DNA of 62,626 bases, the filler included, from Dimorphilus gyrociliatus (taxonomy: Eukaryota; Animalia; Annelida), in NCBI GenBank assembly GCA_904063045.1. It is 4 parts of 4 records of this genome, joined end to end, with 100 filler letters (N's around TTAATTAATTAA, not from the genome) between each part and the next. Parts side by side here need not be neighbours in the genome. Positions count along the whole stretch, not along the records: positions 1 to 27,385 come from CAJFCJ010000114.1; 3 more parts are not named here. One strand, written 5' to 3'. How positions within the stretch are numbered: the first letter of the stretch is position 1; each line of letters starts with the position of its first letter. The translations under genes were made by a program, and so were the position numbers. Under the pieces are notes generated by a model that did not search any database, was not told where the DNA came from, and was given only the letters and a program-made list of their open reading frames with translations. Shown piece after piece: positions 1 through 62,626 of the stretch.

Positions 1-628
1 ATGCTCTTGCTGGCAAAATCTATGCGTTTGCAAGTTATAACAATACTGGTTCTACTCGAACCTTTAAACAAATGTTTAAATTAAAAGGTTTATTCGCAAT
101 AATAATACTTAAGCAAGTAACAATATGAGAGTTCGATAGCAGAGTAGATAGTTTGTAAAGCAGGTTGCCAAATTACCAAACTGTCTTCCAATGTTGAGGA
201 GTAGATGGATGGTTCCAGTGGAGGTTGTTTCCAGATGATTTTCCCAGGTCCTTGGGTCCAGATGGAAGCTGCATGCCAAATGAGAATAATGAGGATTTAT
301 ATACTTTGAGGTTTGTCTCTGACATCCAATCATCACTTTACAGTTGCCAAATGTGTAGTTCATATTTATCTTTAGTAACAGGATGTTACAAGGTTCAACA
401 TTTAGGAAGGTTAATTGAATTATAACTTGGCCACACCCTAGGCAAGTTAATTAAATTATAACTTGGCCAAACCTTTATTGGTAATTAAAGATGAGCCTTC
501 AAGCTGACTAATCAGACTTATGTTTGGCCAATGTTATAGCATTTTCTTGCGTAGGTTTTAAGATGTACATGTATATGTTGCATAAAATAATAGAGTTCAA
601 GCATGTAAAATATAACCAAAGTTGTACA
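1..628 (-). repeat. 3' LTR of element 1 (last few bases cut by the window edge)
   Basis: Near-identical to 8513-9142. On the minus strand it begins TGTACAAC right after the PPT. Confidence 0.93.
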
Positions 629-644
629 ACTTCCCCCTTCTTGT
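629..644 (-). promoter_or_regulatory. Polypurine tract of element 1
   Basis: Minus strand ACAAGAAGGGGGAAGT directly abuts the TG start of the 3' LTR. Confidence 0.9.
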
Positions 645-657
645 GAAGATGAGTCCT

Positions 658-3071
658 TCATCTTGATTTAATGAGAATTACAGGTGGTTGTTCTTCTTCA
701 TTAGTTTGATGTTGACTAAAGCTACAACTTTGTTTCATTAGTTTTGGGTTTTCAGGAGAGTTATCTGTGCTCTCACTTGGGGTAGCAATTTCTTCTCTTT
801 GTTTTCTTCTACCAATAATATAGTTGAAAATGATGATACATACCATTGACACTACAATACTCAAACAAATATTTCGTATGATAACATAAAGTGTTTTCCC
901 AGGTTTATAGTACCAACTATGGAAAAACTTTTTAATTCCAGATAAATTGGGTACAATGCCATTTTTCTCTGCAACAGTGACCATGTTATCATACCTTGCC
1001 TGCTTCTGTTCAGTGAACTGATAACTTGCTTAATTTTTGAGTGCTGGTATGCAATATCTTCTTTACCCCATGGTGGAGTAGATCAGCTAATCTGGCAATT
1101 TCAATTTTTGGTTCAGAAAGGTGATTGTGGATATGTAACTGCATGGATTTTGCAGACACAGTGTGAAATCTGCATCCTCTTTCTGAATAATACACATATG
1201 TTTTGTCTTTCATTGGTTGGTTTCTTATAGGATTTAATGGGTTGTGAGTTGTTTTGTAGAATAACTTGTTAAACTTACACTCATTATAGGTAATCTCTTC
1301 AGGATTGACTTGCTGTAAAACATGAGTAACTGGTTCTACTTGGAAAAGCAGGTTGTTCATGGTGACAAGTAAAAATTGAGAACATTTGTTATTCTTTTTT
1401 ATCATGCTTAAGTCACAAACTACTTCTGTTGAGGCTATTGGTGAACATTGTTTAATTATAGCTAATTCTCCCATCTGACTACTGTGCATTCCCACTCATT
1501 TGTTAACACTGTGGTCAATTGAGGATCCAAATTTGCTAGTAATGCCATCATTCTGCTTCTTTGAACAAATTGATTGCAGAGAAGACTTGACAGCTGTTGG
1601 GTAAACTTTTTTAAATTCTTAAAATTTGAATCAATACCATGTAGTAAGGTAGATGTTTGGGCAGCTTCTCTCATTTCCAATGGGAATTTGTGGTATGGGT
1701 TTTTACTTATCTTATGTTTCAGTTTTGCTTCCTTCTTCATCTGCTTTTTAGCCATTCTCATGTGTAGAGTAAAATAAATTCCTTCATAGGTAATCTTAAA
1801 TTCTCTGGCTGGTGGTCCTTTATACCATATGCCCAATGTTGGTAATACCTTCTTTTTGATTCTTTTCTCACTGTATACATATTTTGAAATCGTGACAGAT
1901 TGTCTTGTTGCCTTGTCCAATTGACTGCTTGCAGCATTTCTTGGATATAATAGTTATCCAGCTCCCAGTAAGATGGACTAATGGGTTGTTGTAGATGATA
2001 TATCACAACTTCCTTGAGTGTGCCTTTATTTCTCATTAGTTTATACTTTGTGTTTGTTTCTCTGTACCATTGGTTAAGACTTGGTAAGGGGTTGTTTCGC
2101 TTGTATAGTATAATTTTTGTTCTTTAACTTTATTGGGATAGTTTAATAGTCGTTTTTTCTTCATTTTTGCCAATCTTCTGATATTGTAGCAAATTGTATA
2201 GGTGTTCCTTGCTTGTTTCCTGTATTAAACTCTGTTCCTCCAGTGGTACTAGTACTTTTGTTCCAGGACCACCAATTCCATCAATAACTTATCTTGATAA
2301 GGGATGTCCAGAATAGAATACCCTGGACAAGAATAGTGACCAGCAAATTTGATACAACTAATTCTGTTGCTAATTTTTATCCATGGTGATTGTTGCCCAA
2401 GTGTGTAATTATTCTTGAGGTTTCTAAAGACAATAATTGCCTCTTCTGTCTACAATAGGACTGCCCTGGTAAACAATCTTCCAGGTAGTCCAGATTAGTT
2501 GTAATTTTCATATTAGGAGGTTGCCAATATGCTTTGCCAAACTGGATAATTGTGGTGTATTCCAGCACCTTGGTGTTGTTGGCCATGTGTAGGCAGCAGG
2601 AAACTGATCTTGGTGGATCCAAGTGTTTCTTTTCACCATTAAAGGTTTTCCTTGAAAAGATCGTTTGTCTTTTACATCTGTCTGCATTGATCATGAGTTA
2701 CTTTGATAACTGAGTTAACAATCTCCTCTTCTTTGCTCCAAAGAAATAGTAAGTGTAAAAATTAGTTCTTAGATACACTTGACATTTTACTGCTCTTGTT
2801 TCAATTTCTTCCAAGTTCAATTCATAGATATCAGCTGTAATTGTCTTGGTTTCTTGTGATTCTATATTACAAGTTGGCTCATCTGCTAGATCAAATGCCT
2901 GGCTTGGTAGTTGGTTAGAACAAAAGTATAACGGTGGTTTAAATGTTAAGGTAATGTTTGCACTTGTAACATGGGACCTTGGTAGGATGGTTTTGGGACT
3001 GTTATTGAGTGGATGCAGCCACAGATCACCATTACAGTCATCACTAGTGGAAGCCACAACATCTGTTTCAT
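658..3071 (-). pseudogene. env: env-like class III fusion glycoprotein of element 1, split by several frameshifts
   Basis: ORF pieces 2698-3057, 2377-2694, 1758-2036, 1462-1920, 1010-1495 and 658-984 are colinear homologs of the element 2 env (FDLADEPTC, AVKCQV..NFYTYYFFGAKK). Signal peptide MKQMLWLPLVMTVMVICGC, TM ICLSIVVSMVCIIIFNYII. Confidence 0.85.
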
Positions 3072-3660
3072 GTTAGCTCTTCCTGTGTTGGCTATAGTTG
3101 AATGGTTGAAAATTTTGTGTTGTTGTTCCACTCTGATAGTTATTCCATCTTCTAACTCTATATATTGTGGTTCCACTTCTTGTTGGGAATCTAATTGTTC
3201 AGAGATGATTTTAGTCTCATCTAAAAATATGACTGACTCATTGTCTGTGTCACTTGTATTTTCTTTCTCATCTTGGGATGAATCTACCACTATGAGGGAC
3301 TCATTATCTGAATGGGTTATGTCAATAATTCACCTTCAATAATTATTGACTCATTATCAGAATGGGTTATATCAATAATTTCGCTTTCAATAATTATTGA
3401 CTCATTGTCTGAACTAGGTATTTCATCTTCTCTATCAGAGATAATGTTTGCCTCTGAATCTGTATTTTGATCCAGTTCATTATTTGTTTCTGTGTCATCA
3501 CTTTCAGATGAGCTTGAAGGTTCATTGAGACTGTAATTACTGTCTGTTTTGAAAGTATTGCTTGTGTCATAACCAGTATCAGAATTAGTAACTTCCATCT
3601 CTGAGTCATCACTATCTGAGCTTTCTGATGAAGAGTCATGCTGTCCCATCATGGCTATAG
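3072..3660 (-). other. Ser/Asp/Glu-rich low-complexity coding spacer with 51-nt (17-aa) tandem repeats
   Basis: ORFs 3317-3652 and 2946-3290. Unit SDNESIIIESEIIDITH at 3350-3400, and a copy at 3300-3349 lacking 1 nt. Confidence 0.75.
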
Positions 3661-3744
3661 TGACTTTGTTTAGTTGAGGTTGCCTTATTCTTTCAGCCAG
3701 GTTCCCTTTCTTCTATCAAATTTGAGAGAACACTGTTTAGCTTC

Positions 3745-4060
3745 AAAATGAGGTTTGCTCCACAGTTTGTAGGAAATCACAACTAAGTATTATTGCTATG
3801 TCTAGATTTTCCATAACTATAAATTCTTGTTCCATACTTTCTCCAGCAAATTGGATATTCAGCTTTACGCTTCTTTTTGCTTAAAGCTTTCCCATCAGCT
3901 GAAGTTATAATTGGTAAGCCAATTGTTTCTTTATCCATAATTGTAACATCCATTAACTTGATTTCTTTTTCAGTAATAAAGGATCTCAATGCTCCTGTGT
4001 CACACAAGGCAATGACTTCTTGGCCTTTTTGATTCTTCAAACGGAATTGGAAGTCATTTC
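3745..4060 (-). pseudogene. Second retropepsin-like aspartic protease domain downstream of integrase
   Basis: IALCDTGALRSFI in the integrase frame (DTG at 3993-4001). After one frameshift, KLNIQFAGESMEQEFIVMENLDIAIILSCDFLQ matches the C-terminal ILGxDFL motif. Confidence 0.8.
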
Positions 4061-4149
4061 GTCCTTCTACCTGAGAAAGATATTGGAGGTGTGTTATTTC
4101 CTTCTCCACTAGGTGAAAGATTGTTGTTGCTTCTTTCCCTGTTTCCAAC

Positions 4150-5130
4150 TTATTAGATTCATTGGCTAGTCTTAATCTGCTACCATGTACCAACTTGCAT
4201 GTATTATCATCCATTTGTATTTCATATATCCACTTTTGATGATTGACTTTTGTTATTCGGTATGGGCCTAACCATTTTAAAGAAGGGATTTTTGTTATTG
4301 CAATTCTTGCAGCATCAAATAGTACGTTTGTTTCAGGAGAGGTAGTATGCATTGTTACATCAATCAGTGTTCTTGTGCTGGTGCCAAAAAGAAGTTCCTG
4401 GGGTGGTAGTCTTGTACTTCCTACAGGTGATTGATTCAAAAATGCTTGAATCAAGGGTAGGTTTGCAACCCAGTTATGCTGATTTTCTTCCACCACTAAT
4501 TTATTGATTTCCTTCCTCACTTCTCTATTTCTTCGTTCAACTAGTCCATTGCTCTGGCTTCTATAAGCTGTTGTTTGGATTTTCTCAATACCTAATACCT
4601 TCATAAACTCTTTAAAAGCTTTACCAACAAAGTTTCTTCCTTGATCTGTCAACATTTGTTTTGGAATTCCAAAAATGGGGAAAAATCTGTTGAAAAGAAG
4701 GTTTGCAATTTCTTTACTGGTTTGCTGTTTGAGTGCATATAAAACTGTGTATCTACTGAAATGATCCACTATCACAAGTATGAATCTGTATGACTTAACC
4801 ATGGGTAAGGGTCCCATTATATCCATGGCCACCAACTCCATTGGTGATGCAGGGTGAAAGGTTTCTACCAAAGGGTATACTCTACTCCACCATTCATTTG
4901 TTCACACAAAGTGCAATCCTTTATTGAATTCTCAATCATAATCTTTAATTTTGGGTGCCAAAAGGTCTTTGTAATTATTTGTAATGTCATTCTGGGTCCA
5001 TGGTGATTGTGAATTTTATTTTTATGGAATTTAGGGAGCAGAGTTAGCATCAAATGGTCAGGTAAAACCAGAATGTTTCTTTCTTCAAGGATAATCCAGA
5101 TCATTTCCTTGTGAACAAACATCTCCATTA
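4150..5130 (-). pseudogene. pol: Integrase of element 1 (HHCC, DDE, GPY/F), frameshifted, with an internal deletion relative to element 2
   Basis: HNHHG..FWHPKL..CTLC; MDIMGP, TDQGRNF, SNGLVERRNRE; KWLGPYRI. Confidence 0.92.
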
Positions 5131-5648
5131 TGAAAGGTGTAAAAGTTCCAAAATAAGGATAGGTAGCTGACCATCCAGTGTTAAATATTCTTTAATTGAT
5201 TTTAAATTCACATCTTTTTCTTGCTCTGACTGTAAGTCAACAGAAGACAAATCAATTTTCTCTTCACTGTTATCACTGGTAGCTACAAAAGTTAACTCTG
5301 GTGTATGTTCATACTGTTCCATTTTAACTGAAATAGAGGGAGAATTCTCCTCTTTGATTCTTCCATGAATTAGCTCTTCAAATGTTACTTTCCTTGGGGG
5401 TGTATATTCTTCTAATCTTGTTAATGCATCTGCTCTATTTTTTTGTCCTGTCACATAGTTAATTGTAAATTTAAATCCATTAAAGCCATGACCCATTTTG
5501 CTGTGCTGACATTCAATTTGTTTTGCTTAAATGTTTGTACTAGACTCTGAGGTCAGTATATAAAAAGAATGGCTTGTCTTGAAGGTAATGTAAAAATTTC
5601 TTTACAACCCAGTAAACCCAAATGCTTCCTTTTGATAGGCTGCATATT

Positions 5649-8447
5649 TCATTTGATTATTGTTGAATTGTTTTGAAGGTAGGCAATGGGTTTCATTGTT
5701 TTCTTCCCATTCTCATCTACATAAACTTGTTCAAGAACTCCTCCTACAGCTACATTCGATGCATCTGTTGTTAAGTGAAAATCTTTAGCAAAATCAGGTA
5801 GTTGTAATACAGGAGGGTTAACTACTGCATCTCTCAACTTGAAAAATGATTGCTTGGCTTCCTCAGTCCATTGCAATTTATCCTTTTTCCCATGTAGTTT
5901 CATTAACATATACAGAGGTTTAGCTACTCTTGCAAAATCTTGTATAAATTTTCTGTAATAGCCACAAAACGCAACAAAGCTTAGTAGTGAATTTGCAAAC
6001 ACTGGTGGCTGTAAATTATATAATTTATCTGTCTTGGACTTATCTGTTTCAATCCCCTTTTCTGATACAATGTGTCCCAAGAATTGAACTTGTTCTTTCA
6101 AAAACACACATTTACTTAGTTTAATCTTAAAATTGTACTTTTGAATCTGTTGAAGAATGGTCTCCAATGCTTCCCAATGTTGGTCCAGCGACTTGGTAAA
6201 TATTATTATGTCATCAAGGTAGTTTAGGCACAAATGCTTTACATCCTTTAGCACAAATGAATTCATTACATAACTAAAATGAGGAGGGGCATTCGTTAAT
6301 CCAAAAGGCATCTTAATAAATTCAAACAAGCCAAAAGGTGTAATAAATGCTGTTTTAGACCTATCTTCTTTCTTGATGTTAATGTGGTGGTATGCACTTG
6401 TCAAATCCATTGTAGAAAAGAATTTATTTCCTCCTCCCAAATGGTCAAAAAGATCATCCTGATTTGGCAGTGGATACTTGTTTTTAACTGTCATTTTGTT
6501 TAGTTTTCTATAATCTACACACATTCGTAGACTACCTTCCTTCTTTCTTACAAAAACAATTGGTGAAGCCCAATTGCTCTTGCTTGGTTGAATAACTTTG
6601 CTTTTTACCAATTCAGCTATCTGTTGCTTACATTCTTCTTGTTTTTGAGGAGGCATTCTATATGGCCTTTGTCTATATGGTGTTGAACCTGGTTCAAGAG
6701 TTATTTCCAAGGGTGGTACCTCTGGATTGCCAATATCAAATCTGTCTTCTGCAATAGTTTCTTTATATTTTGCCAGAATTTGGGTAACTTTGTTCTTCAT
6801 CTCGGGATTTTCTTGTTCAATTGTTGTCTGAAGGGTATGTATTTGACTCTCATTCTTTTTCATAATAAGAGGAACTGGGTAAAATCCTTTGAAAGATAAG
6901 TGTTGTGTTCCAACAGGGTAATTCTTTTCTGTACCTGGCTGGAGTATAATCTGTCTCTTGCCAAAGTCAAGGGTAGCTCCATTTTGTTGTAGAAAGTCAC
7001 ACCCAATAATACATTGTTGTGTAATGATTTTGTTGATCAGAAAGCGTTGTTTAATAATCTTTCCATTAAAATAAAGTCTGAGAATGATTTCTCCACATAT
7101 CTCAATGCTATTTCCTGAAGCATCTCTAGCATTTTTCACAGTTTGTTCTGGGAAGGATGCTTTTCCTTGAACTTGTCTTAATACCTTTTTTGAAATGAAA
7201 GATCTGTCACTACCAGAGTCTATCAAGGCATCAAACTTAAAACCAGTATTAGTTTCAAATTGTCCAATAAATGTTGAAGCATTTCGCTCAGATTGTTTGC
7301 TTTGTAACAGCTGACAAGTGGATTCGTCACTATCTGAAAAACAGAGAATATCTTGAAGTTCGTCATTTTCTGACATGCTTTCATTGTCTACTGTTTCTAA
7401 TTTTTGTAGCTTAGGTTCCTCTTTCAGTATCGTCTTTGCTGGTTGATTTTTCTTATAATACCTGTTTGTTGTAGTTGGTGCATACTTTTGTACTTTTTGG
7501 CTTGAAAACTTTTCTGTAGTAGCATTTTTGTTGTCAGGTACATGCTTTCTATTCCAAAAATTTGGGGTTTCTGTAGAAGCATCTTTTCTGATTACCTGGG
7601 TCTTTTTGGTCTCTTTTCTTTGTTGAGTTTCCAATTTTGACACCATTGTGATCGGTTTTCTTTGAGTTAGTTTTAATGAAGTTTCTGCTTGCTTAGCAGC
7701 CTCATATAGTTCTGCCAATGTTTGACATTTAGGATGTAAGGTGTACACTAAATGTAGAATATCCTGTTGTAATCCTCTTTGTAAAACTTCCATCAGTTTT
7801 ATTTCTTTCATAGTTGCAAGCAATTGTGGTTCCATTGGTCTAGGTGGAGAAAACCTCTTTATCAATTTCTTTGCTCTATTAACAAACTGAACCACACTTT
7901 CGCCATTCATTTGCTTTAAGTTAAGCAATTTCTCTTGATACTCCAAAGGATCCAGATCAAATTCGTCATGGAGGGCTTTCCATATTTCCTCTACAGTAGG
8001 CTCTCCATCCAGAGCCAACACCAAATCCTTTGCAGGACCAGTTAAATAATCTAAAAGATTTGCTTTCACAACATCTTCTCCTATCCAACCATAAGCATAA
8101 CATGCCTGATTAAAGTCTTCTTTGAATTTTGAACACTCCTTGCTTCCATCATACAACTTGAGAATAGTTCTTTGAGGGCGGTCCCAAGCAGCCCTTAATG
8201 CTTGAATTACTGTTGTGATATCAACATTTGGGTTCTGTGCTGGGTGATGTGTCCCATCTCCATGATCTGTTGGAATTGTGATTTGATTTCTTTTCATTTC
8301 ACTCACCAATCTATCATAGTCTTCAATTAGTCTTTGTTGCCTTTCTGACATTCCTGCTGGATGAATTGTAATTGTTGGAGTTGCTGGGGTTGAAGGGTTA
8401 GAGTCTGTAACTGCCCCAGTGGTATTTACATTTTCTCCTTCTGCCAT
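5649..8447 (-). CDS. gag-pol: Gag-protease-RT-partial RNase H in a single frame (element 1)
   Basis: Gag LKLYDGS..FNQAC..GW, protease ALIDSGSDRSFI..CIIGCDFL, RT RMCVDYRKLN / MPFGL / YLDDIIIF, RNase H LTTDAS. Likely start is the ATG at 8447 (MAEGEN). Confidence 0.93.
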   Translation of the reverse strand: MAEGENVNTTGAVTDSNPSTPATPTITIHPAGMSERQQRLIEDYDRLVSEMKRNQITIPTDHGDGTHHPAQNPNVDITTVIQALRAAWDRPQRTILKLYDGSKECSKFKEDFNQACYAYGWIGEDVVKANLLDYLTGPAKDLVLALDGEPTVEEIWKALHDEFDLDPLEYQEKLLNLKQMNGESVVQFVNRAKKLIKRFSPPRPMEPQLLATMKEIKLMEVLQRGLQQDILHLVYTLHPKCQTLAELYEAAKQAETSLKLTQRKPITMVSKLETQQRKETKKTQVIRKDASTETPNFWNRKHVPDNKNATTEKFSSQKVQKYAPTTTNRYYKKNQPAKTILKEEPKLQKLETVDNESMSENDELQDILCFSDSDESTCQLLQSKQSERNASTFIGQFETNTGFKFDALIDSGSDRSFISKKVLRQVQGKASFPEQTVKNARDASGNSIEICGEIILRLYFNGKIIKQRFLINKIITQQCIIGCDFLQQNGATLDFGKRQIILQPGTEKNYPVGTQHLSFKGFYPVPLIMKKNESQIHTLQTTIEQENPEMKNKVTQILAKYKETIAEDRFDIGNPEVPPLEITLEPGSTPYRQRPYRMPPQKQEECKQQIAELVKSKVIQPSKSNWASPIVFVRKKEGSLRMCVDYRKLNKMTVKNKYPLPNQDDLFDHLGGGNKFFSTMDLTSAYHHINIKKEDRSKTAFITPFGLFEFIKMPFGLTNAPPHFSYVMNSFVLKDVKHLCLNYLDDIIIFTKSLDQHWEALETILQQIQKYNFKIKLSKCVFLKEQVQFLGHIVSEKGIETDKSKTDKLYNLQPPVFANSLLSFVAFCGYYRKFIQDFARVAKPLYMLMKLHGKKDKLQWTEEAKQSFFKLRDAVVNPPVLQLPDFAKDFHLTTDASNVAVGGVLEQVYVDENGKKTMKPIAYLQNNSTIIK

Positions 8448-8485
8448 ATTTACTTTCTCAAAACTTTTGAATAAACCAAAAGAAT

Positions 8486-8503
8486 ATCCTGTCGACTGCG
8501 CCA
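8486..8503 (-). promoter_or_regulatory. Primer binding site, tRNA-Ser-like
   Basis: Minus strand TGGCGCAGTCGACAGGAT, 4 nt after the LTR end. The plus strand ATCCTGTCGACTGCGCCA resembles the 3' 18 nt of metazoan tRNA-Ser. Confidence 0.82.
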
Positions 8504-8507
8504 AATT

Positions 8508-9142
8508 TGTACTGCTCTTGCTGGCAAAATCTATGCGTTTGCAAGTTATAACAATACTGGTTCTACTCGAACCTTTAAACAAATGTTTAAATTAAAATGG
8601 TTTATTCGCAATAATAATACTTAAGCAAGTAACAATATGAGAGTTCAATAGCAGAGTAGATAGTTTGTAATAGCAGGTTGCCAAATTACCAAACTGTCTT
8701 CCAATGTTGAGGAGTAGATGGATGGTTCCAGTGGAGGTTGTTTCCAGATGATTTTCCCAGGTCCTTGGGTCCAGATGGAAGCTGCATGCCAAATGAGAAT
8801 AATGAGGATTTATATACTTTGAGGTTTGTCTCTGACATCCAATCATCACTTTACAGTTGCCGAAATGTGTAGTTCATATTTATCTTTAGTAACAGGATGT
8901 TACAAGGTTCAACATTTAGGAAGGTTAATTGAATTATAACTTGGCCACACCCTAGGCAAGTTAATTAAATTATAACTTGGCCAAACCTTTATTGGTAATT
9001 AAAGATGAACCTTCAAGCTGACTAATCAGACTTATGTTTGGCCAATGTTATAGCATTTTCTTGCGTAGGTTTTAAGATGTACATGTATATGTTGCATAAA
9101 ATAATAGAGTTCAAGCATGTAAAATATAACCAAAGTTGTACA
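8508..9142 (-). repeat. 5' LTR of element 1 (635 bp, TGTAC...GTACA)
   Basis: 5-bp terminal inverted repeat. Differs from the left LTR at only a handful of visible positions. Internal direct repeat AATTATAACTTGGCCA occurs twice. Confidence 0.93.
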
Positions 9143-10420
9143 ACTTCCCCCTTCTTGTACAAGTTGTACAATGTCAATATGTTATTATGATATAACAAAT
9201 ATAGCATAAAAAAGGATAAGTAACCCTGATTCACTTGACCTTGACCTTTTACGAACCAAATAATCATTGCATTTTTTTAGATAAGAAGATGATAATGGAT
9301 ATTTGTGATAGTTAATAAACAATCCAGACAATGTTTAGAATGTGTTTTCAAGCAGTTTTATTATATCTTTAGCTCTCTCTCTCTCTCTCTCTCTGTGATG
9401 TTAGGCTTTCCTTGATGATAACTTCATCATCAATGCTATTGATATAGTATAAAAGTAAACAAATATAATTTAATCTGATTGTTAAAACAAACCTACAAGT
9501 AGTGGAATCATCTAAATAAACACTTTCACCATGCAATAGAGAATTCCCTCAAATGTACCCTTTAAAAATAGGTCATGTGCAAAAGTCATTAATCTTTTTA
9601 AAGATTATTGATGTTCAAGATTAGAATATAGATGAAATATAAATGAATCTCTTTACAAAATCATTGAAAATTTAATGAATTGACTTGTTCAAACATTAAA
9701 AGGTATGTTTGTCAGAGTATGAATACCAATTGTTCAAGACAATATTCAATTATTAATGAATACTTTGGTTGATAGTTGACTTAGTAATTGTCAATTTGAC
9801 AAGCAGAATGCCAGTATTTCATCCAAAGAATATTTATTGAGTAAATGAGTTGTTTAGTTTCCTATATATTTAGTAATTCAGAAAAAATTACATAAAATGT
9901 AAGAACTTTGAGCAGGAGTTGAATGGAATATAGAAGGGAAAATTAGACAAAGGACAGCATTATGCTGTCCTTTTTTTTTAATAAATCCCATAAGTTATTC
10001 ATAATAAAATATGCAGATGGTAAATATTAATGCATTTGGATATCTAAAATAGTCAACTGTAATGAGTGTAGTTTAAATCGTTTAATGAATATCTATTGGA
10101 GGGCAGTCTGAGTATGATTTAATTAAAATTTATAAAAAGCTACTCTCTGTGTACTTTGTTGTATTGTAATTGTAGGAATTTCTGGTTCGTCACAACTGTA
10201 ATTGTCCTTTCCAATCATTTACCAACTTGCCAAAGTACTGGTCCAAATAGAACCTTTAAAGTTCGTCCACAAATAGTCTAACAAAGGCAATTTCGGTAGA
10301 AATTGATTAACAAAACACCAGTATTTCGTCCAAAGAATATGTATTGAGTAAAATGAGCTTCTAGTTCTAAACAAGCTAGTTTAAACAACTAGCTGACGGT
10401 TAGAAAACTGAACTATCAAC

Positions 10421-11088
10421 TGTTAATTTCGTAGGGTTTATATACTCTTTTAAGGGTTGATAGTTCACAAATTTCAATGTTCACAAAAACAAAAGTAACA
10501 TTTAAAGACAAAGAAAAGTTCTAAATATGGTCATGTTTTTATTGTTTTCCTCTTCTAAATAATAGTTGAATTTCGAAGGTTGGAGAGTTGCATAAGATGT
10601 AACAATTTTAGTAGGACAAGTCCAACAATCAAGAAAACATGTAGATTGTATATTTGACCGTTTTTATATTCTACCTTAATAATGATATTCAATTGATTGA
10701 GTTAGTAAATTTAGCATCAGCATATAAGGAGGAAGTATATCTGATTAATGCATGTTAAAAAGAACAGTATTGTGTATACAATACTGTTGAATAGTGAATA
10801 TAATCTAAACTTAGAATTTAAGCATAATTGATAATTAATTGAACTAGTTTTAGTTCGAAATCATAAATTTATGGATTAATAAATTGTAATATTAATGCTA
10901 GGTTGCAAATAGCAAATATTCTTTATATAATTCAATAGGTTTTATTACTGCATAATGTGTATGCACTGCCCTATGCGAAACTAGGTCACTACTGCTTATC
11001 TTTATCAGTGCTATCTGCATAGTACAATACTGGTTCAATACTACTTCTCTATTGTAGAATATAGCTGACGAATGTATGTGTACAAACA
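10421..11088 (-). repeat. Putative 3' LTR of element 2 (left boundary uncertain, 10395-10421)
   Basis: Begins TGTTTG right after a PPT on the minus strand. A candidate ...AACA end at 10421 gives TGTT..AACA termini and a length similar to LTR1. No second copy is present to confirm it. Confidence 0.6.
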
Positions 11089-11100
11089 TCCCACTCCTTT
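11089..11100 (-). promoter_or_regulatory. Polypurine tract of element 2
   Basis: AAAGGAGTGGGA followed by TG. It overlaps the env stop codon TAA. Confidence 0.8.
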
Positions 11101-13528
11101 AAGACCTTGCTTCCACGAAAGGTCTAGGACTTGTGACAATTATGTTATCACCACTTTTTCTGAACATAGGATAATTTTGCAGTTCTATTTCTTCTGATTC
11201 AGCTGTTGGAGCTGAAGGTAATCTTTTTGTTTTTGTCAGTAGTTTAGACAGTCTGGTAAATTGAACTCTTTTCAGTTTTTTCTTCCAAATAAAGTAGATG
11301 AAGAATCCATTTCCAATCAAGAGTATAATTGGCAGAAGTGTGTCTATTAGTATTTTGAAAGGTTTTCTTATCCATGAAGAAAATAGATGTTGTGTTGGTG
11401 ACAAGGCTGCATCAAATCCTAAATCATTTGCAAAGTTAATATGCTCTCTATGCTTAGTCAAAGTATCCTGTATGTATTCCAAAACTTGTTGTATCTGATA
11501 ATGTTTCTTGCCCACATCTTCTTTTATACCTAGTTGTAATAATTCTGTGAGTCTGACAACTTCTAGTTTTGGTTCTTCAATTTGACTGTTGATTTTCATT
11601 CTGATTGATTGTGCTGCTGCTGTTTGGAACCTGCATCCTTTCCTTGTATAATAGATAAATGTCTTCTTGTCAGAATGTATGGCATATTGATTTTGTTCTG
11701 CATCCAAAGGATTTTTCTTGATCTTGAAGAGATGCTGAGTTTGGTCACATGTACCATATCTTATGTCTTCTTTTGTGATGTGGTAAGCATGATGAAGTAT
11801 TGGATCAATTGAGAATAGGAGATCTTTATATTTGATCAGAAATTCTTTTGAACATAATCCATTTTTTGTTATAATTGTTGTGTCACAAACTACTTGAACA
11901 GTTTTTAATTCTGTACATGTATTGAGGGTTGTTAGATCTCCTAACCATGTACTATGGGTTCCATGTTTAGATCCAAGTATTGTTGGTAGTTGAGGTGATA
12001 GTGGTGTAAGTAGGGCTATCATCTTGTTTCTCATGATAAATTCTTTGCATAAAAGTTGTGAAACTTGTTTAAAAACTGTTTGTAAATTTTGAAAATTTTT
12101 GTCAATATTGTTTAGTAGTGCAGCTGTTCTTATAGCATCTTTTATATTTATTTGGTGTGATTCTGGAATCTCTATGTTTTCTAATTGTTTCCTCTTCCAT
12201 TTGTGATTTATTGGTTTTCTTTGTAAAAGTGTATATTTGCCATTTTCTGTATGAATTTGAAATTGTGTATCTTTTGGGCTTTGATACCAAATGTTCATGT
12301 TTGGCAGTGGGTTGAAAGTAACTGGTTTTTTGTCCAATTCAAAATCTTGTGATCTTACTAGTCTGGCAGGTTTTAGCTTTGTTGTTTTCAGCATTTTTAG
12401 TATGTATTTGTTGTGAATATCCCAGATGTCTGGAGAAATAATTTCTTTGACAAACCAAGTCCTCACTAATGGTGTTGCATGATTTTTTATCAGCATATGG
12501 TAGGTTTTGTCACCATCTCTATACCAATCATTATATGTTAAAATATCTTGTATTTCTGTGACATTGGCCTTTCTTAGTGATGATTTCTTTCCAATATATT
12601 TCTCCAATCTATTAACTTCTTTATTTGAAATGATCTTGTATTTTGTATCCTCTATTATTTTATTGTCAGCATAATTAGAATTTGTAAGATCAGTTCTAAG
12701 TAAGTCATATTCTTTCTGGGGTACCAATACTCTGGTACCAGGACCACCATATCCTTTGATATATCTGTCTTGGTAAGGTAAATCCATTATTGCATAGTTG
12801 GGGCAGGAAAAATATCCTCCAAGTTTTACGCATTCCACATTATGGGAAACTATTTTCCATGGTGAAACATGGCCTAGAAGACTTTGACCTTTTTCTGGAT
12901 TAAATATAATGATTGAATCCAAAGTTCTACAAAATTTTTGTTTAATAGAACAGTCTTCTAAATATTCCAAATTTGTGGTTATTTTATCTTGACTTGGATT
13001 CCAATAAGCCTTGCCAATTTGAAGGATTGTTGTAAATTCTTCCACCACTGTGGTTCTTGGCCATTTGTAATTTGGTCCTTTGTTTTCATTATACATAAGA
13101 AGTTTGCCTTTTTCAATTAGGTTTTGTCCATTTAAGGTTTTGTGTGTGTATAGCATTGTTCTGCATTGTTTTTCACTTAAGGCAAGTGTTTGTTTTTCAA
13201 TTCTGTGTTTCTTTGCTCCAAAAAAGTAATGAGTGTAGAAATTGATTCTTCTTTTCACTAAACACTTGACAGCTTGAATTGCCAAATTGTCAGCTTTAAT
13301 TTCATAGATGTTAGCTACAATTTTGATCATTTGTTTAGTTTCAAAGGTACATACTGGTTCATCTGCCAAATCAAATGATTGGTGTACTTGTTGTCCTTGA
13401 CAAAACTGCACTGATGGTAGCATTCTTACAGTTATGTTTGCTTTTGTTATGGATACATTTGCTTGGACCAAGTTTAAACAGCATATTGCTAACAGTGTAT
13501 AAATTATTGATCCTCTGATGGGAAGCAT
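11099..13528 (-). CDS. env: Env portion (about 809 aa): type I membrane glycoprotein, class III fusogen-like
   Basis: Signal MLPIRGSIIYTLLAICCLNLVQA; C-x-YFFGAK-x-C and C-x6-C pattern similar to rhabdovirus G; TM LLPIILLIGNGFFIYFIW followed by KKKLKR. Confidence 0.8.
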   Translation of the reverse strand: MLPIRGSIIYTLLAICCLNLVQANVSITKANITVRMLPSVQFCQGQQVHQSFDLADEPVCTFETKQMIKIVANIYEIKADNLAIQAVKCLVKRRINFYTHYFFGAKKHRIEKQTLALSEKQCRTMLYTHKTLNGQNLIEKGKLLMYNENKGPNYKWPRTTVVEEFTTILQIGKAYWNPSQDKITTNLEYLEDCSIKQKFCRTLDSIIIFNPEKGQSLLGHVSPWKIVSHNVECVKLGGYFSCPNYAIMDLPYQDRYIKGYGGPGTRVLVPQKEYDLLRTDLTNSNYADNKIIEDTKYKIISNKEVNRLEKYIGKKSSLRKANVTEIQDILTYNDWYRDGDKTYHMLIKNHATPLVRTWFVKEIISPDIWDIHNKYILKMLKTTKLKPARLVRSQDFELDKKPVTFNPLPNMNIWYQSPKDTQFQIHTENGKYTLLQRKPINHKWKRKQLENIEIPESHQINIKDAIRTAALLNNIDKNFQNLQTVFKQVSQLLCKEFIMRNKMIALLTPLSPQLPTILGSKHGTHSTWLGDLTTLNTCTELKTVQVVCDTTIITKNGLCSKEFLIKYKDLLFSIDPILHHAYHITKEDIRYGTCDQTQHLFKIKKNPLDAEQNQYAIHSDKKTFIYYTRKGCRFQTAAAQSIRMKINSQIEEPKLEVVRLTELLQLGIKEDVGKKHYQIQQVLEYIQDTLTKHREHINFANDLGFDAALSPTQHLFSSWIRKPFKILIDTLLPIILLIGNGFFIYFIWKKKLKRVQFTRLSKLLTKTKRLPSAPTAESEEIELQNYPMFRKSGDNIIVTSPRPFVEARS

Positions 13529-16312
13529 TCCACCATTTGTTTGGTGTTTCCTTACTGTCACTGTGTTAACTGTTATAGGTTGTTTGTTAGCTAGTCTTAG
13601 TCTACTAGCATGATAGAATTTTCTTTTATCTGCCAATATTTGTAATTCATACAAACATTTTGTAGTATCTGTAGCAGTTACAAGATATGGTCCACTCCAT
13701 TTGCTTGTATTTATTCTGTTCATTCCTTGACCAATGTTTTCATTTCTTATGTGTACCCAATCACCAATTTTGTAAGTTGGAGGTTTTCTTGTAATAGCTT
13801 TATTAACTCTATCTCTATATTCCTTCTTTTTTAGAACAGATTTGCAAAGTGCTGTTGCTCTAATTTCTTCAAGTTCATGTTTTCTATCAAATAAGAATTT
13901 TGTTGTTGGTTCTAATCTTGGAACTTCCATTAACAGGTCTAAAACATTTCTATTCGTCAATCCAAATAATATTTCATGTGGGGTTTTGCCAGTGCTTCCA
14001 ACTGGAATTTGATTTAAACATGTCTGAATTAATGGTAACTGTCTTGTCCAATCTGTTAATTGTTCCATAACTACATGTTTATGTAGTGCTCTACGAATTT
14101 CCAAATTCTTTCTTTCTACCATTCCATTACTTTGGCTATGGAATGCTGTTGTTTTAATTTTTCGTATTCCCATTGATGTCACCATTTCTGTAAAGATTTC
14201 CCCAAGAAAATTCCTTCCTTGATCTGTGAGAATTTCTTCTGGGATACCAAATATTGGGAAATAGTTGAAAAACAAATGTTTAGAAATTTCCTCAGCTGTT
14301 TGAGTTTTTAGAGGGAATATGTTGGTAAATCTGGACATGTGGTCTATAATGACAAGTATATACTTGTAAGAATCATGTCCAGTCAGAGGTCCCATTATGT
14401 CCATAGCTATTCTTTGCATTGGTAAAGTTGGGTGAGGTGTTTCAACCAACAGATGTTTGTTGCCTGGTGCTCTTAATTGCTCACAAAATTCACAACTCTT
14501 TATGTGATCTTTAATTGTTTTCTTTAGCTTTGGGTGCCAGAAAGCTTGCTCCAAAGTGTGAATTGTTATGTCTACACCATAGTGCTCAAATAGTTGATGT
14601 TGATGAATTTGTCCAAGTAAGTTGGTTAGAGTTGATAGTGGAATTACAAGTAGTGGTTGACAGCCATTTAGATACCATACAAGGTCTTCTTTTACAAACA
14701 TAGATTCAATAAAGTTTCCATATTCATTCAAAGACCCATTATCAATGTTTTCTCCTTCCAATTTGTCTACAACTTTCATTAGTGGAGTATCTAATACTTG
14801 TTCTCTATAGAAGTTTATTTCAACTGGTGTGATTTTTAGTTTCATAATCTGGGCTTGGATTTCAGTTATGTCTTCATCATAATCATTGTCTAGATTGTCA
14901 TCTAAACAATCATCTAATTCTTCTAAGTCCTCTGTATCAATATAAAAGCATTTAAGCATATCCTTTCTTTCTGCTAATTGGGGAACTGTATTGCCATTTT
15001 GTTTTTCTTCATTTAATCTTTCCTTAAGTAAATTACGAAAATCAATTACTTCATCAGTTTCACCAATTCTTGATATCCAGTCTGCTCTATTAGTTCTTCC
15101 TGGTATGTATATTATTTCAAAATCCATATCCATAAGTGCCATCACCCATTTAACAGTACTTGTATTCAGTTTGTTTTGTACAAATGTTTGTACCAAATTT
15201 TGGTGATCAGTGTAGAGAAAAAATTTCTTATACTGTAGATAGTGGGAGAATTTTTGTACTGCCCAATATACTGCAAAAGCCTCTTTTTGATAAGCTGCAT
15301 ATCTTAGTTGTGTATTGATTAGGAGCTTGGAAGCAAAAGAAATTGGTTTTCTTATTTTCTTTCCATCTTCTTCCCATTCTTGTTCTAGAACTGCACCAAC
15401 TGCATAATTAGAAGCATCTGTTGTTAAATAGAATGATTTAGTAAAGTCTGGCAGTTGAAGGATTGGGGGCTCTGTCATTGCATTCCTTGGTGTTTCATAA
15501 GCTTCCTCTGCTTTTTTTGTCCATTTCAGTTTTTCTGTCTTTTGGTGTACTTTTAATAATTCTCTCAAAGGTTTTGTGATTTTTGCAAAATCTTTAACAA
15601 ATCTTCTATAATAACCACAAAATGCCACAAAACTCAACAGAGTATTTGCAAACATAGGTAATTTGGCATCTTTTATTTTCTGAATCTTTTCAGGATCAGT
15701 TTCAATACCATTCTGTGTAATTCTATGACCAAGGAATTGAACTGATTCTTGTAAGAATGCACATTTGCTCAGTTTAATTCTGAAGTCTTTTTCCTTGATT
15801 CTTTCCATAAGTTTCTGTAGAGCTACAAAGTGTTCTTCCAATGTTTTGGTAAAAACTATAACATCATCCATATAATTAATGCAGAAGTTTTCCAATCCAT
15901 TAATAACAAAATTTGCCATGATATAGCTGAAGTGTGAAGGTGCATTAGCCAAACCAAATGGCATGCGGTTGAATTCAAATAAACCAAATGGTGTAATAAA
16001 AGCAGTTTTCTCCTTATCTTCTTCTTTAATTGGAATATGATGAAATGCACTTGTTAAATCCAATATAGAGAAATATTTGTGGCCTCCTCCAAGCTTATCA
16101 AATAAATCTTCCTGATGTGGGATTGGATAACAATTCTTTTTTGATTGCTTGTTAAGTTTTCTGTAATCCACACACATTCTTAATGTTCCTTCTTTCTTTT
16201 TCACAAAAACAATGGGTGAAGCCCATTGGCTTTTGCTTGCTCTAATTAGACCATTTTCCAATAATCCATTTAATTGATCCCTGCATTCCTGCTGTTTGTT
16301 GGGTGGCAATCT
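11099..16312 (-). CDS. pol-env: Element 2 RT-RNaseH-integrase-Env continuous ORF, 5'-truncated (no gag, PR or 5' LTR)
   Basis: 1736-aa ORF with YMDD, TDAS..KEA..TDH, HHCC, D-D-E and GPY, then an internal signal peptide, a Cys-rich ectodomain and a C-terminal TM, with no stop codon between them. Confidence 0.95.
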   Translation of the reverse strand, partial: RLPPNKQQECRDQLNGLLENGLIRASKSQWASPIVFVKKKEGTLRMCVDYRKLNKQSKKNCYPIPHQEDLFDKLGGGHKYFSILDLTSAFHHIPIKEEDKEKTAFITPFGLFEFNRMPFGLANAPSHFSYIMANFVINGLENFCINYMDDVIVFTKTLEEHFVALQKLMERIKEKDFRIKLSKCAFLQESVQFLGHRITQNGIETDPEKIQKIKDAKLPMFANTLLSFVAFCGYYRRFVKDFAKITKPLRELLKVHQKTEKLKWTKKAEEAYETPRNAMTEPPILQLPDFTKSFYLTTDASNYAVGAVLEQEWEEDGKKIRKPISFASKLLINTQLRYAAYQKEAFAVYWAVQKFSHYLQYKKFFLYTDHQNLVQTFVQNKLNTSTVKWVMALMDMDFEIIYIPGRTNRADWISRIGETDEVIDFRNLLKERLNEEKQNGNTVPQLAERKDMLKCFYIDTEDLEELDDCLDDNLDNDYDEDITEIQAQIMKLKITPVEINFYREQVLDTPLMKVVDKLEGENIDNGSLNEYGNFIESMFVKEDLVWYLNGCQPLLVIPLSTLTNLLGQIHQHQLFEHYGVDITIHTLEQAFWHPKLKKTIKDHIKSCEFCEQLRAPGNKHLLVETPHPTLPMQRIAMDIMGPLTGHDSYKYILVIIDHMSRFTNIFPLKTQTAEEISKHLFFNYFPIFGIPEEILTDQGRNFLGEIFTEMVTSMGIRKIKTTAFHSQSNGMVERKNLEIRRALHKHVVMEQLTDWTRQLPLIQTCLNQIPVGSTGKTPHEILFGLTNRNVLDLLMEVPRLEPTTKFLFDRKHELEEIRATALCKSVLKKKEYRDRVNKAITRKPPTYKIGDWVHIRNENIGQGMNRINTSKWSGPYLVTATDTTKCLYELQILADKRKFYHASRLRLANKQPITVNTVTVRKHQTNGGMLPIRGSIIYTLLAICCLNLVQANVSITKANITVRMLPSVQFCQGQQVHQSFDLADEPVCTFETKQMIKIVANIYEIKADNLAIQAVKCLVKRRINFYTHYFFGAKKHRIEKQTLALSEKQCRTMLYTHKTLNGQNLIEKGKLLMYNENKGPNYKWPRTTVVEEFTTILQIGKAYWNPSQDKITTNLEYLEDCSIKQKFCRTLDSIIIFNPEKGQSLLGHVSPWKIVSHNVECVKLGGYFSCPNYAIMDLPYQDRYIKGYGGPGTRVLVPQKEYDLLRTDLTNSNYADNKIIEDTKYKIISNKEVNRLEKYIGKKSSLRKANVTEIQDILTYNDWYRDGDKTYHMLIKNHATPLVRTWFVKEIISPDIWDIHNKYILKMLKTTKLKPARLVRSQDFELDKKPVTFNPLPNMNIWYQSPKDTQFQIHTENGKYTLLQRKPINHKWKRKQLENIEIPESHQINIKDAIRTAALLNNIDKNFQNLQTVFKQVSQLLCKEFIMRNKMIALLTPLSPQLPTILGSKHGTHSTWLGDLTTLNTCTELKTVQVVCDTTIITKNGLCSKEFLIKYKDLLFSIDPILHHAYHITKEDIRYGTCDQTQHLFKIKKNPLDAEQNQYAIHSDKKTFIYYTRKGCRFQTAAAQSIRMKINSQIEEPKLEVVRLTELLQLGIKEDVGKKHYQIQQVLEYIQDTLTKHREHINFANDLGFDAALSPTQHLFSSWIRKPFKILIDTLLPIILLIGNGFFIYFIWKKKLKRVQFTRLSKLLTKTKRLPSAPTAESEEIELQNYPMFRKSGDNIIVTSPRPFVEARS

Positions 16313-18529
16313 GTCTGGTCTTTGTCACAGAATTATGGATGTGTAAAAGAATCATTGGAGAAAGCAAAAACTGATGATAACATTATGATGGATTGCTCCT
16401 GTCCTGTACCATGTGACCAAATTATTTATGAACCTAATCTATCATTTTCAGCAATATCAGAATTTGCTGCTGATAAAATGTTATATGCAAATTTAAAGAG
16501 AATGAAAAAGTTGACAAATGATTATCATGAGATATTAGAAGTTAAAGAAAGGAAAATTAATAAAAACTTCAATCTAAATAGACAATTTATTTCTCCTTTT
16601 ACAACAAAAACTATTTTACTTTTACAAAATATTAAAAATATTTTCAAATTATTTTCAACTTTTGATAAAAATATTTCAAATTTTGAAAATTATATTCAAA
16701 CGCTTAATAATGATGTTAATACTGTTGAATATAACTTTTCTAGAATGAAAAATGCCCTAAATTCATCAAATATCGCTCAAATTGTAAAAATAATTAATGA
16801 GCTCTCCCCATACAGTTTTATGGAAAAATTATTTGGACCAAGTGAAAGGAAGAAGAATGTTATCCTTCAAAATCTTAACACTTGTCTAAAAAACTTATGT
16901 GAAATGGATAAAATGGAAACAGGTTGCATTAAATTTATGGAACATTTTCACCTGAGTGTCTACAAGAAAGCTGATCAAAATTTCCATCAATTTTGGATTG
17001 TTGTAACAGAAATGGCAAATATGCTATATGGAGATTTCAATGGAATAAGAAGTTTACAGATATTCCATCTAAAGGAAATAGAGAGATTATTTGAAATAGA
17101 TATTAATAATAATAATAGTTCAGCAGCATTAAAATTCAATGAAACTTGTAATCAATTCTATATTAACTTGAAAGATATGACAAAATTAATAGCTGACAAT
17201 ATTGTAAATAAAAATGACAGTTATGTTGTTATTGGTACCAAAATTCAAACTTTTATCAAAACCCTTTTCAATATTGAAGATAATTTTAATAATATCAATT
17301 TTCAATCCCTTTGCCTATTTAGTAAAAGAGATTTGGTATTTAATGATATTTTATTAAAAATCAATCAAATGAAATCATTGATTTCAATCAATTATTCAGT
17401 ATTTAGAGAATTTCACAACAGGATTAAACCAATTAGAATAATTTATGAAAATGTTCTAAATAGAACTCAAACATTCCAATCATATTTAGAAGAGAATTCA
17501 TCAACTAAAAAGCTTAATTTATCAAATACTTTTTTTTTGGATGATTTACTTCACAATATAAGAAGTTTAATGAGTTTCTGTGATGAGTTGAAGTCTGACT
17601 ATACAATATTCTGGAATAGTAAATATCAAATATACACAGCTGTAGTTGACATTGAACTTTTAGTTGAAAAAGATATTATATGGCCTTTGCCAAAAAAAGA
17701 TAGGAATGATGAAAATATTTCATATAAACAAATGAAAGATTTACAATCTTTATATTCTCAGAAAAAAAATGAATATAATGTTAATCATAATTGCTCAACA
17801 GAAAATTTACACATATTTTTTGAACATGTTTGGAGTGATTGTTACTACTATTTCTCTCATCAGATGCTAAATTACACATTTAAATTTCCTAATATCTCTC
17901 AAAAAGTATTTTATGAAATTTTATATGATTACAATAATCTTCAAGCTTTTATGTATGAATTTTCCAAAATTTCTAGGATAGATAAAGAATTTTTCCTGTA
18001 AGATTTCTCTCTCTCTCTTTGTTACATTTTGTTTTTAATTCAAATTTTCAAATAAATATCAACAGAAAGAATTTTGCAAAAGTTAATGTTTTCTACAATG
18101 AAATGAGTTATCAAAAGATCACTCAACATGAAAAATTTGGTTTTCTATCCCTCCTATCCGAAGTTGGTGGTTTTATGGGACTTCTCTTGGGAGCTTCTGT
18201 CATCACACTTATTGAATTTCTAGAATTTTTTGCTTGGAAGGTACAGAGAAGAAAATTATTGAATTGTTCAAAAACTATGAAAGTTTTTAACTGTGATTTT
18301 TTAATTTGTATTTCAGTTATTCAAATCAATTTCAAATAGAAGGAAGCCATACTCAGAAGATGCTTATTCTACACAAGACACTGCATAACTTAGTCCTACC
18401 CATAAATATTTATATATATATATATATGGAGAAAATTGAAGCTTGGAAAATATTTCACAAAACAGATATACACCTAGAAGTAGTGACATATTGATATTTA
18501 GAAACTAGATATAAAGGAAATTTAGAAAG
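15573..18529 (+). repeat. Left arm of a 2957-bp inverted duplication
   Basis: Reverse complement of 21646-24602 (mirror rule x maps to 40175-x). The ORF track shows identical mirrored proteins. Confidence 0.97.
16313..18388 (+). CDS. 3' half of a DEG/ENaC (ASIC/FaNaC-like) channel gene, copy 1, 5' exons absent
   Basis: CSCPVPCDQIIYEPNLS thumb, KNFAKVNVFY, SEVGGFMGLLLGASVITLIE (TM2, GAS filter). Introns 17998-18065 and 18241-18316, stop at 18388. Confidence 0.88.
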
Positions 18530-20035
18530 TACAAGTTTAAAACTATGCATTGCATTTAGTTTTCACTTTACTGTTGGTAAATGCTTCTTTAAGATGGCTA
18601 TCAAACCAGAAAGTCAATGGCAGCATAGACCTGATGTTGTATTTTATGTAAAATTAGGTATGAAAAGTAAAATATCAGTGCAGAACTTATTGTACTCAAT
18701 CAATCAATCATCAACATAAAAAAATTAGCAGAACACACTTTAAAAATCAAAATATTCTCTTCTAGAGTAACGTTTTATATTTTTGTGTTGATATACTTAG
18801 TTAACATGCCAAAACAAGTTTTCTATTCTAAACCAATTCAGCCTAAGACTTTATCATAACTTTTTAATTCCTTCCAACTTGTAGTATAGATACATCTGAC
18901 TTACAAACAATTAATTAGCTTTTTAAAACTCACAAGCTCAACTGATAATCATTGACAACATTCATATTGAGATGAGAAAAATGTAAATAAATGGCAAAGC
19001 TATTGCTCACAAAATTCTTCAAGACAATCTGTATCCTTGATTGATCCTTGAAACAAATGAAAGAAAGAGAATATCTAAGAAACTGATACAAATTTGAGTG
19101 AATGCCATTTGAAGTTCTATACAGATAGGTTAGTTTTGAAATATTCCAATTTTTTAACATTCAGATTCACAATGTCAAGGACAACTTTCTTTTCCAATTA
19201 ACACTGCTTGTTACTCAATTTATTATGATATGAGAAACTGTAAAAGACAAAACACAACAATTAGCAATTTTAAAATTTCTAGGAGAAATCATGATGCAAG
19301 AGTCACGCGCTATGGTTTATTTACAGCTCTCCACCTGCAAAAGCTTTTAAATTGAGCAGTTGAGGTACAGAGTTGTTTTTTGGAGAATGTTTATTTCACT
19401 TCTTACAGTGTATATCAGTGTGAATCTTTTTCAATGGTTAATGGTAGGAGAGCCTCGTGAAATCTATTATTTTATACTGAACATACATATCCTGTTTTCT
19501 AATGAATTAATATGTTGCTATGCTTATGTCAATATTCTTGATGCATTTTTTAACATGTCTAGTAATTTTCTCATTTCTATGAAAACCAGACTATATGAAA
19601 TATTTGTACTAAGGTCAAAACACCACTCTTTTTGCAGATGACAGTAACATACGTGTAGTCATGGTGATATTAATATTGTCTAATGATGACAACAAATATG
19701 ATGTTATATATATGAATTTTGTTATTGCCTTGTATTTAAGGTAATCATGTAATTTGTAATTAAATATCATTTCTAATAGGCCTAATCAGTTTATAGAAGT
19801 TACGCTATATTTACATTTTGTCAATAAAAAACAAATAAATAAACACACCTGTTCATTGATCATATTAAATGCATGAATAAGTTAAAATTGAATAGGTCAA
19901 CGCTCTAATAGGCTACACTGTATCACTTCATTTTATAGGCAAAATTTCAAAGTAGGAAACAATGCATAATTTTAGGTCACGTGACTTTAGACTAGAGCTT
20001 TAATGATTTCAGGCAGATCCCTTCATTGTCAATTT

Positions 20036-20870
20036 TTAAAGATAACTAATTTCACAAACCTTTAATACTTCTAATTCATCGTATAGATTAACATAGACTG
20101 CTTGACAAGTATTCAACTGACAATTGCAATTATAATGACAAACTGTACTATTCTGATTTATTAATCGACAACTCTGAAAATTTCCATTGAAATCACCATT
20201 CACTTGATTTTCTAATGGCATATATACAAAAATTCCTTTATTTCCAATTCCTTCATTCTCATTTCGACATAATAAATTTTCACCAGTGATGTTCACTTGG
20301 AAAGTTCCACTTTCTCTATTGGCAGTTTCTTTCTCTTCTATGCCACGCGAAACTGACTGTGTGTTGGCTATTCCTCCCAAAAAACACGTCAATCTATTAT
20401 CTACTAAACGTATATATAAATATACATTAGTTTCTGATGATATTGGTTCGCATTTGGACTTGAGGTAACAACGATTAGTCGCATCTAATGCAACTGCTAC
20501 ACAGCTATTACGACTTGAACATAATTGTGTGCAATCAGTTGGCTGTTTGTCAGAATATACATTAATATCGTTGCTGTAGCAATTTTTGTTCATTTGAAAT
20601 CTATAGCCAGGTTTTTCCAAACGACTAAGGAAACATCCGTATCCAGGTTCGTAGCATAAATTTCCAGCAGTACATGATGATAAATCTTCAGAAGCATCTT
20701 GAAAACAGTTTGAAAACAATAAAAGTTTTTAATGAATGACTAGAGAAAACCTTACCACCGACTTGTACACGATCATTTCTTGTTATGTTGCAGATATTGT
20801 CAAATAAGCACAAAGAATTTTGCGTTAAAATAGCAAAAATGATTATTTTTATCATTTCTATTCTTTGCAT
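20036..20870 (-). CDS. Secreted Cys-rich protein with a PAN/Apple-like domain (2 exons)
   Basis: Signal MIKIIIFAILTQNSLC; GT-AG intron 20698-20755 keeps the frame; CYSNDINVY..CTQLCSSRNSCVAV..RCYLKSKC. Confidence 0.75.
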
Positions 20871-21786
20871 TTTTGCAGATGAATGATACTTTGCAGATAG
20901 ACTGACTTTTACATCAAGAGGAAATAATAAATTATCTAGTATTTTTCTAACTACTTTAAACTGCAATTTAAGCTTGTCATACTTAATTATATTTTACTAT
21001 TAGTAATTTAGCAGACACTCAAACTCTTAACATTTCTAACTATTAAAAAATTATAGTTTTATGCTATAGAGAAAATTGGATTGTTATATATGTATTTAAA
21101 GTTGTTTAGGATGAATAAATATCATATTGATGTGTGCTTGGACAATATTATTCAAGTTGAACATAAATTCATAATCTGAATGTTTAAAATATGATAAATT
21201 TATAAATAAAACAAAATGTCAATCAGTTGGTGATTGGCAGATCTTGACCCTTATAAAATTCTTTGTTAACAGAATGATATCCATTTTATAATTTTATACC
21301 AATAGAATATGTATTGGGTAAATGAGTTCCAAGTGCAGTCTATGTTTAGAGAGAAGAGAGTCATGAACTTTGGAAGTGTATTCCCTTTCATACACTCACC
21401 AAAGCTTGCATTCATTTGGTCAAAGGTTTTCAAAGATAAGAGTTAACTATTTCATATTTCATATGTAACAAAACATTCTTTTGAACAAGAAAGACTATTA
21501 CATACATTATGTAACAAACCCTAACCCTTTGTGTAAACTATAACATGTTTAATGCGTATGTTTTCAATGCGGTATGTTTCTCTGCCAATTCTATTGTGGC
21601 TCCATCTATTTTTCTTACAGATTCTCTTAGATATAGAATAAAAGTCTTTCTAAATTTCCTTTATATCTAGTTTCTAAATATCAATATGTCACTACTTCTA
21701 GGTGTATATCTGTTTTGTGAAATATTTTCCAAGCTTCAATTTTCTCCATATATATATATATATAAATATTTATGGGTAGGACTAAG

Positions 21787-23862
21787 TTATGCAGTGTCTT
21801 GTGTAGAATAAGCATCTTCTGAGTATGGCTTCCTTCTATTTGAAATTGATTTGAATAACTGAAATACAAATTAAAAAATCACAGTTAAAAACTTTCATAG
21901 TTTTTGAACAATTCAATAATTTTCTTCTCTGTACCTTCCAAGCAAAAAATTCTAGAAATTCAATAAGTGTGATGACAGAAGCTCCCAAGAGAAGTCCCAT
22001 AAAACCACCAACTTCGGATAGGAGGGATAGAAAACCAAATTTTTCATGTTGAGTGATCTTTTGATAACTCATTTCATTGTAGAAAACATTAACTTTTGCA
22101 AAATTCTTTCTGTTGATATTTATTTGAAAATTTGAATTAAAAACAAAATGTAACAAAGAGAGAGAGAGAAATCTTACAGGAAAAATTCTTTATCTATCCT
22201 AGAAATTTTGGAAAATTCATACATAAAAGCTTGAAGATTATTGTAATCATATAAAATTTCATAAAATACTTTTTGAGAGATATTAGGAAATTTAAATGTG
22301 TAATTTAGCATCTGATGAGAGAAATAGTAGTAACAATCACTCCAAACATGTTCAAAAAATATGTGTAAATTTTCTGTTGAGCAATTATGATTAACATTAT
22401 ATTCATTTTTTTTCTGAGAATATAAAGATTGTAAATCTTTCATTTGTTTATATGAAATATTTTCATCATTCCTATCTTTTTTTGGCAAAGGCCATATAAT
22501 ATCTTTTTCAACTAAAAGTTCAATGTCAACTACAGCTGTGTATATTTGATATTTACTATTCCAGAATATTGTATAGTCAGACTTCAACTCATCACAGAAA
22601 CTCATTAAACTTCTTATATTGTGAAGTAAATCATCCAAAAAAAAAGTATTTGATAAATTAAGCTTTTTAGTTGATGAATTCTCTTCTAAATATGATTGGA
22701 ATGTTTGAGTTCTATTTAGAACATTTTCATAAATTATTCTAATTGGTTTAATCCTGTTGTGAAATTCTCTAAATACTGAATAATTGATTGAAATCAATGA
22801 TTTCATTTGATTGATTTTTAATAAAATATCATTAAATACCAAATCTCTTTTACTAAATAGGCAAAGGGATTGAAAATTGATATTATTAAAATTATCTTCA
22901 ATATTGAAAAGGGTTTTGATAAAAGTTTGAATTTTGGTACCAATAACAACATAACTGTCATTTTTATTTACAATATTGTCAGCTATTAATTTTGTCATAT
23001 CTTTCAAGTTAATATAGAATTGATTACAAGTTTCATTGAATTTTAATGCTGCTGAACTATTATTATTATTAATATCTATTTCAAATAATCTCTCTATTTC
23101 CTTTAGATGGAATATCTGTAAACTTCTTATTCCATTGAAATCTCCATATAGCATATTTGCCATTTCTGTTACAACAATCCAAAATTGATGGAAATTTTGA
23201 TCAGCTTTCTTGTAGACACTCAGGTGAAAATGTTCCATAAATTTAATGCAACCTGTTTCCATTTTATCCATTTCACATAAGTTTTTTAGACAAGTGTTAA
23301 GATTTTGAAGGATAACATTCTTCTTCCTTTCACTTGGTCCAAATAATTTTTCCATAAAACTGTATGGGGAGAGCTCATTAATTATTTTTACAATTTGAGC
23401 GATATTTGATGAATTTAGGGCATTTTTCATTCTAGAAAAGTTATATTCAACAGTATTAACATCATTATTAAGCGTTTGAATATAATTTTCAAAATTTGAA
23501 ATATTTTTATCAAAAGTTGAAAATAATTTGAAAATATTTTTAATATTTTGTAAAAGTAAAATAGTTTTTGTTGTAAAAGGAGAAATAAATTGTCTATTTA
23601 GATTGAAGTTTTTATTAATTTTCCTTTCTTTAACTTCTAATATCTCATGATAATCATTTGTCAACTTTTTCATTCTCTTTAAATTTGCATATAACATTTT
23701 ATCAGCAGCAAATTCTGATATTGCTGAAAATGATAGATTAGGTTCATAAATAATTTGGTCACATGGTACAGGACAGGAGCAATCCATCATAATGTTATCA
23801 TCAGTTTTTGCTTTCTCCAATGATTCTTTTACACATCCATAATTCTGTGACAAAGACCATAC
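21787..23862 (-). CDS. 3' half of the DEG/ENaC gene, copy 2
   Basis: Mirror of 16313-18388 with identical translated ORFs. Confidence 0.88.
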
Positions 23863-24602
23863 AGATTGCCACCCAACAAACAGCAGGAATGCAGGGATCA
23901 ATTAAATGGATTATTGGAAAATGGTCTAATTAGAGCAAGCAAAAGCCAATGGGCTTCACCCATTGTTTTTGTGAAAAAGAAAGAAGGAACATTAAGAATG
24001 TGTGTGGATTACAGAAAACTTAACAAGCAATCAAAAAAGAATTGTTATCCAATCCCACATCAGGAAGATTTATTTGATAAGCTTGGAGGAGGCCACAAAT
24101 ATTTCTCTATATTGGATTTAACAAGTGCATTTCATCATATTCCAATTAAAGAAGAAGATAAGGAGAAAACTGCTTTTATTACACCATTTGGTTTATTTGA
24201 ATTCAACCGCATGCCATTTGGTTTGGCTAATGCACCTTCACACTTCAGCTATATCATGGCAAATTTTGTTATTAATGGATTGGAAAACTTCTGCATTAAT
24301 TATATGGATGATATTATAGTTTTTACCAAAACATTGGAAGAACACTTTGTAGCTCTACAGAAACTTATGGAAAGAATCAAGGAAAAAGACTTCAGAATTA
24401 AACTGAGCAAATGTGCATTCTTACAAGAATCAGTTCAATTCCTTGGTCATAGAATTACACAGAATGGTATTGAAACTGATCCTGAAAAGATTCAGAAAAT
24501 AAAAGATGCCAAATTACCTATGTTTGCAAATACTCTGTTGAGTTTTGTGGCATTTTGTGGTTATTATAGAAGATTTGTTAAAGATTTTGCAAAAATCACA
24601 AA
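23863..24602 (+). pseudogene. pol: Duplicated RT fragment of element 2
   Basis: Identical to the start of the element 2 ORF except YMDDI versus YMDDV. It stops at the MULE terminus. Confidence 0.93.
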
Positions 24603-24608
24603 GAGTAT

Positions 24609-24730
24609 GGGAAAAAACGTCCTTGGGAAAAAACGTCCCTGGGAAAAAACGTCCCAGGGTGGGAAAAAACGTCCCAGTGTGGGAAAAAACGTCCCAAGGT
24701 TAGGAAAAAATGTCCCAAGGTTGGGAAAAA
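24609..24730 (+). repeat. MULE subterminal motif array (about 6-7 copies of GGGAAAAAACGTCCC)
   Basis: Read directly from the sequence, 16-22 nt spacing. Confidence 0.9.
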
Positions 24731-24927
24731 CAAGTAGTGGGAAAAGATATTTGAATTTTAAAAAAGATTGCTCTATTTTGGGAACCAATGGCAATATACT
24801 GAGAATATAATAATTAATAATGAATATATGTTTATTAAAATGTATTAAAAATGAAAAAAGCTAAGAATGTTATACAAAGTTTAAAAGTTACTAGAATAAA
24901 GTATAAAGTATGTTAAGACACTGAGAA

Positions 24928-26926
24928 TTATTTTGAATAGATTAATGCAATCTTCTGCAAGAGGACAGCAGATGTAATCATTCCCAATTTGTATTCATCC
25001 CAAACAGCAAATACTTGCTTCTGCTTCTGGATGACACTTTTCTTCTGATACTTCTTTAGCCTTTTTTCTGATAGAAGTTTCTCTACAACTGGAATAAGAC
25101 TTGATTCCTGTTTTAAAATATCTATGAGCATATAAAATGACCCTTTTGCAGGAGTCTTTTCATTTATTCTTCTGTGCCATCCTTCAACATCATTGTTGGT
25201 CCTGATGGCAAGACCAAATACAGACCAACAATTTGGTGTCCAAATTGAATGCTTAATCCAAGTACTTTCAATGTATTGGAAAAAATCCAAAAATTCATTT
25301 CTCTCAAAGGCCTCATCTTTTAGCATGTAGAAACTGTTTAGAATGGCTTCATCTGGAAGAAAAGGTAATGCCAAAACTTGTTTCAGCAGTCCTGCCTTCT
25401 TCTTTTCCATATTATATTGTTGTGTGTATCCCAAATTCTACAATAATTTAATAATAAGGCCAAGCACTGAATTTAAATATAAGCTTACTTGAATTTTTCT
25501 GTAGACAGCTTGTGTCCAATGGAAGACACAACCTTGAATAGGAATATTAGGGTAAACTGAGTTAAGAGCACTCCATATACCTAATTCAAAATCAACTACA
25601 AATTTGTCAGGTTGAAAACCATTTGTCAATTTTTGAATCTCCTTTTGATAAGATGAAGTTAATGAAACAGAATTAAGCAACCAAATCATACTTACTTTAA
25701 GAATCATTTTGTACACTTTTTTTTTCTTTGATGTTAAAAAAGCAAATGCTAATGGAATTTGTTTTGCTTCTCCATCATTTTTAATAAAAGAATGAACAGA
25801 AAAAAGCTGTACAAATGGATCCTTCACAGCCTTGAAAGTGCCATCTAAATACCATACTTTACTTTTACATAATAAAGACAACTGGTGCTTAGAAGCAAAT
25901 AGTAAAACTCTTTGATTTCTTACAACAATATCACTTTGAAGAAAATCATCTGGTATAAATGTTGTATTAAGTTCAAAATCAATTTCGTTTGGTTCTTTAG
26001 GCCTTGATTTTTGCCTATTGATATTGGCTAATCTCCTCAGATTTTCCAGTTTTGGTAGGTTATTTTCACTTTTATTTAAATTAATTAATAGATCTTCAGC
26101 AATTGCTCTTCCAGATGACTTGATGTCTGCATTAGAGATTGCTCTCAATTCTTTTCTAGCAGAAATATTCACAATAAGGCTTTTCCTTTTGTTATGATTG
26201 TGTTCATGTTTACTCTTTATGAAAATATTTCCTTTTTGTTGAATAATAACTGGACATTGAATATTCTTATTTCTAACAGAACATCTCCAGATGGTTCTCT
26301 TGTCACTTCTAGATTTTATATTAAAAGCATAGCCATTGTTGGTCAAAATATCTTTCCCTTTTTGACTTCCACCAATAATAATATGAAATTTGTCTGAGCT
26401 TTCCATATTCTCATTATTTTCAGTTTCATTTTCATGCAATAAATTTTCCTCCATATTAGAAGTATTGCTAACTTCTTTAAGACTACAATTGTCTTTAACC
26501 ATATTATTATGAGTACAACTCAGAGCAGCTTTTACAATAGGATCATCATTGATCACATCTGATAAACTAATGAGACAATATCTTTCACTCAAACTTTTGC
26601 ATGAAGAACACTTATCATCTTTCATTTCTGTAATATTAAGCAAAGTTAAATAAATGTATGTTTTACATAGTAAATATCACCTTTACAGATATGATGACAA
26701 AGTGAACATGTAGTTTCTTGAATCCTGAACTTTTCTGCACAATTATTGCAAAATACTCTTTCAGATTCTAAATTGAAAATGAAAAAAGTGAATAATTTAA
26801 TAAAAACATATAAAGAGACAGACCTTTGATGCATTTGGCATGGACATAATCTTGGCAGTCATTGCATTTCATCTTTCTCTGTCTGCCATAAAATCTTTTA
26901 TTACAATTAATACAAACAGGTGCCAT
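24928..26926 (-). CDS. Spliced PHD-like / FLYWCH / MULE DDE transposase, about 594 aa, apparently intact
   Basis: Exons 26926-26824, 26767-26681, 26627-25696, 25641-25489 and 25437-24928 join in frame with GT-AG introns. FLYWCH WRC..C..H.H; LDGTF, VVDFE, CVFH, RTNNDVEGWH. Confidence 0.85.
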
Positions 26927-27385
26927 TACTAAGTTTCTGCAAAAATAAATTCACTTTCAACTATCAAATATGGCTGCCTATACAAAAATTATAAATAATA
27001 ACTCACTGGAAAGAAGTGTTCTTAAACAATGTATAATCTTGTAATATTCAATAAACTAAATCAATACCAGAGTTTCAATGCTTAAAAAACAAATTAGCCT
27101 GAAAATATGCCAAGAAATGCAAAATTTATCTTTCACTTACAGACAAGACAAGGAAATAACTCATTTCTCTTTTAATAGCATTACATAATTCAGAGAAAAC
27201 TGGTAAAAACATCACAATACATATCCCTTTCTTCAAAAATATTAATATTTTATTCTATAAATGAAATAAACAGCAAAGAGAAAAACATTTCTGATTATAA
27301 GTATAAATAATTATGCCAAGTATATCTTTAGCCAGCATAGGCCAACAATTAGGACGTTTTTTCCCAACAATTAGGACGTTTTTTC

Positions 27386-27485
27386 NNNNNNNNNNNNNNN
27401 NNNNNNNNNNNNNNNNNNNNNNNNNNNNNTTAATTAATTAANNNNNNNNNNNNNNNNNNNNNNNNNNNNNNNNNNNNNNNNNNNN
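27386..27485. other. Assembly gap (N44-TTAATTAATTAA-N44)
   Basis: Identical 100-nt spacer at all three gaps. Confidence 0.98.
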
Positions 27486-27683
27486 CGTAGATTGTACTCT
27501 TATTCACTATGTTTTATAAAAATATATGTTGTTTAGTATGTAGTTTGTTTTCAGTTTTTGGAAATATGTACTACAACAAAATGCCAGTAAACTATCTTAT
27601 TCAAATACTTTACCTTCATCTTTCAAGTATAAACTGCACGACTTGTCTTTAGAACAGCATCTGTTACACCAATAACTGAATTG

Positions 27684-27890
27684 GGGGCCGACAGAAAACG
27701 TCCCCAAATGAGATTTTTGAAAACAACATTTCGGATTGAAAAATGTTTAGGAGGGGTAAAGTAGCTTTTGATTTATAGTTAGGGGGGTTCCATCTAAGGG
27801 TTAGGAGCAATCAAAAAGGTTAAGGAGAGACAAGGGCTAGGTTAGGGTTAGGGTTAAATCATGAATTTGGGGACGTTTTCTGTCGTATCC
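27684..27890. mobile_element. Mutator-type MITE, 207 bp, 9-bp TSD ACTGAATTG
   Basis: TIR CGACAGAAAACGTCCCCAAAT at both ends. ACTGAATTG at 27675-27683 and 27891-27899. Confidence 0.9.
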
Positions 27891-28209
27891 ACTGAATTGC
27901 TAACATCTAATTTAGAATACTGCGGTATTAGAGGCATTGGCAGAAAAAAATAATGAGATTAACACAGAAAATTCTGAATTTTCGATAAAATCTTTGTGTT
28001 CAAAACTTGAAAGAAATGAGAAAACATTTACAGTTATAAAGAATTATGACAAATGTAATTGGAAATTTTTAGGGTTAGGTTTAGGGTAAATAGTTTTCAT
28101 AATCAAACCATTGTCATCTTTCAGTCAGTGCTGCACAAAAATATCGTCCTATTTACAATTTTCCTGCTTTTTTTCCAATGATTCTTGTGATGAATAAAGC
28201 AAAGGCCGG

Positions 28210-28965
28210 AAATACCCGGACACCATAAATTTTGACACACCAAAGATTAAGAATCTTTTTCTTTATCAAAATCTCCCCGTTTTATCTGAGATTTCTTTTT
28301 CTTTATCAAAATAGATTTTTTTTCTATTTTTTAGCAATGAAATATTAGGTGAAACTTGGATCAACATATAAATCTCTATCAAATCATATTTTGAATTGTC
28401 TTAAGGCCTACGTCTACCTCCAATTCATTTAAAATCTTCCCTGCTATCACCCTTTCCTTGTCCCTAACCCTATCTTAAAATAATGCTTACTGTAGATGAT
28501 GCCATACCCAAAGCCCTTGCTGTTTCCCATACTTTTCCTAATTCTTTGTATTTCTGGATTATCAAATTCCTAACCTCTTTACCCCAGCCATAAAGAAATA
28601 AATTGTATAAAAATTATGTAATGTAGGTAAAATAGATAATAAGTAATCAACTTGACTTATAAAATTAACTTTGTTGAAAAAAATATCAGTTTAAGATATG
28701 TATTTAAATGCAAAACTGGGTGTAATCAAGATGTACAGCTAATTAGACTTACTGCCAAATAAAGAAAAAAACAATGAAAATTAATAAAACAATTTTCCTG
28801 ATAATATTCACAAACATGATAATTTTCCATAATTTTTTTCAGTATTATATAAATATAACTCTTGTTTCATGTAAATTTAGACAAAAAAGCCAATTTTAAA
28901 CAAAGATAATATTTTTGGGGTGCTTAAAAAATTGGCCTATCCAAATTTACTGTGTCCAGATGTTT
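28210..28965 (-). mobile_element. Degenerate Tc1/mariner relic (N-terminal HTH region)
   Basis: Translates as KEVRNLIIQKYKELGK..TARALGMASST and ERVIAGKILNELEVDV, homologous to ORF 39066-39371. Imperfect TIR-like ends. Confidence 0.65.
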
Positions 28966-29761
28966 TAGGCTTTTACTTTATATTGGACGAACTTGATAGG
29001 TTCTATTGATGTGAATACTTTGGTGAATTGGTAAATGATTGGAAAGGACGAATACTGCTGTGACGAACCAGAAATTCCTACAATTACTATACAAGAAATT
29101 ACATCAAATAACAATTATTTTAAAAATAAGGAAGTTGGTGATAGCCTTCTTTTTGGACAGAATGTACTTGGAAAGTAAAAGTATACTTCCTGAACATATT
29201 TGGACAAATTTCATCTTTAAAGAAATGTCATTATGATAATAAACCATCTGCAATGTGGACTAATTTAAAACACATCTTCAGCTTAACTGATAAACTGCAA
29301 AATAGTTATTGATTTTTCCAGTTCAATAGGTTTAACATGTCATGGATGAAAACTGACCTTGAAGTCTACTTTTAGGACAAAAGATTAACGAGGCATTACA
29401 ACACCTTAACCCTAACAACCCAGTGTTTTCATAGTGCTCTTTCCATTCCTCAGTCAAGCTGCGGTGTGGCCTGAAACAAATTAAAGCTTGACTTTTGCTT
29501 TGATGTACTCTGTGTTATTTTTTAGCTACTTGAAAAAGAGGAATTGATTTTATTAAAGTATCATTTTTAAAAATGTAAAAATAAATAATTACTGTTAAAT
29601 TGAAATGGCAAAGATTAATTTACTAATTGAACGATTGATTCTGTAAGTGAGCCAATGTCATTAAAGTTAATGAAACATTTAATAGACCAATTAGGTCAGC
29701 ATAATATCTTTAAATTATAATGTATATTTATTAATGGATAAACCATTTTAAAACTTGGATA

Positions 29762-32700
29762 ATGATATTCTTCAACAATTTCTTTATAGGTTTATTATTT
29801 TTTAAATTAAACCTATACAGAACAACAGGCTGGACTGCATTTATAAATAATTCAGTTGTATTAATGTTTAACAGTGAATCAAATAGAACAGATACACATT
29901 TTATTGGCCTTTTGTCAGTTTATAAAGATTATGAAAACATTGCTGTTCAATTCAGCTTATTGAAAATAGAAACTTGCAATGAATTGTGTAAAAATTTTGG
30001 ATTCGATTCTATACATTCAGTTTCCTTTCCCCAAAAGTTAAAAAGCTCAAACTTATCTTCTTCATACTACAAAATTGAAGAAGAAAAGAATAATTCTTTA
30101 AAATTGTTACTTAATTAATTATGGCAATTTAAAAAAAATACTAAAACAAGATCTAATTTCAGTAAACAAATATTCAATTCAACTGAATTTGGCTTTTATT
30201 TGAAATGTTTCAATAAAAATCAGACATGTTAAAATTATTTTAATATTTCATTTTTTTTTAAAAAATTCAAAAGAAACAAATATTTTTTTCACAGATTTGT
30301 TTGCTTTTCTAATAGAAGAAAATCTGTTTTATCTTCTTGTCAGATTTAATAATAATAATTATAGAATTTTAATTAGGAGCAGTTTGAGGAAACAAACTTG
30401 TGCATTAACAGAATTTCTATTATTTGATAATGAAAAAATTCAATATTCAACAACTAAAATGGTGGAAAAACATTCAATTTTTTTTAAATTTGTTAATTAT
30501 TCAACAGGCAATTTGAATGAAAAAGAAAATTCTTATTGTTTTTTCAATGAATTGAAAGGTTTACATTAAGAACCTCAATCTAATTTATTTTTATTCTTTC
30601 TTTTTATTTTTAGACTTAACATTTAAAAAATCTTCAAATGTTGATTATATTAATTTACTTGGTTATGCTTTTCAACATTCATTTAAAATTATACCAGATT
30701 TTTTTCTATTTTCAAAATCTTATGCATACCTTCCAATAATTCTTAACAATTCAAATGATTTTCAAATCAGTTTTATACCTTCAATAAAAATTTGTCCTCT
30801 ATTCAATTTAAAACCAGAGAATGTTCAAAATAGAAATTATATCTATAAAGGAAATTTTCAAGATATTCAAAAATTTCATAAAGTAATATCGCTAAATTTG
30901 GAAGAAAGAAAATTTTAATTTCTGAATTACATTTTTGTTTTCTTTAATTAGATTTTTCATTTAAATAACTGTAGTAATGAAGGAAATAGAAGAAATTTGT
31001 TTTATTGTTATCTATCTGTAAAAAATTTGAAAAATTTGAATGAAAATTTTACAATTCCAAAAATAAATTGCAAAAATTTTGAAGGTTACTTTTTTCATAA
31101 ATGAAAGAGAAAATCATTAATTTTATTTTCTTTTTCTTTAAGAAAAAAAATTAAGAAAGAAATTCGAAATGATATTTTTAACAATTAATAAAACTGATTA
31201 TAGAATTGAAGGTCTTCTATTGGGATATTATTCAACAGTAAACATTTTTTATCCTATTCAATATAACTATATTGACATTTATTATCAAAATTCTCTATGC
31301 AATACATTTGGTTTTGATAATCTTCATTCTGTTAGTTTGCCATCATTTGCCAAATTTAATAAACAATTGTACATCAACATGGAATTTATCAGAAATGAAT
31401 TAAATCTGTATTGATTTAGTATTCTTTACATATGAAAACTATACATATTTCAATATTATATTTTCAGGAAGATAATACGATTTACAAATGGAAAAATATT
31501 TAAACTAGTTTGTTTTTTAAAAGATATACCATGTAAAAAAATTGGTTTTTAAATATTTTTTAAATATTTGAAAATAAAATAAACTATCCATTCCAGATCT
31601 TTTTGCAGTAAATATTAATGTTGATAAATATAGAGTTTATTTAAGAAATAATACAAGAAATTTTAGAGTAAACTTTTCTAAGGATTCAAAAACAGCTATT
31701 TGCTCTTCAATTGCTTTTTTGTTATTAAAAGCTGAAAATCTTTCATTATCAAACTTAACATTAAATATTAAAAAACAAAAATTTAAAAGAGAATATTCAA
31801 TTAAATATTTTCAATTATCAGAATTCTATTTTAATATTTCAATATGTCTATATTTTGAATTGAAAGGTAGAAAAGAAATATTTGAAAATTTGAACATTTT
31901 ACAAAGAAATAAGAGATTTTTCTTATAGACATTAAAACAATTATTGTAGACAAGTCTTTGTCAGAAAATTTTTACCTTTTAAAATCCCGTTCATTTGGAT
32001 ATATACCATTAATTTTTGACAATAATTCATTTTTAAATTTAATGAATCCAGGTTTAATTATTTGTCATCATCTGCTACACAAATCGTCATCTGGTCCTTA
32101 CTTTCTATTAAAGAAAACATTAAAAAGGGAAGATTTAAAATCTTTTAGTAAAGTAATAAAAATATATTCTTTGTAAATTGCAACAAAAGAACTTTTAACA
32201 CTTGCATTTGTTAAAAAGAAACAGATTTTCTATCTAGAAGGTTGTGATAAAAAGATGCTAAAAGAGACAAATTTGAATTGTTATATCAAATCTATAAATA
32301 CTTTCACGGATATTAAAAACCTAATTTATCCGAAATTTAATTGTAGCTTCAGTAAATATTAATGAATTCACTAAAAAGAAACCATTTACTTTTTATCTAA
32401 TTGGGAAGCAAAAATTTTTTTTAGATAATGATTTATCAAGAATAAGACTAATCAATTCAAAATTAACATTCACACCATTAGATGTTCAATATTTGCCTTT
32501 TTTCCAAGGATCTTTCCAGATATTCTTTAAAAATCAATGGACAAATGTAGAAATTAATGATACTGAACCAAAGGTGATTTGTTCAATGTTTGGATTTGAC
32601 AATGGAAATTTAATGGAAACTAAACAGCATGAATTGAGTAGTAAAAAATCTATTAATCAATCCATTACATTGAAATGTTATAAAGGGTATAACTATTCTC

Positions 32701-35700
32701 AATGTTCATATTTTAAATCTTCTAAAGGGAATAGCATGAATATCTTATTAAAATGCATTCGAAACAATTCAAGTAAAGATGATTTTGTTGTTAGTTTAAG
32801 AAATACAAAAAATGAGTTATATTCAAATGATAAACTTCATTCCAATAAATATTTTATTGGTAAACCTGAAGCAGTAATAAATAATTCCACTTTTAGATTA
32901 ATAGCTTTTTATGATAATGAAATTCAAACATTTTGTAAACATTTAAATTATGATTATGGTGTATTTGTATTGGATAAAACTGAAGAGAAATTGATATTAA
33001 ATCATGTTATATATAAAACATCTAACAAGATATTAAATGACGGAGAAAACTTATTGAAATTTTCAGCAAGAGGAACATTTGTTTTGTTCTATGTTTTTAA
33101 TTGTGAAAAGAATTCTTTAGATTTAAGATTTTGTATTTTTAAATACAAAGAGCAGCGTTTTGACATATTTGTAAAAAGATGGCTAAAATTAAGTGATTAT
33201 TTTATAAAATGTTTAAACAGTTTAAAAAGTCAATATTTTTCATATTTCCTTATTGAAATACATAAGAAATATATATTTTATTTAATTTTCAGATATTCAA
33301 TGCTCTTCACCAAAAATGATTAATGTTTTGGGTATCTGCTATAAGATATTTAAAAAACAGCAAATAATTTCAACAGAAAATTTAAATAAAATGTGCCAGA
33401 AGAGAGGAATGAATTTAGCTGATTATCCTTCCAAGAATAAATATTATCTTTTACAATTTCTAATTAGTGTTGGTAGATTTTTTTATGGAAATGATTTAAA
33501 ATTTGGTTTTTTTCATGGTTTTTTTTTCTATAAGTTTTTTGTATTAAAAAATATATAAAAAAATCTATTTTGTTTAGTTGCTCAAAGAACAACAACAAAG
33601 AGAGATAAACAACAATTGGTTACTGCTGGAAACTATCCAATTGCCTATCTTATAGTATATTCAAAATTTTTGTTATAGACATTTTTTCAAAATATCTTTG
33701 TAATATATTTTTGAAATTCTATTTTAAAGAAAAATTCTGGGATAGCAAAGAATTTTGAATATGAACAGAATATCTTTGGCTATGAATTGAAATTCCATCT
33801 TCAACTTTTTACTTCAAACTTACACTTACAATCAGTTGGATGCTTTAAACCTCGGGTTGACTTATATGTTTGTCAACAAGTTCTGGGTTTGTATTCTTAT
33901 TTGATATTGAAATAATTCTCTATTTTTAACTTTTTCTTCTTTTATATCAGAAATAAATAGAACTGAAAATTTATTTTATTCAAATGCCAATAAACAATTT
34001 GAATGCTTATACAGTTTTCTCTGTTCGAAAGATGACGTTTGTATAAGTATTTTGTATATTTGTGATGGTACAAAAGACTGTCCAACTGGAGAGGACGAAT
34101 CGAATTGTTCAACAGAATTGGATCTAGATGAATTTCATTGTTTGGATAAAAGCCACCAAACAACAAGTTATCAATTAGTTTGCAATTTTATAGAAGACTG
34201 CAAGAATGGATTAGATGAGAAATTTTGTGGTTTGAACAGAAAGAATTTAATTAAATATTTTTCAATTGCATTGTCTATTTTTTGAACAGTTCGAGAAGGT
34301 TGTAAAGAGGGGTATAGGTAATTTTTTGCCTAATTCTCTCAGAGAGAAATTTTTAACTTAGTCCCGTTTTATGATCAACTAACTGATTTTCAGTGCGTGT
34401 AAAAATGGTCAATGTATACCATTCAAATTTGTTTGTAATAATGAAAAGAATTGTTTGGATGGATCGGATGAAAATTGCAATTCAAAAAATGCATTAGTCT
34501 CTATTTACAAAACAAGTTTAAAATTTTTTTTCAAATATTCGAAATATTTCTAATATTTGCAATTTCTCTTCATAATCCTATGTTAAGAATGTAATCCTAT
34601 TGCGCAGTATAATTGCGATAATGTGTGTCTGCCCAGTTGGATTATTTGTGATGGAATATATAATTGTTACAATTTAGCTGATGAAGAACCAGAACAATGT
34701 TCAAAACAAAGAAAAATGAATAATTCAAAACAGATATTTTTTGATAATGAATTCACTTCAATTGGAAATGTTTTAACTGAAATTCCAAATATTTACAGGA
34801 TAAATAAAACTTGTCAAGCTGGTTTTTATAAATGTCGTATTCAAGAATTTTGCGTTTCACTTGAATTTTTATGCGATGGAATAAATCATTGTTACTTTAA
34901 AGACGATGAAACTAATTGCGAAAATTTAAATTTTAAAGGATTTTTTAAATGTAAAAACGAGAATTATTATTTAAATTTAAACAAAATTTGTGATAATAAA
35001 ATTGATTGTAAATTTGGAAGTGATGAAATTTTTTGCTATAAAAATTCAAATATTTTTGAAAATTGTATTCAATCTTTACAATTTAAAATTGAATGCAAAT
35101 TAAATGGAAATATTGATGAAGAAATATTTCTTTTCCAAAATTTAAGAAAAGTTAATCTAATTGGAAATTTTAGAATAAAAAATTCAAATAATTTAAAACA
35201 TATAGTTTGTCTAAAAATTGAAAATAATTACATTTTGACAAACTACAAACTCTTTTTACCAAATCTAATTTCTCTTTCAATAAGAATGAGTAATATATCA
35301 AAATTAAACTTTTTATCATTTGAAAATAAATATATTCTTCAATATTTGGATGTGTCTCTAAATCCTATCAATTCAATGAATGAATTGAATAAACTTTTTA
35401 CTCCCTATCTAATCTATCTAGATATTTCTGATACTGATATTTCAGTTTTAAATTTTAATAATTTCAAAAAAATACGTCTTATTCAAATAATTAAAGCCAT
35501 AAATTGCAACCTAAAAAGAATTAGTTTAAATAAAGCAAAGTTTTTAAATAATCTACGAGAAATTCATTTCAATAATACAAAACTTCCAATAAATTTTCAT
35601 GTAGCTTTCGGAAAAATGAAAAAATTGCAAAGTTTCTTTAGCAGTAATTTTCGTTTTTGCTGTCTAATCTGGAAAATTATTAGCGATAATGTTAAATGTC

Positions 35701-36708
35701 AACCTGCAAAATCTGTGTTTAATACATGTTCAACACTTTTGAGTTCAAATCTGATAAAATCAATGTTTTGGGGTTTTGGAATAATTGGGACATTTACAAA
35801 TATTTTTTCTTTATACATAATCTCATTTTCAAAGTTTAAAGATAAATTTTACAGATGCAGTCTGGTGATTGGTGATTGTTTAACATCAATCTATTTAGTT
35901 GTTATATCATTGGTTGATGTCTACTTTAACAATCGATATTTGGAAAATGAGATCTATTGGAAAGATAGCATTCTGTGTAAATTTTGTGGAGTTCTAATGA
36001 CTAGTGGACTACTTATTGGAAATTTTAGCCTTTTCTTTATGACAATTGAAAGAAACATTGTCCTGAGAAATCCATTTCATTCATCAATTTTTACTAGATA
36101 TTCCCTTTTTCTTTCAATTTTTATCATCATTTTTGGTTGTTTATTAGGTTTATTGCCCCTCTTTTTATACAAAGTCTGTGTTTCTTTTCTCTTTCTCTCT
36201 TTATTTTATATATACCTATAAATAGAATTATTATTCACAATATTCAATTTGCTTTAACATTCAAATTGGTAGTGGTGGAAAAATTGATGGATGGAATATA
36301 TCAAAAATTATTTTTGGCCCATTTACATTATTTACAAACCTTGTAATTTTGATTGTAAATATTGATTTAATAAGAATTGCTCTTGGATCTTTAAAGAAGA
36401 AAACTTGTAGAAGAAGAAAAATTAAAAAATCATTTCTTTTGACTATTTCTACAAATGTAATTTGTTGGTTTCCACTTTCATTTTTAAGTAAAAATATGTT
36501 GTTTTTTTTTCAAATTTTTCTAAAACAAAGTAATTATTTAGTAATATTTTCAACATTTAAAGAAGTAACAATGAAAGATAATGTCAAAGTTCTACTTGTT
36601 ATATTTTTTATTCCAATTAATTCTGTATTAAATCCATTAATCTTTACCTTATCTTCTAGCTATAGTTATTACATAACCAAAATAGATGAGCTATTACAGA
36701 GAGGGTGA
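29762..36708 (+). CDS. GRL101-like LDLa-LRR GPCR with N-terminal degenerate SRCR-like repeats and a C-type-lectin-like domain (multi-exon)
   Basis: Signal peptide at 29762; repeats like [20 protein letters not shown]; LDLa CDG..DC..G.DE..C (several); [14 protein letters not shown]; hinge CC/CQP..TC..LL; 7TM ..[23 protein letters not shown]. Confidence 0.82.
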
Positions 36709-37699
36709 GATTGCTTTTCTTTCTTCACCAAACTGTTCAAATTGGTAACTGTTGTCATAGGAAAAAGAATAAACTGGAAATTGAATATTCCACAAGAAAA
36801 AAATGTAAGTAGGCTAAGAAATTTACAAACTTCTATTTATTTATCATTTTGAATTAGTTATTTCCTGTTTAAACGATTATGATGATCATCATATATGCTA
36901 TTTACAAAACTATAAATCATCATCGTCTTCTTTAATTGAAAATTATTTATTTAAAAGACTAAACTATTTTCAATGTATCAAACAAGTTTCAGTTGCCTGT
37001 TGCTTTTTACATTCACATTTCATAACATTTAGAGGATTGTTATCATTGGATAATATCATCTATAATGTAAAAAAGATTGATAACAGCCTACTCTCTCTCT
37101 CTCTCTTTCCTAAACATCTTATTTTACTCTAACTAATTTTTATTTTTAGGAAAATGAACGAAAATTTTATGTTTGTTGGAAAAGTTTTAGAATATTTTAC
37201 GATTCAACTGAAATTAATGATATTTATACTTTTGGTAAATTCATTCAGTGTATTTTGAATTTAAGAAAAAGAATTTCAAATTGACTTTATTTTTAAAATA
37301 AAAAAAATATTCAGAAAACAAAATATTTCTATTTCATATTGTTGCTATAAATGGCTTATTATAAGATATACAGAGATTTTGAACTATATATCGTTTGAAT
37401 GTCATTGATGCAAGTTGTAATCTAATGTGTAGTAAAAGAACTAGACGATTGTGTAGGATACTTTTACTCTAAACCAAACCTAGCTCTTGTTTTTCCTAAC
37501 GTTTTTAAGTCCCACTAATCTTTAGATTGGACACTCATTAGTGCATATCATTAGCAAATTGAAAACATTGGATTGTGGAAGCATGTCAGAAAATCGAAAA
37601 ATGTTGAGCAATATATTATGTATAAATCTACTTGTTAATTTTAATTGTATTGTTTATTGTTATTGTATTTATTTAAATATGACATGGAGTGAAGACATT

Positions 37700-38335
37700 A
37701 CGGATCTTGTATTCAAGAAATACAATGAATTAGGAAAACCTTAATGATGAAAACTATAACCATTTTATTGTGGAAGATGTTCTCCCTGTTATTGAAGAGA
37801 TTGAGGAAAAAATGGGGAGGAAGTACATCTTTCAGCAAGATAATGCTGGGTGTCATACTGCCAAGACAACTAAAAGAGTCCTTCAGATGAATGGTATCCA
37901 CCCTCTTGATTAGCCTGCAAAGAGCGAAGATCTCAGCCCAATTGAGAACATATGGCACCTCACCAAAAACCTGGTATACGATGGTCCACTATTTGAATAT
38001 AATGCTCTTATGAGCTTATAAAAGAGCAGCCAGGGCTGTTACCAAGTCTATTTGATGAAATGGGGCATAGGATCAGGCAATGTATTGAAAAAGATGGTAG
38101 TCACATCAGAAAATAGGACTAATATGAACACTTTTTCTCCTGTTCCAATTATTATGAAGCGCAGCCAAATAAGAAAAAAAATCAATAATACAGTTCATAG
38201 TATAGACAAAAAAAATTATGTAAAATTTTACCTAAATCCTATTTGAAAGAAAATCTTATATAAATTTAAGTTTTTTCTTAGTGAAAAAGATTTTTAATAT
38301 GTTGGCCTATTCAAAATTCGAGGTGTTCCAATTTT
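37700..38335 (+). mobile_element. Tc1/mariner relic, catalytic C-terminal half plus a TIR
   Basis: FQQDNAGCHT..SEDLSPIENIW with stops. TIR-like TTGGCCTATTCAAAATTCGAGGTGTTCC at about 38303-38330. Confidence 0.8.
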
Positions 38336-38387
38336 TAAGAAGATTACTTTTTATCTGTTAGGGTTACCTTGCAATTGGCGAACAGTC

Positions 38388-38445
38388 TAGTTCATATTTA
38401 TGTTTAGTAACAGGATGTTACAAGGTCCAAGATTCAAGAAGGCCA
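38388..38445. repeat. Short relic related to the element 1 LTR
   Basis: TAGTTCATATTTATGTTTAGTAACAGGATGTTACAAGG matches LTR1 at about 357-395. Confidence 0.7.
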
Positions 38446-38699
38446 GTCATGCTGTCAGCCTATAATATTGATTAATTATATCAAATTGTAAAAGTCTTTA
38501 AATACCAAATAGTTAAACACAAAAAAAATTGATTTTAAATTTTAAATGATATTGAATTAGTTACCAACAAAAGAATGCAAACAGGCAATAAATAGGTTTT
38601 TGCTTTTTGGATATAGTGACAAATTATAAAGTCAATTTTGCTGTAGGAATATTTCTATTCATGGAAATAATTTTTGAATAGTCTATAAAAAATTATATT

Positions 38700-39742
38700 A
38701 AATAGAAATATGAATTATTCATGCATACAATATATTAAAGATTTTTGAGGTCTTGGTACATTTACTTATCGTATGGCCAATTCCATCATACAAATTTGGA
38801 AGCAACTCTGGATTCCTGCCCATTTTTGTCTCAATCTCTTCTATAACAGGAAGAACATCTTCCACAATGAAGGAACTATAAAATTCCGCATTTAATCTTT
38901 TCCTTATCCTCCACACTTCAAATATGCCATCAGAGGTTATCAACCCCCACACCAATACTCTGCCTCTCCCCATATTTTTCGTCACCCTAAAGTCCTTTTC
39001 ACCATTGTTAGTCAATCTTTAGAGGTGAGATCTGTTCTTTGCCTGATTCTTTTGTGTTTGAAATTTTACTTTTTTAGCTCCCTTTGAATGGTTCTCAGGC
39101 TTACATCTACTTCTAATTCTTTCAAAACCTTTGCTGCTGTCACCCTTTCCTGATTATCTTTCAGCTTCTTGATGATCTTTTTCATCCTGGCTATCTCTCT
39201 GTCCAAAAGCTTCTTTGGACCGCCCCTATTGTCTTGCTCTGGCTCTTTATAGTTTATGATGTTTCTTATTGATGTTGATGCCATTCCTAAAACTCTTGCT
39301 GTTGCCCTTAATTTCCCTATTTCTGTATATTTTCTCATTACAAAATCTCTAATATCTTTACTCCACACCATTATTAAAAAAAATTCAAAAAAAATTATAT
39401 ACTGTAATTGAAAAAGTCTATAACTAAGAAACTTAACTTAAAAACAAATAAGTTAAAAAAAATTTGTTTGAGACATGTGTTTGAATGCCAAACCGGATGT
39501 CAAGTAACTGTGCCAATAATCATGTTGTTTGGCCAAATGAAGAAAAAACTTATGAAAATTACTAAAATTATTTTGGCAATAATATTTACAAAATATGATG
39601 ATTTTGTCAAATTTTTTTTAATATTACGTAAATATAACTCTTTTTCTATTAAATTTAGACAAAAACAAATACTTTACAGCAAACAAATATTTTTAACTGT
39701 TAATTACAAATTGGCCTATCACAATTCGAGGTGTTCCTATAT
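38700..39742 (-). mobile_element. Tc1/mariner relic, N-terminal half with an internal deletion
   Basis: HTH MVWSKDIRDFVMRKY..; GRGRVLVWGLIT..; TIR ending GGTGTTCCTATATA at about 39711-39742. Confidence 0.82.
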
Positions 39743-39828
39743 ATGTGTCATTCACTTTATATATATATATTTATATATTTCTTAAAAAGAGCAAGAAGTT
39801 GCATTACTTTTTTAAGTATTTCTTTTAG

Positions 39829-42641
39829 ATGATTTTGAAAAAGTGTTTTGTTCAAGTGAGGACTTTAAACACAAACATGCTAAAATATGTATTATTGGTT
39901 TAAGGAGAAGATACATAGACTCTTCAAATAAATTCTGGTTAAATAGAAATTATAGAAAAATAGAAAATATTTTTTATGATGATTCTTTCAAAGAGACTAA
40001 AGAATATATTGAAAAATTTTCACAAAGAATGAGAAATTTAAATCTAGAAAATTCTATTCAAACAGATTTATGCAATGGTATTCAATCTCCTGGAAAATAT
40101 AATATTGCCCTAAATAAAGAAATATTGCATAGTCATCATATTGCATATCCTGAGTATATTTATGATAAAAACCATTTAACAGATGGCGTTGTTCACTCAA
40201 ATCAAAACTTAGGTGGATGTACACAATTACTTTCTAATAGTGATACTGATGGTTTACAAGATTCTATTCAACTATGGATTTCTATTGACTTGGTTAAAAT
40301 ATATACAGTAAAGCAATTAATTATATATCTCCCAGATATTCCAGGTTAATATATATTTTTATGAATTTCTTACAAAAATCTTTCTCATAGCAGTATTATT
40401 GGATGATCTATTTTTTATATTTTTCATATTTCATATTCTATCTTATTTATTTAATAATTATTTCCCAGCATACAACAAAAATATTGAAATATCTGTTACA
40501 AACTCTTCTGATTCCCTTTCTTCACCTAATTTATGCTTTGAAGTTGATGAAAATTATACAGATCAAGACAATAATTTTCTAACTTTAACAAATAAAATAA
40601 ACATATTTCAATGCAAAAATGATATTTCTCCTGGTCAGTTTTTAAATATTTCTATTTTTGATTCATCAAATGTTACAATATGTGAAATTGAAGTTCATAC
40701 AAGTCAGTATCTTTAAAAAATTATTCCTATATATTTAGTTATTGTTATTATTTAGTTATTGTATTATACTCTTGTTTTTCCTTATCTCTCTCTTTTTTTG
40801 ATCGGCTACATTTACATAACACTAAAACAACAGATAATTTAGCACTAAATGCAGACTCATTTGTTTCAACTGTAAAACAAGACAGTCAGTATTATGCAGG
40901 ATATGCTTTGGAAGGACAACCAGTATCAAACATTTATACATAATCCAAAGAAAAGGATCATTTTTTTGCATTCATCTAAAAGGAAAATTTATAATATATG
41001 ATATTGAATTATTTGATTTCTCTATTGAAAGTTATCTACAAATTTTTATCATAAACAGATATTTTTTTGTTAATACTGAGGAATTTGATGAGAATGAAAG
41101 CTGCTTTGATTCAAAAAAAGAATATACCAATGAATATGTCTATATCAAATATAAAAATATATTGCTAGGTGAATATGTATTACTTTTTGGATCCAGTAAT
41201 GGAAATTCTGTAATAGCATTGAGAAGTATCAATATTATTGGAATGTATATATCAGAGCCTGGTAAATAAAACAATAGTTCTATATAGAGATGAACATAGA
41301 TTTTTTTTTAAAAAAACATAGATTTTGTAAACATTGCCAAAGGAAAACCTTGTTGGCTGTCTTCAACATTTTCTGACCAGAATAATCTAGAATATCCATT
41401 TTATGCAACATTTGCTACTGATGGCTTTAATGCACACTATATGGCTGCTAGTATTTTAAACACACATATAATAAAATGGATGTTTATTAATCTTATTGAT
41501 ACATATACAATAGATTATATTTGTATTCATAGAACTTTTCATAAATCACATCGATATGATAAATTTGAATTTAAAATCATGGTTCATCTTGATGGCTTTG
41601 ACCCTTTCAAAAAATTAAATACATCTGATTGCACCAATATAAATGGTAACTCTGAACATGGTGGTACAGTTCAATGGAAATGTAACAATCATATTTATGG
41701 CAGATTTCTATTCATTCAAGATTCAAATACAAATCAATTGGAAATTTTTGAAATATTGGCATATGGAAAAAAATATTTTAATAAAAATTTACAAGAGATT
41801 CCATTAATAGAAGTCATTTCAAATAAATTGTCTTTTTGGAATTCTGAAAATTCTCCTTTAAAAATTATAGATGGGAATTTTTACAATATTGAAAGTGTAC
41901 AAAAATATTCATCTTGTTCAAAGATATCATCAACTGGAGAAATTATTCTTAAATTTAAATTTGATCAATTTTATCTTATTGATCATGTTATCCTTCAACC
42001 TTTTTTTGATGTAGAAACTGGTAATCTATCTAATGAATTTTTATTAATATTTATATTTAAAAATCTACACATATTTATAGATTTTAAGCATATTTCCTTA
42101 TATATTGTAAAACTAGAAAATGAATATTACATAAAAAATTTATGTGGCAATTTCAATACAAACAAAGCAATAATTAAATCTCTTATTGAGATTAAATGTC
42201 TTCAACAAACTATTGGAAATGAAATATTTTTAATAAAGCATATAGATAATACATTAACCTCAAATGAGTTAAAACTTTGTGAGGTTAAAGTATTTGGAAA
42301 GAAACAAGGTAAGCAGAATTTTTTTGGCTTTTGAAAAAATTGCAATGTTTGTTGTTTTTTAAGAAAACTTTAGAAAGAGAAATTTTAGCATAGTCCTTAA
42401 GAAAGAAACAAAATTGATTAATATAAATACTTCTAATGGATTCCATTCAATAATAATCACCAGCTTTTTATCATGTTTAAATCATTGTGATTTGAGTAAA
42501 AGTCTATTTTTTTCATATAATTTTTTAAATAAACATTGTTTACTGTCTTCATTGAATGTTACAAGTAGTGAATTGGAATACTCACCTCATTCTACTATTG
42601 GTTATTTGATAATCACCCCTCATCTAAATGAAAATTGTTAG
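39829..42641 (+). CDS. Multi-exon protein with tandem fucolectin (FTP) / F5-8 type C domains and a C-terminal PAN-like module
   Basis: NIALNK..LTDG..CT..WISIDL..VKQLIIY; NIAKGKPCWLSS..ATDG; repeated LCEVKVF ends. The first visible exon starts at a splice acceptor (39829), so 5' exons lie upstream. Confidence 0.72.
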
Positions 42642-43628
42642 TGCTTTTTTTTCCTTCAGTTTATAGTTGATAGTGATTATCTTCATTTGTTGAAAGTTTG
42701 TGTGTTTATATGTATTTCAAAAATGTTAATACAATGAATTAACCTCAAAAATTTTGAATCTTGAAAATATAAAGTTGAAGTTCAGATAACTTGTAAAAAT
42801 TTTGGCATTCATTATAATAATAGATTATAACTAATAGATTTTGACTGGGGAAAATATAAGAAATTTATATCTTTAGAAATGGCTGTAAGAGTGAAATGGA
42901 TGAAGAAACTCCCTCTTGTTCATCCCATATCTCAAATTGATTATCAACCATATGTGATGCTGAAAACTTAAAATATTGATTTAGAGTGAGTTACATCTCA
43001 ATGGGGCATTTGCTACAAAGACCAATGAATGAGTTGCAATCTGACAGAGCAATACAGTGTACACTCTATAGCTAGAGATAAGAGGCAGGCAAACTTTGGA
43101 AATGCATTTCCTTTTGTGCATTTGGTCAAAGATTTTAAAAGATATAGTGTACCAAATGTTTTTAACTAGTCAATTAAAATCTTGAAACTTTTGAATCAAT
43201 TAGATGCTGTTCTAGTATATTTTATAATGATCATAATCTGTAGTAGCAGTGTAGCAGTAAGATAGTCTCTTTTAAGACAAAGCAAGTTTTATCATTTTTA
43301 AAAGAAATAAGAAAAAGTATATAAAATATATATACTGTAAAATGAAAAACTTTTCTTTGTAGTTACAATAGTTAGCAAACTAAAGCTCTGCTTTTGAGAA
43401 AACTGGAAGATATCAAACTCTGCATTACCAGTTGTATTTCATGGCAAAGAAAGTAGTCCCTTACTTCCTGTTTACATGATTTGAAAGTGTAAAGGTAAAA
43501 TTTAATATTCTTATATTTGCTTAGCCTTTTAAGGACATAACCCTGTGAGCATAATTTTAATGTTAAAAAAATGTTTATTTTATATATAGGTTGTTATATT
43601 TTTTTCTAGTGATATCTTAAATTCCAAG

Positions 43629-43730
43629 ATGGCTTCACTTTGTCCAAATTGTGACATTTGTTTTTATGACAGACAAAAGAAGATAAATGTGTTGAATGCC
43701 AAAAATTTCTCCACCAAAAGTGTTTCAAGG
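43629..43730 (+). pseudogene. Relic of a MULE PHD-like first exon
   Basis: MASLCPNCDICFYDRQK(frameshift)KCVECQKFLHQKCFK followed by GT mirrors MAPVCINCNKRFYGRQRKMKCNDCQDYVHAKCIK of the MULE at 26926. Confidence 0.7.
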
Positions 43731-45004
43731 GTAGATGTCTTTTCATAAATAAACAGGATATATATATATTTATATTTAATAAGTTTTTTTTTAAAGATCC
43801 AACTCAGGACATTTGCAATATTTGTGAACCATTCCCCAAAATGATGACATGATCTTTCACATGCATACTAAATTTCCAGCATTTGTGGATTTTCCCCCAA
43901 TGGAGTAAAATTTCTCTTACAATTTTTTGCAGAGAGGTTAAACTAATATTTAATTTATCATTGTCCAATATTTGAATCTAGACTTCTAGATGGGCTATCA
44001 TTTGATTTTTCACATGAGAGTTTATTGGATATTGATGAATCTTTTCTCTACCTTCTAAAAATAAAGCAACTAATGAATATCTATATGTGATAAAAATTTG
44101 CCTTTTTCTTTACAGCAAAGATTTTCTTGAAAGACACTTTTTCCACCAACATTCGAATTTAAATTTGAACGAATAAATAAATGATGTTTTAACATTGAAA
44201 ATTCAATTAATTTCAAAAGAAATTTTCCATATCTCTATCTACAAAATTCAATGAATTAAATATAAATACAATTACCCTAATTCATTTAAATTCTTACTCT
44301 TGCATTCTCTATAACAGTAATCCTGTGCGTAACACTTCAAGACCTACAATTCACTATCTTACCAGGTAATAAAAGTATTTAAATTTTCCAAAGTGCCGAG
44401 TCATGATTTACTCTAACGATTTAAAAACTAAATGTAATGTAAAGGTATAATGTTAAAATAAGTTTGGCACGTTGCCAAATTCAACATTCAACTTGGTTAT
44501 CCATAATTCTTTTATTGAGTGGTTCACAGACACAAGTGGGAGAATTTTTAGTCTAGTATATAAAGTAGTATTTTCTATCAGACATATAATGTTTTTGTTA
44601 ATCATCAATTGAATAAAGTATAAAAGAAGGCCTTAATTTTTCTAGCAGTGTATTATTAGGAACTAAAGTGTAGACATTTTAAGGTAAGAACATTTACTTT
44701 CTCCTACTTTCTATGAAAAATATGATATTTTGCATAATTCATTTCTAAAAATCAATTATAAAATGAATAACAGTTGTTCAAATTTTAAGTACCATCAAGA
44801 AAATTTCATAATATCTTTGAATTGAAAGAGTATAAAGTTCAAAATTATTTGGCTCATTCCAAGGAAGCCATTTTGATTTTATTTCTTCATATTGATTTTA
44901 AAGGATAAACGATTTTAAATACAGCAACATAAAACGGTACCAATTTTTTGGAAAAAATACTAAAATTTAAGGGCATTGTAGAAAATTAGATGTAGAAAGG
45001 GATA

Positions 45005-45007
<3 letters not shown>

Positions 45008-45051
<44 letters not shown>

Positions 45052-45052
45052 T
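45008..45052. repeat. (GAAA)n(GA)n microsatellite
   Basis: Read directly from the sequence. Confidence 0.9.
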
Positions 45053-45888
45053 GAGAAATAGAAAGTAAAAAAAAACATTTGAAATTTGTTTATGAAATGT
45101 TGAAATTCAGAAAATGAATATAAATGGGAATAGTATAAAAACTACTTTTGCATAGAAATCATTATTCATATCCACATTAACAATCAATAATGATAGTGCT
45201 ATGGAAAGAAAAAAGTATGATATAATAATATATCTATTTTTAATCTATCAATCTTCTTACCAAGAAGAAGAGTAACTGGTAACCAAGAACTAGTATTTAA
45301 TATGACACAAAATAAACATTATTGGAGTAATGTCACTACTCCTTTTTTAAACTTTGTATTTATTTTTCTCTAACATAAAATCCTTTATCACTTCTGATAT
45401 GATCCGACAAGCAGAGGGATGATTGATAAAACTTGTATAAAAGAAAGTTTTCTTCTTTTAATATAATTCATCTATCTAATAATAAGTAATGTAGTTGTCC
45501 ATTTAAACAATTTGTGAACCCTTCAACAAAATTACTTATTCTTATTGCATATTGATAGATAAACCATCTTTTTTCTATTTCTTTTGTATCAAATTCTAAA
45601 TCGTTTCCATCCATTTGTTCTTATACTCAGCTACTTTGAGGATATTTTCTTCCCTTTGAGAATCTTCAGCCCCTCTATTCAGTTCATTTGGTCCTGTTTT
45701 AAAAAAAATGCCATTCAAGGTAAAAAAACAATATGAACCTTACTATTCTCTTGTGAGTCTTTATACAAGATTTCTGTCAATTTCATATCATTTTTTGAAT
45801 TTTTTCTAAATAAAAAGGTATTTATAGATATATGTAGTCAATGGTCATAATAAATAGGTTACATCATTACGATAGAATGAAAAAGTAC

Positions 45889-46468
45889 TCACAAATGACA
45901 ACTATCGATTTTTGTTTTACAGCATCTCCAACAAATTCTAACAAAACCAAATAATGCAAGAAAGATGAAAAAACAAAAAGCCAGTGCAATACTCAAAAAT
46001 AATACGTGTATTGCAAGGAAAATTTCCAAATACATTTCATATATGTAACATTGTATAAGTGAAGTATCCATTTTTTGTATATATTTCACAGACACTGGCA
46101 TGAATATAATATTAATTATTTTGATGAAAAGCACCGAAAGTAATAATCCATTTGGTAACAAAAACATGTACAGAACTGTTACAGAAAAACTGTCTATAAC
46201 CCAAAAGATAAAAAATGATATGCTGAAAAATTTTATAAAAATGAAAAAAATGAAAATATTTTCCGTCACTGAGAATAATTTACCTTTTAGCATCAAAATC
46301 TGAGAAAAAAATATTTGTTGTATTTGATTCTGGATATTCAAATATTGTCTTAGCATTTGGAAGAAACACTATAACGAGGGGCATCAGTTGGCAAACTGGT
46401 AAAATAATATAAAGTGAGAATTTAAAAAATTTTTTAAAAGAACTTTCACTGTCCCAAAATGTGTTCAT
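45889..46468 (-). CDS. Small multi-pass membrane protein of unknown family, probably spliced
   Basis: Hydrophobic stretches in ORFs 46280-46468 and 45889-46356. No recognised motif. Confidence 0.35.
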
Positions 46469-46889
46469 TTTGATTTTTCGTTTTGCCTTATGCCTTCGAA
46501 ACCTAGTGTCTTTGTGAGTAATGTCTGAATGTTTATATAAATATTTAGATATCCATGGTTTTTTCCTGGGAAAACCCTGGAAAAATTAGTCACAAATAAC
46601 CATTGCAAGAAGACCCAAATAAAAGACTAAGAAACCTTTGGCAGCCATTTTGTTATTGTGAAATCTACTTTCTGTTTTGATTTAGGTAAAGAAAAAGCTT
46701 TTATAGGTATTGCTACAAAATCATTACCTACATCATCTTATACAATTTTCATAATAGATTATGCTTAAACTATTTTACTATACACAACTTTTAACAATCT
46801 GATTATCTAACCTACACAGTAAAACACAATAGATTTGTCAAATAATATTTCAATTATTTTCCTAGAGGTTCAATTTATATTAGGGATAA

Positions 46890-47060
46890 GGCATGGCTAA
46901 GTTATATAGTGTAGCCCAGTTCTAATTCAATTAGCCATCCTTAAGATTTGGCTAAGTTATAATCTAATTAGTTCTCCTGTTGTGTAGTTCACTTATAATT
47001 CAATTAATCCACAAAAGAGCTGGACTATGTAACATTCTGTAACTAAAGATGAATATCAAT
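46890..47060. repeat. Degenerate relic related to the element 1 LTR, opposite orientation
   Basis: The reverse complement contains ATATTCATCTTTAGTTACAGAATGTTACA, TTAATTGAATTATAA and ATTATAACTTAGCCA, in the same order as in LTR1. Confidence 0.6.
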
Positions 47061-48610
47061 TAGACAACGTACCAATTGTAAAGTGATGATTGACCTCAAA
47101 GTATTCAAACACTCAGTGTTCTAGGTGTCTTAATCTAATCATTGTGGCATCTATCAAAAATAATGAAGAGCAATATGATCTTTGGAAATTTGCTTTGAAA
47201 ATATCTTTTTTTTCACTAAAAAGCATACAAAGTATAGATCACAGTATCCCGTATTTTAATCCATTTAAAACATTTTTCATTTAATCCATTTTTCATACTA
47301 AAATTAAAAAACATGAATCAGTATATTTTAAAACTGGATATAATCTTATTAAACCAGCCGGGCAAATTTCTTGTTCCTCTAATTTGAAAGAAATTTGTAA
47401 TACAGGCATCAAGTCATCTGGAAGAACAATTGCTAAAGTTATATTAAAGAATTTAAATGAAAATGAAAATAGCCTGCCAAAAATGAAAATTCCAAGGTTA
47501 GCTAACATTAAAAGGCAAGAATCAAGGTCAAAGAAGATTTTCAAAACAAGATAAACATTTCTTTTCTCTTAAATTTACCTATCAAAATCAAACTCAGTGG
47601 TTGGCATAAAGCAGAGGGGATTTATATATTGTAAGGCTTCCTTCTAGATATACTTTGCATAACTAGTACTTGTTGTTTACAGGGTAGACATTATCTATTC
47701 ATATGCATATTGCATATTGTACAACTTCTTTTATAGTAATGCTCCAGTTTTATCACAGTTGCATGCAAAACTTAAATAGATTCTGTTAATTACTGAAAAA
47801 ATCTACACTCTTTCCAAGACGGAATCCATTGTTTGTAGTTTCTTGAATTAAGGAAGTGCCAATTACGGTTCAGTAGTTCACAAGTGCTTTTTGCAGTTGT
47901 TGAGCTCAAATGTAACATTTCCAATAGATGTAGTCATCAACAAAACTATAAAGAATAAAGTGACCAAGAAAATTACTGTTAAAAAGGTTTTACCCAGGTG
48001 CTGTTTCACTTGCCAATCCAAAAGGCCTAGCTACAACATTGTATTCAACTATCAATAAAACCATTGAAATGCTATTTATTAAAAACTAGAAGTATTGTTA
48101 AGAAAACTATAGAAAAGAAATGTGGCTTATTCATAGTTTCATTGTTTAATTCTTAATATTTTTCAATATTCAAATCCAGCTTCTTGTACAGTTTAATAGT
48201 AATTTCCTCTTTACAAGACTTTTAAAAGCATCAGCTTCAGAGCCAAGTGCCTTCTGTTAAAAATTCAGTAGATACTTAACTGTTTAATTAATTTGTATTC
48301 TTACTTCGAAGTTCTTCAAAATTTCTGTCTTTATGATAATGAGGATGAAAATTAGAAGGAAACATTCCATTGACCTGATATACAATTAACAGCAATTAAA
48401 GCTCAGACTTTTGAAACAATTTAAACTGTACACAACTTTGTACACTGTCCTACTTCCAAAGAGCATTTTTGGAGATCAGTATAGATCAAGACAGTCAAAA
48501 ATTACTATACAAAATAGTTCATGCATATGGTTCAACAAATTCTATTTAATTATAGACAAATATTATGATTTGCATCTTTAACTTTAAAACTACAGTTAAT
48601 TAATTAATAA

Positions 48611-49495
48611 GCCGTGACTGGGTGAAATTGTACCCATTGAGAGTAAAACCATACCCATTGGTGTTGAATCTGTACCCGTTAGGAGTGAATCTGTACCCAA
48701 TAGGGGTGAATCTCTTGCTATGAACAAGTAAAATTGTTGCTGTTGATACATATGAAAATAAAAAAAAATATGATAATGTATGTATTGAAGAACTATTATA
48801 CTATATGTTAACTAAAGAAAAGAATTGATAATAACAACTAGGGAGTATAAATAAAGGAAGTCTGGATTACTAATTCATCAGCTAATATCCTTCCAAGCCT
48901 ATAATTATCCCAGATTTCAAATATTTTTCTTCTCTATATCATCATATTTTTTTCTCTGATATTTGATAATCTTCTCACAGAGAAGTTTTTCAAAAATACT
49001 AACCAAATCAGCCTCTCTTTTTAATTCATCAATCCACAAATAGAATGATCCTTTTGATTGTACTTTATTATTCATTCTATTGTGCCATCCTTCCATATTA
49101 TTATTAGTCCTTATTGATAATCAAAAGATTGACCAATTCAATGGTTTCCAAGTAGAATTCAAAATTCAAGCATCTTCAAAATATTCCAGCAAGTCTGAAA
49201 ATTTTCTCTTTTCTTCCAGCTGACTCTTCAAGCTAAAAAATGTAGGAGTAATAATAGGTAATAATAGGTAGAAAAGGTAAAGCTATCAACTTCCTCAGAT
49301 CTCTCCAGTCCTCTCCTGAAAAAAACTGGTACTTGTATATCACATGTTTGTTAAAACAAATAAATTAATTATTTCGTTTCTTAATTTTCTCATGTTGACA
49401 GTTAAAACTTCATTCAGGTACAATTTCACCCATCACGGGTACGATTTAACCCCGGTATGATTTCACCCTCAATGGGTATGGTTTCACCCCTATTC
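48611..49495 (-). mobile_element. Deleted MULE derivative
   Basis: Inverted ends CCGTGACTGGGTGAAATTGTACC / GGTACAATTTCACCCATCACGG with subterminal repeats. Internal minus-strand RTNNNMEGWHNR with stops. Confidence 0.75.
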
Positions 49496-50081
49496 AGACA
49501 TACTTCCTCCTTATAAATGATTATTATATTTATTATCTATTTGTGGATGAACTTTAAAGGATTTTCATGAATTGGTAAATGATTGGAAAGAATGAATACT
49601 GTTGGGACGTACAAGAAATTTCTACAATTACCTTACAACAGTGTACACAAAGTTTAATTTTGAAGTGATAGAATGTAATATAAAGCCATATCGTGGGTTT
49701 GGCACTGTGCCAAACATAATTGCACACTAGATAAAATTCACAAAGGCGAAGCCCATTTTTAGTCTTTCATCTAAATGATATAACTTTTGAATAACATATT
49801 ATTATGATATTGAATTCTCTAAGTAAACAATCTATAAATAATGGATTGTTTGAAATTTAAGAGAAGGAGAGCCTATAATACATAGACGTGAAAACTATGA
49901 AGTTAATCTTAAAATAGAAATTGCATTTAGTAAGATAATTTTGAAAAATAGATAGAATTTCTTTAAGTTGAAAAGGGTGTTTTATTTCATAAATTTATCT
50001 AAAAAATTATTTTCATGTTTTATATTTGTAATGTGTTAATTTTTAAACATTTTTTAATTGTGTTTTTACAAGAGTTAGAAG

Positions 50082-53000
50082 ATGAATATTCTCTTTTTAT
50101 GTTTATTTCCTTTTGTTTTCCAATCGAAAATATCTTTGGAAATAATTGAGGATCATATTCAATTTATTATTGGAAGGGTTTATGTAAAAAAAATGGCCAT
50201 TGGTGGAGAAATTCAATCATTTCCCGTTGCTCATGATAGATGTTTAAACATCTATAATGACAAGTTATGTGAACATTTTGGCTATGATAATAACCACTAC
50301 ATTACAAAGAGATGTCAGCATATTACTCAAAATCTAAATTTATCAATTACATTTCATTCATCATATTTTACAATGAAAAGATCTTTTGAATGTTGCAAAT
50401 TGTTGTATTTTAAATTTTTAAACATTTTAAGAAATTTTTTTGATCATTTTTTCATTATTTTTAGATCCTTTTCAAAAAATTTAGTAAAAGAGAGAAAATA
50501 TTTTCTCTGTGTAAAATGCTTTAAAACCTCTATTCCATGTTAAATTTTCTCTTCTTTACATAGCTGTAATGATTTTATTCTTACAATTAATTTTTCTTTT
50601 TGTTTCCCTCATCAGATTTATTTGGAAATCAAATTTCGAAAAAGAAATTTTTGATCTTTCATCGACTGAAAAAGAAATCTTCGCTCTTAATTGGTAATAG
50701 AAATTTAACTAGTGAACAGTGTGAAAGTGTTCAATATTTAAAATACTACAAGAATTTTGTTACAAAAACATATCAAAAGTTTATATCATTTGAAAAGAAA
50801 GTACTTTATACAATAGCATGGAAATATGACAAGAAGTTAGCTAATCTGTCATGTGACTTTAAAGATATTAAAGGTACCTAAAAACCATTAAGGGAATTCT
50901 TGAAGTAAAACATTCCAGATTCTAACAGACGCAACAATCTTGTTACGAAATTCATCAGTTGGAGAAAAGAAACCCAAAAATATTTTTACTATTATCAATC
51001 TTAAAATCTCATCCAAAACATACGGTGTAATGATTCTAGCAGTCTTAATAATGCATCAAGAAAAAGAGCGTATTATTGGAAACCATATTTGTAGAAAATA
51101 TAATCTAATCTCTTCTCCAATATCTGGAAAATCTGGAATTGCAGATAACTATAATGTAAATGTTTTAATATAGGTTTTTTTGGAATAATCATCTGTAGCT
51201 TTCTATAGAAAAATCGTTGCAAGATATACATCAATAATGATCCTTTTCAGGTAAGAGAAACAGAACTGAAAGAATTATTTAAAAAGACATTGGTAGAAAA
51301 AGGATTGTACGAAAAATATTGTCTATGTGAAATCTGTTTATAAAGTATAAATATTTTGTATATTACAGCATTTGAATTTTAACAGGATATTATATTGGAC
51401 AATTGTGATTGGTCAGATGAGTATTTGTTTGGATGTGAATATGGTGAATATTCTGTTGGTTTTTACATCTCAAAAGTGGCTTGTGAACCTAATCTCGATT
51501 TTAAAGGTTTCATAATATTAAAATGGCTCCTTTTGACATTGAAAATATAATGACAATATTTTTTAGAAAATAGTTTTAGATTAAGCAGTCCAACTATTAA
51601 TTATTATCAAAATGACAGTTTAACAGATAAAAAAGAGTTTTTTGGATATCCACAAGTATTTCAGGGTGGAATGTGGAAAAATTTACTAGCTTTTCAAATG
51701 AAATATCATATTCCAAGATTGATCTGCAAATATTTTGGATCAGAAGATGGCTACCTATATTTACTACCAACAGCAATAGAACATAAACTACAATTATATT
51801 TGTCATTAGAAATTACTTGTAATATTACTGCTCAATATTTAAAGGATTGTCAAATTACCACACCACTTTATTCAGGGCTGTCAGTGGAGTGAAATTTTTT
51901 TATTTTTTTTCAGTTTTTAATTTACAATTATTATCTTCAACAGTTTTAAAGATTCAAAGTTATCTGATGTATCACAAGCATTTACCTTGAGTTGTTCACA
52001 CAAAGCATCAATGGGTAACAACTCGGTAGAGTTTGTCTATAAAAAACACAAAAAATCCATTCAATTCCATTAGATTGTCCTTTGAAAGACTCTATCAAGA
52101 TTTCATATATATGCTATACAATTTTTAAAAATCCAATAAGTTTGTCTCCTTTATCAATGAGAAAGAAATGCCTGGAAAAGAATTTAACTCTTATCGACGA
52201 AACGTTCCAGTCTTTTTCGAATATTTACATGTTCCTTTTGCTCCATTTTAAAATCTTAACGTATGATAAAAACTTTCCAAGTCATCTGGAAAATATATTC
52301 TTCACTGGTAAAAACAAAACAGAAATTTCAACTGGAACAGAATTATTAAAATATTAAAAATTGTTTTTTTTTCTTTCAAGATAACACTGAAGTTGATGGA
52401 ATATCACAAAATATAAAATTTATAAGAACTTCTTCAAACCTACCATATGATTTTACAACATTAATTTCAGACGGATTTCATGGAAGTAAGTTGGAGAAAA
52501 TAGATTTTGATGTCTTCATGGTGTTGTTTTTTATTTGAAGCATTTTAAATAGCTAACTAATTGATAGATCTCAACAAAAACAATCAAGAATTATCTATTT
52601 TAAATCCATATCACAAATGTTTTATAATTATGGAAAGACTTGATAATGTTTTTAGGCTAAAGATGGCTGAAATAGAAATACATAAGAAACCAATTTCTTG
52701 TATAATGCTTACTTCAAAATATTACACTTGTCAAACTATTTTAAGTAAAATTAACTAAGCATTACTTGTCTTTTAATTAAAGGAAAACATTCTTTTCATC
52801 TTTTGAAACAAAATAAAAAAATAATAGAAAAAAAAAGATATTTTTCCCAATCAATTAATGAAAGTTCATTTTATAATTGCCCAAATAATAGTTTTCACTG
52901 TACATTGGATAATATTTGTATAAGTCATTTGCAAGTTTGTGACAATAATAAAGACTGTCCAACTGGTGGAGAAGATGAATTCAATTGTACAATTAGTTTC

Positions 53001-54213
53001 AATTTTACTTGTTTAAATTTATCTAAACATTTCAATATACTATTTCAATTTGTTTGCAATTATAAATTTGATTGCTTTGATGGCTCTGATGAAAAATATT
53101 GCTATTCTAATCAAAGTTCTTTTCTCATTAAACTCTATACAATTAATTTTAAATTTTTATTAAATATGCAACTTTTTTATGTAGATCATTCTACTCAATT
53201 AGGATTTTTGAAAAGGTAAAAATTGATTTTATCTTTAAGCTGAATTGAATAGAAAGCAAATGTTTGTTATGCAGGTGCGACGAATGGAGATATTTAGAGA
53301 AGGAAAAATTTTGTGACAACCAATGCAATTGCTTTGATAAAACTGATGAAGAATGTAATGAATATTTGAATCCTGAGAATAAGAAAATTGAAAGTAATCT
53401 TATAACTGAATTGACACTTTTTGTATATTTTCTTTAAACATTTAAAAATAAGGTTGTAGATTAGATACTCAGATTAAATGCTTAGATTATTGCTTACCTT
53501 TGCATATGAATTGTGATAAATTAATTCATTGTCCAGATGGATCTGATGAAACATCTTGTAGGCAAATGATGAAAACTTTTATCAAGTAATTTTAATCAAA
53601 TAGCTACATTTATCTGAGTAGAATTAGATAGACAAATTTCAAATGTTGTTAGAGTGAAAAGTCCAAATTATACTGCAATACTATCTCCAAAGAAAAAATG
53701 TCATTTGATCTATAATTCTTTTGGATACTTAGAAACCAAAATTCATGATCCACGCTATCCATTTGGAATATTCAACTGTAACAAAAAATTCTGCCCTGGT
53801 GGATTCTTATGCACGGAACATAAATTTTGCATTTCAATAGAAAATGTTTGCGATGGAATTAATCACTGTTGGAGTAATGAAGATGAATTCAATTGCAGTA
53901 GACTTTAAACATCTCCAATTTAGAGAATTTGTATATATCTTTCTTTTAGGCAATTTTCATCCAAGAGGATTTTTCAAATGTCAATTTGAAAAAAAATATT
54001 TAAATTTGAATAAAATTTGCGATGGCATTGTGCATTGTAAATATGGAAATGATGAAATATTTTGTCCAAAAGAAATTATTGAATGCCCAAAATTTTGTAG
54101 TTGCTATCCTGTATATTTATGGAATTGTTCTACTTTTTTTGATATTACTGCTGTATTGAAATCTCCAATTGAAAGGCGTATGATAGATTGGTTGAAATAT
54201 CTAATCATTTATA
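50082..54213 (+). CDS. Second SRCR-like / CTL-like / LDLa gene (GRL101-like paralog), truncated by a gap
   Basis: Signal MNILFLCLFPFVFQS; LCEHFGYD; CYTIF..C lectin-like; LDLa CDNNKDCPTGGEDEFNC etc.; LRRNT CPKFCSC. The 7TM region is not visible. Confidence 0.72.
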
Positions 54214-54313
54214 NNNNNNNNNNNNNNNNNNNNNNNNNNNNNNNNNNNNNNNNNNNNTTAATTAATTAANNNNNNNNNNNNNNNNNNNNNNNNNNNNNNN
54301 NNNNNNNNNNNNN
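54214..54313. other. Assembly gap
   Basis: N44-TTAATTAATTAA-N44. Confidence 0.98.
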
Positions 54314-56763
54314 AATGAAGAAAAATCATATGGTTTGTTGTCTAAATGAACGGCAATTGATCTATTCCTTCTATTTTTGATGATTTTTAGTTCTGTAGAA
54401 TAAAACTGAATACATTTTGTTTAGTATTAAAAATTTATCTCTACTTCCGGGTAAATCAAAGTATAGGGAATCTGTTTCTGACTGTTCAAATGAGGAAGCC
54501 TCTGATATTAACACTTGTAGATGTGTCAGAAGTTCAAAGCTTTTGAATGAGAGAAAACCCACTGTACTATTTTTCTTTTTGCAAATATTTTCACTATCAT
54601 CAATTGATTTTCTATTTTTGTATTGTATTATCAGAAAACATTGACTTTTAAACAAGAATGCTTCTCTGTTCTCACATACTAAAATAATAGGAGTGATATA
54701 TGTTTTTTTCTTTAAATATATTTTGAAAAGAAATAGTAAGAAATGAAACCTTTGCCATTTTTTAAGCATTTTATTCTAATTTCAATTTGTAGGTATTTTT
54801 GTTTTTCAAAGTTAAAACTATACTTTTCAATTTCATCATTTACATTCACATAACATGAAGATTTAGCATGATTTTTGGATTGAGTACATTTCATTCTTAG
54901 AAAATGATTGCTAAACATATGAAAGTTATTTGAAGAACTGAAAATTTCACCATAATTAAAACCAAATGTTTTACAAAGATGTTGTAATTGATTAAATTTA
55001 AAAGATTCAAATGTTGTTTGAAACCAAATATCTTTATAAAAGATTTGAAAATTTCCAACAAATTGTGTATAATTATGACTTTGGCCATAATTTAAAATAC
55101 TGTAAGGGTTTTTGTAAAGTCTATAGTGAAAATCTGCAAAGATTTCCAACGTAAAAATAATGATTTTGTGTTGAAATACAAGAAAAAAAAACCATTATAT
55201 TTTCTTTCTTCACAAAATAGCAACAATGCTTTGCTTTTTTGCCTAACACTTGTCATTTTGCAAGTAGAGAAATCATTTTTTGTAAAACTACAGTTTGTAA
55301 ATGAAAGTACCTTTTTATAAAAATGGTTACTGATTGTATTACAATCACTGCCATCCTTAAATATATAAGTTTTAAATAAAATGTTGAATATTCTTATTTT
55401 TTTTTACATTTTCCTTGGATGTGACAATTTTATAAGCAGGTCCAGGTATTTTTGATTCCAATTTACATAAAGATGATCCAATATTAAAGCTACTCTCTCT
55501 CAAAGTGAAGAACAATGGAAAATGTCCCAGGGTATTAGAGTTTACCATATAAGATGTTCCAAATGAAAAGACATTACCAAACACAATTTTATGGAAAAGT
55601 TTTGGCATTTTTTCAATCACAAAATCTTTTTTTGTATATGAAAATATTTGAATTTCAGAGAGAATAAATATAAAAGAATTTCTATGTAAACCTTTCAACT
55701 GTTTAAAATTACAAACTACAGTTTGCTTATATAAATTCAGATAAGTTCCATTTTGTCCAGTCATATATGTTACATTTAGCGTTCCATTATAAAGAATGTT
55801 ATATAAAACAGCAAAAGTGTTATTATCCTTGTAAATTTCTAGCTCTTTCTTTTTAAAGAATAAGGCTTGTTCACATAGATTTTCCTTGTTTCCTTTTTGA
55901 TGTGTTGTTAGGTGTATAGTTTTCTCATGAAGTCTCAGATATAGTTGATATTTTAAATGATTTATTATCTCAATGGCAAAGATGACTGTTCAAGGAATTC
56001 AAAATAGAATAATTCTAAAATTGACAGAAAATATCCATTGCTTGGGGTATATTAGAGTCATATATCATAAATTAGAAATTTGTATAGGATGTATTTAAAG
56101 CAACCCCCCTTAATTTTTCCCTTCAGCTAGAGAAGGGAATAAAGTTAGAGTTTTTGGATGTTCTCTGTCATATATATGCTTTTTCTCTTACAAGGTTTAT
56201 GATTCATAAAACATTTTATGCAGAGTAATTGTGAAATGTTACTTGTTTGCTTGTCAATTTTAAACCTTTTGAAGTGAAATATAATTTAATAACAAATACA
56301 AAACACATAAATTTACTTACAATAAAACCTTTTTATAGTAAGCATTAAAAAAAAAAAGTAATTTTTTTTCTGGTGAAATTGAAAAACTTTTCTCTTTTTC
56401 TAGTTTGCTATGTCTACAAATTTGAACAAGATAGTATATTCCATCATAGCCCATTGAACGGCAAATGTTCCTGTAATATTCATTTAAAAATGAGGATTGA
56501 GAAAAGGCTATAAAATTAACCAGTCCACTCTGATTTGTTGATATTTGAATTTTTAATACACCATAGATGAAAGTTTCACTTTCTTCTATTTTATGTATTG
56601 AGAAGTTTACATTTCCTTTTGTAATGTCCATTAAAAAAGTTTGTTTATAGTTTGAACAAGACGGTGAAGCTTTTGAAGCAAATATAGAAAGACTGATTAG
56701 AAATCTAGTGAAAACCCAAAAAATTGAATCCATATGGAATTTGATGTTGAAAAGTGCTAACAA
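54314..56763 (-). CDS. N-terminal SRCR-like exons of a third paralog, running into the gap
   Basis: Signal-like FWVFTRFLISLSIFA; GVLKIQ..ICRSMGYDG; GNFQIFYKDIW..LCKTFGFNYG. Confidence 0.6.
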
Positions 56764-57689
56764 ATAATAAGATTCTTGTACACATTGGTATCATATACCA
56801 ATTGTATTGCAATTGCGTTTTGCAGTTCTTTTATGATGATGTAGTCGTAATACAATACAGATATTCAAAAGCATGCAAAAGTTATTTGTAGCCTGTAATC
56901 AGTCGTATTCAATTTGCTAATTGTAATATCATTATTTCAGTTTAGTTGGGGCTAGATGACAAATGGAGTGTAATCATTCATACCTAGTGAAACTACACCT
57001 GAGAGTTAGTCAAATCATATGTATAAGCAGGTGAACAAAAAAAAATACATTATTTATAGTGAAATAATAATAAGGAAAATGTTTTCATATAGAATATAGA
57101 AAAGAAAGAGAATATGAATAAACTACCTGAAGGAAATGACAAAAGAGTGCATTAGGAAAACAACAAAGCATAAGTAGATGATATTTGCATTAATAATTCT
57201 TCAGGCAAAGAATGTGAAGAAAGACTGAAATTCAAAATTTCAAAATAGATAAGAGACGAAGAGAAAAACAGAGAACGAAGGAAAACAAAAGAAATTTTCA
57301 TAGAAATTTTGTTGTACTCTAAAGTGTTTCTTAAAATATTAGAGTCGTGATTTGAGAAGCAAAAAGTGGTAGTAATCTATTCTAGATGTATATATATGTA
57401 GAATTTCTGGCTCATCACAGCAATATTCGTCGGTTCCAATCATTTACCAATCAACTAGAGTATTGGTCCAAATAGGACCATAAAGTTGGTAAACAATTAG
57501 TCTTAATAAATGATATTTTATTGGAAATTTATTAACAAAACACTAATATTCGTCAATTATTGATTAAGAATGAGCTTCTAGTTCTAAGCAAGCGGAATTT
57601 TATTCAAGCAATGTTCATTAATATGTATTCTTAAACGTAAAAAAATTATAGGTATCAAAGAAAATGGGGTTTGGTTTTTTAACCCACTT

Positions 57690-58600
57690 ATGGGTGCGGT
57701 TTAGCCCAGGTACAAAAAAATGGATTCAGTTTAACCTGGCTATGATTTCACCCTATTCGAAGGAATTTAAGATCTAAGATATGTTCACTTTTGTATTATT
57801 CACTTCCATACCCTCTTGTAATTCTGTCAAAACATAGGAACATTCTTTTATTGACAAATTAACTTTTGTTCAACGTCAATGCTCAAGCCTTCAAAACTGT
57901 TCAAATTTATGTTTCAAGTTGAATACTGTGTTGTTAAAAAAATAGAGATATTAAGGATAAGATTGTAATAGGAATCAAATATTTAAGTATCACAAAATGT
58001 ATATAAAAAAAGAACTATGGAGGACAAATGTATGGTGTTTTAATTAATAATTTTTTAGCTAGTAGACTTCCATGTCCATGATTAACTCAAATTTTGAATA
58101 TTTTCCTTTCTATCATATAGTTTTTTTCCTAATACTTGCCAATCTTTTGCTCGGACATGAGTTTTTCATCAATAATAACATAAATCTTGCACTCTCTCTC
58201 TCTCACCAATCAATCAATCTGTGCTCCATTATTACCAAATTATAGATAATCCAAAGATGGATCAATTGGCTGGATTCCAAGTAGAGTTCAAAATCCAAGT
58301 TGTCTCAATATTTAAAAAATGTTTGAGTGATAATATCAGCGTGTAAAAAAGTAGAGAGGTCAGTTTTATTATGTTTGTCCATTTCTATCAAACTATGGTG
58401 GACACTGCAAAATTGAAATTTGTCAATGACTTCAAAAATCAGCTAATAGTTTAAAAGATCTTGATTTTTCTTGTTGTAAGTTGACAAATACTTCTTGGAT
58501 TTACATTGCCATTCTTTTTACCTAGAGATAAACCCCTTTGAAAATAATGAGGACTGTTGCAATAATTTTAATTTTTTTAAAACTGTACTTGAACTATCAT
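57690..58600 (-). mobile_element. Highly degenerate MULE relic similar to 48611-49495
   Basis: Shared subterminal motif GCTATGATTTCACCCTATTC and a TTCCAAGTAGAGTTCAAAAT segment also found at about 49146. Confidence 0.5.
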
Positions 58601-58999
58601 CAAGTTTTGTCAAAGAAGTCGATTGATCTGGTAATAATTGTACATTTAGTGAAAATATCTTTTCAAATATGGGCCCGTAAATTGCAAAGTTTCACTCATA
58701 TTGAATATAAGAAATAATAAGAAAATAAGATTGAATTCAAGCTAATGCCTTCCGGGGATCATTCTTTTTTCAAAGAGTCTTGCAGAACTACAATGTATCA
58801 CCTGCTACACACTATCGCTAAATTCTCTATAAGTCTACCAAGAAATGTTTGGCGTTTGCAAATAGAACATTTTCAATGTTGCCAGTAAACTTGTTCAAGA
58901 ATTTTTAATGGTATTTTAACCCTCTAAGATGATATTGATTAGTCAGTGCAATAGCTTTGGAATGGACGTTCTCATTTAGAATTTCATTCCTATCCATTA

Positions 59000-60447
59000 A
59001 ATTATTTCTGATATATGCAGACGGGTTATATTGGACATTGGAAATATAAGTTTATACGCCGTTTTTCCACTTGATACTAAACAAAGAAAAATATACTTTA
59101 GTGAGAATATGCCAAGATCTTCAGTATGATCCCTTTCATTCGATGGTAGCAAAAGGAGAAAGGGCAGCTTCCTGCATTACCTTATATGCAATTTTACAAA
59201 AATTGCCATTTAAAGAAAGATTTTATGACTGTTTCAAAATCAGAGTGAAGTGTTTGAAAAAGAATATTAAATGTTCTAATTGAAAAATGTGTATATTTGT
59301 TATCATTTCTAATTATTTCGTTTGAAAATCGCAGATATCTTTAGTGGACAAAGAGAAATTCATCATTTCAATATCTATTTCAAGGTGAATAATACAATAT
59401 ACGAAGTGAAGGACAATGATGATGAGAATACAAGAAAACAATTATGTAGCCAAAGTGTATTTTCATTATACAAAGATAAAAAATCATTTATTATTGATAA
59501 AAAGTTTATTATAATAATTCATAAAAACGGAACTGTTGAAAAATATTCAAAATCTTCTCTTTCAAAAATTATAGGCTGTAGTTACCAAGAGTTGAAGGGT
59601 ATTTATAAACTTTTTGTTTTGTCAGAAGATAACATTTTATACAAATTCTCTTTGAAGATTTGAAAATATTACATTCTGTTACGGGATATTTGAAACTTAG
59701 AATAAATGGTGAAAAGTTTGATAGATGTTTACAATTTTCAAATATTCCACAATATTTAAGTAATAAGATCTGTCATCTGATTGGCCATGATAATCTTCAT
59801 TCTCTCATTAAATATTCGTATTTTCGTGAATCTAATGGTTTTGTAGCATACATTCACAGTTTTCATTTCGAGTTAATGTAAGATTGTTCATTTTCTCTTT
59901 GTGTTTTCTTTTCTCTTTGTTCACCTTTTCAAATTTAAAGAATGAGAAGAAATTTTAATTCTACTCGATGCATTTTACTAAAATGCTTTACTGTCAAAGC
60001 AAGTTGTCTGTATCAAAAACACAATTAACAAGGGTTTAGAATAGAAATGTTCATATTTATAGACTTAATTTTAGTACAAATGGATATGATAAACATTTTC
60101 TATCAAAACCTGACTAATTAAATTGTTGTTATTTTATTAAATATCAGATATATTCTCAAAAATGCTCTGCACTGATAAAAACAAAGATATCATGTACGGA
60201 TTGTGGATGAGAAAATATCAGTCAAACTATCGAATTTATACAAATTCCAAAGAGAATAAAAGTCTCTGTTCAAGTTGTCAATTTTTCCTAAAACATTCAT
60301 CTGTTGTTAATCCTCATGATACAATCTTTATAAACAATTCTAACAAACAATCTTTAACTGGTTACACAAAATTTAATTGTACATTTCTCGAAATTCAAGG
60401 TATTTTGTTTGCATATGTATGCGTCTGTGTCTCTCTGTGTCGCTGTA

Positions 60448-60487
<40 letters not shown>

Positions 60488-61115
60488 TATCTATCTCTCT
60501 ATCTATGTCTCTGTCTCTGTCTTTATCTACCTATCTATCTCTGTAGTCAAAATAAAATCACCTCCTTTTTAGATATTCAAGTAAAATTTTTAACAAAGGA
60601 AAGGAATCTCTCTTATGAATTAAATTTGAAAGGAAACATTCAATTTCATTTGTAGAATCCAAAACATATGATTCTCTTTTTCCTATTACGGCAACTTTAA
60701 AAAATAAAAGTATTGTTGATTGTTTGATTCACTCTTTCATTCATGATTCATTTTTCAGCATTCAGATTAAGTAAGAATAATTACTCTATCTATACTTTAG
60801 CACAAAAGGAACAGTACAATTTTTCAATATTTTCTGGAATACCTGAAGTGTTCATAGATGGAATTTGGTTTGGTTTTTACTATCTTTATTACAATGATAT
60901 CATGAAAATTTGTAAATTTTTGGGTTTTAAATACAGTACAATTGTTAAGAATGATTACTATTTGACAAGTTATAATCAAGCAAATCATTTAATTGAGAAA
61001 CTGCACTGCCCTAAAAATTCAACAAGATTTTCTGATTGCAAAATAGGACGGAAGATTTTTAAGTAAGAATGATTTCTATATAAACAATACAACATTTGTG
61101 ACTTTACCCAACTCT
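59000..61115 (+). CDS. N-terminal SRCR-like exons of a fourth paralog, truncated by a gap; start uncertain
   Basis: GYLKLRING..ICHLIGHD; SGIPEVFIDGIW..ICKFLGFKY..LHCP..FSDC. Confidence 0.55.
60420..60545. repeat. Compound (CT)n/(CTAT)n microsatellite, intronic
   Basis: Read directly from the sequence. Confidence 0.9.
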
Positions 61116-61215
61116 NNNNNNNNNNNNNNNNNNNNNNNNNNNNNNNNNNNNNNNNNNNNTTAATTAATTAANNNNNNNNNNNNNNNNNNNNNNNNNNNNN
61201 NNNNNNNNNNNNNNN
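61116..61215. other. Assembly gap
   Basis: N44-TTAATTAATTAA-N44. Confidence 0.98.
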
Positions 61216-62014
61216 ATTGAAAATTCTTCAGTCTATGAATTGAAATTTTTGGTGTTTTACCCTAACCCACCAGTTAAGAAGATTGTTTCCACTTTATACT
61301 TCCTAACCCTAGAAAAGCCCAAAAACTTACCCTAAATTTTAGACTATTTGGCCGTTTTCTCCCAATCTCATGAACAACATGATTATTATGATACATTTAC
61401 TGGAAAATTAGAAATTGAATTTAAATCTACATTTTATCCAGATTCAATAATTGGCTTTCAATAATATTTTAAAATTTGACATAATGGATTCCATTGTCAA
61501 TCATTGGTAGATTATTAATATGCAAATTATTATCCTAACCCTGTATTAATTTCCTTTTTTTTACTAAAGGTATATTAGGTTCATTGGGAAAGAGTTTTTT
61601 AAATTTTTAAAACTTACATTTATGCTATTATAATCTTTCTTCCTGTAAATCCACTTTTAAATCCATTTCTTCAATATAGCCCAAATTTCTTATGTATAAA
61701 ATTCATTCTTTCTTTTTACAACGATTTATATTGCTGATAAATATTCAAATATACCAATTTGAATTTGAATATAACCTGGACTATTGAAATCTTACTGAAA
61801 CTCATAATCTTCTTAAAGGGGAATTTCGAGGGAGTCGGTTTTTCATAGTGTCACCTTTTATGCTTAAAAAAATTTCCAAATATTTCAGATTAACTCTCAA
61901 CCATCAAGAGGATTTTTACCATTTGAAGATGTTTTTATATTATTCTAAAATCAATTTCCTGCGATGTCTTAAATGAAGCTTTTTATAGTATAAAGACTTA
62001 AGAGATTGAATTTA

Positions 62015-62525
62015 TTGGTTAACAACGCTGGATGCGCTTTCGAGAAAAAATTTCAGGAAACAACACTTGAGGAATACGATTTCATGTTTAGAATGCATAC
62101 AAGAGCATCATTGAATTTCGACCGGTCATTTTAACAATTAATAATAACTCATTTCTCCATAGACACCATGCTGATCATTTTACAATATCGGAAAAGCTGG
62201 ACTGAATATGATAACTCAATGGCAGCGAAAGGTAAAGAAGATATCTCCGCATCATATCTATATTTGAACTTATCAATCAACAGATTACGGAAAAGATGAC
62301 GGCTTTAGAGTAAATGTTACCTTTACTATGCGGCTTGTTAGCACCAATATATTCCTCAGTTCCAGTTCAGAAGCATCGAAAGAAGAGAATGATTGGAATC
62401 TAGAAGGAATGAAATCGCATATTCTATATTATAGAATTCCAGCCAGTGAAGAAATTGCGAAAGTTGCATATTTTATTGCAAATGACGATATTGGCAAAAT
62501 ATTACAGGATCCAGATTTAATCTGA
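62015..62525 (+). pseudogene. Short-chain dehydrogenase/reductase (SDR) pseudogene fragment
   Basis: LVNNAG..ETTLEEYD, YNIGK (YxxxK), FRVN and EEIAKVAYFIAND in different frames with stops. Confidence 0.7.
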
Positions 62526-62626
62526 GCAACGATTTACATTTGCTATCTAGTTAGCTATTCTCTCTATTATATGTTCAAGTTTCAAGACCTCAAGATTATG
62601 ACACAACTCTTATCTATCATTTATTT

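Follow-up and report, generated by a model that had tools for sequence, protein, structure and literature searches.

A retroelement of the annelid Dimorphilus gyrociliatus encodes a second retropepsin (PR2) between integrase and env, in addition to the protease (PR1) that precedes its reverse transcriptase (RT). The textbook LTR retroelement has a single protease, located before RT. In this study, we analysed a stretch of DNA of 62,626 nt, filler included (the window), which contains the element with PR2 (element 1) and a sister element (element 2). The two-protease architecture is real and apparently unreported, and it occurs in an already catalogued annelid errantivirus family, in which the second protease is almost certainly a trait of the family of element 1.

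Element 1 is a single LTR retroelement on the minus strand, at approximately 1-9140 of the window, and all its features given below lie on that strand. It is a young Ty3/Gypsy errantivirus with a gB-type env; LTRs, a primer site, a polypurine tract and the order gag-PR-RT-RH-IN were all found. The 5' LTR (8508..9140) was placed by alignment of the LTR pair and by repeats D2, D3, D5 and D6, and the 3' LTR (2..628), which abuts the window edge, by repeats and the same alignment. The pair is identical in 623 of 630 aligned columns, with 2 substitutions and 5 gap columns. The primer binding site (8492..8503) consists of the 12 letters given for Dgyr_errantivirus_1, and the polypurine tract lies at 630..642. 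At 9142-9158, 5' of the 5' LTR, there is a copy of the polypurine tract with a few further letters, the same as before the 3' LTR, which is either a tandem remnant or an assembly collapse.

A single open frame of 980 codons (5649..8447) encodes Gag, PR1, RT and the start of RNase H, with PNMA-like, RVP, RVT_1 and RT_RNaseH matches. The sequence-only reading had placed a normal protease before RT, and PR1 was found there (6933..7259; LIDSGS ... IIGCDFL). It scored 22.6 bits with RVP_2, 22.7 bits with RVP and 52.7 bits with our own protease profile, which was built from 24 metagenome Gypsy proteases. The integrase, comprising a zinc-finger part, the core and a C-terminal GPY domain, lies at 4167..5191 (rve, E = 1.7e-13; Integrase_p58_C, E = 0.01). 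Its frame has 372 codons, and the integrase is interrupted by frame switches in the window copy. Near 4316, its C-terminal region is about 150 nt shorter in the window than in contigs from four runs.

PR2 is located at 3720..4076. Its N-terminal half (IALCDTGALRSFI...ITSADGKAL) continues the integrase frame past the GPY domain (ORF 3783-4901, Asp codon at 4001-3999), and its C-terminal half (QEFIVMENLDIAIILSCDFLQ) sits in the next frame at 3880-3746, also on the minus strand. The frame of the window copy switches near 3880 and near 3750. The sequence-only reading had described just this arrangement, with both retropepsin halves between integrase and env, the first in the integrase frame and the second across a frameshift, and both frames were located as described. 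The catalytic D-[ST]-G motif after hydrophobic residues is present in PR2 as ALCDTGA (4010-3990, with D-T-G at 4001-3993). Taken alone, the N-terminal half showed weak Pfam matches only (gag-asp_proteas, E = 0.021; Asp_protease_2, E = 0.028), and the C-terminal half showed no Pfam match. The two halves were then joined with a residue X at the frame break. This read-through matched six aspartic-protease families in Pfam, of which only RVP_2 was above the cut-off (22.4 bits vs 22.6 bits for PR1; cut-off 20.3).

Our own profile scored PR2 at 31.9 bits, compared to 10.8 bits for the best of 2000 shuffles, and it also matched the halves separately (15.4 and 14.3 bits). The PR2 matches run over the full model length, including the D-T-G motif, the flap region and the C-terminal hydrophobic-x-D-F-L. 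In the window, the C-terminal motif is IILSCDFL, with Ser at the usual Gly; this codon has another letter in all four runs compared there, and the Ser seems to be peculiar to the window copy. PR1 and PR2 share 23 of 87 residues (26%; BLASTP, E = 2e-6) with no match at the nucleotide level, in keeping with the earlier claim that PR2 is not a recent local duplication of PR1. The fold of PR2 predicted from the single sequence was all-beta with a mean pLDDT of 45.5, a poor model, and it gave no structure match at Z >= 5. Sequence searches of the PDB returned SIV protease as the sole match of the N-terminal half (E = 1.5) and two unrelated matches of the read-through, and neither result has evidential weight. 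The PR2 region was also used for word-index protein searches, which returned no relative at any length range (48, 154 and 5 candidates). Locus searches with IN-PR2 or RT yielded nothing in viral contigs or genome contigs, and no locus was found in metagenome contigs with the IN tail-PR2 query. PR2 shares its motifs with the clan AA retropepsins of Ty3/Gypsy elements (RVP_2, gag-asp_proteas, Asp_protease_2), and differs from them in that it stands after the integrase and adds to a normal protease.

Five sequencing runs, four of one study and one of another, contained the PR2 stretch at >60% of sampled words. Single contigs of runs X1, X2, X3 and X5 bridge the integrase to PR2 and the spacer, and X4 covers the region piecewise; contigs merge copies, and the four runs of one study may come from the window's own sample. 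An RNA run (X6) contributed one 258-nt piece only, which has no evidential weight. At the PR2 frame breaks, all four runs compared there differ from the window by single letters. The main frame switch is cancelled in three of these four, and the main contig of X3 stays one letter off. Across 2.7 kb, the X1 contig differs from the window by 16 gap letters and only 10 substitutions, and we infer that this is the pattern expected from long-read errors in a repeat. From IN to Env, each frame switch of the window is cancelled by differences in the X1 contig, and none of the contig's 10 substitutions creates a stop (counted by eye), so that unbroken copies are likely to read IN, PR2, spacer, signal and Env in one frame. 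Because the run contigs carry PR2 but differ from the window at the breaks, we conclude that PR2 is a trait of the family and that the breaks probably belong to the window copy or its assembly, not to the family.

Run X5 skips three stretches of 59-65 nt, at window positions 3914-3973, 1244-1302 and 311-375 (plus-strand coordinates). On the strand antisense to element 1, the skipped stretches start with GT and end with a pyrimidine tract and AG. The skip at 3914-3973, which falls within PR2, is the predominant form in X5. The median intron of the host is given as 66 nt in the genome paper (PMC7854359). These skips suggest abundant spliced antisense RNA across element 1, in contigs that carry no strand information. 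A reading of the 60-nt skip as a PR2 deletion showing dispensability was ruled out by its canonical antisense splice signals, which are as in the two other skips.

In element 1, PR2 is followed by an acidic Ser/Asp/Glu-rich spacer (3114..3712), a predicted Env signal peptide (3006..3071) and env (661..3005), in this order. The spacer has about 200 residues overall, with D, E and S making up 43% of 131 residues, and it contains four ~50-nt repeats (repeat family D1) and one frame switch near 3330. The signal peptide, predicted from hydropathy only, is in frame with the spacer end and holds the 15-mer with the highest hydropathy in that frame (mean Kyte-Doolittle 2.29). Signal peptidase cuts internal signal peptides and would make the N-terminus of Env in the ER lumen. 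The env of the window copy has several frame switches, and the Env pieces of element 1 are 24-44% identical to the Env of element 2. When modelled, the Env of element 2 matched herpesvirus gB (best E = 2.5e-7), and the homologous Env of element 1 is predicted to be a class III, herpes gB-like fusogen. Two gene models of Dimorphilus gyrociliatus are among the Env relatives. Six gB-like relatives from ENA and Logan contigs (P0001, P0002, P0003, P0004, P0006 and P0009) are 24-72% identical, and the Env search gave only 11 matches among 1.84 billion representatives.

Element 2 (11099..16324, minus strand) encodes RT, RNase H, IN, signal peptide and Env in a single frame of 1741 residues. In the window it has no gag, protease or 5' LTR, being cut off 5' of RT. 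The distance from the IN C-terminal motif to the Env signal is 27 residues in element 2 vs 1095 nt in element 1, and element 2 fuses IN directly to the signal peptide and Env with no PR2 between them. As this element shows, such a fusion does not depend on PR2 for the release of Env. The earlier statement that element 2 lacks PR2 holds at the position between IN and Env, but the family of element 2 is the likely donor of PR2.

Element 2 starts abruptly beside a channel-gene exon of the ENaC/ASIC type, which lies on the opposite strand. The channel gene (16274-18339, plus strand) matches Pfam ASC in its last exon (E = 8.7e-19) and has approximately 500 residues without a Pfam match between a cysteine-rich motif and the C-terminal part. 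The channel exon and the start of the element 2 RT are included in a perfect 2970-nt inverted duplication (15560-18529 and 21646-24615), which is either a recent duplication or an assembly artefact. A MULE transposase with a FLYWCH finger lies at 24928-26676 (minus strand).

The origin of PR2 and the spacer was investigated with the gene model P0008 (DgyrCDS14407), whose RT shares 94% identity with that of element 2 and 60% with that of element 1. The end of the element 1 spacer is 59% identical to residues 277-330 of P0008 over 54 residues (E = 1.5e-11; 58.9 bits vs 21.2 for the best of 1000 shuffles). The spacer homologue in P0008 is located 29 residues before the pre-RT stretch, and PR1 in element 1 is located 33 residues before it. 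The match to P0008 ends at 3114; one X2 contig tracks the spacer to 3118 and then departs from element 1, and one X3 contig runs along PR2 between 3949 and 4076, where it departs from element 1. In the window, the borders of the PR2-spacer block of element 1 showed neither an LTR nor a terminal inverted repeat nor a target duplication. Because P0008 carries the spacer homologue upstream of RT, capture is likely, that is, PR2 and the spacer are likely to be the sister family's own protease region brought in by recombination. In the simplest reading, the sister family was built as Gag-PR-spacer-RT, and an ancestor of element 1 copied PR and spacer by recombination. Counting against capture, P0008 is a spliced gene model that itself has no protease, and no pre-RT protease of the element 2 family appeared among the sequences covered. 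The possibility of a captured module, raised in the sequence-only reading, is strengthened by the spacer homologue upstream of RT in this gene model of the element 2 family and by the contigs that depart at both ends of the block.

The X3 contig (167 nt) also allowed a comparison of the PR2 frame, from which it differs at 24 of 128 letters. Fifteen differences were listed, and 14 were tested after removal of one common to all runs. Ten of the 14 fall at third codon positions (binomial p = 0.004). None affects the D-T-G codons, and 7 of the 11 changed codons are silent (by eye). These differences show constraint on the protease frame, though not necessarily since capture. If the X3 contig represents the ordinary protease of the donor family, the synonymous excess could be older, in part or in full, than the capture.

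Element 1 very likely belongs to the catalogued Dingle / Dgyr_errantivirus_1 family, as judged from shared features rather than from aligned sequences. The genome paper gave the name Dingle to these Dimorphilus gyrociliatus elements and describes them as Ty3/Gypsy LTR elements in which a herpes gB-like env follows the integrase, as in elements 1 and 2 (Martin-Duran et al., PMC7854359). According to the parts covered of a second paper (Chary and Hayashi, eLife, PMC13524379), Annelida_Polychaeta_Dgyr_errantivirus_1 shares the 12-letter primer site and an HSV/gB-type Env with element 1 and is present in 7 near-identical copies. Its LTRs of 630-635 nt and its span of 9.3 kb compare with 630 aligned columns in the LTR pair of element 1 and with approximately 9.14 kb in the window, to which the contigs add about 0.17 kb. 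In the same parts, the general scheme has one protease, and Dgyr_errantivirus_1 is given a chromodomain at the Pol C-terminus, whereas element 1 has a retropepsin there. Pfam gave no chromodomain match after the element 1 integrase at E 0.5-1; the published assignment rests on HHpred and AlphaFold. In a table of that paper, the RT-bearing frame of Dgyr_errantivirus_1 is labelled 'GAG-POL' and those of other elements 'GAG-POL-ENV', which argues against a single frame into Env.

The word 'protease' is absent from the covered supplements of PMC13524379. In the text and supplements of PMC7854359, as far as they were covered and with the domain-map figure outside this scope, a second protease is not named, 'protease' occurring once, as a reagent. 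The parts of PMC2774666 that were covered contain no second-protease case. A search of the open full-text literature, with subscription papers and figures outside its scope, found no case of a second or duplicated protease in gypsy/LTR retroelements. We also surveyed the best 80 of 204 metagenome Gypsy integrase loci, which are distant and partly redundant, using plus-strand frames of at least 60 codons. The survey gave 42 protease-profile matches, all before the integrase save two from a following Gag-Pol copy. Among these best 80 of 204, a protease after the integrase was found in 0 of the 56 loci having at least 1 kb beyond the integrase core.

We give an even chance to the reading that the PR2-spacer block was copied in frame from a sister Dingle family and acts as a second polyprotein cutter on the cytosolic side of the Env anchor. 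Retropepsins act as dimers, and local concentration activates them. The block would have arrived by a template switch between RNAs of the two families that were packaged together. An unbroken copy would carry IN, PR2, spacer, signal peptide and Env in a single frame, just as element 2 does for IN, signal and Env. The signal peptide would hold the polyprotein at the ER, and Env would be freed by signal peptidase. PR2 copies tethered in this way would come together as dimers and sever Pol from the spacer and anchor, possibly ahead of PR1 activation in the particle. In the alphavirus capsid protease and the flavivirus capsid-anchor cleavage, a protease upstream of an internal signal likewise parts cytosolic products from a membrane anchor; those enzymes are serine proteases of unrelated viruses, whereas PR2 is aspartic and must dimerise, so the likeness is an analogy only. 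A fuller proposal, which we hold tentatively, is that two active, divergent retropepsins work in one Gag-Pol-Env polyprotein, PR1 maturing the particle and the sister-derived PR2 releasing Gag-Pol from the Env signal anchor at the ER. The RVP_2 score of PR2, which equals that of PR1 (22.4 vs 22.6 bits), counts for PR2 as a second polyprotein cutter, and the IN-signal-Env fusion that element 2 manages without PR2 counts against a required role.

The block may instead be a passenger, captured from the sister family and merely tolerated in frame, with PR1 and signal peptidase doing the processing. We find this doubtful. Element 2 works without PR2, and in a young family, with LTRs 99% alike and 7 near-identical copies, an idle domain need not have decayed yet; moreover, the excess of third-position changes depends on one 167-nt contig of unplaced context. 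However, the only homologous contigs seen were about 80% alike with mostly third-position changes, no near-identical donor appeared, and the 1.1-kb block is kept in the majority sequence of five runs. An old internal duplication is unlikely; in this reading, PR2 would be a long-diverged copy of the element's own PR1, and the spacer would have passed between families independently. There is no acidic spacer after PR1, and the sister family has one before RT. In favour of duplication, PR1 is the best match of PR2 among 25 proteases (23.8 bits vs at most 9.9 for the others; BLASTP, E = 2e-6), in a comparison set that contains no other Dingle protease, and kinship within the clade explains this match equally. 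The protease tree placed PR1 and PR2 without resolution and with a long-branch warning. Thus, the position of PR1 as the nearest neighbour of PR2 fits either capture within the clade or old internal duplication.

The sequence-only reading had also suggested that PR2 could free Env from Pol. No other enzyme lies between PR2 and Env, and the contigs appear to keep the frame open, yet we consider this role very improbable, since about 200 spacer residues and the predicted signal peptide separate PR2 from the ectodomain, the signal-peptidase site is known to lie in the ER lumen, beyond PR2, and element 2, with its own fusion, needs no PR2. The suggestion holds up only in part, and a cut made by PR2 would more probably free the cytosolic enzymes from the membrane anchor. 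Least probable of all, and largely refuted, is that PR2 results from chimeric assembly, is a remnant of some unrelated nested element, or is the chromodomain listed in the eLife paper. IN and PR2 are bridged by single contigs of four runs from two studies, no termini bound the block in the window, and Pfam gives retropepsin matches and no chromodomain match in the PR2 region. These observations stand against the many frame switches of the window copy, which abuts the window edge, and against the chromodomain given for the Pol C-terminus of Dgyr_errantivirus_1 in the covered parts of PMC13524379. It is suggested that the published domain label of this Pol C-terminus merits a recheck.

The copying of the PR2-spacer block from a sister Dingle family would mean, in a multi-copy and recently mobile family with a second protease, that families living in the same genome can exchange entire enzyme modules, and that a captured module can land inside the Pol-Env junction without stopping spread. 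If PR1 acts in the particle and PR2 at the ER membrane, this would be a new way to express a fused envelope without splicing. Elements 1 and 2 form a natural pair, with and without PR2, for the question of how ancient errantiviruses separate a fused Env from Pol.

Follow-up and report, generated by a model that had tools for sequence, protein, structure and literature searches.

A stop-free Pol-Env frame in a truncated gypsy element of Dimorphilus gyrociliatus, with a predicted class III fusogen probably released from the polyprotein

Within a window of 62,626 nucleotides of the annelid Dimorphilus gyrociliatus (the whole stretch of DNA that was analysed, made of four genomic parts), we identified a Ty3/gypsy LTR element, truncated at its 5' end, in which the Pol frame continues into a predicted membrane glycoprotein. 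On the minus strand, 1741 codons stay open from position 16324 to the stop codon at 11099-11101. In order, this frame encodes reverse transcriptase (RT), RNase H and integrase, then a hydrophobic segment resembling a signal, the ectodomain of a class III fusogen and finally a transmembrane helix. The copy probably represents a subfamily of the Dingle elements, and its fusogen is probably released from the polyprotein. The features discussed below, all on the minus strand, are:

2 to 9158, minus: neighbouring element A, with two LTRs 99.2% identical, gag-PR-RT, integrase, a homologous env and several frameshifts (Pfam, alignment)
10150 to 11088, minus: 3' LTR of the focal element, 939 bp, TG...CA, with loose ends at 10150 and 11084-11086
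11089 to 11101, minus: env stop codon overlapping the polypurine tract (sequence)
11285 to 11353, minus: predicted transmembrane anchor near the C-terminus, with a basic cytoplasmic tail of ~60 aa after it (hydropathy)
11915 to 12163, minus: putative core helix resembling that of gB, with the conserved motif next to it (EBV gB profile match, Pfam; low model confidence)
12866 to 13288, minus: class III fusion domain of ~140 aa; its two candidate loops for fusion lie near 13228 and 13063 (model, structure and profile matches)
13460 to 13528, minus: predicted internal signal, with Met933, core aa 940-950 and cleavage after aa 955 (hydropathy; site by eye)
13529 to 13588, minus: stop-free linker from integrase to signal-like segment (frame; contigs without gaps from runs X1-X6)
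13589 to 14638, minus: integrase with zinc finger, catalytic core and tail (Pfam Integrase_H2C2 and rve; motif positions)
15128 to 16324, minus: RT and RNase H of a Ty3/gypsy Pol, 5' end cut at ~16325 (Pfam RVT_1, RT_RNaseH)

Pfam searches of the 1741-codon protein recovered RVT_1 (aa 41-202, E 2e-34), RT_RNaseH (aa 293-399, E 4e-30), Integrase_H2C2 (aa 563-617, E 1e-10) and rve (aa 634-721, E 2e-9), which is the domain order of a gypsy-type Pol. The integrase tail motif, which we take to be of the GPY/F type, lies at aa 908, and Met933 comes 25 residues on. No other 11-residue window of the protein is as hydrophobic as residues 940-950 (Kyte-Doolittle 2.7), while the best 19-residue window is the transmembrane candidate at aa 1658-1676 (hydropathy 2.18). 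The chance of a 21-codon linker being both open and in frame is ~6%. The first-pass annotation had described a gypsy-type Pol in a non-insect invertebrate, its integrase fused in frame to a signal peptide, an ectodomain and a membrane anchor; the four Pfam domains, the annelid host, the open frame and the predicted hydropathy profile agree with this description. Its interval, 11099..14450, does contain the Pol-Env junction but omits RT/RNase H (to 16324) and the 3' LTR (10150-11088).

As the focal copy is truncated and its surroundings are rearranged, with an inverted duplication of 2970 bp, the fusion might be an assembly error or a private stop-loss of one dead copy. However, the integrase-env junction was bridged with 0 gaps by seven contigs from six runs and three studies (X1, X3 and X4; also X2, X4, X5 and X6). 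X1-X4 belong to one study, which may be the source of the window itself, and X5 and X6 come from two other studies. Two of the seven contigs, from the latter two studies, are 82-85% identical to the focal copy and represent a subfamily ~15% diverged. Because contigs from multiple runs, including this diverged pair, cross the junction without gaps, the fusion is not an assembly error, and this explanation, to which we give almost no credence, is largely refuted. A frameshift between integrase and env, which would have undermined the original proposal, was absent from the bridging contigs. X5 additionally holds broken copies, with a 2-nt insertion near 13689 and an 1892-nt internal deletion. In the diverged X6 contig, the 38 of 72 differences listed affect 35 codons (20 synonymous, 15 non-synonymous, 0 stops), and 25 of these 38 fall on third positions.

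The structural model of Env has a mean pLDDT of 52 and a pTM of 0.32, with pLDDT 70-89 in the fusion domain and mostly <50 in the C-terminal half; a single-sequence fold reached a pLDDT of only 33. The candidate fusion loops form hairpin tips in the model and align with the rabies G loops in the profile search, as expected from the two hydrophobic loops that had been picked out by eye. The best 8 of 48,161 chains searched with VIA are all class III. Among the 38 Foldseek matches listed from the PDB, 37 are to gB and 1 to Bourbon virus GP. With low TM-scores of 0.13-0.21 and a surplus of gB entries in the PDB, this ranking is indecisive for gB versus G. The Foldseek, VIA and structure matches all being class III, the earlier assignment to this class rather than to baculovirus F held. 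A baculovirus F-type (class I) Env, with its furin site and fusion peptide, was rejected, the confident part of the model being a class III fusion domain. Eleven ectodomain cysteines are conserved in every aligned relative covering them, with C90, C123 and C194 each present in 8/8. The class III fold of the modelled fusion domain is shown, and its predicted size is that of rhabdoviruses.

Less clear-cut was the proposal of a rhabdovirus-G-like envelope, which was upheld for the fusion domain and not for the C-terminal half, where profile searches match the region of the gB core helix. Rabies G is the best PDB match of the profile search (E 0.002), over the fusion domain, to which rhabdovirus G matches are confined in profile searches. 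Pfam Rhabdo_glycop_FD was detected in 3/12 family members (the query and 11 relatives; best E 2e-5) and Glycoprotein_B likewise in 3/12 (best E 1.5e-4), and structural comparison gave a near tie between gB (Z 9.7) and Mokola G (Z 9.6). For the C-terminal half, the profile matched EBV gB 440-515 (E 0.014), and the matches to gB parts are weak (E 0.014-0.03); the model predicts a long central helix here, with pLDDT mostly <50. These weak profile matches suggest that the central helix region may be gB-like. The class III fusion domain, its hydrophobic loops and its conserved cysteines, together with an ectodomain that lies between the signal-like segment and the transmembrane helix and adjoins a gypsy pol (by hydropathy and frame), correspond to the HSV/gB-type ENV. 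The compact fusion domain of ~130-140 aa corresponds to rhabdovirus G, whereas the ~785 aa after the signal segment and the gB-like C-terminus do not. The whole of rhabdovirus G is close to 500 aa long.

Among viral proteins, the closest look-alikes belong to Monjiviricetes (chu-, nyami- and xinmovirus-type glycoproteins). The top clusters in the ESM Atlas were Monjiviricetes_fusion (0.96), most of the best 50 BFVD matches were Monjiviricetes glycoproteins, and an ESM Atlas search with the C-terminal part scored only 0.86, which is a lead. Monjiviricetes glycoproteins (PF24664; chu-, xinmo-, nyami- and rhabdo-like) share the compact fusion domain and gB-like helix with the focal Env, but are only ~8-16% identical to it, and Pfam detected no PF24664 in the query or its 11 relatives. 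Env alone gave 0 matches against Pfam and PDB sequences, and scans of viral contigs yielded no relative of env or of protein P0011. Word-indexed protein searches returned 1/4711, 0/6077 (fused-length proteins) and 1/6335 candidates; no full-length fused relative was thus found as a protein record.

If one gypsy lineage alone had captured a rhabdovirus G gene fairly recently, this could account for rabies G being the best PDB match of the profile search, for the colinearity of model residues 58-199 with rabies G 52-188 and of 46-254 with Mokola G 38-249, and for a fusion domain without the ~65 extra residues of gB domain I. Yet identity to any viral G is 8-16%, the C-terminal half resembles gB, and base and third-position composition are equal in env and pol. 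Moreover, domain I-II is equally short in published 'gB-type' ENVs of errantiviruses, in hosts ranging from ctenophores to insects (198-247 aa in 17 errantivirus rows, compared with 226-235 in rhabdoviruses and 319-335 in herpes gB). We regard such a capture as very unlikely. The mononegavirus-type capture in this lineage that had been put forward is not supported either: Chary and Hayashi 2026 (PMC13524379) already tabulate, across animals, 221 gypsy elements with such an env, termed 'HSV/gB-type' (ENV_HSV), many with equally short fusion domains. Under the name 'gB-type' lies a fusion domain of rhabdovirus size, a point of relevance to the origins of class III fusogens.

How Env would be made is a separate question. 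We favour cleavage of the polyprotein, a route read from the sequence. RT, RNase H and integrase would be synthesised in the cytosol first. The hydrophobic residues 940-950 would then act as an internal signal, through which the ectodomain is threaded into the ER. Env would be cut loose by signal peptidase of the host and anchored by the transmembrane helix, and the element protease or an intramembrane protease would separate integrase from the signal remnant. Env trimers on particles could fuse membranes via the two loops, and intact copies might pass between cells.

In Drosophila gypsy, as in insect errantiviruses, env is made from a spliced mRNA. The same element and fusogen might accordingly follow this known route, with Env translated for the most part from an mRNA that is spliced or starts internally and has its own start codon, the open linker being tolerated read-through. 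Met933 of the window copy, which has a fair start context and stands right before the hydrophobic core of a textbook-looking signal segment, counts for this and against the polyprotein route, and AG dinucleotides occur upstream, the best with 9/15 pyrimidines. Nevertheless, the pyrimidine tracts of these candidate acceptors are weak, and the next Met of the window copy, aa 968, lies beyond the hydrophobic core. In the diverged subfamily, furthermore, Met933 is replaced by a non-Met residue despite retention of the frame and the core. Among the 38 of 72 differences listed for the X6 contig, 20 changed codons fall in aa 927-955, none to Met, and the 11 changed codons in aa 939-954 comprise 8 synonymous and 3 that remain hydrophobic; a new Met further upstream may be among the other 34 differences. 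The predicted -1 residue (aa 955) is also changed in this subfamily, which counts against the polyprotein reading. In element A, the env signal segment is likewise preceded by 86 open codons. One published sister element is labelled GAG-POL, and this label can be read as suggesting a separate env frame. That Met933 is lost while frame and core persist speaks for Env being cut from the Pol polyprotein, and we consider a spliced or internally started mRNA rather unlikely as the main source. A broader proposition may be entertained only tentatively: that the subfamily makes its fusogen solely by cutting from Pol, with neither its own start codon nor a spliced mRNA, and that the 'gB-type' envs of invertebrate retroelements are nearer to negative-strand RNA virus G than to the gB of herpesviruses. 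They would then be a missing link joining rhabdovirus G with gB, and might be a sister group of the viral proteins or their donor.

The family, its host and the type of env have all been published, and the discovery is modest. The Dinophilidae Gypsy-like elements (Dingle) of D. gyrociliatus were described by Martin-Duran et al. 2021 (PMC7854359), which removes the novelty initially attributed to this lineage. Like the focal element, Dingle is a Ty3/gypsy LTR element, and its post-integrase protein matches CMV and HSV-1 gB by HHpred (P > 99); an env-pol fusion and a rhabdovirus-sized fusion domain go unmentioned in the portions of that text covered here. The D. gyrociliatus Pol DgyrCDS14407 matches the focal Pol in three blocks (140/150, 269/305 and 65/72 identical; 88-93%). 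This close sibling and the published description likely place the element in the Dingle family. A literature search covering few subscription journals found nothing relevant on Dingle after the 2021 paper and no earlier description of gypsy elements in which pol and env are fused and signal peptidase is involved. What is added here is that the signal-segment Met is lost in a diverged subfamily, a sequence pattern favouring Env release from Pol. The element is a clean test case for how a membrane glycoprotein of a gypsy element would be produced from the end of Pol. This layout is labelled but undiscussed in PMC13524379: its supplement marks three ENV_HSV and two ENV_F elements as POL-ENV or GAG-POL-ENV, while a word search of its main text found no mention of in-frame fusion, single ORF or splicing. 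Atlas virus of Ancylostoma ceylanicum (Belpaoviridae) is similar in that its Env ends one stop-free frame, there Gag-Pol-Env, and differs in belonging to BEL/Pao and in its Env, which is of class II and phlebovirus-like, according to the part of PMC9094657 consulted. Anakin has a chuvirus-like env, but is BEL/Pao rather than gypsy (bioRxiv 10.1101/2020.02.15.950899).

Supplementary file 1 of PMC13524379 contains one D. gyrociliatus row, Annelida_Polychaeta_Dgyr_errantivirus_1, labelled GAG-POL with env type ENV_HSV. Element A matches it, with the same 12-nt primer-binding site, a 4-nt gap to the LTR and an LTR of 630-635 bp (PMC13524379); the focal element, with its 939-bp LTR, is a sister subfamily distinct from this sole row. 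Identity between element A and the focal element is 55% in RT-RNase H, 44% in integrase and 24-44% in env. Two LTRs, primer-binding site, polypurine tract, gag and protease were all found in element A. The focal copy retains its 3' LTR and polypurine tract and lacks gag, protease and the 5' LTR, and is therefore unable to move by itself. One X1 contig runs past 10150 into a primer-binding site, and others extend beyond 16325 with more element sequence, so that the primer-binding site and upstream pol are present in X1 loose ends. The host-gene side past 16325 had near-zero read depth in the runs mapped.

The focus element, a 5'-truncated Ty3/gypsy copy on the minus strand, carries a frame of 1741 codons without a stop, running from 16324 to a stop codon at 11099-11101. 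Pfam places the domains of this frame in gypsy order: reverse transcriptase (RT), RNase H, integrase zinc finger and integrase core. Met933 (numbered from 16324) lies 25 residues beyond the integrase tail motif, and after it aa 940-950 show the highest hydrophobicity among short windows of the entire protein. The env ectodomain comprises ~700 residues with 14 cysteines and three N-glycosylation sequons, positioned at its extreme start and middle, and the candidate transmembrane segment is aa 1658-1676. The stop codon of env lies partly within a polypurine tract, and next comes a 939-bp LTR (10150-11088) with loose contig ends piled up at both boundaries. The copy breaks off at ~16325, within the start of RT, where it abuts an amiloride-sensitive sodium channel gene represented by its 3' half; gag, protease and the 5' LTR are missing. 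At the start of the LTR (window 10936-11169), contig depth in the public sequencing runs X3 and X4 was several hundred times that of the element body, a value that does not give copy number, and the loose ends of these two runs carry what we take to be transposase adapter sequence. Numerous solo LTRs, or chromatin that is open at this site, may account for the peak.

The first-pass annotation had described env as fused in frame to integrase. As the 21-codon linker would be open and in frame by chance in ~6% of cases (computed), we aligned contigs of six public runs (X1-X6, DNA or of unstated kind, none recorded as RNA) across the junction. It was spanned with 0 gaps by X1 record 5, X3 record 13 and X4 record 20, and also by X2 record 1, X4 record 4 (the same contig counted again), X5 record 7 and X6 record 14. 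X1-X4 belong to a single study, possibly the source of the window, while X5 record 7 and X6 record 14 come from two other studies. These two differ from the window at 48 of 270 nt and 72 of 466 nt, respectively, and represent a subfamily 15-18% diverged. From 40 listed differences, two X5-only rows were dropped and the 38 borne by X6 were classed; these 38 of 72 fall into 35 codons (20 synonymous, 15 non-synonymous, 0 stops), and the remaining 34 X6 differences, among them those at 13545-13717, could in principle still include a stop. X5 also holds decayed copies with small insertions and a 1892-nt deletion. With a 1741-codon open frame and a junction spanned gap-free by contigs from X1-X6, the fusion is real and well supported as sequence.

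Two observations bear on how Env is made. Within the diverged subfamily, none of the changed codons at aa 927-955 becomes Met, and the 11 changed codons at aa 939-954 comprise eight synonymous changes and three that remain hydrophobic, with the frame intact. In element A, a related neighbouring gypsy element (window 2-9158, minus strand) with two LTRs and its own env, the signal segment is preceded by 86 open codons. Env could instead arise from a spliced or internally started mRNA, which would fit the Met immediately ahead of the hydrophobic core in the focus copy; however, the diverged subfamily has a non-Met codon at the position of Met933 while retaining core and frame, and we consider this origin rather unlikely. 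Loss of the Met with retention of core and frame, together with the open codons of element A, favours the polyprotein route, and on this sequence evidence Env is probably made via Pol. After translation, we infer, the hydrophobic segment would act as an internal signal in a Pol-Env precursor and drive ER translocation of the Env ectodomain; signal peptidase would free Env as a type I glycoprotein, and proteolysis would set the integrase free.

Between its integrase and env signal segment, element A also has an acidic Ser/Asp/Glu spacer and, on a weak Pfam match (gag-asp_proteas, E 0.05), a second aspartic-protease-like domain bearing a DTG motif:

3783-4030, minus strand, aspartic-protease-like domain
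3075-3712, minus strand, acidic spacer

Over 54 aa, the end of the spacer (3263-3114) shares 59% identity with a stretch ahead of RT in DgyrCDS14407, a Dimorphilus gyrociliatus gene model. The interval could be a recombinant module, or hold a protease positioned for cutting Env from Pol. For the family of element A, the published table (PMC13524379) gives a chromodomain. A copy of the polypurine tract found ahead of the 3' LTR also stands before the 5' LTR (window 9143-9158), so the repeat of element A reaches 16 bp past the LTR.

Focus env alone had no match in Pfam or PDB sequence searches. When all 1.84 billion representatives were scanned, 11 relatives emerged, whose profile matched rabies G (E 0.002-0.03) across the fusion domain and, at the central helix region, EBV-type gB (E 0.014-0.15). 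Pfam Rhabdo_glycop_FD and Glycoprotein_B were each found in 3 of 12 env family members. In the ESM Atlas, Monjiviricetes fusion proteins came top (0.96), before clusters of rhabdovirus G and gB (0.94-0.95). An AlphaFold model from the 12-sequence alignment was confident only at ~residues 50-200, where gB (Z 9.7, 136 aligned, rmsd 4.0) and Mokola G (Z 9.6, 180 aligned, rmsd 5.6) tied, and rabies G and VSV G reached Z 8.6 and 8.5. All eight top matches among 48,161 representative chains were class III, and the best 50 in BFVD were negative-strand RNA virus G proteins, gB and entomopoxvirus proteins. The confidently predicted region is thus class III on the model, in agreement with the proposed class. 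The fusion domain (~140 residues) resembles that of rabies G (137) in length, unlike gB (~205). Phe, Gly and Trp in the candidate fusion loops are retained in 8/8 aligned relatives, and both loops picked out at first pass sit at hairpin tips of the predicted model. The description of env as rhabdovirus-G-like therefore holds for the fusion domain, whereas the remaining part is gB-like by profile and Pfam matches.

Two of 10 relatives looked up were named, both Dimorphilus gyrociliatus gene models; DgyrCDS14407 is 93%, 88% and 90% identical to the focus Pol across three ungapped blocks. Going by these siblings, the host is probably this species. Dingle, a gypsy family and the commonest element of the Dimorphilus gyrociliatus genome, encodes downstream of integrase a protein with an HHpred match to CMV and HSV-1 gB (PMC7854359). 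Chary and Hayashi count 1512 env-bearing gypsy elements, 221 of them of HSV/gB type; the one Dimorphilus gyrociliatus row of this type has LTRs of 630-635 bp, and the published element has the PBS TCGACTGCGCCA four bases off the LTR (PMC13524379). Element A shares this PBS and gap, with an LTR of ~635 bp, and an X1 contig carries the PBS behind the focus LTR too. By comparison with these published entries, the focus element and the published one thus belong to sister subfamilies; that of the focus element is a new subfamily, in a family and with an env type already published. Five decayed fragments like the focus and element A LTRs (74-84% identical) lie in the window:

28984-29103, decayed LTR-like fragment
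49537-49652, decayed LTR-like fragment
57387-57593, decayed LTR-like fragment
38366-38442, decayed LTR-like fragment
46943-47092, decayed LTR-like fragment

The compact G-like domain is not a novelty. In the domain I-II table of Chary and Hayashi, 17 of the errantivirus rows span 198-247 aa, with a further cnidarian row at 286, rhabdovirus G at 226-235 and herpes gB at 319-335; a springtail row has the same loop motifs by eye, and the methods liken the HSV/gB-type glycoprotein to Chuviridae envelopes (PMC13524379). A fusion domain of this compact size is thus a general property of the group as already known. Supplements of the same paper label five elements POL-ENV or GAG-POL-ENV, three with HSV/gB-type env, labels that we infer to mean single frames; pol-env layout is undiscussed in the main text, as judged by the terms 'in frame', 'fused', 'single ORF' and 'splic' (0 matches). 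Gag-Pol-Env in one frame is established in the belpaovirus Atlas (PMC9094657), and BEL/Pao elements with chuvirus-like env have been described (bioRxiv 10.1101/2020.02.15.950899). The lasting value of the focus element lies in its evidence on polyprotein processing and in how close such envs stand to the G proteins of negative-strand RNA viruses.

Other loci in the window were recognised by Pfam:

25438-26676, minus strand, FLYWCH-MULE transposase
32325-36221 and 41312-42334, plus strand, host frames with SRCR, LDL-receptor A and F5/8 type C domains

An inverted duplication of 2970 bp with 8 mismatches (window 15560-18529 and 21646-24615) contains the RT fragment together with the ENaC/degenerin-like gene's 3' half; either the genome has truly been rearranged by fold-back, or the duplication arose as an artefact of assembly. 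The 5' half of this gene is missing at the contact with the focus element. Its ENaC/degenerin exons (Pfam ASC; window 16274-18339, plus strand) lie on both sides of an open frame of 575 codons that Pfam does not recognise and that looks like a very large insertion within the extracellular domain of the channel.
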